A stretch of 64,000 bases of DNA from Macrostomum lignano (Eukaryota). Positions within the stretch are counted from its first letter, which is position 1. The number at the start of each line of letters is the position of its first letter. The notes under the pieces are model-generated. The model worked only from the letters and a program-made list of their open reading frames with translations. It was not told the origin of the DNA and made no database searches. Both the position numbers and the translations under genes were made by a program. The stretch lies in the NCBI GenBank assembly GCA_002269645.1, contig NIVC01003576.1, forward strand, positions 26,212 through 90,211, read 5' to 3'. Shown here in pieces: positions 1 through 64,000 of this stretch.

Positions 1-137
1 AGGAAAAAGCCAGCTAAAAAATCGCATGGAAAAAATTATCGATCCGAAATCGGGGGAAATATCTTGCAGAGATCTCTTATAGCGCCTCCGAGAGTTTATG
101 CGGCCGCTCTCGGAGTTTTTCCTGCCTTCCCCCGGTC

Positions 138-282
<145 letters not shown>

Positions 283-698
283 TAGCGCCGTCTAGCATGG
301 TTTAGTTGGTGGTAAGAAAATGAAAAGAAATCCGAATCCCAACTGTTTGATCCATATCTGTTTCTCTCTCGTTTTTCCGCTCTAGTCTACTCAATTGTTT
401 GTTGGCCTCCTTTTCTGCCTATACACGCCTGGCTGAGTCCGCCTCACAATATGACTGGACCTGCTTCGCTTTGTTCCAAAAGAATACTATTTGTTTATTG
501 CCTGCACAATTCCCTGTTTATTGCTACAGTAAAGCCAGGCGCGATGCCAAATTAGCAATTGATCTTTTTTGTAGGCATTGTTGCTGAGGACCTGTGCTCT
601 TTTGATTGCTTTTGGGGAATAATGTCTGTGTCTGAGGCCATGCCATTTGTTCTGTGTTACTTCTACGGCAGCTAAGGGTTCTTTTGACTCCTTTATCT

Positions 699-1356
699 TC
701 TCTCCTCCCTCCCTTTTCCTCTCTCCTCTCTCCTCCCTCCTTTCTTCTCTCTCCTCTCTCCTCTCTCCTCTCTCCTCTCTCCCCTCTCCTCTCTCCTCTC
801 TCCTCTCTTCTCTTTCCTTTCTCTTCTCTTCTCCTCTCTCCTCTCTCCCCTTTCTCCTCTCCTCTCTCCTCTCTCCCCTCTCTCCTCTCCTCTCTCCTCT
901 CTTTTCTCTCTTTCTCTTCTCTTCTCCTCTCTCCTCCCTCTTTTGTCCTCTCTCCTCCCTCCTCCCTCCTCCCTCCTCCCTCCTCCCTCCTCCCTCCTCC
1001 CTCCTCCCTCCTCTCTCCTCTCTTCTCTTTCCTTTCTCTTCTCTTCTCCTCTCTCCTCCCTCCTTTCTCCTCTCTCCTCTCTCCTCTCTCCCCTCTCTCC
1101 TCTCTCCTCCCTCCTTTGCCCTCTCTCCTCCCTCCTCCCTCCTTTGCCCTCTCTCCTCCCTCCTCCCTCCTCCCTCCTCCCTCCTCTCTCCTCTCTTCTC
1201 TCTCTTCTCTTCTCTCTCCTTTCTCCTCTCCACTCTCTCCTCTCTCTCCTCTATCGTTTCTCATCAGTCCTCTCCCCTTTCTTCTTCCTCCTCTCTCCTT
1301 TCTCTTCTCTCTCTCCACACTCCTCTCCCACTTTCCTCTCTTCCTTCTCCCTTCTC
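699..1356. repeat. Degenerate CT-rich (polypyrimidine) low-complexity tract
   Basis: Almost exclusively C/T on +, with irregular CTCT/CTCC units. It generates the spurious S/L/P- and E/R/G-rich ORFs. Confidence 0.95.
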
Positions 1357-1629
1357 ATGCAATTTGCAGAGCCAAAGGATTACTGATAATCCGAAAATCG
1401 CTGCACCGTCACATAAGATCGCAGATTTGATCAGAACTTTATTAAAATTGTTCCCCTTGAATCAGCTTACTAAATCCTTTTATCTTTGGCCTTACATTAC
1501 AATTTTTTGTCTCTTGAACATTTTGTGAAGGTGCACGCTCGAAAATTACGCATACAGTGTAGTACATATATGCACGCAGTTACTAAATTTATCGATTTTT
1601 AGGAGTTTAATTTCTAATCCCCTACCTGA

Positions 1630-1822
1630 AATCCCCACACCGAAATCGCCACACAGAAATTCCCACACCAAAATTCACACAACGAAATCTCCACACCGAA
1701 GTCCCCACATCGAAATCCTCACACCGAAATCCCCACACCGAAATCCCCATACCGAAATCCCCATACCGAAATCCCCATACCGAAATCCCCATACCGAAAT
1801 CCCCATACCGAAATCCCCATAC
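1630..1822. repeat. 14-bp minisatellite (GAAATCCCCATACC)n
   Basis: About 12 tandem, partly degenerate copies ending ~50 bp upstream of the SLC17 exon at 1871. Confidence 0.9.
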
Positions 1823-1870
1823 TAAACTTCCCTCACTGGAACCTGAAAATCCCAAATCACCACCCGCCAG

Positions 1871-4800
1871 GCGGTCTCCTGGCCGACTACGTGAAGCTGC
1901 GAACAAACTTGAGCTGGACGGTTGTTCGAAAGATTTTTGCCGGCCTCGGTTTCGGCCTCAAAGCCGTCTTCTTTGTGGCGCTGGGCTTCGCCGCGGATGC
2001 AGTCCTGGCTACCGTGCTGCTGTCGCTAGCGCTGGGTAATGAGACAAATTTTAAATCCCCCTTACTGGATCCCTGATTTTGGATCTTCCATTTTGGAGTA
2101 CTTATTTTGGAACATCCAATTGAAATCCCCCATCTTGAAATCCCCCAATCTGAAATCCCCACTTTGAAGTCCCCCATTTTGAAATCCTTTATTTTTAAAT
2201 CCTCCATTTTGAAATCCCTAATTTGAAATCCCCCATTTTGAAATCCCCATTTTGAAATCCCCATTTTGAAATCCTCATTTTGAAGTCCCCCATTACGAAA
2301 TTCTCATTTTTCAAATCCTCTTTTTTAAATCCCCATTTTGAGCACCCTTTTTGGGAACACCATTCGGAATTCATACTTTTTTCAACTCGCATTCTTAAAT
2401 CCTTCTTTAGGTCCCTCAGTCTCTTATACTCAGTCTATTAAATACTGTAAATTCCCACAATCTAAATTTAAAATTTCTGTTTTTAATAAATTAACATATT
2501 TATCAACTGCTTTCCAGGCTTTTCCGGTCTGGCAGTGGCCGGCTACGCTGTCAACGTGATGGAGCTCGCCCCCATCTTCTGCGGCCTGGTGATGGGGTTC
2601 GCCAGCTGCATCAGCACCGTCACGGGTGCGTGTCCGCCTATAGCAAATGTGTCCACCTATGACAGATGTGTCCACCTATGACAGATGTGTCCACCTACCA
2701 ATCACAGATGTTTCCACAAATCAATCACAGATGTGTCCACCTACCAATCACAGATGTGTCCACCTATCAATCACACAGATGTGTCCACCTATCAATCGCA
2801 CAGATGTGTCCACCTATCAATCACACAGATTTGTCCACCTACCAATCACAGATGTGTCCACCTACCAATCACAGATGTGTCCACCTACCAATCACAGATG
2901 TGTCCACCTACCAATCACAGATGTGTCCACCTATGACAAATGTGTCCACAGATCAATCACAGATGTGTCCACCTATCAATCACATAGATGTGTCCACCTA
3001 CCAATCACAGATGTGTCCACCTATCAATCACACAGATGTGTCCACCTATCAATCACATAGATGTGTCCACCTACCAATCACAGATGTGTCCACCTACCAA
3101 TCACAGATGTGTCCACCTACCAATCACAGATGTGTCCACCTACCAATCACAGATGTGTCCACCTACCAATCACAGATGTGTCCACCTACCAATCACAGAT
3201 GTGTCCACCTATCAATCACACAGATGTGACCACCTATCAATCACATAGATGTGTCCACCTACCAATCACAGATGTGTCCACCTACCAATCACAGATGTGT
3301 CCACCTACCAATCACAGATGTGTCCACCTACCAATCACAGATGTGTCCACCTACCAATCACAGATGTGTCCACCTATCAATCACACAGATGTGACCACCT
3401 ATCAATCACACAGATGTGTCCACCTATCAATTACACAGATGTGTCCACCTATCAATCACACAGAGGTGTCCACCTATCAATCACACAGATGTGTCCACCT
3501 ACCAATCACAGATGTGTCCACCTATGACAAATGTGTCCACAGATCAATCACAGATGTGTCCACCTATCAATCACATAGATGTGTCCACCTACCAATCACA
3601 GATGTGTCCACCTATCAATCACACAGATGTGTCCACCTACCAATCACAGATGTGTCCACCTACCAATCACAGATGTGTCCACCTACCAATCACAGATGTG
3701 TCCACCTATCAATCACACGGATGTGTCCACCTTTCAATCACACAGATGTGTCCACCTATCAATCACAGGTGTGTCCACCTATGACAAATGTGTCCACAGA
3801 TCAATCACAGATGTGTCCACCTATCAATCACATAGATGTGTCCACCTACCAATCACAGATGTGTCCACCTATCAATCACACAGATGTGTCCACCTATCAA
3901 TCACAGATGTGTCCACCTACCAATCACAGATGTGTCCACCTACCAATCACAGATGTGTCCACCTATCAATCACAGATGTGTCCACCTACCAATGATGTGT
4001 CCACCTATCAATCACATAGATGTGTCCACCTACCAATCACAGATGTGTCCACCTACCAATCACAGATGTTTCCACAAATCAATCACAGATGTGTCCACCT
4101 ACCAATCACAGATGTGTCCACCTATCAATCACACAGATGTGTCCACCTATCAATCGCACAGATGTGTCCACCTATCAATCACACAGATTTGTCCACCTAC
4201 CAATCACAGATGTGTCCACCTACCAATCACAGATGTGTCCACCTACCAATCACAGATGTGTCCACCTACCAATCACATAGATGTGTCCACCTACCAATCA
4301 CAGATGTGTCCACCTACCAATCACAGATGTGTCCACCTACCAATGATGTGTCCACCTATCAATCACATAGATGTGTCCACCTACCAATCACAGATGTGTC
4401 CACCTACCAATCACAGATGTGTCCACCTACCAATCACAGATGTGTCCACCTACCAATCACAGATGTGTCCACCTACCAATCACAGATGTGTCCACCTACC
4501 AATCACAGATGTGTCCACCTACCAATCACAGATGTGTCCACCTACCAATCACAGATGTGTCCACCTACCAATCACAGATGTGTCCACCTACCAATCACAG
4601 ATGTGTCCACCTACCAATGATGTGTCCACCTATCAATCACATAGATGTGTCCACCTACCAATGATGTGTCCACCTATCAATCACATAGATGTGTCCACCT
4701 ACCAATCACAGATGTGTCCACCTACCAATCACAGATGTGTCCACCTACCAATCACAGATGTGTCCACCTACCAATCACAGATGTGTCCACCTACCAATCA

Positions 4801-6731
4801 CAGATGTGTCCACCTATCAATCACACAGATGTGACCACCTATCAATCACATAGATGTGTCCACCTACCAATCACAGATGTGTCCACCTACCAATCACAGA
4901 TGTGTCCACCTACCAATCACAGATGTGTCCACCTACCAATCACAGATGTGTCCACCTACCAATCACAGATGTGTCCACCTATCAATCACACAGATGTGAC
5001 CACCTATCAATCACACAGATGTGTCCACCTATCAATTACACAGATGTGTCCACCTATCAATCACACAGATGTGTCCACCTATCAATCACACAGATGTGTC
5101 CACCTACCAATCACAGATGTGTCCACCTATGACAAATGTGTCTACAGATCAATCACAGATGTGTCCACCTATCAATCACATAGATGTGTCCACCTACCAA
5201 TCACAGATGTGTCCACCTATCAATCACACAGATGTGTCCACCTATCAATCACATAGATGTGTTCACCTACCAATCACAGATGTGTGATGTGTCCACCTAC
5301 CAATCACAGATGTGTCCACCTATCAATCACAGGTGTGTCCACCTATGACAAATGTGTCCACAGATCAATCACAGATGTGTCCACCTATCAATCACATAGA
5401 TGTGTCCACCTACCAATCACAGATGTGTCCACCTATCAATCACAGATGTGTCCACCTACCAATCACAGATGTGTCCACCTATCAATCACACAGATGTGAC
5501 CACCTATCAATCACACAGATGTGTCCACCTATCAATTACACAGATGTGTCCACCTATCAATCACAGATGTGTCCACCTACCAATCACAGATGTGTCCACC
5601 TACCAATCACAGATGTGTCCACCTACCAATCACAGATGTGTCCACCTACCAATCACAGATGTGTCCACCTATCAATCACACAGATGTGACCACCTATCAA
5701 TCACACAGATGTGTCCACCTATCAATTACACAGATGTGTCCACCTACCAATCACAGATGTGTCCACCTATCAATCACACGGATGTGTCCACCTTTCAATC
5801 ACACAGATGTGTCCACCTATCAATCACACAGATGTGTCCACCTATCAATCACAGGTGTGTCCACCTATGACAAATGTGTCCACAGATCAATCACAGATGT
5901 GTCCACCTATCAATCACATAGATGTGTCCACCTACCAATCACAGATGTGTCCACCTATCAATCACACAGATGTGTCCACCTATCAATCACACAGATGTGT
6001 CCACCTATCAATCACAGATGTGTCCACCTACCAATCACAGATGTGTCCACCTACCATTCACAGATGTGTCCACCTACCAATCACAGATGTGTCCACCTAT
6101 CAATCACACAGATGTGTCCACCTATCAATCACACAGATGTGTCCACCTATCAATCACACAGATGTGTCCACCTATCAATCACAGGTGTGTCCACCTATGA
6201 CAAATGTGTCCACAGATCAATCACAGATGTGTCCACCTATCAATCACATAGATGTGTCCACCTACCAATCACAGATGTGTCCACCTATCAATCACACAGA
6301 TGTGTCCACCTATCAATCACAGATGTGTCCACCTACCAATCACAGATGTGTCCACCTACCAATCACAGATGTGTCCACCTACCAATCACAGATGTGTCCA
6401 CTGCCCCCCGCCCGCAGGCATGCTATCAACGGTGGTGGCCACCCTGATTGTCCAACCGTCGCCAGACATCGAGCGAGTGAGGCTGGAGTGGCTGATTGCT
6501 CTCAGCTGCGCGGCGGTGACGCAACTGGTTGCCTGCGTAGTCTACCTGCTGTTCGCCTCGGCGGAGGAGCAGCCGTGGTCGGCTTCCATCATCGATCCGG
6601 TTGGAGGCAGCCATCAGTCCGGTGATGCCACCGCGGTGACAACGCCAAGTCATTCGCCAACTGGAGTGCCGAGAGGCGGCGGTGGCGGCGTCAAAGGGGA
6701 AGAATTTTTCAAAGACGACGTTTTCTTTTAA
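1871..6731 (+). CDS. SLC17-family (sialin/VGLUT-like) MFS anion transporter, 3' exons only (5' part not found in the window)
   Basis: Exons 1871-2035, 2518-2625 and 6418-6731 (stop) are joined by GT..AG introns, both phase 1, and stay in frame. Translation: GLLADYVKLRTNLSWTVVRKIF...LSLALG|FSGLAVAGYAVNVMELAPIFCGLVMGFASCISTVTG|MLSTVVATLIV...EWLIALSCAAVTQLVACVVYLLFASAEEQPWS. This matches SLC17 hallmarks (T.VRK, N.MDLAP..AG.LMG, YL.FASGE.QPW). Confidence 0.88.
2123..2345. repeat. 14-bp minisatellite (GAAATCCCCATTTT)n in SLC17 intron
   Basis: About 15 degenerate copies inside intron 2036-2517. Confidence 0.88.
2644..6401. repeat. 23/25-bp satellite (CAGATGTGTCCACCTACCAATCA)n filling an SLC17 intron
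   Basis: 3.76-kb array of 19-, 23- and 25-bp variants. Recurrent variant blocks (e.g. GATGTTTCCACAAATC near 2707 and 4065) indicate segmental re-duplication within the array. Confidence 0.98.
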
Positions 6732-6856
6732 AATAGAGAACCTAAAAAACGAAAGAAAATGGAATAATGCACCGACTGTCTACTAAAAGTAGTGCGACTA
6801 TTATAGACAAAAATGAGAAAACTTGCTCTCGATGTTCTACTGTAATTCTATTGTCA

Positions 6857-7901
6857 TGTCTATCAGGCTGTGAATATCATGTCTAACATGTTGTGAATAT
6901 CATGTCTAACAGGTTGTGAATATCATGTCTAACAGGTTGTGAATATCATGTCTAACAGGTTGTGAATATCATGTCTAACAGGTTGTGAATATCATGTCTA
7001 ACATGTTGTGAAGATCATGTCTAGCAGGCTGTGAATATCATGTCTAACAGGTTGTGAATATCATGTCTAACATGTTGTGAATATCATGTCTAACAGGCTG
7101 TGAATATCATGTCTAACAGGCTGTGAATATCATGTCTAACATGTTTTGAATATCATGTCTAACATGTTGTGAATTTCATGTCTAACAGGTTGTGAATATT
7201 ATGTCTAACAGGTTGTGAATATCATGTCTAGCAGGCTGTGAATATCATGTCTAACAGGTTGTGAATATCATGTCTAACATGTTGTGAATATCATGTCTAA
7301 CAGGCTGTGAATATCATGTCTAACAGGCTGTGAATATCATGTCTAACATGTTTTGAATATCATGTCTAACATGTTGTGAAGATCATGTCTAGCAGGCTGT
7401 GAATATCATGTCTAACAGGTTGTGAATATCATGTCTAACATGTTGTGAATATCATGTCTAACAGGCTGTGAATATCATGTCTAACAGGCTGTGAATATCA
7501 TGTCTAACATGTTTTGAATATCATGTCTAACATGTTGTGAATTTCATGTCTAACAGGTTGTGAATATCATGTCTAACAGGTTGTGAATATCATGTCTAAC
7601 ATGTTGTGAAGATCATGTCTAGCAGGCTGTGAATATCATGTCTAACAGGTTGTGAATATCATGTCTAACATGTTGTGAATATCATGTCTAACAGGCTGTG
7701 AATATCATGTCTAACAGGCTGTGAATATCATGTCTAACATGTTTTGAATATCATGTCTAACATGTTGTGAATTTCATGTCTAACAGGTTGTGAATATTAT
7801 GTCTAACAGGTTGTGAATATCATGTCTAACAGGCTGTGAATATCATGTCTAACAGGTTGTGCATATCATGTCTAACATGTCGTGACGATCAAGTCTAACA
7901 T
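6857..7901. repeat. 23-bp minisatellite (TGTGAATATCATGTCTAACAGGT)n
   Basis: About 45 tandem copies starting ~125 bp after the SLC17 stop codon. Confidence 0.97.
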
Positions 7902-8344
7902 TTTGTAAAAATAACGCCTAAGAAGCTATGAAGTTTTTACTTAGTATTTGACGGATTGGTATAGAAGCCGTATCTAACCGGTTCTGTACTCCAACAGGGC
8001 TGAACCGGAATCCTGGCAGATGCGTGGATCCTTGCCGAAAATTTTCGACTTGCTTGATGCCGCCAAAACAAAACAGCTTCTGATCCAGTCGGCTAGTTAT
8101 AAATAATCGTCATTTGTTTGTTTAAGCCTTTCAAAATTTTGCAATGAGGATAAGAGATTCTCGAGCGATCATTGCTTTGTGAAACTGAACTTCAACTGTA
8201 CTTTGCTGGCTCTCCACTGCGTAAGACCGGCATCCGTTTGCCCCAGGTGGCTTAGGACTGTTTTGCGACTGAAGGGAAACGAGCTTGCTCGTTAATTCAG
8301 ATTAATCAGTCTTATGAGAAAATCTTTTATGAATGAAGCACATG

Positions 8345-9563
<1,219 letters not shown>

Positions 9564-9565
9564 GA

Positions 9566-11106
<1,541 letters not shown>

Positions 11107-11433
11107 CTATCTATCTATCTGTCTGTCTATCTATCTATCAAAAAATCAAGAAATTCAATGAAATGCGCAGCTTTAAGCCACTGACAAGCCGGAGTTGGAA
11201 TCTGGGTTGAATTCTTCTTAGCTCAGGAACCACTTGGCTTAGAATGTATTTTTTTATTCATCTAGTTGCGGATAGAGTGGGGAGGTCCTGAACGTGTCAG
11301 TCTTTGCCAGTTGTCTATTATTGCCGCGAACTGAAATTAATTAATTGAATAAAATCGGATTCCATTCAGGCTCCGATATTTTTCATAGAAAATCTTCAAT
11401 GGCTCGAGCCTCCGCCGCCTCACCCAAGCCGGC

Positions 11434-11760
11434 TCATCTCCCGTAGTTTGTGGCGAACCGCAGGCTGTCTCTGAAGCCGCGCTTTCGTTTAAAATTGGCG
11501 CCAACGCGGACTGGCGGCGCCGAATCAGCGCTTGTGTCGACTGGATCGACCATTTCAGCGACGTCGGACGCTGCGTCGGCGGCGTCGATCAGAGCGACGC
11601 TCAGTCGGCTCAGCAGGAGGGCTTCGGCGATGCGGACTCGGCGGCGAGCCTCCAAGCTGCGGCTGACCGACGGCAGCGCCTGGACGGCCGGCGCCATCGA
11701 CTGCAGGACCAGGAGGACGGCCAGAGTGACCGTCAGGCGAATTTTGCTGCTGGCTGGCAT
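11434..11760 (-). CDS. Neuropeptide precursor (108 aa); predicted mature peptide GFRDSLRFATNY-amide, allatotropin/orexin-like
   Basis: GC-rich ORF with a signal peptide (basic n-region, hydrophobic LTVTLAVLLVL, AVQA cleavage site), an acidic spacer, and a KRKR convertase site. A 12-mer follows, ending in G-R-stop (amidation signal). Confidence 0.8.
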   Translation of the reverse strand: MPASSKIRLTVTLAVLLVLQSMAPAVQALPSVSRSLEARRRVRIAEALLLSRLSVALIDAADAASDVAEMVDPVDTSADSAPPVRVGANFKRKRGFRDSLRFATNYGR

Positions 11761-11792
11761 GCTGGCTGAGTGGTTGAGGGACCGGGGTGGGC

Positions 11793-12231
<439 letters not shown>

Positions 12232-14214
12232 AGCCTGTTAAAAATTCAAAGCACTCACTAGTCAAGGATTTAAGTTGAATAAAATCCCGCGATAAGCATG
12301 CAGTGCTTGAGAGCCTTCAATTTAGCAAAAATTGGCTTCGCTTGGCAAAAGGAGTAATTCGCGTTCACCTGCAAAACCGGAGCCTCGGGCGGACCCAGCT
12401 GGTTCGGCTTTTATCTACGCGGTCGAGCAGCCTATTATGGAAGCGAATTGAATTTGCGTGCCGCCGCGTTAACAATTGCGATCGGATCGGGTCTCCCTAG
12501 AGAGCAAGATGTGGAATTTTGTATAGGGGATCGGAGGAGAGACAAAGATAAAGGGAGAAAGGCAAAAAGATGGAGATTGCCCAAAAGCAGACTTTTTAAA
12601 GGTTTGAAGGCTAGTGTGTGCTATTTTTCTGAGCCAAAAAATATGCGCATTGCAGCATACCAAAAATCTTCTTCACGCTGTCATTTATAGAGAAGATACG
12701 TTTCATGGACTCAATTATTCCGCTTCAGCAACCGAATAGAGGCAGCGCTATTATATCATTTCCTGTTCAAGCAATGCAAGACAATACACACTGTATATGC
12801 GTAGAATAGGATTTGCTGAGAGGAAAAATTTTACGAAGCAGATGCATGATAAGCTGCGCATGTCACACACTCTCTGTGACAGCTGATTCTGGTTCGCATA
12901 AAATTGCAGCGTTAAGTGGAAAATATCGACAGCAAAACTATTTAACGTGTAGAGTTTAAAGTACAGAGGTACGCTTACAATATCATATGACTATTTTGGG
13001 TAGCATAACCTATACACGTATACACATGTACACCATTTGAGATCGCCCGCAAGGTCCACAAAAATTCAATGGAATTTTACATCAACTATATATGCTGCAA
13101 GGTTTTTACATGGTATTGATAGGAATGAATTAAACTGCATGCTTACAGCCCGAATTCCCATGCTTTTTGGCACATTAGATGCGCTATAAGCTTTGTATAC
13201 ATGCACGTACATGTAACAGCATGATGGCAAAGATTATATTCAATAAGTAACGTCGTCAATTGTGTCACCCAATGGGACATTCAATTATTTTATTGAAGCC
13301 TGACTTGCGGGAGATTACATTTGTTTTCGAATTTTTTTACCATGAAATAGTTGAGTTATAAATTTTATATTAAAAAAGAGCTTTTTATTGATTGAGAGTT
13401 TTGATTTCTTGTGAACAGTGCAGTGAACTCCAGCCATCTTTTAATATTAGTCGGGGCAGTTGTGTGTTAATTGGTATGCAGTTTTTAGTAGTAATTTTAA
13501 TAGCTTTGATACTACAACTGTATTTACGAAGTTTTGTAGCGATACACACATGAATGACTGCTGTTAACGTGCAGTTATATAGTAGTTGCACAATTTACCG
13601 GATTTTGTAAAATGGTAAAACAAAAATATATACCTTTGCCTAATACTTAATCTTTAAGAATCCTACAAAGCATATTTTTTAGCTCACGTTCTTGTTAAAA
13701 AAAAGTGAAGTAACCTGTAATTGGCTGGCTCTTTGTATTGACTAAGAACCTAGGAAACCAACTTTGTAGTTTACTTGAACTGAACTATTTTCATAGAAAA
13801 GGGAAAAGTTTTGGTTTATATTGGTTGAAGATCGTTGATCAACAAAAAGTTTGATTTATCGCTACGTCTCAATGCTTCAATAATTTGCTCTGGAACTTTT
13901 ATTACTTCTTGACGCATGTCTCAGCTTTTGAAATGACATCTTAGACACATGATTCCCTTTTGTATTTCCCGAGATATTTGCTTCCAAAATGTGTTTGTAA
14001 GGGGTGCCAATGAATTCGTCTTTTGACACATTTTGCATTCATCCCAATTTTTTTTTCTTTGGGAAAGAAAATTTCTGCTTACAAATTTTTAAAGCTAAGT
14101 ATGGCGTCAGAGTAAGGAATGCATCCCGAAACATGAATTCATTTTTTGTTTGAATTATCTGCCCGAAGAAAAAAATATCTGTCGGGGTGAATATCTGTCG
14201 GGGAACCCACACAT

Positions 14215-14269
14215 CAGATAGATAGATAGATAGATAGATAGGTAGGTAGGTAGATAGATAGATAGATAG
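14215..14269. repeat. (GATA)n/(GGTA)n short microsatellite
   Basis: About 13 tetranucleotide units. Confidence 0.9.
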
Positions 14270-14715
14270 CATCATGCCCATTCTACAAAAATCTCGAATC
14301 TTGTAATAACGAGTTTAATAATACTTTTAACGAGACATTGATTGCGTGAGAAGGTCCTAGCTACTAGTAAAGGAAAATGATACATAATGCCGAGACATGG
14401 CCATGGCTGGCTGGTTAGCTTAGCTAGTAGTAGTAGTAGTCCTGGTCCTGACTGACTGTTTTAAGTACAAACTACAACTACAAAGAAAGACAAGTAGACA
14501 AGCCCTGTATTGCATATTACCATTATTGGATTTGCGATCGAGTGGTACTTAATAGGCTTATGTATTATGCACTGCATTTTAACATTAGTTGTTTTAGTCC
14601 ATATTTCACTATTTTAGCCAAAGACTAAAGAGGTAACTTTTGCAGAATCCAGATGGCTGTCCAGTGCAACTAAAAAATTGGTTCAATGTAGTGCACTAAG
14701 GCTCAAATTTCTACA

Positions 14716-15003
14716 GCAATAGCTAGAGTTCTAGCACCTGAACCCATTTTCTAAAAGCTATAGATCTGGTATACCAGTAGTGCAATTTATGGGTACGCCC
14801 ATAATATAGCTGAAACATTTTACTTTTTTAATAGCTGGTTGATAGTGAGATTTTGTTAAGATAAGATCAAAACAAAATGAAAAGATTCAAAACAATATAC
14901 TTCTAATGTTCAAAGACTACATTAGTAGATAATTGCCTGCTGAATACTGCTGGATCCATAGCCATTAGAAAATGGGTTCCAGTGCCAGAACTCTAGCCAT
15001 TGC
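14716..15003. mobile_element. Decayed MITE-like element with ~55-bp imperfect terminal inverted repeats
   Basis: Left arm GCAATAGCTAGAGTTCTAGCACCTGAACCCATTTTCTAA matches the reverse complement of the right arm (GCAATGGCTAGAGTTCTGGCACTGGAACCCATTTTCTAA). No coding capacity. Confidence 0.6.
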
Positions 15004-15294
15004 CAATTTCTGCAGCAAAGAAAAAGAGGGCTGGTTTTGCAGTTTTTGTATTTAGCCTAGCTTTTTTAAAGAGCTTATATGGTTTGATATGATTTCTTTT
15101 ATTTTATATTATTTTATTATTTGGCTATAATGCAAGGATTAAAATAATCTCAATTGAAGTTAATTGATAATAAACAATAATTAATACTAAAATCAGTTCT
15201 AAAATCAGAAAAAACAACTTGAACATTAACATTTTAAACTGTGTATTATTTAAGGCCATGGATAGCGGGAACTTGCAGCACTGGGACATGTGGG

Positions 15295-15990
15295 TAATAG
15301 TCTACTTTGGTAACAACCATTTTGGTAACAGCCACTTTGGTAACAAAAAATGACTACATAAATTGATAACAGCCACACTTCGATAACAAGTGAGAATAAT
15401 ATAGTATGTAGGCCCCTATTAATTTATATGCTTCAAAAGAATGTGCAAACAAACTTTAAAGAAAGAACAACAAAACACATGCATACCTGAATGTGTTTAA
15501 CTTGTTTAAAAGTATTTTTATTTCCACATGAGTCAGATAAATGTACCAAACAAGACATCTTGTAATTGACCAAATATTGTGTACCATGTACATTAAAATC
15601 TCTGATCTAGTTAGCAAATAGTGACTTAAAATTATAGAATCTACTTTTTTTTCATTAATTATTTTAAAAAAAAATTTCAATTTCAATGCATGCATATGAG
15701 CACTCACTTTTAGTAGTAGTAGTAGTAAGTTTGGCTCAGGCATTTAATAATAATTCAAGAGTTTAATTTTCTTTGCCTTTAAATTTTTCATAAAGTTAAT
15801 GTGCAAGTTTAAATAAAATATAATACAGTTTTACTAAAAAGTTTAGCAATATGTGGCAATAAGATATTTGAGATGTTAATTATTGAACTAATTATTGCCA
15901 AATCTAATTATCATAAAAATAATGTGTTGATAGTTGTAAATATGCTTTGATACCAAAGTAGCCGTTACTGAAATCAATATTCAAGTTGAA
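15295..15990. mobile_element. Possible decayed non-autonomous DNA transposon with inverted subterminal repeats
   Basis: Tandem (C/T)ACTTTGGTAACA-like repeats at 15300-15390, with an inverted counterpart TACCAAAGTAGCCGTTAC near 15950. Ends are not clearly definable. Confidence 0.35.
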
Positions 15991-16904
15991 AAATATATAT
16001 GGTTTCTTTTTTGATTTTCCAAAAAATAGAGATCACAAGTTCACACCTTATATGCCATTTTAGACTCCAGATAGTATACATGTATGCCAGAAAATTCTAG
16101 CATATAGAGGGACCTGGTGTACCCCCAGGGGTAAAGAAGCTTGGTGTACAGAGATTGCCAAGACAGTAGTTGGGACCAATTGTTCTTAGTCCCGACCAAT
16201 AGACACAGTTGGCATATAAAAATGATCAAGTTAAAGTTAGGCATAGTCTCCATATGCATAAATGGAGTAGCTAATTTTTGATAAGAAAGAAAATATTTTT
16301 TTCAAAATTAATGGAAAACTAAATCAAAAATGGTGTCTAACTTATCAAGAAATTAAAAGTAAAACAAAAATTATTGAAAATTTGGTTTCTTGCAGCTACG
16401 TAAAACTATAAGATAAGTTTTTATTTCTTTTTGCAAATATTAAAAAATTGCAAGTCTAAAATATAATTTGTATTATTTTGTTTCTGTCTTGGCCTATTTT
16501 TGTCTGTTGGTGTACATTGGCATTTGGTGTACAGGAGCTAAAGAAGCAAATTTCATTCTGGCATACACTGGTATATAAATCTGATACTGGATGTTATTAA
16601 TTAGTATATTTTGCATTAATTTATATCTTTATCTAATTGGAGATTGTGCCTAGGGGGGTCTCTAGGTATTGTAGATAGGGCATATGTTGTAATAAATAGT
16701 GCATAGGCACAAAGTTTGGTTTGGTAATATTATATGCCAGAGTACCCTTGATAGTTTTGGTATGCATTGTAACATCATTAGAGTCAAAAAGAATCTAGGC
16801 TTTAACTATTTGTATATTGTATATCTATAATTTGTAAAGCAAAATGATTGAAATTTATTTATTCAATAAGAAATAGAAAGTATTATTAGTTTCAGGTGTG
16901 TTGC

Positions 16905-17090
16905 CACTAGGGGGGGGGGGGGAAACAGAGGCGGACATGTCCCTCCCAGTAAAAGCTATGGGGGGGACATGCCAATGCTTTTGCCCTCCCCCCACGCCAC
17001 CTTTGTGACCTGTTGTGGTAATCAATAATTTTTCTTCAGGGCGCCAAATTATAGCGCCTTTGGTGCCAAAATGAGCGCTGACAACACGAT
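16905..17090. repeat. Dispersed G-rich repeat (related copy at 35945-36094)
   Basis: Shares GGACATGTCCC(C)TC...GGGGGGGACAT(G/A)CCAATGCTTT...AATCAATAATTTT(T/G)CTTCAGG...AGCGCC with the 36-kb copy. Probably the end of a non-autonomous DNA transposon. Confidence 0.65.
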
Positions 17091-17296
17091 TCTTAAAATA
17101 ATGGAAATGTAGGAATTTACTCATGTACATGTACATGTTAAATTCTTGGCTCTGTCCCCCATACCATACCATAAAATCCATGGCGACGCCCTTGATTAGT
17201 TTTAAAATGTTATTTGCTATATGACACACTTGATTTATTGCACTAAATTAATAACTAATATTTGTTAAACTGCATGCTAGACAAGCCGCACAAAGC

Positions 17297-19318
17297 ATGG
17301 TAGTAATCCACATTAAGAAAGGCGATCAGAGCCAGTTCCTATTTGAAACCACAGTGGCCCAGCCTGTGGACGATTTCATTGCTCAAGCTGTCCAGGTGTA
17401 CAATGGTCGACTAAAAATTGGTCGAATTTGCGACGAAATTAGCGAGTTGGAGAAGCACGGCTTGACTTTGCCGCCGAACATGCAGGGCCTCACAGATGAG
17501 CAGGTGACCGAATTGAAACTGCGCGACGAATGGGGCGAAAAGTGCACACCCAGCGGGGGGTTCGTTGAGAGCCGCGATCCCATTGGGCGACGGAACGGCC
17601 GGGCTCCAACTGAGAATATTGTTCAGGTGAGAATCTGGGGTGGAGCTGCTTGCTCAGGCTACAGGCCGCAAATCTTATATTCAATTGTAAAGTTTCCAGA
17701 GCTTGTGAACCTTCTGGGGACATTGTTAATTGACTGTCAGTGACATTTGACTGTCAGTGACATTTGACTGCCAGTGACATTTTACTGTCAGTGACATTTG
17801 ACAGTCAGTGACATTTTGACTGTCAGTGACATTTGACTGCCAGTGACATTTTGACTGCCTGTGACATTTGACTTTCAGTAACATTTGACTGTCAGTGACA
17901 TTTTGACTGCCTGTGACATTTGACTGTCAGTGACATTTGACTGCCAGTGACATTTGACTGCCAGTGACATTTGACTGCCAGTGACATTTTGACTGTCAGT
18001 GACATTTGACTGCCAGTGACATTTTGACTGCCTGTGACATTTGACTGCCAGTGACATTTGACTGTCAGTGACATTTTACTGTCAGTGACATTTGACTGTC
18101 AGTGACATTTTACTGTCAGTGACAGTTAAAAAAACACAGAAACCGTAAAAGTTTTCAATTTTTATGTTTGAAAAGGGATCAACTTGATTGTAAAACCATT
18201 ACGAAAACAAACCCGCAGGTGCTGTCCAAGACTCGCAAAGAGGCGCGGCAGATGATCAGCAAAGATCTGGTTGCTGCTGGCCAGGCTGTCAACATGGCCC
18301 GCATCCAGGAGGCCTTGCAAATCCTCAGCGGCGCCATGACCATCGCCTACCCAATGGGACTGCCGCCGCACGAGCCAATCAGAATGGAGCTGCAGAACGA
18401 GGAGGATCTCTCTGGGACGCAGGTATGTACTCGTAGCTGCGTTTTGGAGAGACAGGGCAAGTCTCATTGAGATATGGATTAGTCTCATTGAGATATGGAC
18501 TAGTCTCATTGAGATATGGACAAGTGTCATTGAGATATGGGCAAGTCTCATTGAGACATGGACTAGTCTCATTGAGATATGAACTAGTCTTATTGAGATA
18601 TGGACTAGTCTAATTGAGATATGGACTAGTCTCATTGAGATATGGATTAGTCTCATTGAGATATGGACTAGTCTCATTAAGATATGAACTAGTCTCATTG
18701 AGATATGGATTAGTCTCATTGAGATATGGACTAGTCTCATTGAGATATGGGTAAATCTCATAGAGATTGGTTTAATGGGGCTCGTATCTCAAAGAGAAAT
18801 AGCGCAAGTCTCATAGAGAGACTAAATCTCATAGAGATTTATGTATTACACCTCATATCAGTTGAGGCAAGTCTCATAGAAATTTGGGAAAAGTTTCAAG
18901 CATCAAAAATATTTTATCAAATCTCATAGAATACAGGACATGTTTTTACCCGTCATTCCATCATGCCGCGCCATCGCAGGCGAGTCTGGGGGTGATCCCA
19001 CCCGGCGACGCCTCCGCGTGGTTCTCCGGCAAGGAGATGCAGGCTGGCAAACTGCTTAGCGACTATCTTGGCCGCAACGAGAAGTGCAAAGCCATCGTCA
19101 AGTTGGCTAAGCGTGGCCAGGGTCCGCCGGCCCGCGAGCCGGTCGTCTCCGAGCAGGAGCAGAAAGAGATGATGGCATTCTATTATCGCAAACAGCAGGA
19201 AGCTAAAAAGCTGGAGGAGAGTCGAGACGATTCCTACATGGACAGCGAGTGGGCGGACAGCCAGCAGCTTAGGCGGGCTTTTCACGGGCTGTCCGACATC
19301 AAATGGGGACCAAAGTGA
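17297..19318 (+). CDS. CFAP298: Cilia- and flagella-associated protein 298 (C21orf59/Kurly), 290 aa
   Basis: Exons 17297-17626, 18219-18422 and 18980-19318 with phase-0 GT..AG introns (110+68+112 codons). Family motifs are present: KKGDQSQFLFET, YNGRLK, HGLTLPPNMQGLTDEQ, DPIGRRNGRAP, YPMGLPPHEPIRME, GKLLSDYLGRNEK and IKWGPK*. Confidence 0.96.
17731..18124. repeat. 17/18-bp minisatellite (TGACTGTCAGTGACATT)n in CFAP298 intron 1
   Basis: About 22 copies; the unit contains the inverted repeat TGAC-T-GTCA. Confidence 0.96.
18455..18750. repeat. 21-bp minisatellite (GAGATATGGACTAGTCTCATT)n in CFAP298 intron 2
   Basis: About 14 copies, decaying to ~18930. The unit contains the GACTAGTC palindrome. 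Confidence 0.95.
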
Positions 19319-22300
19319 TTCAAGTTCTTTGCTAATTAAATATCTTTGATGTCTTGACTAATGAACACAGCAGTATGACACATTCCGTCCAAAACACCAT
19401 TAATTCATTGGTTATTTATTTGTACCAACAACGTAACTGTATAACGCAACGTAACTTAAATAAATGATCACTGCACTCGATCTCTGCCGTGCTTCAAAAG
19501 GTCTTGTACTCGTCATTTAAGTCTCACATGAAAAGAAAGTTTGACTTCATTTATATTTTTTGTTTACTGCATTTTTTAGTTTGATATAAACCGTCGATCT
19601 CTTTTTCGCACCGCGCTTGCATTCCTAAGAATCCCACGATCTATACTTAACATACTTAAGGTTAAATATTCGATCTACTTCTAATCAGGTTAACTTAGGA
19701 AACGCTTCCCCTAATTTACTTGCCTACTGGCTCGTAGGGCTTAGATCGTCTACACGTAAATGAGCCAAGGACCATTGTATAATATATACAACATGTTAAT
19801 GTCCCGTCATATATAGTGGTCCTTGGTATGCGCACCAGTATTTCATGAAAATTACGCCCAAAGCAATATTTTTCTCTCTTTGTTTATAAGTCAAGAAAAA
19901 GAAGTAACTATGCTGAGATATTTAAAATAGCGCTGTTTAAACTTACATACATTTCCAAGAAAAACACGCCTTTTGGCGCGCATTTCAAATTGATAGAGGC
20001 TTGCTCTGAAAGTTCTATAGCGGCATAGCGCACTATCTGACATCCTCGACGTATAATTTGGTATATCATATATGATCGAACTCGTATACGGGTTATGTAT
20101 AAATGGCTGCTGATTGTATTCAGTAGCAAATTTGGGGGGGGGCGCAAACTTCTTAATCTAGGCCCTATCAAAATCATGGATTGCCATGTTACATTCCCGA
20201 TGCCCATCGAATATAGCCTGGCTATTCCAGTTTAATAGATTTTTTAATTTTAGCTAAGCCTAGGCGTAGGGGCCACAGCTAGGGCCAGGCGGGTAGGTCT
20301 ATATCTGTAAATTTTCTATAGTAAAGCTAGTTGGCTATATTTTTAATTTTAACATCTTAAGCATCCGTAAAAAAGAAAAAGGACTAGCTTTGCATGTTTG
20401 GCAATGGCCTACTTAACTTATTCTTTTTATAGCCCAAATAGTAATTAGTAGGCCTAGCCTATAGTTTGTTTGATAGCAAGGCATCATCTAATTATGAATA
20501 TATTGCTTTTTCTAGGCCCTTTGTGGGCTATGTCCTATGACTTGTCAATGTCAATAGTTCTAACATTGCTAGTAGTTGTGGTACTGTATAGCACCTCCAG
20601 TTAGAATTAGGAAGGGAAATGATTATTAACCAGTCATTTCGCCTTTAAACTGTTTTGGCCATAAACATTTTGCCCCTAGACCATTTTACCCATAGACTGT
20701 TTTGCCCATAGGCCATTTTGGCCATGGACTATTTCGCCTTTGAGTCAATTATACTTAGTTTGGCTAAGGTAGCAATAAATGCCCAAATTTGCAAAAATTC
20801 GACAGATCTTATTCTTTTAGTATTTCTGGTATTACCAAAACCCTTTCTTTTTCTCTTACCCTTTGATTAAAATGGCTTATGCCTTATATGCTTGTGAAAG
20901 GAAAGACTTTCTTAGAAAATAACTTGTAATAATTCATAACCACAATAGACACAAAGATACAATTTAATAATTAACTTGTATTATACCAACAATTCATATT
21001 TTATTAGGGTGTCTAGCAAGCCTATTTTTAGCATATGTGCAAAACCGAAAAACGGTAAAAAAGTGGTCTTCTTTAAATGTCTGTAACTTTTTAAATATTT
21101 GAGATATGACCACGTTCTTATATTCATTGAAAAGAAGGCAAACAGATGTTTCAAACGACATATAGTTTACATGTTTAGGACATACGATTACAAAGATACA
21201 GCCTGTCAAACATCGTGTACATTTTTGTACATTTTCAAAACTGTGCCAAATTTGCTTGAAAATATGGGATCGGGAGGATTCGTTTTTTAGTAAATGAGTG
21301 CATAACTGCTAAGAATGCTTGCACACTGAGTGTAGGTAACTTCCTGGGGGTCATTTTAAGGGAACTTTTTTTGTTCAAAAATATGTACATGTACATGTAC
21401 ATGTAAAATTTAAAATGGCCATAACTTTTGAATGGAAAGAGCGGCCACCCTAATTCTTTTTGCTACTTACTTCTAGGGATAAAATGAAACTTTTAGGCAA
21501 GACAAGATGAGTATAACTCTTGCCGCAGTATGCTTAACAGAAATCGTCAAAATGCATGCAACTCCCCATAAGAGACATTAAAATTGGGAAATTTTCGAAG
21601 CTCGAAAGAATGGCCAGTTAGTTTCTTCGATAAAATGATAGCAAAACAGGCCAAAATCTTTGTCCTAAAGGCACATACTGATAACTTTTGCCGCACCAAA
21701 GTTATTAAGCATAATTGGCACAGGTGTACATGCAAAATACACTACAGAGATAGGAAAAATGTACATTGAGGGGCTGTATATTCGAAAAGAAGTCATGCAT
21801 GCAATTTTTCTTTAAAAAGGGATAGCAGGACTTACGATATACTATATCTTTTATGCATTTCTCACTAATCCATCTTTTATTTGCAGATCTTGCAGATGCC
21901 AGACATGCTGCGCCTATACAGTATCTGCTATGAGTGCATGACAAGCTCATGGGTGAAGCTTTCTACACAGTCGCCTCTGATCATTCCAGCTGGGCCCGAA
22001 GATTGCGCGCAGCTTCTCGAAGGCCTGCATTGGTGCCCTCTTCTCTGAAGGGGACCAGGCAACAGCAGCAGCAAAGGTTGGCAAACTGGCGTGCTAGAAG
22101 TTGACTCTGGCTCAGTTGCAGCTGGGACCACAGCAGGAAAGACAAGTGCCTGGCCCATGTAGATGGCCCAGGCCCCCAGACTCTGCTTGCCAGCAGCTTC
22201 CTCGCGCACCTTTGACCTCTACAGGTCCCGCACCTTTTTCACTTTTGTTACTGCCTCCACAGGTTACAAAGTGCGTCTAGTTTAGTGTCTGCAGGCAGAC

Positions 22301-24223
22301 TAAGACATTCTGCCAAGCTAATTAAAAATATTAAAGCACTAAAGTGAAGCAGTTGAGTAGAGGCTGAACTGACTAAAAGGGTTCTCAGCCAATTCGGCTG
22401 CTGGGAGACAACTGACTGGGGATGAAAACGGGAGCAGACGAATCGACTGTCATACTCTCATACATGTGCATGTACATACTACATATACAATGTAATCACG
22501 CTGTGTATTGCTCTAAAGATTGTTAGATTGGCTACGAACAAGTCACAATTCACCAATCACCAACATGGTGTCCCATCTCAGCAAACTGTTGTTGCGCAGT
22601 TGGTGACTCCAGTCTCCAGCTGCCAGGCCATGTCATCCAAGCCGGTTCGTACCGCCCGCAGCTGGTGCAGATGCTGCTGATGCTGCAGACACCTTAATAC
22701 TGGAGAGGAAAGGCACGCACACGGGTTTTGTTGACTGCCTGCTGGCTGATTCCAGCACCCTGGACACTGCCGATGGCGACCTACATTCATGTCAAGGACC
22801 TGAAACCCACCCTGTAACATTGTCTCATGCTTGACTGGCTTGATTGTAGTAGCTACAGTTGTAGTACTGTAGTAGACTCATAGTACGATGAGAAGGCCAG
22901 CACAGCAGATGAAATATTTGCTGACGAGCTGCACTGACTGCAGATGAATTTGGTAGCAGACAAATTGATTGGATTACCACGAACAGCTATCGCGCAGAAA
23001 AGTGAACACAGTGAACAAGTAAATGAATCAAATGATGCAGATAAACTGTAAATCTATATTCGATCAATTGCTGAATTTGGGCATGGTCTCTTCAAACATG
23101 AAAGTACATGATTTAGTAACATATTACTTAATACAGTATCGATTCATTACAGCTGCTAAATGGACTACAAAAATATTTTGAATGACTCCAGCATAAAGAT
23201 AGTTAAGATTAATATTGACACAAGCTACATAGATTTTTAGACAACATAGACATCCAGAATGGTACTTTGGAAGACCCGTTTTCATAGAAATAATAGTCAA
23301 TCATTTAAATACTACTTACAGTAGGAAGTAAAAAATCTTACTAATTATAGTATACAAGTATTACTTTGACATGGAAGTAATATCAAATAAGGTAAATAGA
23401 AACTATACCATCAAAAAGCCAAAGAATGGTACTCCAGAAAAAAATTTTTCTTCACCTTTTTTGTCCTAATCCCCAGATATCTGCATGTATAGAACAGTAT
23501 ATATATAGAAAAAATATCAGAAAACGTTGTAGCAACAAAAATCTACAAAATAAAACATAAAACACTAAAATTGGTTATAAAATAAGAAAGTTACAGACAT
23601 TTTACTGCACAAAACATGCTTTTTGCCTAAAAATGGCACAGTTTTTAGTGTATTTGAGATAGGGAAAAAACACCATTTTTTTAAACGAAAAACTCCATAA
23701 CTTTTTTATTACTTGATCAATTTTCAAAAGTTTGGTGTCATTTCACTCATAACATCCAGGACTACAACATGGCATGATTAAAAATTTGGATTTCGAAAAA
23801 AAAATTTTCTCACTGGACCCCCTATATATAGTCATTAAAATGTATAAAAAACAAAACTTTCATTTATTAGATAAAGCAGAAAATTCTCTAGGTTTTTAAA
23901 GTCTTCTATGAAATGAAGAAGTACTTAAAGTATGTAATGATATCATAGCACTGTAGCTAAAACTTGAACTTAAGTTGTTTTTCATCAATCAATAGTCTTT
24001 TTATACCTTTGCACATATAACATGGCTTCTAGAAACTATAGTCTTATTTTCACAAACTGTAAGAACTTTCTATTTTATCTAATACCATTTTAATAGTTTA
24101 AAAGCTTTTAAATAAGCTAAAAATAGTTCCTTAAGTGGACAAAAAACATTGAGAAAAGAGTTTAACAAACAAGTCAAGACAAATGCCAATATATTATAGC
24201 TCATATTATAGTAGGCTTTTTTA

Positions 24224-25219
24224 TGAGGGGTGTCCAAAAAGTAGTGATACTTTTAACCGTAGCTCTTGTTCTATAGCTTCCTGTGATTTAAAATTTTATT
24301 AACTGATAGCGGCAAATCTTTTCTACAGACTGCTTTTTGATTTTTTAAAATTGATACCAGAGAACAAAAGTTATACCCACAAAAGTATCAGTACCTGTAC
24401 CATAGAGTTACACAAACTATAGGCCTATCAAAATTTATGATAGTCGACTTCTGCACTTATTCATTAAGAAGGCATAGATAAATGTCTTGTTTAAGCAATA
24501 CCAAAGCCCAATTGCAAAATGATGCTCACTGTGACTGACTGAAATTTGTTTATGGACAGAATCATGCGCAGAAAAATAAAGCATTAAATTCATTACTTTA
24601 CTTGCAAACAGAGGAGCTTGCATTTTGCAATTGATTTCATTGCCCATATTCGACAATACACATGGATGTGCACTCAGTTGTTGCTCAGCAAAGTACTATC
24701 TTCACTCTTTGGGGTGCTGGCCATAGTGCCTCAGAAATTCATGCAAAACTGCTCTGCGCATGGATCCTCTGTGGTCAGCAAAATGACAGTTTATTGATGG
24801 ATGGAGCAGTTCAGCAAGGGAAGGACTGACTTGGCAGATCAGCATCGGATGGGGGCCGGGGCAGCCATATGTTCATCAACCTGATGTACTGGCAGACTCC
24901 ATTCTGAATCTTCTTGATGAGGACTCCCGAATGACCATTAGAGAGATTGCTGACAGGTTGGACAAGCCGAAATCAACAATTCATCGAAGCTTACTCGGCA
25001 TGGATCTCGTGAAGCTCAGCCTATAATTTGTGTAACTCTATGATACAGGTACTGTTACTTTCATGGGTATAACTTTTGTTCTCTGGTATCAATTTTAAAA
25101 ATTCAAAAATCAGTCTGTAGAAGAAATTTGCCGCTATCAGTTCATAAAATTTTAAATCACAGGAAGCTATAGAACGAGAGCTACAGTTGAAAGTATCACT
25201 ACTTTTTGGACACCCCTCA
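24224..25219 (+). mobile_element. Non-autonomous mariner (Tc1/mariner) derivative, 996 bp, ~200-bp terminal inverted repeats, TA TSD
   Basis: TA|TGAGGGGTGTCCAAAAAGT ... ACTTTTTGGACACCCCTCA|TA; arms 24224-24424 and 25019-25219. The interior (24662-25020) encodes a frameshifted transposase N-terminus: SASEIHAKL...W.EQFSKGRTDLAD...LLDEDSRMTIREIADRLDKPKSTIHRSL..MDLVKLS (paired HTH region). Confidence 0.9.
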
Positions 25220-25516
25220 TAGATGATAAAAAAGAAAAAGAAAAAATATTTATTGAAATATTTATAAGCTATTATTACCTTCTATAAAAGTATAAAAAGT
25301 ATTTCATTCATTTTATTTTTAAAGAAATTTTGTCTATTTGAATTTTAAAATTTTCAATAATATTGGACTAGGCCAATTGCCATTGGATTATTGGGAAAAA
25401 TTATATTGGAAGTTACTAGAGTCTAATAGCAATGACTTGATTTAGCCACAAGGGGCTTTGTGTATCCAGATATAGCAAGGTATTGCTAGCTATTTTGCAA
25501 TATAATATTATGTATC

Positions 25517-25624
25517 AGATTAAACATGCCTTTTGAGGGAGTTATTTGTATAAATCACGAGGGCCTGAGGCCTGAGGCCCAAGGGATTTATGAAAATAAC
25601 TCCCGAAAAAGGCATGTGTAATCT
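25517..25624. repeat. ~108-bp imperfect palindrome (fold-back)
   Basis: Arm ACATGCCTTTTGAGGGAGTTATTTGTATAAATCACGAGGGCC matches the reverse complement of the right arm (ACATGCCTTTTTCGGGAGTTATTTTCATAAATCCCTTGGGCC); 10-nt spacer. Confidence 0.85.
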
Positions 25625-26857
25625 CGTATAAACCATAGACATAAAGACTTGACGGGATATTATTGAATATTATTATTGAATATACCAAATAAAATCCCGG
25701 GGAACGCAAATATTGTCACCGAAAGTCTTTATTTCTATGGATTATTTAAAAATATTGGTTTTTAGTATTCTAATATCTAAAAGATATCACTAATAGTATC
25801 AAAGTATTGGATTTGTGCCCAACCAACACTATATAATATATTTAATTCTGCAAGTTTCCTTGTACTTGCAAATAATTTCTAAATTTATTATGATTTATGA
25901 TTAATATTTCTAAGTTTATTATGATTTTTAAACTTCCATTTGAACTATTTATCTACTAGTGGATAAATATTCTACTACCCATTAGATGGTCACCCCCTTG
26001 CAAATTTTAGAATTAGACCAATATATTCATACATGCGCAACCCCCCTGATTTACACTGGCCATGCAACTTACCTGTAAAAAAACCCTAACTTTTGGGTAA
26101 ACGGCAGGAGTAACTATGACTGTCTTATAAAGGCTAAATGCCTCGTCATCTAATTAGTACTACGTCCGTATTCTTTAGGCTGGGAATTTTTGCGACTTAC
26201 CCCTGGTCCACCACAATTTACGGTGGCCAGATCGGCCAGGTCGGCCAGCAGTTGCGCATGTATGAATATACTAGGCTAAAAAAATCTATAAAAATGTGCA
26301 TAATAAAAAACTATGGTCACCTAGGGAGGGATAGGAGAATAATCACCCTCTAGGGGGGATGGGAAGAAAGTCACATAGGAGCTACAGCCTCCTTTGCCCC
26401 ATCTCATCTGTACCACCAAAAGATTTATTGCAATAAAAATTTTAATTTTTTAATATGTATATTATCATTTTTTTATTTTAGATCAATAAATTTAACATCA
26501 TTTCATGCCCATTAGGGCCCATCCTCAAGGCACAGGAAATGTACATGCCTGATAGTTAGAAAGTCAGGCTTCTGTACACTATTTATGCTTGTCTGCATAG
26601 TGTCAGTAATACCATGCTGGTATGTTCTCAGCAGTCAGATAAACAGGTTAAACTGCCTCACCACTCGTTACTTGACAATTTCAGATTGCCTGCAATCCAT
26701 TAAAAACCTTCTATTTAGGTCTTTATAGTTTAAAAGTACTGCAACCAATAAACTAGTTAGATGGCGACTTATTTGCCGAAATAACTAAGTGCATAGTTAC
26801 TACCGCCTATATACCCTAATAAAATATATATTTAAAATTCAGGCTCAAACCAAGACA

Positions 26858-29547
26858 ATGCCGAACAAGAACAAGTCGGCAGTGAATGCATCTAATAGTG
26901 GGCCGCCTCGGCCCGACAGCAATGACAATAAGAAACAGAAAACTAATAAAAAGCCAAAGAAAGATGATGCCAGCTCCATAGTTGGCCTGAAGCAGCGCCT
27001 GAGCAGCATCCGCAACAAGCAGCGCAGGCAGGCCGCCTACCAGCAGGTCCGACAGGCCGAGCGTAAGGCCAAGGAGGCCGCCGTGAAGCTTCGCCGACGA
27101 AATGGTGCCGACAACGGCGCTGCCGGCCCAGCCAAGGAGCCACACACGCTGGAATCGCTGCGCCTGCCGGATGCCACCATGACTGGCCCGGCTGGGGACG
27201 CTGAGGTCGATGCTGAGGAGGCAGCCGACGAGTTTGCCGACATTCTTGACGCTGCTGGCGCTGGAGGCGAAGGTTGGCTACCGGATAATTGCGGCTTATT
27301 CTTTCGCGTTGCTGTTTTTACCTAGGGGTGCCATTTTTACCTAAAGGTGCCATCTTTACCTAGGGGTGCCATTTTTACCTAAGGGTTGCCATTTTTACTT
27401 GGGGTGCCATCTTTACCTAGGGGTGCCATTTTTACCTAAGGGTTGCCATTTTTACTTGGGGTGCCATCTTTACCTAGGGGTGCCATTTTTACCTAAGGGT
27501 TGCCATTTTTACTTGGGGTGCCATCTTTACCTAGGGGTGCCATTTTTACTTAGGGTGCCATTTTTACCTAGGATTGCCATTTTTCCTAGGGGTGCCATTT
27601 TTACCTAGGGGTGCCAGTTTTACCTAGAGGTGCCATTTTTACCTAGGGGTGCCATATTTACCTAGGGGTGCCATTTTTCCTAGGGGTGCCATTTTTATCT
27701 GTGAATGCCATTTTTACCTAGAGGTGCCATTTTACCTAGAGGTGCAATTTTTACCTAGAAGTGCCATTTTTACTAAGGGTGCCATTAAGGGTTGCCATTT
27801 TTACCCAGAGGTGCCATTTTACCTTGGGAGGGGTGCCATTTTGTCACATTGGTACTGCCTTACGCATGGGTTTCCATATTTTTACCCAAGAAGCCATTTT
27901 TCTGCAATCGGTCAAATCTCAAAAAAATTCGATTTCCCCACCCCCAGGCCAAGCCCGCCTGCCCCGCCTGCTGGTCACTCACGCCGACGAGGTCGGCCGA
28001 CGCACAGCCGCCTTCTGCCGTTGCCTGGCGCGCACCGTCCCCAACGCCGTGTTCTGCCGGCGTCGCCGACTGCCTCTCGGTCGGGTGCTCGCCGCCGCCA
28101 AGGCCAAGGAGTTCACCGCTGTGATGGTGCGCGATAATTTATCTACACGTTTTTGAAATTTAGCAGCCTGTCTTTATTAAGCTACTGTTAGTAGAGCGAA
28201 TTGCATTTTTTTATCTTGTATTTGTGATAACACAGAGCTTGCATATTTATGCCTTTAGTGTTCAAAGTTACCATGGACTCATTTCGATAATTGATGCTTT
28301 ATTTAAATCATTAATTTTTAATCTTCAATGGGTTGTAGCCTAGTGATTGGAGCGTCGGATACACGACTGAAAGGTCGGGGGTTCGATTCTCGACCCACTC
28401 GAAACAATTTGTGTCCTTGAGCAAGACGCTTAACTCTGCATTGCTTCAGTTCACCCAGCTGTAAAATGGGTGCCAGCATTAGCTGGGGTAAATTGAGGGT
28501 GTGTGTGGCGACCCTCCCAGTCCTTGGACTGAACAGCCGTACGCAGCCTTCAGATGCGCCGCGCAATAGCTGCGGCTGAGCTGTCGGTTGCACATCTGGC
28601 CATTAGGGCAGGTGTAATCAATTATTAATATTCTTTAAATGCACTTCTTGAATTCGGAATCAATTGCAGCTCGAAAAATCTTACGCTTAATTCAGTGTTG
28701 AAAGTTAATTAATTTCGATACATATCGGCAGTCGATCTTTTTAACGCCTTCTTAAAGACAGACAAATCAGAAAAATCTCCAGTGTTTAAATGTACTTTTC
28801 GATACATATCGTTAAATCATTTTTCAATCTAATCTTGATTTAATATATCGCAGATTTAATAAAAATCCCCATTCCGAAAAAAGTTCTTTTCGATACATGT
28901 CGGTAATCGATCCTACCTAGGTTAGCAATGCCTCAGATCAGAAAAATCCCTGATTCTATTTGATGTACTCCCAAAGTCTTAATCGTAGGTCGGAAATCAT
29001 CCTGTGTTTAAATTTAATTTCGATACATATCGGTAACTTTGGTCTAACGCAGATAATTGGCGAGCACGACAAGAAGCCGTGCACCGCCCTGCTAACCCAC
29101 CTACCGGCTGGGCCCACCTTCGCCTTCCGCCTGTCGAGCGTCCGGCTGCCCCGCGAGCTGCCCCGACCGCCCGAGGACGACAAGCCGGAGACCGTGGCGC
29201 CGCAGGTGCTCTGCAATCGATTCCACACCCGTCTGGGCCGTCGGGTCGCCCGCGGCCTGGCCGCCATCTTCCCAGGCGCCAGCGGTGTGCGCCGGCACGC
29301 CCGTGTGGTGACTTTTCACAATCAGCGCGACTACGTGTTCTTCCGGCACCATCGCTACATCCTGCGCCAGCCTGGGTCCGGCGCCAAACCAGGCGCCAAG
29401 CCGCGCTGCGCTCTGCAAGAGGTCGGGCCCAGGTTCACCCTGAAGCTGCGCTCGCTGCAAACCGGACCGCTTGGCGCCGGCGGCGGCTACGAGTGGCTGC
29501 ACAAACGGCACGAGATGGACCAGAGTAGGAGGCGCTTCTTTCTCTGA
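26858..29547 (+). CDS. RPF1: Ribosome production factor 1 (Brix domain), 362 aa
   Basis: Exons 26858-27272, 27948-28126 and 29053-29547 (phase 1 then phase 0, GT..AG). Motifs: LTHLPAGPTFAFRLSSVRL, NRFHTRLGRRVARGLAAIFP, VVTFHNQRDYVFFRHHRY, LQEVGPRFTLKLRSLQ and YEWLHKRHEMDQSRRRFFL*. The basic N-terminal PHTLESLR segment fits RPF1 rather than IMP4. Confidence 0.93.
27313..27843. repeat. ~19-bp minisatellite (TAGGGGTGCCATTTTTACC)n in RPF1 intron 1, with a 57-bp higher-order trimer
   Basis: About 27 copies. Monomers of 19+20+18 bp repeat as a 57-bp unit over ~27361-27530. Confidence 0.95.
28329..28620 (+). mobile_element. tRNA-derived SINE (copy 1) in RPF1 intron 2
   Basis: Pol III A box (TAGCCTAGTGATTGG) and B box (GGTTCGATTC). 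The central domain GTGTCCTTGAGCAAGACGCTTAACTC...CACCCAGCTGTAAAATGGGTGCC resembles conserved CORE/Meta-type SINE domains. A second copy lies at 35716-35931. Confidence 0.85.
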
Positions 29548-29631
29548 TTTTGGCGCCACCTGGCGTGTCTCACACCGGTTTCTGCTGGCTAACTGACTGC
29601 CTGCCATTGTGCTTCCTCACGCGATCTCGTC

Positions 29632-29995
29632 TCGATACCGCCCTTCCGTCTCTTCCGCCCCTCTTCCCGTCTCTTCCGCCCCTCCTCCCGTCTCTTCCGC
29701 CCCTCCTCCCGTCTCTTCCGCCCCTCCTCTCGTCTCTTCCGCCCCTCCTCCCGTCTCTTCCGCCCCTCTTCCCGTCTCTTCCGCCCCTCCTCTCGTCTCT
29801 TCCGCCCCTCCTCCCGTCTCTTCCGCCCCCTTCTCCCGTCTCTTCCACCCCTCCTCCCGTCTCTTCCGCCCCCTTCTCCCGTCTCTTCCGCCCCTCATCC
29901 CGTCTCTTCCACCCGTCCTCCCGTCTCTTCCGCCCCTCCTCCCGTCTCTTCCACCCCTCCTCCCATCTCTTCCGCCCCTTTCCCGTTTCTTCCGC
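29632..29995. repeat. 21-bp pyrimidine-rich minisatellite (CCGTCTCTTCCGCCCCTCCTC)n
   Basis: About 17 copies starting ~85 bp after the RPF1 stop codon. Confidence 0.95.
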
Positions 29996-30777
29996 TTTTT
30001 TTTCAGTCTATTCCCCCCTCCTCCCATCTCTCTCTCCCATCCCCTCCTCCCTTCCACTCAATTAAAACAATTAAATCAGCGTTCTCTTGCAATTTGGCCG
30101 AAGCGATTAAGTCTATACGAGTGTTATTTGACTGATAAAATATAATAACTGTTAATATAATATGATGTGCATTTCGTTGGCGCATTTTGTTTAATAAAAA
30201 ATAATTCAACGCCAAGTTGATAGTTATATTAGCAAGTAGCTTCCTAAAAGAAGCGTCGCTTTTCACAGAACGGTGAAGCAGCGGCGAGAAAGGGGGAGAG
30301 AGAGAGCGAGAGCGAGAACATGCTGTTTAAATTTATAGCTACCAGCTGTGCAGTTCGAGAGTGCCGCCAAAATTCCACTTTTCTTAGTCTCTCTTAGCGT
30401 CTTGTTGTACCCTGAAGCCAAAGCTTATTTTGTGTCGGGTATTTGTTTTTGCCTCGGGCAAATTTATCTCGGATGGCTTCGGCCATAGACTATAAAACGG
30501 CGCGGCTGGAATTGCTTCGGCCATAGACGAATATATCTAAACTCATTTGTCATTTCAAGTATTGCCTTAATGGCCCTGGAAGCGACGCTGGGTTGCCCAA
30601 TCCCAAATTTTATACATTGGCTGGACGAGCTTCAGAGCACAGCAGCACGCTCTCACACAATTAGGCTTGACTTCGGTCTTGCTTCAACTGCGGAAGATTG
30701 CTGGATGGTGAATATGTTGGAGTCTAGAATCGGTTGCTAAGGCTGCTTAAAATGTGTTGTTGCTAGGAAGGCTTGCT

Positions 30778-31030
30778 ACTAGAGTCTAGAATCGATAATC
30801 AGTTGCCAAGGACGCCAAGAATGGTAAATCGGTTGCTAGGGACGCACAGAATCGAAAACCGGTTGCTAAGGACGCCTAGAATCGACAATCGGTTTCTAAT
30901 GACACCTAAAACCGGTAATTGGTTTCTAAGATCGCCTAGAATTGATAATCGGTTGCTAAGGACGCGTAGAATCGATAATCGGTTGCTAAGGACGCGTAGA
31001 ATCGATAATCGGTTGCTAAGGACGCGTAGA
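30778..31030. repeat. 30-bp minisatellite (GGTTGCTAAGGACGCGTAGAATCGATAATC)n
   Basis: About 8 copies, more homogeneous at the right end. Confidence 0.92.
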
Positions 31031-31525
31031 ACCGGTCGCCAAGGAGCCTCCAAATGCATTTAAATTGTCCATAATTCTTACTACATAACTTTGCAGGGCC
31101 AATACTGTACATGTGTAGCTCGCATATCTGGAATTTCCTTCCTTCATATAACTGGTGCAACAATCGCTTTATCAATTTCCGTCTTTGCACTTATGAAAGC
31201 AGACGCGCGTGCATCCATGGATGCATTATCTGCACTTTTCCATTATCCATTATCTAATTGAAAGATATTGTTCGCTATAGCTATGGTCGTCAGCCTGAAT
31301 TGGCTGTGGCAATATATTTCCTGCAGCGGGTTCGTCTACGCAAGGCACAGGACCAGCAATAACCAGGAAATGGTGCGGATAGCAGCTGCTGCTTTTGCTT
31401 TTAATGCTTTCCTGTTACCGCGTTGCTGGATGCTGCGGCTCGAGTTTAGGGGGTTGGACCGGGTACGCAGAGGAGAATTATCCCAAAAACGTTAGTTTCA
31501 ATTATTTTTGTCAGAGGCTGGTCTC

Positions 31526-34500
31526 ACATGTAATCAGTATGGTGTGCTAGTGTTTTACATGTAATCAGTATGGTGTGCTAGTGTTCTACATGTAATCAGT
31601 ATGGTGTGCTAGTGTTCTACATGTAATCAGTATGGTGTGCTAGTGTTTTACATGTAATCAGTATGGTGTGCTAGTGTTCTACATGTAATCAGTAATGGTG
31701 TGCTAGTGTTCTACATGTAATCAGTATGGTGTGCTAGTGTTCTACATGTAATCAGTATGGTGTGCTAGTGTTCTACATGTAATCAGTATGGTGTACTAGT
31801 GTTCTACATGTAATCAGTATGGTGTGCTAGTGTTCTACATGTAATCAGTATGGTGTGCTAGTGTTCTACATGTAATCAGTATGGTGTGCTAGTGTTCTAC
31901 ATGTAATCAGTATGGTGTGCTAGTGTTCTACATGTAATCAGTATGGTGTGCTAGTGTTCTACATGTAATCAGTATGGTGTGCTAGTGTTCTACATGTAAT
32001 CAGTATGGTGTGCTAGTGTTCTACATGTAATCAGTATGGTGTGCTAGTGTTCTACATGTAATCAGTATGGTGTGCTAGTGTTCTACATGTAATCAGTATG
32101 GTGTGCTAGTGTTCTACATGTAATCAGTATGGTGTGCTAGTGTTCTACATGTAATCAGTATGGTGTGCTAGTGTTCTACATGTAATCAGTATGGTGTGCT
32201 ATGTGCTAATGTTCTACATGTAATCAGTATGGTGTGCTAGTGTTCTACATGTAATCAGTATGGTGTGCTAGTGTTCTACATGTAATCAGTATGGTGTGCT
32301 AGTGTTTTACATGTAATCAGTATGGTGTGCTAGTGTTCTACATGTAATCAGTAATGGTGTGCTAGTGTTCTACATGCAATCAGTATGGTGTGCTAGTGTT
32401 CTACATGTAATCAGTATGGTGTGCTAGTGTTCTACATGCAATCAGTATGGTGTGCTAGTGTTCTACATGTAATCAGTATGGTGTGCTAGTGTTCTACATG
32501 TAATCAGTATGGTGTGCTAGTGTTCTACATGTAATCAGTATGGTGTGCTAGTGTTCTACATGTAATCAGTATGGTGTGCTAGTGTTCTACATGTAATCAG
32601 TATGGTGTGCTAGTGTTCTACATGTAATCAGTATGGTGTGCTAGTGTTCTACATGTAATCAGTATGGTGTGCTAGTGTTCTACATGTAATCAGTATGGTG
32701 TGCTAGTGTTCTACATGTAATCAGTATGGTGTGCTAGTGTTCTACATGTAATCAGTATGGTGTGCTAGTGTTCTACATGTAATCAGTATGGTGTGCTAGT
32801 GTTCTACATGTAATCAGTATGGTGTGCTAGTGTTCTACATGCAATCAGTATGGTGTGCTAGTGTTCTACATGTAATCAGTATGGTGTGCTAGTGTTCTAC
32901 ATGCAATCAGTATGGTGTGCTAGTGTTCTACATGTAATCAGTATGGTGTGCTAGTGTTCTACATGTAATCAGTATGGTGTGCTAGTGTTCTACATGTAAT
33001 CAGTATGGTGTGCTAGTGTTCTACATGTAATCAGTATGGTGTGCTAGTGTTCTACATGTAATCAGTATGGTGTGCTAGTGTTCTACATGTAATCAGTATG
33101 GTGTGCTAGTGTTCTACATGTAATCAGTATGGTGTACTAGTGTTCTACATGTAATCAGTATGGTGTGCTAGTGTTCTACATGTAATCAGTATGGTGTGCT
33201 AGTGTTCTACATGTAATCAGTATGGTGTGCTAGTGTTCTACATGTAATCAGTATGGTGTGCTAGTGTTCTACATGTAATCAGTATGGTGTGCTATGTGCT
33301 AATGTTCTACATGTAATCAGTATGGTGTGCTAGTGTTCTACATGTAATCAGTATGGTGTGCTAGTGTTCTACATGTAATCAGTATGGTGTGCTAGTGTTT
33401 TACATGTAATCAGTATGGTGTGCTAGTGTTCTACATGTAATCAGTAATGGTGTGCTAGTGTTCTACATGCAATCAGTATGGTGTGCTAGTATTCTACATG
33501 TAATCAGTATGGTGTGCTAGTGTTCTACATGTAATCAGTATGGTGTGCTAGTGTTCTACATGTAATCAGTATGGTGTGCTAGTGTTCTACATGTAATCAG
33601 TATGGTGTGCTAGTGTTCTACATGTAATCAGTATGGTGTGCTAGTGTTCTACATGTAATCAGTATGGTGTGCTAGTGTTCTACATGTAATCAGTATGGTG
33701 TGCTAGTGTTCTACATGCAATCAGTATGGTGTGCTAGTATTCTACATGTAATCAGTATGGTGTGCTAGTGTTCTACATGTAATCAGTATGGTGTGCTAGT
33801 GTTCTACATGTAATCAGTATGGTGTACTAGTGTTCTACATGTAATCAGTATGGTGTGCTAGTGTTCTACATGTAATCAGTATGGTGTACTAGTGTTCTAC
33901 ATGTAATCAGTATGGTGTGCTAGTGTTCTACATGTAATCAGTATGGTGTGCTAGTGTTCTACATGTAATCAGTATGGTGTGCTAGTGTTCTACATGTAAT
34001 CAGTATGGTGTGCTAGTGTTCTACATGTAATCAGTATGGTGTGCTAGTGTTCTACATGTAATCAGTATGGTGTGCTAGTGTTCTACATGTAATCAGTATG
34101 GTGTGCTAGTGTTCTACATGTAATCAGTATGGTGTGCTAGTGTTCTACATGCAATCAGTATGGTGTGCTAGTGTTCTACATGTAATCAGTATGGTGTGCT
34201 AGTGTTCTACATGTAATCAGTATGGTGTGCTAGTGTTCTACATGTAATCAGTATGGTGTGCTAGTGTTCTACATGTAATCAGTATGGTGTGCTAATGTTC
34301 TACATGTAATCAGTATGGTGTGCTAGTGTTCTACATGTAATCAGTAATGGTGTGCTAGTGTTCTACATGTAATCAGTATGGTGTGCTAGTGTTCTACATG
34401 TAATCAGTATGGTGTGCTAGTGTTCTACATGTAATCAGTATGGTGTACTAGTGTTCTACATGTAATCAGTATGGTGTGCTAGTGTTCTACATGTAATCAG

Positions 34501-35708
34501 TATGGTGTGCTAGTGTTCTACATGTAATCAGTATGGTGTGCTAGTGTTCTACATGTAATCAGTATGGTGTGCTAGTGTTCTACATGTAATCAGTATGGTG
34601 TGCTAGTGTTCTACATGTAATCAGTATGGTGTGCTAGTGTTCTACATGTAATCAGTATGGTGTGCTAGTGTTCTACATGTAATCAGTATGGTGTGCTAGT
34701 GTTCTACATGTAATCAGTATGGTGTGCTAGTGTTCTACATGTAATCAGTATGGTGTGCTAGTGTTCTACATGTAATCAGTATGGTGTGCTAGTGTTCTAC
34801 ATGTAATCAGTATGTAATCAGTATGGTGTTCTACATGTAATCAGTATGGTGTGCTAGTATTCTACATGTAATCAGTATGGTGTGCTAGTGTTCTACATGT
34901 AATCAGTATGGTGTGCTAGTGTTCTACATGTAATCAGTATGGTGTGCTAGTGTTCTACATGTAATCAGTATGGTGTGCTAGTGTTCTACATGTAATCAGT
35001 ATGGTGTGCTAGTATTCTACATGTAATCAGTATGGTGTGCTAGTGTTCTACATGTAATCAGTATGGTGTGCTAGTGTTCTACATGTAATCAGTATGGTGT
35101 GCTAGTGTTCTACATGTAATCAGTATGGTGTGCTAGTGTTCTACATGTAATCAGTATGGTGTGCTAGTGTTCTACATGTAATCAGTATGGTGTGCTAGTG
35201 TTCTAGATGCAATCAGTATGGTGTGCTAGTGTTCTACATGTAATCAGTATGGTGTGCTAGTATTCTACATGTAATCAGTATGGTGTGCTAGTGTTCTACA
35301 TGTAATCAGTATGGTGTGCTAGTGTTCTACATGTAATCAGTATGGTGTGCTAGTGTTCTAGATGCAATCAGTATGGTGTGCTAGTATTCTACATGTAATC
35401 AGTATGGTGTGCTATGTGCTAATGTTCTACATGTAATCAGTATGGTGTGCTAGTGTTCTACATGTAATCAGTATGGTGTGCTAGTGTTCTACATGTAATC
35501 AGTATGGTGTGCTAGTGTTCTACATGTAATCAGTATGGTGTGCTAGTGTTCTACATGTAATCAGTATGGTGTGCTAGTGTTCTACATGTAATCAGTATGG
35601 TGTGCTAGTGTTCTACATGTAATCAGTATGGTGTGCTAGTGTTCTACATGTAATCAGTATGGTGTGCTAGTGTTCTACATGTAATCAGTATGGTGTGCTA
35701 GTGTTCTA
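31526..35708. repeat. 31-bp satellite (ACATGTAATCAGTATGGTGTGCTAGTGTTCT)n
   Basis: About 135 highly homogeneous copies over 4.2 kb. Confidence 0.99.
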
Positions 35709-35715
35709 GCACACC

Positions 35716-35931
35716 AATGGGCACAGCTACCTCAATGGGCAGATGTGCAACCGACAGCTCAGCCGCAGCTATTGTGTGGCCCATCTAAAGGCTGCGTACG
35801 GCTGTTCAGTCCGAAGACTGCAGAGTTAATTGTCTTGCTCAAGGACACAAATTGTTCCGAGTTGGTCGGGAATCGAACCCTCGACCTTTCAGTCGTGAAT
35901 CCGACGCTCTAACCACTGGGCTACGGCCCCC
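35716..35931 (-). mobile_element. tRNA-derived SINE (copy 2, central deletion)
   Basis: The reverse complement begins GGGGGCCGTAGCCCAGTGGTTAGAGCGTCGGATTCACGACTGAAAGGTCGAGGGTTCGATTCCCGACC and is colinear with copy 1, except that ~80 bp of the central domain is missing. Confidence 0.85.
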
Positions 35932-35944
35932 TAGTTATGATAAC

Positions 35945-36094
35945 ATAGATGGGGAGAGCAGGGGGACATGTCCCCTCTCCAGTGAAACCTTTGGGGGGGA
36001 CATACCAATGCTTTGTCCCCCCCCCAACCCCACCTTGTAACCCGTTTTGGGAATCAATAATTTTGCTTCAGGTCGACAAAACGTAGCGCCCGTG
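35945..36094. repeat. Dispersed G-rich repeat (related to 16905-17090), ending at the LINE insertion site
   Basis: Colinear similarity with the 17-kb copy up to AGCGCC; the LINE TSD follows within a few bp. Confidence 0.6.
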
Positions 36095-36188
36095 TTCTTT
36101 TATTATTGACTTACTTTGACTTACTTGACTTAGCTGCAGGAGGCTCCGTGCGTCCGGAAACAGCGAGGAGGCGTTTCCGCCCATTTCG

Positions 36189-39100
36189 CTAGCCCCTGGC
36201 GACCACGGGCAGCTGGTGCTGCGGTGTTGCGCAGGGAGTTCCGGTGGCGCCGGTGTCCGCAGCGCGGTCCCCCTCCGGAGAGTTCAGGAGGTGGATTGTC
36301 GCTCGCCCGGTAGCCCTTAGATAGCGGACGAGCTGGCCGAGATTCTCGGGCCTGAAAACGTCGGAGAGGTCCGGGTTTGGGCCGAGGTAGGTGAGCCTGT
36401 CCTGAGTAAAGGCGGGGCATTCACAGATGAAGTGCTCCGCATTCTCGACACCGGAGAGGCAGAATGGGCATTCCTCACTGTGGATTTTCCCCTGGAGGTG
36501 ACGATGCCTGGCAAAGCAGCCATGACCCGAGAGGGCCATGGTCACCGTCCTGATGTCCCTGCGGTTGAGTCCAAACAGGGCCCGGCAGTCGGGGGCGTTA
36601 GCCCACCTCTCCCTGTGCTTAGAAGCCACCCACTGGTTGATCCGAGTGGTGACAACGGCGATGGGGGTGGGGGCCACGGGCAGGGGACCAGTGAAAGAAC
36701 CGGTCGAGCCAGCCTTGGCCAGGCGATCGGACAACTCGTTGCCGGGGTGGCCCGAATGCCCGGGGATCCACCTTAGGGACACCTTGTTAGAGGTGCCTAA
36801 GCGGTTGAGCTGCCCGATACAGTCGAGGACTGTACGCGAGCAGGTGGTGGCGCGCTCAAGGGCGTGAATCGCCGCTTGACTGTCTGAGTGGAGGGTAATC
36901 TCCTTCAGCTCCATGGCGCAGGAGCTGATGGCGAGAATCGAAGACGGTGGAGTAGGTGCCGGTGTGTTGGGAGAAGGTCACCACAGTTCTCCCTCCAGAC
37001 ACGATGCAGTAGCCGACAAGTGCGACACGCGCAATAGCACGACAAGCGCGGCCTTGCACCCTATTTAGTGCCTCAAGAACCCCTTTCACCTCTAGGGCAC
37101 TATTCCAAACTATTCCAAATGAAGCCGGCGAAGGAGATGGCCGGTCTAACAATGACAGTGTAAATCCACCAGAGGCGGACACCCAACCAATCACCCATGA
37201 AAGCATCCAACCCCCGTCGGCGGGGGGTGAGGCCCCAGGTAGCACCGAAAGCTCTGCGGATCTGCGCGAGAGTCGCGAGAGCTTTGCGGGCTTTGGTTTG
37301 GCCGTGCGGGGTCCAACTCAACCTGTGGTCGAGAGTGACGCCCAGACATCTGGTTTGTTTCTCTATGGCAACGGGTTTGCCATAGAGGGAGAGCGGTTCG
37401 ATCCTCCAGTTTCGGCGGCTGGTGAACATGATAGCCACGGTTTTAGACTCAGAGAACCTGAGACCGCAGGTATGTGCCCAGCGCTCGGCACGGTGGATGA
37501 AGGCTTGAAGGAGGTCCCTGAGGACCGCGGGTGATGGTCCAGCCACAGTGGCGGTAACATCGTCCGCATAGCCGACCTTCTGAACTGGGTCCGGATTCGG
37601 GCTGCAAAGCAGCTCGTCCATGACTAAATTCCAGAGGATCGGGCTGAGGACTCCACCTTGCGGTCGCCTTTCTGGACTTCCACGGAGCGTGAGTGTCCCA
37701 GGAGGTGCGAGGTGGCAGTACGATGGGAGACCATGTACATGATCCAGCGAGTGAGGTGCTCGTGCGTGCCCCAGGATTCCAGGGCCCGCTTAAAGGCTTC
37801 AAAGAGTACATTGTTGAAAGCACCATCAATGTCGAGGAAAAGCGATAGCGCGTATCCACTGCCAAGCACGGCGCGCTCCAGCTTGTCGACAATGGCGTGC
37901 AGCGCACTTTCGATGGAGCGTCCAGGACGAAAGGCGTGCTGATTAGGGGAGAGCGGGGAGTTCCTCAGCTCTACGAGAAGGCGCCAAAGCACCAGCCGTT
38001 CCATCAGTTTGGATCTGTCCGCCCGGAGAGTGGTCCGGTGGGCCTAGCTGCTGCGCGGCACGTGGGAAAGAGCTGGTGAGCATGATGTCCAGCGATTCCC
38101 CGGGGTTCTCAGCGAGCCGGCCGTCCGGTGTTTTAATAACTGAGAGCTTTGACATTTTGTCGAAGGTGAGAGCCTTAACCACGCGTGAGGTAGGGCGGGT
38201 GCCTTCTAACTCCGCGCAGTATTGGCGCCACTTGTCGGGTTTGGCTTTCCTGGTTTCACGCTTAAGGTCGCGGATCGCTTCTTGATAGGCGGCCAGGTCA
38301 GCTGGGTCCTTGCTCTTGCGAGCTTTCCGTTGGAGGCACTTTGCCTTGCGCCGGAGGGATCCAAGCGCCGGGTGCCACCAAGGGGCGGATTTTTTGCCTT
38401 TGTAGGCTTTGAGAGGACAGGAAGCCTCATGGGCTGTCAGGACGGTCTTGCTGAGCAATTCTGCAAGGTCATCCACTTCCTGACAGGTGGTTCGAGCGGC
38501 GGTAGACAGCTGATCTGTCTGGCATTTCAGGGTTTCCGTGAAAGCCGTCCAGTCAGTGTTCCGGACGTTCCCTTTCCACAGAATGTGAGGCTTGCGGCAA
38601 GAGGATTGCAATCGAAAGTGAAAGAAGCGATGGTCAGACAGAGACTCCTCTTCGTCCCAAACCTCCCAGTCCTTGACTAAAGGAGTCAAGCCATGGGATT
38701 CGAGGGTAACGTCGAGGGCCTCCGTCCATCGCCCGTTGTCGAAGGTCGGGTTCCACCAATGTTGCAATCCTCAGTGTTGGTGGTGCAGATGTAAGCAAGG
38801 AGTTCCTCGCCTCTGTTATTGGAAGAATTACTGCCCCAGTGGGTGTGACGAGCGTTGACGTCGCCCGCCACCAGCAGTTCGAACCTACGGTCAGAGCAGT
38901 AGTCCACGAGGGAGGTGAGGTTGGGTGGAACCGCGGGGCCGTCGCCAGGGATATAAATCGAGGCGATTATGACCGTGCGGTTGGTGATAATGTGGTTGGA
39001 CTGAATGACACAGAGGTCTCTGTCAGAGAGGTCCGGTCTGTGCCAAGCTTTGAGATGGGTAGACACGAACATGGCTGCTCTGGGGTTTTGAGGGTCCTGA

Positions 39101-39629
39101 AAACAGTCAAAACCAGCAGGAATATTCAGAATCTTACCTTTCTTTGTCCAGGGCTCCTGGAGTAGGATAATGCCCGGTTTCACAAAGTTTGCCACCCGTA
39201 TGGGGAAGGTTGGTCGAGGCCGCGATGCAGTGGTGTGGTTAAGCTGCAGGATGTCCACTCCGGGGATTCCACGAGTGGTCCGCGCAGCTTCCTGCCGGCT
39301 CAAGGCGAGTTGTGCAGGAGAGCCACCTCTTCTGCCTCGCCGATGGCTCCAGGCTCCAGTTCCATGGGCTCCTCCCGGATGGTCTCCATCGTTGAGGGTG
39401 GGGCCACCACAAGGGCGGCATTCTCGCTCTCGGCCCGGTTTTCCGGGGGGGGGGGCGCAGTGGTGACACTGGGCTGGGGGTGGCTGCGGTTGGGGGCCTT
39501 GGCGGTGTCCAGCAGCTGCTTCGCGCGCTGAGTCAAACCAGAGCGGATAGTGTTCCGGGCGGGTTTCCGGCCCTTTCCACGTCCGCCTGTTGCTACAGCT
39601 TTCGCGGCTTTCCCTATGACAGGGTCCAC
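36189..39629 (-). pseudogene. LINE ORF2 (APE endonuclease, reverse transcriptase, RNase H, CCHC), broken
   Basis: Motifs are spread over at least six ORF fragments (38686-39858, 37943-38767, 37624-38004, 37100-37621, 36856-37245, 36189-36914). The RT N-terminal subdomains (PGPDG/RPISL region) and the first RNase H motif (TDGS) are absent. Probable start is MDPVIG at 39629. Confidence 0.85.
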
Positions 39630-39703
39630 GTCCTCGGAGGGGTCGTGACGGCCGGGAGCTTCTTTTCCTGCGTTTCCGCCCGGCAGAGCCCCCGCTCGCT
39701 CGC

Positions 39704-40772
39704 TTACGCTTCTCCGGGGGCGGTGGGCGGGTCAGACTCGAAGCTAAAGAGCTGAATCTGCAGACAGAGATCGAAGCTAAAGAGCTGAATCTGCACCAGC
39801 CCGACAGAGATGAGGGACATGTCCGGGTAGCGGAGCATCCAGCTATCCGACAGTCCAAGAATAGCCCTGAAACCGTCTCCGCCCGGCTTGGAGATGGTCT
39901 CGTGAACTACGACACTGTTTGCCGGTAGCTCCGGGTTGGAAGCCATTAGCAGGTGACGCAGCTCGTCGGCCTTGGTGATGCAGCTGCGAGCCGGAATCCA
40001 GGCACGGTGCCGGTGTGTCCGGGGTCGCTCGTCCTCCCTGTAGATGAACAGGTTCTCCAGCTCCGTGCCCCAGTCGAAGATTTTCAGCAGCTCGAGGAGC
40101 TGCTGTCCTGACTGGCTGTCGGCGGGCTGGATATGAAGGGCTTGGTCCTCGACTTTCGTCTTTTGGACTGGAATAGCGGTAGCGCTCAAGGCCATCTTGA
40201 CCAGGTGGGAGTCCAACCTGCGCCAGATAAGGTCGAGCTGTTCGGCCGTAAGAGGCGTCTCCTGGCCTTGGATAACCAGGGCCGGCTGCATCTTGGCCAT
40301 AGCCGCGTTCGGCTTGGTGGTTTGGCCAGCGCCCCCCGCTTTGGATCCCTCCGCGGCCGTGGGAGTTTCCACACGGGCAGAGGTCCCGCCACGGGAGGGG
40401 CCAGCCGCACCAGGAGCTTTGGCGGCACCTGATGCATCTGACCGGCGCGCGGGGTCCACCCCCTTGTCGGATGTCGGCTTCTCCGCGGGGTTCGCAGAGT
40501 TACCGGCACCCTCCTCGGAGGTGGGCGGAGGGGCGGCTTTCGCATTCCTCCGTTCCTCCGCTTTTCGCTGGAGAAATGCTACGGGCCTTCTTTTTCGAAA
40601 TCTGAGGTCCGCTGTCTTGTCCAGCCACTCCGGTATTATCCTGAGCGGCGGCAGCGGCAGACTGAGAGGCACCGGAGGTTCCGGTGTTGCGAATGTCCGG
40701 CTGGGCCGCGGTGCCAACCTCGGTTGGTGCTCCAGCAGCCTCGGACGTGTTGGATGTAAATGAATACTCCAT
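39704..40772 (-). pseudogene. LINE ORF1 with a DUF4780-like domain (typical of LOA-clade ORF1)
   Basis: Low-complexity A/P/G N-terminus, then LTAEQLDLIW...RAWIP...LLMASNPEL...AILGLS...ISVGLVQI, recognised by eye as DUF4780-like. Frameshift near the start (ATG 40772 vs ORF 39704-40717); in-frame 33-bp duplication near the C-terminus (39738-39795). Confidence 0.7.
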
Positions 40773-41179
40773 GAGTCGCTGAAAGGCGAGTGGGGACTAG
40801 AGGTGAGAAGCCGCTGGGCCGTAACCCCAAACCCAACAGCCAGGCCAAGAGGTAGCGACCGGGGTGGCTTAAGCCCGTACCGGCCCGACCGCTAGCAACC
40901 GAGAAACTCCCCGGCTAAGAGCCCGGCTTGGAGAAACCAGAGGCCGAACCAAAGGCCGAACCAAAGTACCATCAGCACGGTACTACACTGGGCCCTTGAG
41001 GGAAGCAGGAGGACTGCCTCTGGAGCCTGCGGACTGGCCGCATACCCTGTTAAGGTCAGAGGGTGGTACCTGTTCCTCAGAGCCGTGGCCAGAGGTACCT
41101 GATACGCACAGGTTCACTTCCGGGCGGAGCCCGTACTTAAATTGGCCAATAGGCCACGGATGGGTTGCCGCCGCCGGAG

Positions 41180-41384
41180 CCCAGTCAGTCCAGCAGCCCT
41201 AGAGCTGTCTTGAACACATGCCGGGCGTGAACCCCTGGGTCGGCTTGCGAGTCAGCTTGGAGAGAGTTCTCCTGCCATTCCTGCACCAGAATAGAGGGGG
41301 TGCACGTGTGTAGGATCGCAGACCTTAGCTCGTAGGCCTGGTCTGTCTCATGCTACACAGGCGTGCTGACCCCGCCTTGCATGC
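41180..41384 (-). ncRNA. HDV-like self-cleaving ribozyme at the 5' end of the LINE
   Basis: Hand fold of the minus strand: P1 GCATGC (41384-41379)/GCATGT (41221-41216) with a G1-U wobble; P2 CCCAG/CTGGG; P3 GGG/CCC; L3 TTCACG(C); GT after P1; P4 TCAAGACAGC/GCTGCTGGA; J4/2 CTGA (catalytic C = 41188). G1 is the base abutting the TSD. Confidence 0.75.
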
Positions 41385-41426
41385 TTCTTTTAGTATTTAT
41401 AGTATTAGTACTTTTAGTATTAATAT

Positions 41427-41669
41427 TTGAGTGCCTGCGGCGTTAAAATGAGTGCCTGCGGCGCTAAAATGAGTGCCTGCGGCGCTAGAATGAGTGCCTG
41501 CGGCGCTAAAATGAGTGCCTGTGACGCTAAAATGAGTGCCTGCGGCGTTAAAATGAGTGCCTGTGGCGCTAAAATGAGTGCCTGCGGCGCTAAAATAAGT
41601 GCCTGCGGTGCTTAAAAGAGTGCCTGCGGCGCTAAAATGAGTCTCTGCGGCGCTAAAATGAGTGCCAGC
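41427..41669. repeat. 21-bp minisatellite (TGAGTGCCTGCGGCGCTAAAA)n
   Basis: About 11 copies just outside the LINE 5' TSD. Confidence 0.95.
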
Positions 41670-42167
41670 ATATGGATGTATATATATATATGCATATGGA
41701 TCTATTAGTTAATAAGGCAAGTAAAATATGTGAAATATTTACTTGAAAGGCCATCCATGCCAGCAAAACGCTAGAAAAGTACAAGAATCTCTCGCACAAT
41801 GTCCTGGGCCTGTACAATAGCATCAGATCCTTGACTAGCTGCTGGGACCCCCGCTGTTCTGAAATTTAATAATTAATTGCTTCCCTCTTGGCTACGCGCC
41901 GAGCTCTCCGGCTGAAATCCGGACCCGACTCGAGGACAGTCCAGAAAGAAGATCCACATTGCGTGTTGAGCAATCAGCCCAGTGAGACAAGCAGACTCTG
42001 GCATGGGTTATTAATCATGACAGATCCGCTTGAGAATTCGAAATTGCTGGGAATCGAAAAATGTCGATAAAAATTAATTTTTTATAGCCTCTGTTGCTGG
42101 GTCAAATTGTAGCTGATGCTCGCGCCTGATTGGTAGGGTTTGCGTGCAGGAATATCTTAGCATAATT

Positions 42168-42860
42168 GAGTTTGATTTAGAGTTCGAGTTCAATTTCAAG
42201 TTCGAGTTCGAGTTCGAGTTTAAGTTCGAGTTCAAGTTCGAGTTTAAGTTCGAGTTCAAGTTCGAGTTTAAGTTCGAGTTCAAGTTCGAGTTCGAGTTTA
42301 AGTTCGAGTTCGAGTTCAAGTTCGAGTTTAAGTTCGAGTTCAAGTTCGAGTTCAAGTTCGAGTTCAAGTTCGAGTTCGAGTTCAAGTTCGAGTTCAAGTT
42401 CGAGTTCAAGTTCGAGTTTGTCAGATAGTTATGTGTATGGCTTGGCTAGGTCTCTCAGTTAGTTATTATTATTATTTGTTTACTTTTTAGTTCTAATGCA
42501 CTTTCGCCACCCCAGTGTCGGGGGGGGGGTGGAGTTGGTTATTTACTCTCTCTCTGTGTTGTTCAGTCACCCACCCCTAATCTTTGTCTGTGAATGAGTC
42601 AGTGAATCAATATAAATAAATATAACACCGCGCGTGGAGAGTTTCACGTGTCCTTTCTTTTCTACTTCTAATTACAATCACTCGGCTCATAATTTCAGAG
42701 TTCGAGTTCAAGTTCGAGTTCAAGTTCGAGTTCAAGCTCGAGTTTAAATTCGAGTTCGAGTTCAAGTTCAAGTTCGAGTCTGAGTTCGAGTTTGAGTTCG
42801 AGTTCAAGTTCAAGTTCAAGTTCGAGTTTGAGTTCGAGTTCAAGTTCGAGCTCGAGTTCG
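42168..42860. repeat. Two blocks (42168-42420, 42697-42860) of a 6/12-bp repeat (GAGTTC/AAGTTC)n
   Basis: Alternating GAGTTC and AAGTTC hexamers; source of the FEFKF and ELELK pseudo-ORFs. Confidence 0.93.
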
Positions 42861-43336
42861 AATACCAATGCACCATACATCGCTGTGTCAATCAACCGCT
42901 CTATTCGCGGACGCACTAGATTTGGGAAGCCAAAAGCTAATACTTTCCAAAGTCCCACACAATCTGCAGCTGCCATCAGGGCAGGTACTAAAAGGAAGTG
43001 CGATTTCGGTCCAGCAATCTGCAGCTATTTTTAAACTCGCCACCAAAACCAAATCCTCTCTTGCTTTCTGACGTTCCAGAAAATGAATTGCATTTGGGGC
43101 CGCCGATCTTCGCTTTGCTTTCGACGTGCCTGCGGTGAAGGGTTTGGTTATATTGCCCCCCCCCTGCCCCCCGTGTCTCCGCGGTGCCAGCATCTATCTA
43201 GGAATCTCTTTATGAACTCTAGGCTGGGCCAGAACACTCCCTGCTACAGTGTTCGATCTTAACAGCAGATCTGGGGGGACCTTGCCAAAGCATTGTTGTT
43301 ATGGAGGCTACAACTTGAACTGCCAAGATCTTATAG

Positions 43337-46147
<2,811 letters not shown>

Positions 46148-46504
46148 TAAGCTTTCATACCCCATCAACAAGCTAGAGATCAATGTACATACTTTCTGGG
46201 TTTTTAGATAGCAGTAAAACTATTTAAAGTGACTCCAATGCTAATACTCAAAGTTAGGCTATTCGGAAGTCGTATTGGTGACAGATATCGATCGGAAATG
46301 ATTAAAATTCGAACGGCTGGAGTGGATCGCGCTGCACTGCTCCTCTATGAAATTTCGTATAATTGTGTGTTTGTCAGTTTTGCTTCCTGTAGCATTGAGT
46401 ACTGTTGCCAGCGCGCTTGCAGACGCTTCTGGGGGAAACCTGATTGGAAGGTTGGGAGAAAAATAGGGAAACGGGAAATTATAGTTTTGAGGTGGAAAGA
46501 GGAA

Positions 46505-47103
46505 GGAGAAGAGAGATAGGGCAAAGGGAGAGGGAGGGCAAAGAGGGGAGAGAGGGCAAAGAGGGGAGAGAGGGCAAATAGGGGAGAGAGGGCAAAAAGG
46601 GGAGAGAGAGCAAAGAGGGAGAGAGGGGAGAGAGGGCAAAGAAGGGACAGAGGGCAAAGAAAGGACAGAGGGCAGAGAGGGGAGAGAGGGCAAGGAGAGG
46701 AGAGAGGGCAAATAGGGGAGAGAGGTCAAATAGGGAAGAGAGGGCAAATAGGGGAGAGAGGGCAAATAGGGGAGAGAGGGCAAATAGGGGAGAGAGGGCA
46801 AAGAGGGGAGAGAGAGCAAAGAGGGAGAGAGGGGAGAGAGGGCAAAGAAGGGACAGAGGGCAAAGAGAGGAAAGAGGGCAAATAGGGGAGAGAGGGCAAA
46901 TAGGGGAGAGAGGGCAAATAGGGGAGAGAGGGCAAAGAGGGAGAGAGGGGAGAGAGGGCAAAGAAGGGACAGAGGGCAAAGAGAGGAAAGAGGGCAAATA
47001 GGGGAGAGAGGGCAAAGCGGGGAGAGAGGGCAAAGCGGGGAGAGAGGGCAAATAGGGGAGAGAGGGCAAAGAGGGGAGAGAGGGCAAAGAGGGGAGAGAG
47101 GAG
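46505..47103. repeat. 18-bp purine-rich minisatellite (AGAGGGCAAATAGGGGAG)n
   Basis: About 33 degenerate copies. Confidence 0.94.
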
Positions 47104-47577
47104 AACAGGAGTAAAAGGAGCGGAGAAGTAGAGAGGCCATCTGAGAAATCGTTGGCAGCCCGATTTCCCAGATCCTACAGAGGTAATTCGGGGCCGCTAG
47201 CAACGCTCCTTATTGCCAGTGTGCATTCAAACAGATAAAATGCTACTAATACGCTCACTAGCCAGACAATTCCTAATTGTGCTCCGTAAATTCCTAGCCC
47301 TGATTAGCATAACAAGCTCAGCTTGCAGTTAATTCGCCAGATGTGTTGGCAAGAATCAGACTTGAGGGAATACGCTGAGCTACAGAATAAATTTGGCATG
47401 TTTTGCATTCGCCTCTCAGCAGAGCCCAGCTGGCTGTTGCACTCTGTGCTAATTGCAACAGCGGGGGCAGCTTTTATAGCGATGAAAACATACTCGGCAT
47501 GCAGAGAGCTTCGGTGCACCGCCGAATGGCAGCTCAGTTCCGGATGCGAATTAAACATGCTGTGGTTGTTCTCAGAT

Positions 47578-49195
47578 GACCGTTTTGGCGCCTCTTCAAT
47601 CCCAGTTTTGGCGCTTTTTCAGTCCCAGTTTTGGCGCTTTTTCAGTCCCAGTTTTGGCGCTTTTTCAATCCCAGTTTTGGCGCTTTTTCAATCCCAGTTT
47701 TGGCGCTTTTTCAGTCCCAGTTTTGGCGCTTTTTCAATCCCAGTTTTGGCGCTTTTTCAATCCCAGTTTTGGCGCTTTTTCAATCCCAGTTTTGACAACC
47801 CGTCAATTCCAGTTTTGGCGCTTTTTCAGTCCCAGTTTTGGCGCTTTTTCAATCCCAGTTTTGGCGCCTTTTCAATCCCAGGTTTTGCGCTTTTTCAATC
47901 CCAGTTTTGGCGCTTTTTCAATCTTAGTTTTGGCGCTTTTTCAATCCCAGTTTTGGCGCCTTTTCAATCCCAGTTTTGGCGCTTTTTCAACCCTAGTTTT
48001 GGCGCTTTTTCAATCCCAGTTTTGGCGCTTTTTGAGTCCCAGTTTTGGCGCTTTTTCAATCCCAGTTTTGGTGCCTTTTCAATCCCAGTTTTGGCGCTTT
48101 TTCAATCCCAGTTTTGGCGCTTTTTCAATCCCAGTTTTGGCGCTTTTTCAATCTTAGTTTTGGCGCTTTTTCAATCCCAGTTTTGGCGCCTTTTCAATCC
48201 CAGTTTTGGCGCTTTTTCAACCCTAGTTTTGGCGCTTTTTCAATCCCAGTTCTGGCGCTTTTTCAATCCCAGTTTTGGCGCTTTTTCAGTCCTAGTTTTG
48301 ACAACCCGTCTATCCCAGTTTTGGCGCTTTTTCATTCCTAGTTTTGACAACCCGTCAATTCCAGTTTCGGCGTCTCTTCAATCCCAGTTTTGGCGCTTTT
48401 TCGATCCCAGTTTTGGCGCTTTTTCAATCCCAGTTTTGGCGCTTTTTCAGTCCCAGTTTTGGCGCTTTTTCAATCCCAGTTTTGGCGCTTTTTCAATCCC
48501 AGTTTTGGCGCTTTTTCAATCCCAGTTTTGGCGCTTTTTCAATCCCAGTTTTGGCGCTTTTTCAATCTTAGTTTTGGCGCTTTTTCAATCCCAGTTTTGG
48601 CGCTTTTTCAATCCCAGTTTTGGCGCTTTTTCAATCCCAGTTTTGGCGCTTTTTCAATCCCAGTTTTGGCGCTTTTTCAACCCTAGTTTTGGCGCTTTTT
48701 CAATCCCAGTTTTGGCGCTTTTTCAATCCCAGTTTTGGCGCTTTTTCAATCCCAGTTTTGGCGCTTTTTCAACCCTAGTTTTGGCGCTTTTTCAATCCCA
48801 GTTTTGGCGCTTTTTCAATCTTAGTTTTGGCGCTTTTTCAATCCCAGTTTTGGCGCTTTTTCAATCTTAGTTTTGGCGCTTTTTCAATCCCAGTTTTGGC
48901 GCTTTTTCAATCCCAGTTTTGGCGCTTTTTCAATCCCAGTTTTGGCGCTTTTTCAACCCTAGTTTTGGCGCTTTTTCAATCCCAGTTTTGGCGCTTTTTC
49001 AATCCCAGTTTTGGCGCTTTTTCAATCTTAGTTTTGGCGCTTTTTCAATCCCAGTTTTGGCGCTTTTTCAATCCCAGTTTTGGCGCTTTTTCAACCCTAG
49101 TTTTGGCGCTTTTTCAATCCCAGTTTTGGCGCTTTTTCAATCCCAGTTTTGGCGCTTTTTCAATCCCAGTTTTGGCGCTTTTTTAATCCCAGTTT
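47578..49195. repeat. 23-bp satellite (CAATCCCAGTTTTGGCGCTTTTT)n
   Basis: About 70 copies, ending ~1.2 kb upstream of the Slo1 start codon. Confidence 0.98.
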
Positions 49196-50375
49196 TTACG
49201 TCTTCCAGCAACAGTTTCGGACCACAGTTTCAAAACCCTTTTAATAAAGCCTCAAGATAATTCAGTCAGATCAACAGACCTTTTCTGCTGTTCGCACGGA
49301 ACTGGGAGTTGCTTGGGGATTTCTTTACCAGAAAATCACTTCACGCTGGGGCCGCGCTGTTTGTTAGAATGGAGACCAGATGGTTAAAATTGGATAAGGA
49401 GTGAAACTATAAGAGGAGAAAAGACGAGAGCTGACCCAGAAACAGGGGGCAAGTAACGAGGAGAATTATCCTTTGCTAAGAAACATTTGGCCAACCCAGA
49501 AGAAAAAATGCCTGTCCCGGCTGCTTATTCATTTCGGACTGCGAACATCTCCATTCTCCCCCCTGCCCGCAAAGTCCCCCCCCTCGGGCAGACTGCTGCC
49601 CCCCATCCCGAGGCCCCAAGAGCTTTGATAGCTTCGAAAGCTTGGCCTCCCTAAAACACGCTGACAAGGGGGAGGCGAGAGAGAGGGAGAGACTACAGCA
49701 GCTGTACGAGTAATGGCTGCTGTAAGGGAGAGGCAGACCAGAGGGCGTGGTGGGGCTTCAAATGGACTGCCTGCAGCAGCAGCAGCAGCAGCAGCAGTGA
49801 GGAGGGTAGCTTAGCATTTTTGTGCCGTGCGCCCACCAAAAGTGCAGACGGATCGCTGATTACCAATACTGCCTGGCTGCCTGACTGACTGCTTGAGGAA
49901 GGGACAGTGAAGAACAGCGGGCGCATTGTTCGGCTTTTTCGGTCTTCACAACTGCACTGGACAGTCCAGAGCCCCGCTCGCGAACTGCAGCGGCCAATGG
50001 GAGAGGGGCGAAGGCTAGAGGGTAGCGGAGAGGCTGCTGGGGACGATGCGGCACTAAGAGCATCGGTGGACAGAGTTGCGCTTCTTGTTGCAGTACACAC
50101 CAACGGGCGGGGGATAAGATACAGTACCGGAGAGTCGGGCAATTTACGCCCAAAGTGGATTTTAGTTTCCACTGCTGCAGTGGCTGTCCATAGGCCAGCG
50201 TCTGACAGCTCGCATTCATAGCCTTCGAGCAGCGCTCTCGCGGCTTGTCAACCTCGCCAAGTGGGCCGTCTGTTCCTGCTGGTTCAGCGCTACCGACAGC
50301 GCGCACGATCGGCCCTCAGCCGTCGATGCTGAGTAGCTGGTGGCGGCAGCGGCAGATCGGCAAAACCATTGCGCC

Positions 50376-53300
50376 ATGGCCACTGCCACCACGGCCGCTT
50401 CTGCTTCAACGAAGCTGCTCACGACTGCGGCTGCGGCAACGACGACAGCTGCGACAGCCGCGGCAGCCGCCAACGGAACTCGCTCGTCGCTGGCGGGCCC
50501 GCTGGCCTGCACCGGCCAGCGCAAGTGGTACATCTTCCTGGCCAGCAGCGGCATCGTGCTCCTCGGCGGCGTCCTGTTCGTCCTCATCTACCGCCTGCTG
50601 TCGCACCTGGCCGGCAAGATCGGGGCCGGCAGGGCCGGCGCCGCCGGCAAGCAGCCGGAGAACAAGGAGAAAACGGATGACAGCGGAGACGAGGATGAGG
50701 CCGACGAGTCAACCGAAGAGGAAGTCGAAGTCGGCTGGCTGACGGAGGCCAAGGACTGGGCGGGCGAGTTGATCTCCGGCCAGACCACCACAGGCCGCAT
50801 CCTGGTGGTGCTGGTGTTCCTGATCAGCATCGCCTCCCTCATGGTGTACATCATCGACACGGCCAGCATGAAGCAGACCGAGGAGTGCATCCGCTGGTCG
50901 GACAGCCTGTCCCAGCAAATCGATCTCGCCTTCAATGTCATCTTCCTGATCTACTTCTTCATCCGGTTCATCGCCGCCCAGGACAAGCTGCTGTTCTGGT
51001 TCGAGATGTACAGCCTGGTGGACATCCTGACCATACCGCCGTCGTTTGTCTCAATCTACCTGAACCGCAACTGGATCGGGCTGCGCTCGACTCGAGCTCT
51101 GCGCATCCTCAGCCTGCCGGACGTGCTGCAGTACCTGAACATTCTGAAGACCAGCACGAGCATCCGGCTGTTCCAGCTCATGACATTCTTCGCCTCCCTG
51201 GTGCTCACCGCGGCCGGCTTCGTGCACCTGATTGAGAACTCGGGCGACCCGCCGTCATTCACCAATCCGAACATCAGCTTCAACATGACCTATCCGACCT
51301 GCATCTATTTTGTTATCGTGACCATGTCGACTGTGGGCTACGGCGACATCTATTGCACCACGAGCACCGGCCGGCTGTTCTCCGCCCTGGTGATCATGGG
51401 CGGTCTGGCCGTGTTCGCCAACTCCATCCCGGAGATCGCAGACATCCTCAGCTCGCGCAACAAGTACGGCGGCTACTACCGCAAGGAGGCCGGCAAGCAG
51501 CACATCGTGCTGTGCGGCCACATCACCTACGAGTCCGTGGCCAACTTCCTCGGCGACTTCCTGCACGAGGACCGCGAAGATGTTGACGTCCAGATTGTGA
51601 TTCTGGACAAGCACGTGCCCGACCTGGAGCTGCAGGGCCTGTTCAAGCGTCACTTCACCCAGGTGGAGTTCTTCCAGGGCTCCGTGATGAACTCCAAGGA
51701 CCTGTCCCGGGTGGGCCTGGAGACGGCGGACGCTTGCCTGGTGCTGGCCAACAAGTACTGCCCCGACCCGGATGCTGAGGATGCGGCCAACATCATGCGC
51801 GTGATCTCCATCAAGAACTTCTATGAGCGGATCAAGGTGATCATCCAGCTGATGCAGTACCACAACAAGACCTACCTGCTGAACATCCCCAGCTGGGACT
51901 GGAAGCAGGGCGACGATGCCGTCTGCATCGCCGAGCTGAAGCTGGGCTTCCTGGCGCAGAGCTGCCTGGCGTTCGGCTTCTCCACCCTGCTGGCCAACCT
52001 GTTCACCATGCGCAGCTACAAGGACGACAAGGCCATGCCTAAATGGCTCAACAACTACCTGGAGGGCGCCGGCATGGAGATGTACACCGAGTACCTGTCG
52101 CCGGCGTTCGAAGGCCTGACGTTTCCCATGGCGGCTGAGCTGTGCTTCACCAGGCTGAACCTGCTGCTCATTGCTGTAGAGGCCAAGAACGACCAGGGCA
52201 CGGAGAGCTGCATCGCCATCAACCCCAAGGAGAACATCCGCATCGAGCAGGGCACGCAGGGCTTCTTCATCGCCCAAGCGGCCGAGGAGGTCAAGAAGGC
52301 GTTTTTCTTCTGCAAACGCTGCCACGGCGACGTCGAAGACTCGCGTCTGATAAAGAAGTGCCGCTGCAAAACTTCTGTGGCGATAACGGCCAAGTCAAAG
52401 TCGCAATCAAAGCAAAAGCAACTGCAACAACAGCAGCAGAAAAAGCAGCAGCATCAGCAGCAGGCAGCAAATCCCAGGAGCAGAAATCACCCGGGCCAGG
52501 GCCAGAACTCGCTACCGGTTGCTACGGGCGGCTTGGGCGACGGAGGCGGCGCGAGTCCTGGCCGGCACCTGCAGCTGCCGGGATCGGCTCCGGAGCCGGG
52601 GGACATCAGCCACAGCAGCCGGCACGGCAAGCTCTCTGTGGCGCACACCAACCCGATCTCGCTGCAGAAGCTGCACGATCAGATGGACCGCAAGTTCGAC
52701 TCCACTGGAATGTTCCACTGGTGTCCAGATGTGAACTTCGAGGACGCGATTCTGGACCGCGAGCAGGTCACGGCGACGGTGTACTCTAACCACATCGTCG
52801 TCTGCCTGTTCGCCGACGCTGGCAGCCCGTTGATCGGCCTGCGCAACTTCGTGATGCCGCTTCGGGCGAGCAACTTTCATTATCACGATCTCAAGCACGT
52901 GATCTTCGTAGGCAACGCCGACTACATGCGGCGCGAGTGGAAGACGCTGATGAATTTTCCCAAGCTGAGCATCTTCCCCGGCTCCCCGCTCAACCGGTCC
53001 AACCTGCGCGCGGTCAACATCAACCTGGCCGAGATCTGCGTGGTGCTGAGCTCGAAGCAGGCTTCGAATCTGGACGACCCGACTCTGGCCGACAAGGAGG
53101 CCATTCTGTGCTCGCTGAACATCAAGGCGATGAAGTTCGACACCGAGGCTCCACCGACTCAGCAGGTCGCCACCACGCCACCGAGCTCTAATAACAACGT
53201 CCGAATCCTGACGGAGCTCTCCATGGACGATAACGTCCAGTTCCTCGAGCAGGACGACGACGATGACCCCGACATTGAGCTGTACATGACGCAGCCGTTC

Positions 53301-53861
53301 GCCTGCGGCACCTCGTTTGCCATCAGCGTGCTCGACTCCCTCATGAGCACGGCCTATTTCAACGAGAATGCGCTGACGCTAATCCGGACGCTCATCACGG
53401 GCGGAGCAACGCCCGAGCTTGAGCAGATCCTGGCCGAGGGCGCCGGCATTCGCGGCGGCTTCAGCACGCCGGAGTCGTTGGCAAATCGGGACAGATCGCG
53501 AGTCTCCCAGCTGGCGGTTGACGACGAACGACTTCGAGAATTTGTCACCGGAGCCGGGGCGGTGTACTCCGACCTGTTTCTGGGCGCTCTGCACCGGTAC
53601 GGCATCCTCTGCATCGGCCTGTACCGGCTGCTCACCCCGCCGGAAGAGGGCAAGCAGACGCTCAAGAAGCGCTACATCATCACGAATCCGCCGGCCAAAT
53701 TCCCGGTGCTGATGTCGGATAGGGTGGTCTGCCTGCAGCGGTTCACCAACCAGCACGAGGGCCGGCACAGCCACGGCAGCGGCGCAGCAAGCGGCGGCCC
53801 CGGTGGCTCCTCAATTGGCCGGCCGCCTCCGGGAGGCCTGCAGCATCAGAGATCCGCGTGA
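50376..53861 (+). CDS. KCNMA1: Slo1/BK large-conductance Ca2+-activated K+ channel alpha subunit, single exon, 1161 aa
   Basis: First ATG (GCCATGG) at 50376 follows an in-frame TAG. Present in one uninterrupted ORF: S0 ([11 protein letters not shown]), [22 protein letters not shown]4 (GLR..RALR), pore (TMSTVGYGD), RCK1 ([12 protein letters not shown]; [16 protein letters not shown]), CKRCH heme motif, RCK2 and the calcium bowl ([24 protein letters not shown]). Confidence 0.97.
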
Positions 53862-55317
53862 GCCGTCGGTGCGTTGCCTGCAGTCTGTCGTGTCAACGAA
53901 TCTGTGCTCTTTTACAGACGAGAACCGCATCGAATGCGCCGGAAACAAACAGAAATTTACACGCACTGCAGCTGCAGTAACAGTTGAGCACCCTTGCCTT
54001 TCTCTACACTTTAACAGCTTCCCCTCGGATGCGCCCCAACCTTCTCACCGCCGGCGATGCGTTCTCTTAACCCGCCATTCAATACCGACAGGTCGTCCAA
54101 TTGTTTGCCATCAGGTGGGGCGATCGTGTAAAACTTATTCGCGGATAAATGATTTTTTTACCTTCTAATGTGCCAGGTGATATCAGTAGTGTTTTGTACT
54201 TCTCTGGATAAAATCAGGTGACATTCTCAGAATCAGCATAGCCCATCTAACTAACGCGTCTTTTATTTATTATTTATTAAAGGCAGGGGGGTTGTGTGCA
54301 CCCTGGCGCACTTTAAGCGACATAGGCACACAACCGGCGAGAGGCATTACTGCCCATTCCGCCGACTCCCCTGAGCAGGCATACAAGCGCGCGCGGATAC
54401 GTACGCAGGCACACACTCACACAGGGTGTACAGCGGCCGACTTTCAAACCGTCGGGCAGGCGTGTACACTCCTGTGTCATGCACAGCTGGGCTGCTCTGG
54501 GGCGCAGAAGTCAAGCAACGCTATTTGTGATTAGAACTTCTTCAAGAGCTCTTCAACGCCACTATGGGGCCTAGCCATAGTCAAGAGTCAATTGACGTCA
54601 AATCTCTTCCTTTGATTCTGAGATATCCCGAGTCATTTTAATAACTTGCTCACCTTGCTCACACACATCGACAGTTGTCCCCAACATTATTAGCAAGCAG
54701 TTTTGATTTAACATACTGGTAGCTTCAATTCATCATAGCAAACCTCTACCTGTTCACTAACTTCATTGGAATTAACATAGCCATCAACTTCGATCTCATT
54801 GGTTTACAATAAATTAATTATCCTTAAGTCCAATAGACTAATCTGATAAACATCTTCTTCTATCTAGCCTGATCCCTCCCAGGTTTTATTATGCCACCTC
54901 AGGACCTGTCATATTGTTTGAACTTTTCTTTTACCAAACCAGACAATGTGACAATAGCCTAAGAAAGAATTGTTGGTTTAATGCTTTATTTTTCTCCGCA
55001 TGGCAACTCACAAGTGTCTCACCTTTTACTCGTAGATGTTTTTTGATGATTAACTTGCTGAAGATTTTGTTGCGGCTTCTGTCTGAAGTGTTTTGCTCTA
55101 TCCCAGATTCGATTCCTGCCCAATCTGAAGCCAGTTCGTTTGTGTAACATTAATTAACTTCATTGTGAATTTGTGAATTTGTGCTCTCTGTTTCACTTAA
55201 CTCTGCCCACCGTTTGGACTCACACCGACTCATCGGCAGGTGGCAAACTCTGCAAATACACGAAGTATATTACCAATAAAATTACCGATTTTAAACTCAG
55301 TCTCTTGGATTAACTGT

Positions 55318-55930
55318 TACAGTAGAGTTCATCTCACTGTTAGATACGGGTTAGACCACCTGTTACAGCCGATCTCACTGTTAGATACGGGTTAGACCAT
55401 CTGTTACAGCCAATGTCACTGTTAGATACGGGTTAGACCATCTGTTACAGCCAATGTCACTGTTAGATACGGGTTAGACCATCTGTTACAGCCAATCTCA
55501 CTGTTAGATACGGGTTAGATCATCTGTTACAGCCGATCTCACTGTTAGACACGGGTTAGATCATCTGTTACAGCCAATGTCACTGTTAGATACGGGTTAG
55601 ACCACCTGTTACAGCCAATGTCACTGTTAGATACGGGTTAGACCATCTGTTACAGCCAATCTCACTGTTAGATACGGGTTAGACCACCTGTTACAGCCAA
55701 TGTCACTGTTAGATACGGGTTAGACCACCTGTTACAGCCAATGTCACTGTTAGATACGGGTTAGACCACCTGTTACAGCCAATGTCACTGTTAGATACGG
55801 GTTAGACCATCTGTTACAGCCAATCTCACTGTTAGATACGGGTTAGATCATCTGTTACAGCCGATCTCACTGTTAGACACGGGTTAGATAATCTGTTACA
55901 GCCAATGTCACTGTTAGGCACGGGTCAGAT
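55318..55930. repeat. 41-bp minisatellite (CTGTTAGATACGGGTTAGACCATCTGTTACAGCCAATGTCA)n
   Basis: About 14 copies between Slo1 and the KCNE-like gene. Confidence 0.96.
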
Positions 55931-56620
55931 CACATGTGAACTAAGTTTGCATGCATGGAATAGCTGCTCATAGTAAAATAACACATTGTGGTTGCTTAAA
56001 AACAAAAATATTTTTGGGTTCTCATGCTAACAAGTACTCAAAAGGCCCAGCATCCTGAGCGGTCTCAAAGTCAAAGAAATTCATCCCAGTTTTAGGATTC
56101 TAAGTTAATTAACTAAGGCTGTTTGTGTCTCATCTCAAGATAAGAATTAATCAATCCATTCTGTTTGAGGCATAACAAACTCAGTTCTGAGCTAATTTGT
56201 AGAAAGTGAAGACTGCAGTGGAAAAGATGAAAAAATACTTCACCAAGAGCACTATGCAGTGCTTGCTGGCGTGTGCGCAGTTTTCATGCATCTGATAGAT
56301 GGCAAAGAATAAATCTGGGGTCTTCGCGGGGACGAGAGGAAGTTGAGATAGCTAGAGTGGAAAGGATGGGGAATGATAATGCTGGAACAGGAAAGATGGG
56401 AGACGAATGCGTAGCTAAAGAAGACACAAGGTGGAGAGGGGCATGAGCAGCTGGTAAGAAGACTCGATGAAGGTAAAGGAAAGAATGCTGTACTGTGTGT
56501 GGAGCTAGGACCAGAGCGTACAGTTAATGGGGAGAGAAAATGTCCGGACAACTACATGTATTTAGATATGGGTCAAGCCGGAGTTACGAGCTACCTGTGA
56601 TTTGCTTTGAAGAAATAGCC

Positions 56621-57382
56621 ATGAAATTCCATCGCGACCAAGTCCTGAGCGGTTCGCTCAACCTGCACATCCGCAAGCTGAATGACAGCTACTTCATCGC
56701 CGAGATCGATCCCGAAGCCATGGCTGGGGCTGGCAACCGGACCAAAGGCGATCAGGGCGGCGAGGTTCTCTACGTTGTTGCCGTCGTTTTTCTCTGGGGC
56801 TTCTCCATCGTCCTCATGATCGCGTCCTACGTGCGCAAGAACCGCATGGACAACAACGTCTCGCTGTACTTGAAGGAGATTCAAACTGTGCAGCGTCGAA
56901 CTCGGAAGGAGAAGATTCTGCGCCTCATCAGCCTGCTCCAGTCCGGCGCGGGAGGAACCAGCAGCGGTCGAGGCGACTCCACGGCTACCAGCGGCCCAGA
57001 AGCGGCTCCGATGCTGCCGGGAATTCATCGAGTGAGCTCGAACTCGTCCGGCCTGAGCTGTTCATCGCCGTCTCCATCGCCAGTGCTGGATCAGAGAGAG
57101 CCGATGCGCTGTCACCACCAGCAAACTGTTGAGCTGTGGCCGCCGAGCCGGCCTGAGGCAAGTCAGCTGGCCGTCAGCGCGGATCCGAAGGTGAAGCGCC
57201 ACAGCTACGGCTGCTTCCTGCCCGAGATCTGCATTGAAAGCGACGTCGATCTAACGACTGAAGCAGTCGATCAGTCGTCGGTCTCAGACTTTGGTGAGGC
57301 CAAGGAACTGTTGGAAGATCAGCGCCAGGTGGAGACAACTGGTAGAAACGGCAGACACGAGCAACTCATCACTGAGCTGTGA
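56621..57382 (+). CDS. Single-pass membrane protein, KCNE/MinK-like (253 aa from ATG 56621; ORF open from 56540)
   Basis: GC-rich, coding-like composition from 56621. No signal peptide; two N-terminal sequons (NDS, NRT); one TM segment, EVLYVVAVVFLWGFSIVLMIASYVRKNR, followed by a S/P-rich tail. The TM segment aligns gap-free with KCNE1 [28 protein letters not shown] (10 of 28 identical, from memory of KCNE1). Confidence 0.78.
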   Translation: MKFHRDQVLSGSLNLHIRKLNDSYFIAEIDPEAMAGAGNRTKGDQGGEVLYVVAVVFLWGFSIVLMIASYVRKNRMDNNVSLYLKEIQTVQRRTRKEKILRLISLLQSGAGGTSSGRGDSTATSGPEAAPMLPGIHRVSSNSSGLSCSSPSPSPVLDQREPMRCHHQQTVELWPPSRPEASQLAVSADPKVKRHSYGCFLPEICIESDVDLTTEAVDQSSVSDFGEAKELLEDQRQVETTGRNGRHEQLITEL

Positions 57383-58725
57383 ACAAATGGCATGTACATG
57401 CATGCATATATGAAGATGATTTGAATATCTTACGTCGAAGTTACAATGACTCCAACTTTTCTGGAGTAGAAAGATTGGATAGCTTGTTTCTTAGAAAGTC
57501 TGAGGAAAAAAAGCAAAAATACATAGGGCATCCTGTATACATGTGTAGGGGATTGCCTACTAAAGAGTAGCAAGAAAAGAGTGTTAAGCGTATCTTACAA
57601 ATGATAGCTCGAACGAGCATTAAGGTTGGTTAACCAGCCTATATATAGGCTTTCGCGATTTGAACTCTTTTGAGCACACAGTTTGCACTTATAAATCTTA
57701 GCTCGTACACTGTCTGACAGAAAGCTCTTATTCGACTCTTTTCAGTCGTATACCTGAGCACTTACTTTACAAAAGGCGAAAGAACGTTTTCGTAGCAATC
57801 ACAGTATAATCTACGTATACACCACGTATAATACTAACTACAAACTAAAAATATAAGGCATAAATTGTTAAATCTTTGGCCTGGCTGTCGGGAAACTGAT
57901 GATTGGTTCGTCTTTGCTAATTTGCTAACTTCTAACTCTTTGTTACGAGCGTATTGCAAGTTCCTTTTTGGGAATTGCTGGTAGGAAATCCTTATACGAG
58001 AAAAATTTTTTCTGCTAAGTCTGTCACTACCGAAACAAGTTCAACGTATAGCATGGTTATGGATCGAACTGGTAAGTCATCATCATTGCAATTCTATATT
58101 TTATTAATGGAATCAAACTCATACTTTGAACTACCTTGACTTAGGTACAACTATATCTAGGAGCTAAAATGATTTCACGATTTCATGAATTATCAGATAA
58201 CTAGACTTCCGACTCAGAAAGGCTATCACTCAAAAACCTGCTAGTTCGCACATTGCCACTATTAACTGTGTCTAAATATATTATAATATTTCGAAACTCA
58301 ACCTCTTGTGTCCAATTTGCTCCTCAGGTGGCGCTACCGAGCGATTTGGGGGGGGGGGGTCTCCCCAAAAAATGGAAGGCATAGGAGCGTTCTGCGATCT
58401 TTTCATTTCCGAGACTGTACGCTCGTAACAGCGGACCTGCCTAATCTGGTGCGCGTTCTCCGAAATCCCAGCGACGAAAATATGTCCAGAGAGGAAACTC
58501 GAGGTTTGAAAGCACTGAGGAGGACTAAGCATAGAAACTTTGTTCAACTTCTGAGGTGCACGGTTGAACACCAATGCGGATGCAATCGAAATGTTTCTTT
58601 AGCAAATAAAAGGCGAGACCATCACACAGCTTATTAAAAAGCATGAACTGCTTAGCGGACTGATGGCTACGAGATCAGGAGCGGGGCTAACCAATATTCT
58701 GATGCTTGAGCTGCTAAACTGTACC

Positions 58726-59322
58726 TCTTGCACTGCTTTATCCACTCCGAACAATGTACACCGATGGTGGTTGCTCTAAACTGTGCCTCTTTCACTGCTT
58801 TATCCACTCCGAACAATGTACACCGATGGTGGTTGCTCTAAACTGTGCCTCTTTCACTGCTTTATCCACTCCGAACAATGTACACCGATGGTGGTTGCTC
58901 TAAACTGTGCCTCTTTCACTGCTTTATCCACTCCGAACAATGTACACCGATGGTGGTTGCTCTAAACTGTGCCTCTTTCACTGCTTTATCCACTCCGAAC
59001 AATGTACACTGATGGTGGTTGCTCTAAACTGTGCCTCTTGCACTGCTTTATCCACTCCGAACAATGTACACTGATGGTGGTTGCTCTAAACTGTACCTCT
59101 TGCACTGCTTTATTCACTCCGAACAATGTACACTGATGGTGGTTGCTCTAAACTGTGCCTCTTTCACTGTTTTATTCGCTCCTAACAATGTACACTGATG
59201 GTGGTTGCTCTAAACTGTGCCTCTTTCACTGCTTTATTCGCTCCTAACAATGTACACTGATGGTGGTTGCTCTAAACTGTGCCTCTTTCACTGCTTTATT
59301 CGCTCCTAACAATGTACACTCA
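58726..59322. repeat. 62-bp minisatellite (AAACTGTGCCTCTTTCACTGC...GGTGGTTGCTCT)n
   Basis: About 9.5 copies with a gradient of variants along the array. Confidence 0.95.
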
Positions 59323-60335
59323 TGGTACTATATCGAGTCAATTTATTATTAAAACTATCGATATTAAAAATGAATTTCAAATTTAGTGCCACATGCGACA
59401 AAGCTATTTAGCTATACTGACAACCCGATCAAGAACTTTAATCATCGGGTAGCAATATATTTTCTTTACAAATATGACCAAATTTGCTGACAAGATTCAC
59501 ACAAATTAAAAATAATTACACTTGTGGAGGAGAATCGGTAGCGCAAGAAAAAAATAATTAGCATGACACTTAGCCAAATGATGTCTAAAATATTTCAAAA
59601 TATATAGTATAGTAAAAAACACAGACGTCAGATAATGAAAGCGCAATATCTAAAAAATACGAACTTCGTAAGCAGTCAACGCACCTGTACACACCTGGAT
59701 GATATTCAAGTTAGTAGAAATTGCAGCATAAGTAGTGTGCAGCGAGTGTGCTTAGTACACGACAATCAGAGAAATGTGAGACCAAATTATAAGAAACAAT
59801 TTTTATGCATAAAATTATTTACAGTGGCCACTTACTGTAATTTACTACTATCAGATACATCTAATGTAAAATTATTTTCTTAAAAATAGAAAAGATTAGC
59901 ATTATACATTATTGGCAGTTTAAGTTTCCAATTTAACAATACTGTATTTTTTAATATTTGAATGGAAACTGCACAAATTGAATCGCAATTCTGCAATCAT
60001 GATTTACAGGATAAAAATAGAGATGATAGAATCGGAGTTTTTTTTTATAAAATTAGTGCGTGACATCAAACAGGAAAGATCACTGAAATAACTAGATAGG
60101 TCACTCGCTAAAATTCGCCTATTCATTCTTTTTCATTAGCAAATTTAGGTTTTCTGCCTTTATTTATGAAATTGCTTTTTTATGAAGACATTTAGTTTCT
60201 GAAGCTACACTTAAAGCCAGTGCTTTTGCAGAGCGAGCAAGAGAGAAAAGGGATGGCACCCCAGCCCCCAGCCAGGCTGATAAACAGTTGGACTTTTCTC
60301 GTGCCTGCTTGTGTCTGACTTTGACATCTTATCAT

Positions 60336-60726
60336 ACTGCTCTCTCATTGGCTGAGCTAGATTGGGCCTGCCCCCTAGGCTGAGTTTCGTCCGTCTAACT
60401 TTAACCTCTCTCCTTACTGCTCTCTCATTGGCTGAGCTACTCGTAGATTGGGCCTGCCCCCTAGGCTGAGTTTCGTCCGTCTAACTTTAACCTCTCTCCC
60501 TAGTGCTCTCTCATTGGCTGGGCCAGATTGGGCCTGCCCCTAGGCTGAGTTTCGTCCGTCTAACTTTAACCTCTCTCCTTACTGCTCTCTCATTGGCTGA
60601 GCTACTCGTAGATTGGGCCTGCCCCCTAGGCTGAGTTTCGTCCGTCTAACTTTAACCTCTCTCCCTAGTGCTCTCTCATTGGCTAAGCTAGATTGGGCTG
60701 CTCCCCCTAGGCTGAGTTTCGTCCGT
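60336..60726. repeat. 79-86-bp tandem repeat organised as a 165-bp dimer
   Basis: Unit starts at 60336, 60416, 60502, 60581 and 60667; alternating variants give a 165-bp period. Each unit carries two ATTGG (CCAAT) motifs. Confidence 0.9.
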
Positions 60727-61399
60727 CTTGTGTTCAATTACATCGAATTAAATGCCTGTTGTTCATTCTCAACCCAATATTCTCGGGCCGCAAACCCAGA
60801 GGAAAGAAAAGCCAAAAGCCACATAAATTTAAGTGACACTTTTCAGTAGCGCAGAAAAACTACTGAAAAAGAGTAGACGCCTACTTTTTCACAACTTTTA
60901 AAAGTGACGCATCTAGTTGTGTCAGTTTCTGTAAGTAACACCAAGCAAAGGTAATAAATCAAAATATACTCGCTTCATCCGGGAATCAAACGTTAGATTA
61001 AAACATCGATAAATCTTTATACAATAGAGAATGACACTAATAGCTCGTACAAGTAATCTACTAGTGTAAGTCCGCAGTTCGATGAATCCACAAGCGTTGT
61101 GTAGCATTGGTTTCAAGCTAACCTATGGGGTTTGCTTATATGCGAAACTGCGAGCTTGTAAGGCTGGTAATTGTACGAGTAGTAAAAAAAACTATCGGGT
61201 TTAGGAAATTTTCCAGCTTGTAATCTTGTCCGAAATTTTTGTCATTTCCAGCTTATGTAATTTCGAACCTGGTCCTTTCAAGAGTTTTTTTTCGTAATTT
61301 CAAAGTTATGTCATTTTGAACTTGCGTCATTTTTATATTTGTCATTTTGTCGAACTCTACATTATTTGGAGCCTGTGCACCCCACCGACCCCAGCCAAA

Positions 61400-64000
61400 T
61401 CAAGCAATAGCATTGGCATCCCAGTTAACCACCAGACCGCCATTGTTATCAGTAGGAGACTGCTGCTGCGGATCCCCATCACAGGAGGAGGCCTGCAAGC
61501 TAGCGGGCGGTGTGTAAGCCTCGCCCTCTGCTCGATAATACCGATTCGCTTCCCGTTCAATTCGAATCACTCTCTCGCAGTCGGCCAGGTAAGTCAGCGA
61601 GCAGGCTAGGAAGGCGCCGCCGCCCAGCACGGACACGAAACAGCAGCAGTACATGGCCAGCTGCAGGGCGCTGAATTTCACAGCTACCGAGGCCGAGTTT
61701 TTGGCAATCAGATCCGACGCCAGGCCAACCAGGTAAGGCGAACCGGCGTCTCCCAGCAGGTGGCTGGCCAATATATTGATACTAGTAGCCATTGACCGCC
61801 TGGTTGGCACCGTCACTCTCAGTGTGATCTCATTAACCAGAGCCCAGTTCAAGCACAGCAGCAACTCCGTGGCGAACATCAGCACCAAGGTTAGGTACAC
61901 GCTAACTGGCACCAGGTACAGGGTGGCCCACAGGAACGGGCCAGCCAGCAACAGGCCTGCGCCGTTCACAATGGGATCAATATTCGGCATTCGATGGCGC
62001 AGCGCCTGGCGATCTCGCTGCCCAGCGCCACCCGGCGATGCCAGCCACGCAGGTGACAATGCCGAAGCCCAGGGCGGCTTGGTCGGGTTTAACTGGGCCG
62101 CCGCGCAATTGCAGATCCAAGTCCAGCATCAGCGGAGTCCACCAGGTCAGGGCGCCGGCTACGAAGGCAACAGCGGTGAAGCCGAGGGTGTTGAGCATGA
62201 AGCTGCGATTGCGCAGCAGATGGCGGACATCGTCCCGCCAGGAGGTGGCGTGCATGTGCGTGGATTTCTCGGCTTGGCCGCAGGCCGGCTCCCGGAACTG
62301 GAGCAGCAGCAACAGGACGCAGACCACGCCTTGGAAAGGGTTTGGGAGATTCTGATAAGATCTACCTGAAGATTTCATTACTCAACCTGAAGATTTCAAT
62401 AATCTACCTGAAGATTTCAATAATCTACCTGCAGATCTACGTGAAGATTTCAATAATCTACCTGAAGATTTCAATAATCTACCTGCAGATCTACGTGAAG
62501 ATTTCAATAATCTACCTGAAGATTTCAATAATTTACCTGAAGATTTCAATAATCTACCTGAAGATTTCAATAATCTACCTGCAGATCTACGTGAAGATTT
62601 CAATAATCTACCTGAAGATTTCAATAATCTACCCGAAGATTTCAATAATCTATCTGAAGATTTCATTTATCTACCTGAAGATTTCATTTATCTACCTGAA
62701 GATTTCAATAATCTACCTGAAGATTTCAATAATCTACCTGAAGATTTCAATAATCTACCTGAAGATTTCAATAATCTACCTGAAGATTTCAATAATCTAC
62801 CCGAAGATTTCAATAATCTACCCGAAGATTTTAATAATCTACCTGAAGATTTCAATAATCTATCTGAAGATTTCATTTATCTACCTGAAGATTTCATTTA
62901 TCTACCTGAAGATTTCAATTATCTACCTGAAGATTTCATTTATCTACCTGAAGATTTCAATTATCTACCTGAAGATTTCAATTATCTACCTGAAGATTTC
63001 AATAATCTACCTGAAGATCTACGTGAAGATTTTATTAATCTACCTGAAGATTTCAATTTAATCTACCTGAAGATTTCAATAATCTACCTGAAGATTTCAA
63101 TAATCTACCCGAAGATTTCAATAATCTACCTGAAGATTTCAATAATCTATCTGAAGATTTCATTTATCTACCTGAAGATTTCATTTATCTACCTGAAGAT
63201 TTCAATTATCTACCTGAAGATTTCATTTATCTACCTGAAGATTTCAATTATCTACCTGAAGATTTCAATTATCTACCTGAAGATTTCAATTATCTACCTG
63301 AAGATTTCAATAATCTACCTGAAGATTTCAATAATCTACCTGAAGATTTCAATAATCTACCTGAAGATATACGTGAAGATTTTATTAATCTACCTGACGA
63401 TTTCAATAATCTACCTGAAGATTTCAATTTATTCTACCTGAAGATTTCAATTTATTCTACCTGAAGATTTCAATAATCTACCTGAAGATTTCAATCATCT
63501 ACCTGAAAATTTTATTAATCTACCTGAAAGTCCAATAATCTACCTGAAGATTCGGAGATAATCTACCTGAATATACCGAGATAATCTATCTGAGGATCCA
63601 GATACTATTACAGAGATCCAGCAGCAGGATAATAAGCCCTTTAACAACCTCAATCCTCTGAACAGCAAAACAACAATCCTAAAACTTGAAACTCACCAAG
63701 ACCTGGCGTGACCCGTAGCGCTGATCTCCAGCTATCGGCTGCCTGAGCCACCTGGCCGCCAACCACGTAGCCCAGACCGCTGCCCAGGGGTACCTGCAGA
63801 TTGAACACAATCAATGCCACGGTGCGAGCGTCGCCCACAAACAAATCGGCCACAATAGGTGTTGACACCGTAATATAGAGGCTTCGCCAATGCCAACTAG
63901 GCAACGGGTTAGCAGGAACAGGCCGAACTGGTTCTTAGGCACGAACGAACTGGCCAAAGTGACCGCAGACCAGGCGAGCACACCGCCAATCATGATGGTC
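61400..64000 (-). CDS. SPNS1: Spinster (SPNS1-like) lysosomal MFS transporter, 3' part; three 1-nt frameshifts; truncated by the window end
   Basis: Exons >64000-63697 and 62329-61400 (stop); intron GTGAGT..CCAAG, phase 1. Motifs: [47 protein letters not shown]|[59 protein letters not shown]. Frame slips at ~63877, ~62032 and ~62002. Confidence 0.88.
62362..63600. repeat. 21-bp minisatellite (ATCTACCTGAAGATTTCAATA)n filling the Spinster intron
   Basis: About 58 copies occupying most of intron 62330-63696. Confidence 0.97.

What the first reader, a model, noticed from the sequence alone, without database searches (positions are those of the whole stretch)
41180..41384. HDV-like ribozyme precisely at the 5' terminus of a LOA-type LINE
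Seen: on the minus strand, the first base inside the 8-bp TSD starts a complete HDV-type double pseudoknot. P1 is GCATGC/GCATGT with a G1-U wobble and an A-G mismatch at position 7; P2 is CCCAG/CTGGG, extendable by GCCG/CGGC. P3 is GGG/CCC, the L3 core TTCACG matches that of the mammalian CPEB3 ribozyme, and GT follows P1 (CPEB3-like one-pair P1.1). An irregular P4 is followed by J4/2 CTGA, fitting C-N-R-A. A ~130-nt J1/2 insert folds into its own multi-helix domain (GCGGGGTCAGC/GCTGACTCGC enclosing TGTGTAG/CTACACA, CAGACC/GGTCTG, TGCACC/GGTGCA, GGAG/CTCC). The TSD and the fold were located independently and agree to the nucleotide. Established: HDV-like ribozymes process the 5' ends of R2, R4, RTE, L1Tc and LOA-clade (Baggins) elements. 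Inference: this element is transcribed from upstream host promoters and liberates its own 5' end; a CPEB3-like variant with a large J1/2 domain in a putative flatworm LOA element may be undescribed. Caveat: as written, the L3/P3 junction is one C short of the canonical 7-nt L3 plus 3-bp P3, which could be a homopolymer error or a mutation in this decayed copy.
Basis: partly seen in the sequence, partly recalled or inferred. Interest (0 to 1): 0.82.

Follow-up and report, generated by a model that had tools for sequence, protein, structure and literature searches.

The report
Self-cleaving ribozyme heading a flatworm LINE
The first 205 bases of a dead jumping gene (a LINE retrotransposon, probably from a Macrostomum flatworm) fold into the known HDV-like self-cutting RNA shape that such elements use to trim their own 5' end; this is a credible new example of a known trick, not a new kind of thing.

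Summary
On the minus strand, G41384 is the first base after an exact 8-bp target-site duplication (TAAAAGAA). It begins a sequence that threads onto the HDV-like nested double pseudoknot exactly as described: P1, P2, P3, L3, P4 and J4/2 CUGA with C41188.

A loose descriptor finds about 20 such folds per window by chance, so the fold alone proves nothing. Three other points carry the case:
- The fold starts at the TSD-defined terminus. This happened in about 1 of 1000 shuffles.
- An intact relative (L001, 70-80% nt identity) has a contig that begins at the homologous G.
- L001 keeps all 18 core pairs, with compensatory changes in P1 (A-U to C-G) and P2 (C-G to U-A). It also keeps the same multi-arm J1/2 domain.

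The element (41384-36103) is a frameshifted APE-RT-RNase H LINE missing about 291 nt of RT. Its closest proteins are from Macrostomum lignano. LOA-clade membership could not be tested.

Large J1/2 domains are already known in R2 and drz-Agam-2 ribozymes. The "missing C" looks like two substitutions at the L3/P3' junction, so this copy may be impaired.

Verdict: new member of a known kind. Catalysis is untested.

The parts
41385..41392 (-). 5' copy of the target-site duplication TAAAAGAA, immediately upstream of G1
41180..41384 (-). Whole HDV-like ribozyme candidate (205 nt), from G1 to the end of the P2 3' strand
41379..41384 (-). P1 5' strand GCAUGC. The predicted cleavage is 5' of G41384.
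   Evidence: Pair 3 is A-U here and C-G in L001.
41245..41376 (-). Structured J1/2 peripheral domain: a closing stem, then a sub-junction carrying arms A and B, plus arm C. Arm A holds the most conserved block (AUGAGA..GACCAGGCC..GCUAAGGUCU.CGAU).
   Evidence: Independent MFE folds of the window and L001 give the same architecture.
41241..41244 (-). P2 extension, 5' strand GCCG (pairs with 41173-41176)
41235..41239 (-). P2 5' strand CCCAG
   Evidence: Pair 2 is C-G here and U-A in L001.
41232..41234 (-). P3 5' strand GGG
41226..41231 (-). L3 UUCACG (6 nt). U1 and G6 have the same spacing as in L001 (UCUCCGU) and in CPEB3 (UUCACGU).
41222..41225 (-). P3 3' strand CCC (41225-41223) plus the extra G41222. 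In the alternative register, C41225 is the seventh L3 base and G41222 makes a G.G mismatch in P3.
41216..41221 (-). P1 3' strand GCAUGU
41214..41215 (-). J1/4 GU. The G is the candidate for a one-pair P1.1 with an L3 cytosine.
   Evidence: for the sequence. The P1.1 pairing is inference.
41189..41213 (-). P4: 9 bp with one A.G mismatch and one bulged A, closing a 4-nt loop
   Evidence: L001 has an unrelated 11-bp hairpin at the same place.
41185..41188 (-). J4/2 CUGA. C41188 is the putative catalytic cytosine.
41180..41184 (-). P2 3' strand CUGGG
41173..41176 (-). P2 extension, 3' strand CGGC
39707..40891 (-). ORF1 remnant (open for 395 codons; no Pfam hit), homologous to L001 ORF1
36192..39250 (-). 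ORF2 remnant: endonuclease (APE), reverse transcriptase and RNase H. It is broken by several frameshifts and by a deletion of about 291 nt in the RT, at 38011-38016.
36103..36133 (-). 3' tail of short AAGTC/AAGTAAGTC-type repeats ending in AATAA
   Evidence: L001 ends with CTAAGTCAAAGT.
36095..36102 (-). 3' copy of the target-site duplication TAAAAGAA

Best explanation
The window holds one full-length but dead copy (41384-36103, minus strand) of a two-ORF APE-RT-RNase H non-LTR retrotransposon from a Macrostomum-like flatworm. The first ~205 nt of its RNA form an HDV-like self-cleaving ribozyme with these parts:
- a 6-bp P1 that starts at the element's first base;
- a ~139-nt structured J1/2 peripheral domain;
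- a 5-bp P2 with a 4-bp extension;
- a GGG/CCC P3;
- a CPEB3-like L3;
- an irregular P4;
- J4/2 CUGA, whose C41188 acts as the general acid.

In active family members, the element is transcribed as part of a longer RNA, or from any upstream start. The ribozyme then cuts just 5' of G1. This yields an RNA that begins exactly at the element boundary with a 5'-OH, and that RNA is the template for target-primed reverse transcription. The folded J1/2 domain probably holds P1 and P2 together (the 'pinch' effect).

What is shown: the sequence anatomy, the coincidence with the terminus, and conservation with compensatory changes in one relative. What is inferred: cleavage itself, co-transcription, and the role of the J1/2 domain.

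This particular copy carries an atypical L3/P3' junction and is no longer under selection. I put its own activity at about 0.4 to 0.5.
For: 1. All helices are present at the stated coordinates.
2. G1 is the first base after an exact 8-bp TSD. The TSD has p about 0.003.
3. A descriptor hit starting at base 1 occurred in 1 of 1000 dinucleotide shuffles. The per-position rate in GC-rich LINE DNA is 3.5e-4.
4. L001 is an intact relative with ORF1 and ORF2 open and 67-80% nt identity. Its contig starts at the homologous G.
5. L001 satisfies the same topology.
6. All 18 core pairs (P1, P2, P2 extension, P3) are kept in both sequences. Two changes are compensatory on both sides, two are one-sided G-C/G.U changes, and none is broken. 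Slid registers pair only 32-39% of cells.
7. P4 differs entirely in sequence but is a hairpin at the same place in both.
8. The J1/2 domains fold independently into the same architecture, and 10 of 31 alifold pairs are compensatory.
9. The double-pseudoknot fold is about as stable as the best nested fold: -84 against -85 kcal/mol for the window, and -136 against -133 for L001.
10. The literature reports HDV-like ribozymes at the 5' ends of R2, R4, Dong, baggins and L1Tc elements and in RTE elements. It also reports large J1/2 domains.
Against: - No Rfam HDV-like model matches, at gathering score or at E <= 10.
- Only two sequences are available, so the shuffle statistic is uninformative (129/500).
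- Neither sequence fits the full canonical descriptor. The window has a 6-nt L3, or a 7-nt L3 with a G.G mismatch in P3. L001 has J4/2 CUGC rather than C-N-R-A, a G-C rather than G.U first pair, and a 6-nt J1/4.
- The loose descriptor is common by chance: 22 starts per window. In shuffles of the GC-rich L001 5' end, a hit at position 1 occurred in 2.8%.
- Relatives at about 33% aa identity show tandem 5' monomers rather than a ribozyme.
- L001's start at G1 could be an assembly break rather than an RNA end.
- No cleavage data exist.
Confidence: 0.75

Rival explanations
1. The 5' 200-250 nt is a conserved, structured 5' UTR with another job: internal promoter, translation-initiation or IRES-like element, or binding site for ORF1p/ORF2p. 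It can be drawn as an HDV-like pseudoknot but does not cleave.
For: - The J1/2 domain is the most conserved and best-supported structure.
- No Rfam HDV-like hit was found.
- Each sequence misses one canonical feature.
- Descriptor hits are frequent in GC-rich sequence.
- Distant relatives use tandem 5' monomers, a promoter-like layout.
Against: - The long-range P1 and P2 pairings span 160-200 nt and cross each other. They are exactly those that define the ribozyme.
- Each shows a compensatory double change, and none of 18 pairs is broken.
- P1 uses the very first bases of the element.
- A C sits directly 3' of P4 in both sequences, and U...G in L3 keeps the CPEB3 spacing.
- The roles are not exclusive: L1Tc combines a promoter and a ribozyme in the same 77 nt.
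Confidence: 0.15
2. The family ribozyme is real, but the window copy is catalytically dead or badly impaired because of substitutions at the L3/P3' junction. It is a fossil only.
For: - The copy has multiple frameshifts and a ~291-nt RT deletion, so it has drifted neutrally.
- Against L001, the junction reads CGCCCGGCA rather than CGUCCCGCA. That gives either a 6-nt L3 plus a bulged G, or a G.G mismatch in P3.
- Single L3 or P1 changes abolish activity in some R2 ribozymes.
Against: - An R2 ribozyme with a P3 mismatch and odd L3 spacing is listed among natural R2 ribozymes as deviating substantially from most HDV-like ribozymes.
- The window keeps G.U at the cleavage site, C-N-R-A, and all P1 and P2 pairs.
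- L001 can also adopt the 6-nt-L3 register through a G.U pair.
Confidence: 0.5
3. Pure chance: a hand-threaded fold in GC-rich sequence with no biological meaning.
For: 22 descriptor hits per window. The overall MFE z-score of the 215-nt region is only -1.0.
Against: - The fold coincides with the terminus (1 of 1000 shuffles).
- The TSD agrees.
- All pairs are conserved with compensatory changes in a 70-80% identical relative that starts at the same base.
Confidence: 0.03

Closest known systems
HDV-like ribozymes at the 5' ends of non-LTR retrotransposons (baggins of Drosophila, R4, Dong, L1Tc; also reported in RTE elements; Ruminski et al. 2011 and Sanchez-Luque et al. 2011, as summarised in PMC3774820 and PMC6765202)
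   Same: [quoted passage not shown] The presumed job is the same: to free the element RNA from a longer co-transcript. The nested double-pseudoknot topology is the same, with a catalytic C directly 3' of P4.
   Different: The host phylum is different (a macrostomid flatworm). There is no sequence similarity detectable by Rfam models. Whether this element belongs to the same clade as baggins (LOA) was not testable. Activity is untested.
Mammalian CPEB3 ribozyme
   Same: The L3 sequence is UUCACG(U). GU follows P1, giving a one-pair P1.1 layout. P4 abuts the catalytic C.
   Different: CPEB3 is intronic, about 68 nt long, and has a short J1/2. Here L3 lacks the seventh base (or P3 has a mismatch), J1/2 is about 139 nt, and the context is a LINE 5' end. 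The resemblance is probably convergence on a small active site, as argued for R2 ribozymes.
drz-Agam-2-1 (Anopheles gambiae) and other large HDV-like ribozymes with a P1.2 peripheral domain (Webb et al. 2016, PMC4908430)
   Same: It has a structured domain inserted in J1/2 and an extended P2. Such domains accelerate cleavage by bringing P1 and P2 together.
   Different: From my own recollection of the published figure, the Agam-2 peripheral domain is essentially one helix. That detail is not in the text retrieved. Here it is a closing stem plus three arms (139-163 nt) with a near-invariant internal block.
R2 retrotransposon ribozymes (Eickbush lab, PMC3774820), including planarian R2
   Same: It is an HDV-like ribozyme encoded at the LINE 5' end. 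P1 is 6-7 bp, P2 is at least 5 bp, and P4 is variable. The P1-to-P1' distance ranges from 23 to more than 700 nt, so large J1/2 loops are ordinary. One flatworm (Schmidtea) R2 is included in that survey.
   Different: R2 is rDNA-specific, has a restriction-like endonuclease, and often cleaves upstream in the 28S sequence. This element has an APE endonuclease and RNase H, inserts in AT-rich DNA with an 8-bp TSD, and its P1 begins at the element's own first base.
Twister-variant ribozymes of Schistosoma mansoni non-LTR elements (PMC8501958)
   Same: It is a flatworm LINE that uses a self-cleaving ribozyme in retrotransposition.
   Different: It is a different ribozyme class (twister, not HDV-like) in a different flatworm lineage.

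Membership tests
HDV-like self-cleaving ribozyme | Nested double-pseudoknot order: P1 - J1/2 - P2 - P3 - L3 - P3' - P1' - J1/4 - P4 - J4/2 - P2' | tested here: met
   My own descriptor scan recovers 41384..41180 and L001 1..237.
HDV-like self-cleaving ribozyme | P1 of 6-7 bp that starts at the cleavage-site nucleotide, usually with G1.U | tested here: met
   The window has GCAUGC/GCAUGU with G.U. L001 has GCCUGC/GCAGGC with G-C.
HDV-like self-cleaving ribozyme | Three-bp GC-rich P3 closed by a 7-8-nt L3 that carries the conserved U and G (reverse wobble) and a C for P1.1 | tested here: inconclusive
   U and G are present at L3 positions 1 and 6, as in CPEB3. However, the window has only 6 nt in L3 with a 3-bp P3, or 7 nt with a G.G mismatch. 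L001 has a canonical 7-nt L3.
HDV-like self-cleaving ribozyme | Catalytic C opening J4/2, directly 3' of P4 (C-N-R-A in the search descriptor, which I recalled from memory) | tested here: met
   The window has CUGA with C41188 abutting P4. L001 has CUGC, so the C is present but the last A is not.
HDV-like self-cleaving ribozyme | Covariation supporting the crossing helices P1 and P2 | tested here: met
   There is one compensatory double change in each of P1 and P2, and 0 of 18 pairs is broken. Slid controls pair 32-39%. Only two sequences are available, so this is weak statistically.
HDV-like self-cleaving ribozyme | Recognition by curated Rfam models of HDV-like families (a detection criterion, not a defining feature) | tested here: not met
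   There is no hit at gathering score, at E <= 10 in 41000-41600, or at E <= 5 in L001. This is expected if a 139-nt insertion and the pseudoknots defeat the models, but formally the test is negative.
HDV-like self-cleaving ribozyme | Mg2+-dependent site-specific self-scission giving a 5'-OH and a 2',3'-cyclic phosphate | not testable with these tools
   This needs in vitro transcription and cleavage assays.
Non-LTR retrotransposon with a 5'-terminal processing ribozyme | The ribozyme cleavage site coincides with the element's 5' boundary | tested here: met
   G41384 directly follows the 8-bp TSD. The L001 contig begins at the homologous G.
Non-LTR retrotransposon with a 5'-terminal processing ribozyme | Many independent copies share the 5' end but have different upstream flanks | not testable with these tools
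   There is only one copy in the window. No Macrostomum genome DNA was reachable.
LOA clade of non-LTR retrotransposons | RT phylogeny groups the element with Loa, Bilbo, Baggins and Lian | not testable with these tools
   No named reference sequences were available. Hits below 40% identity are unnamed or are fungal or insect reverse transcriptases.
LOA clade of non-LTR retrotransposons | Two ORFs, with ORF2 ordered APE - RT - RNase H | tested here: met
   Pfam finds Exo_endo_phos_2, RVT_1 and RNase_H in that order. L001 gives the intact layout. From my own knowledge, the I, Tad1, R1 and ingi clades share this order, so it is not diagnostic.

The most novel reading that the evidence does not exclude
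The 139-163-nt J1/2 insert may be more than a passive 'pinch' helix. It could be a conserved four-helix module: a closing stem plus three arms, with a near-invariant AUGAGA...GACCAGGCC...GCUAAGGUCU.CGAU core. Such a module might couple ribozyme folding to something else, for example binding of the element's ORF1p or ORF2p, or cap-independent translation of ORF1. In that case 5' processing would be gated by assembly of the element's own RNP.
Probability: 0.15. Interest if true: 0.6.

Novelty: new member of a known kind. Interest (0 to 1): 0.4.

Why it matters
If cleavage is confirmed, 5'-end self-processing by HDV-like ribozymes extends to an APE/RNase H LINE family of a basal free-living flatworm that is a laboratory regeneration model. 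In flatworms, the papers I retrieved link ribozymes to non-LTR elements through a predicted planarian R2 ribozyme and twister variants in Schistosoma.

It would also give a natural, phylogenetically variable example of a large multi-arm J1/2 domain for studying how peripheral domains activate this ribozyme class.

For genome annotation, it offers a precise marker of full-length 5' ends for this family. It does not change the general picture, which has been established since 2009-2013.

Tried and rejected
- **Rfam.** I scanned the whole window at gathering score, 41000-41600 at E <= 10, and six loci at E <= 5. No HDV-like family matched. The weak miRNA and snoRNA matches are chance or reflect the 21-bp repeat.
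- **Second copy in the window.** Self-BLAST found none. It found only satellites and a SINE-like repeat.
- **More family copies.**
  - An ORF1 protein search returned only L001 itself and UniRef M. lignano models without DNA.
  - P0003's contig has no retrievable DNA and starts inside ORF1.
  - An exact look-up of a window ORF found nothing on record.
  - A metagenome scan for the conserved J1/2 core found 0 hits.
- **Distant relatives.** L002-L009 are at 30-37% aa identity. L002, L004, L008 and L009 lack a 5' UTR in the contig. L003, L005 and L006 gave no credible descriptor hit in the 5' region. The four L003 hits under the relaxed C-N-R-N setting start 440-540 nt inside the element and reach ORF1, so I treated them as chance. 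L003 and L007 have tandem 5' monomers instead.
- **Descriptor hit at 53334-53503.** I rejected it because it lies inside a BK-channel coding ORF.
- **Homopolymer error (CCC versus CCCC).** I considered this explanation less likely than substitutions, given the ungapped match to L001.
- **Literature.** The Ruminski 2011 and Webb 2009 papers are not held. I could not compare with the Baggins ribozyme sequence or quote the original descriptor, so the C-N-R-A rule is from memory.
- **Shuffle control.** With two sequences it is uninformative.

Full report
**What is in the sequence**

Read on the minus strand, the 8-mer TAAAAGAA (41392-41385) is followed by G41384. From there the sequence is GCATGCAAGGCGGGG...
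- P1: GCAUGC (41384-41379) pairs with GCAUGU (41221-41216). The closing pair is G1.U, and A41378 faces G41222.
- P2: CCCAG (41239-41235) pairs with CUGGG (41184-41180).
- P2 extension: GCCG pairs with CGGC across a small internal loop.
- P3: GGG pairs with CCC.
- L3: UUCACG.
- J1/4: GU follows P1.
- J4/2: CUGA (41188-41185).

A constrained fold resolves the "irregular P4" as a 9-bp hairpin (41213-41189) with one A.G mismatch and one bulged A. It ends directly before C41188.

A published mouse Cpeb3 ribozyme primer (GTTCACGTCGCGGCC, 18 nt from the cleavage site) confirms that the CPEB3 L3 is UUCACGU. The window matches its first six bases.

**The element**

The GC-rich block 36103-41384 (about 59% GC in an AT-rich, satellite-laden window) carries the following on the minus strand:
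- an ORF1 remnant;
- fragments with Pfam Exo_endo_phos_2, RVT_1 and RNase_H, in that order.

ORF2 is broken by several frameshifts. Compared with an intact relative, it lacks about 291 nt of the RT.

The 3' end is a short AAGTC/AAGTAAGTC-type repeat tail, followed by the second TAAAAGAA at 36102-36095. That 8-mer is the only shared 8-mer between the two junction regions. It would appear in a 40-nt stretch of shuffled 3' sequence with p about 0.003.

The copy is therefore a full-length but dead LINE whose first base is G41384. The closest proteins are Macrostomum lignano gene models (72% identity), which supports a macrostomid flatworm origin. There is no second copy in the window.

**Is the fold more than chance?**

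Taken alone, it is not. A loose HDV-like descriptor gives hundreds of hits. A strict descriptor requires:
- G at +1;
- a fully paired 6-7-bp P1;
- a P3 with at least two G-C pairs;
- an L3 of 6-8 nt;
- a G after P1;
- a P4 stem;
- J4/2 of C-N-R-A;
- a P2 of at least 5 bp.

This strict version still finds 22 distinct starts in the two strands of the window. One of them lies inside a BK-channel coding ORF.

What is unusual is where this hit starts. Chance starts occur at 3.5e-4 per position in GC-rich LINE DNA. Only 1 of 1000 dinucleotide shuffles of the element's first 260 nt gave a hit at base 1.

No Rfam family matches at any threshold. That is a real negative. It is also the expected outcome for a pseudoknotted motif split by a 139-nt insertion.

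**Comparative evidence**

Protein searches led to one retrievable close relative, L001. It is a 6.5-kb Logan contig with intact ORF1 and ORF2 and 67-80% nt identity to the window element.

The contig begins with GCCTGCAATGGCAGGG... Its first base aligns with G41384. The contig runs past the element's 3' end into unrelated sequence. The shared start is therefore either the family's DNA terminus or an RNA end.

L001 threads onto the same topology:
- P1: GCCUGC pairs with GCAGGC.
- P2: CUCAGA pairs with UCUGAG.
- P2 extension: the same GCCG/CGGC.
- P3: GGG pairs with CCC.
- L3: a canonical 7-nt UCUCCGU.
- P4: an 11-bp hairpin of unrelated sequence.
- A C sits 3' of P4.

In the alignment, all 18 core pairs are standard pairs in both sequences:
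- One compensatory double change lies in P1 (A-U to C-G).
- One compensatory double change lies in P2 (C-G to U-A).
- Two changes are one-sided (G.U to G-C in P1; G-C to G.U in P3).
- No pair is broken.
- Sliding the partners by 1-3 columns drops pairing to 32-39%.

With two sequences the shuffle control cannot reach significance (129/500). My rough estimate is that six helix substitutions all preserving pairing has a probability of about 0.002. This is my inference, taking about 26% divergence.

The J1/2 inserts (139 nt in the window, 163 nt in L001) fold independently into the same architecture: a closing stem, a sub-junction with two arms, and a third arm. Alifold finds 10 compensatory pairs among 31. 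For example, arm B is UGCACC/GGUGCA in the window and UCCGCA/UGCGGA in L001.

I added the P2 duplex energy to the constrained nested fold. This puts the double pseudoknot level with or below the best nested fold: -84 against -85 kcal/mol for the window, and -136 against -133 for L001. These figures ignore pseudoknot entropy.

**The L3/P3' anomaly**

That is two substitutions and no indel.

The window can therefore form one of two arrangements:
- a 3-bp P3 with a 6-nt L3 and a bulged G41222;
- the canonical 7-nt L3 with a G.G mismatch in the outer P3 pair.

L001 can adopt both registers. The conserved L3 U and G keep the same spacing in the window, L001 and CPEB3.

L001 also departs from the search descriptor. 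Its J4/2 is CUGC, its first pair is G-C, and its J1/4 is 6 nt.

Natural R2 ribozymes show comparable departures: 1-2 mismatches at the top of P1, a mismatch in P3, and altered L3 spacing. Yet single changes in L3 or P1 can abolish activity. Because the window copy is a decayed pseudogene, I rate its own activity at roughly even odds.

**Mechanism**

- Shown: the anatomy, the coincidence with the terminus, and conservation with compensation.
- From the literature: HDV-like ribozymes are reported at the 5' ends of R2, R4, Dong, baggins and L1Tc elements and in RTE elements. They release the element RNA from co-transcripts, and some also promote translation. Structured J1/2 domains accelerate cleavage by bringing P1 and P2 together.
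- Inferred for this family: read-through or upstream-initiated transcripts are cut 5' of G1. This yields an RNA that starts at the element's first base, with C41188 acting as the general acid.
- Untested: whether host promoters drive transcription. The upstream DNA here is tandem repeats.

**Comparison and novelty**

Large J1/2 regions are not new. In R2 ribozymes, P1 and P1' are 23 to more than 700 nt apart. Large HDV-like ribozymes, drz-Agam-2-1 being the one studied, carry an activating J1/2 domain.

In flatworms, a planarian R2 ribozyme has been predicted. Schistosoma LINEs use twister variants. A full-text search for Macrostomum plus ribozyme found nothing relevant.

LOA membership could not be tested. 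The APE-RT-RNase H order is shared by several clades. Relatives at about 33% aa identity carry tandem 5' monomers instead of this fold.

My verdict is a credible new member of a known kind, of moderate interest. The multi-arm J1/2 domain, with its near-invariant core, is the most original detail.

Noticed in passing
window 50340-53861 (+): A single uninterrupted 1173-codon ORF encodes a complete BK/Slowpoke calcium-activated potassium channel (Pfam Slo-like_RCK 9e-72, Slowpoke_C, BK_channel_a, Ion_trans). It is an intronless gene or a retrogene in a satellite-rich region.
   Followed up: partly
window 31526-35708: A 31-bp satellite (ACATGTAATCAGTATGGTGTGCTAGTGTTCT) with about 134 copies at 97% identity lies about 390 bp beyond the LINE's 3' TSD.
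   Followed up: no
window ~35866-35935 (-), second copy 28335-28615: A tRNA-like head (GGGGCCGTAGCCCAGTGGTTAGAGCG...GGTTCGATTCCCGACC) is followed by a body that recurs at 28335-28615 with 89-91% identity. ARAGORN calls no tRNA. It looks like a tRNA-derived SINE just downstream of the LINE.
   Followed up: partly
window 41428-41666: A 21-bp tandem repeat (TGAGTGCCTGCGGCGCTAAAA, 11 copies) starts 36 bp upstream of the LINE's 5' TSD. It produced the spurious weak MIR9783 match.
   Followed up: no
window 1-64000 generally: The density of tandem repeats is very high. Examples are a 23-bp repeat at 2662-6401 and another at 6854-7900, (TATC)n at 8345-10769, a 10-bp CTCTCCCTGT repeat at 43406-46063, and a 23-bp repeat at 47582-49196. 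Several have extreme strand skew.
   Followed up: no
L003 150-540; L007 1-180: Relatives at about 33% ORF2 identity, from metagenome contigs, have 5' UTRs built of tandem monomers: repeats of roughly 110-125 nt in L003 and about 57 nt in L007. L003 gave no credible HDV-like descriptor hit (L007 was inspected by eye only). The 5' strategy therefore seems to differ within this group of elements.
   Followed up: partly
window 38011-38016 (-): About 291 nt of the RT domain present in L001 (3403-3693) has no counterpart in the window copy. This accounts for the missing N-terminal RT motifs.
   Followed up: partly
L001 5966-6492: Past the element's 3' end, the Logan contig continues into GC-rich sequence with ORFs called on the opposite strand. 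The contig therefore has a 3' flank but no 5' flank, and it stops exactly at the predicted ribozyme cleavage site.
   Followed up: no
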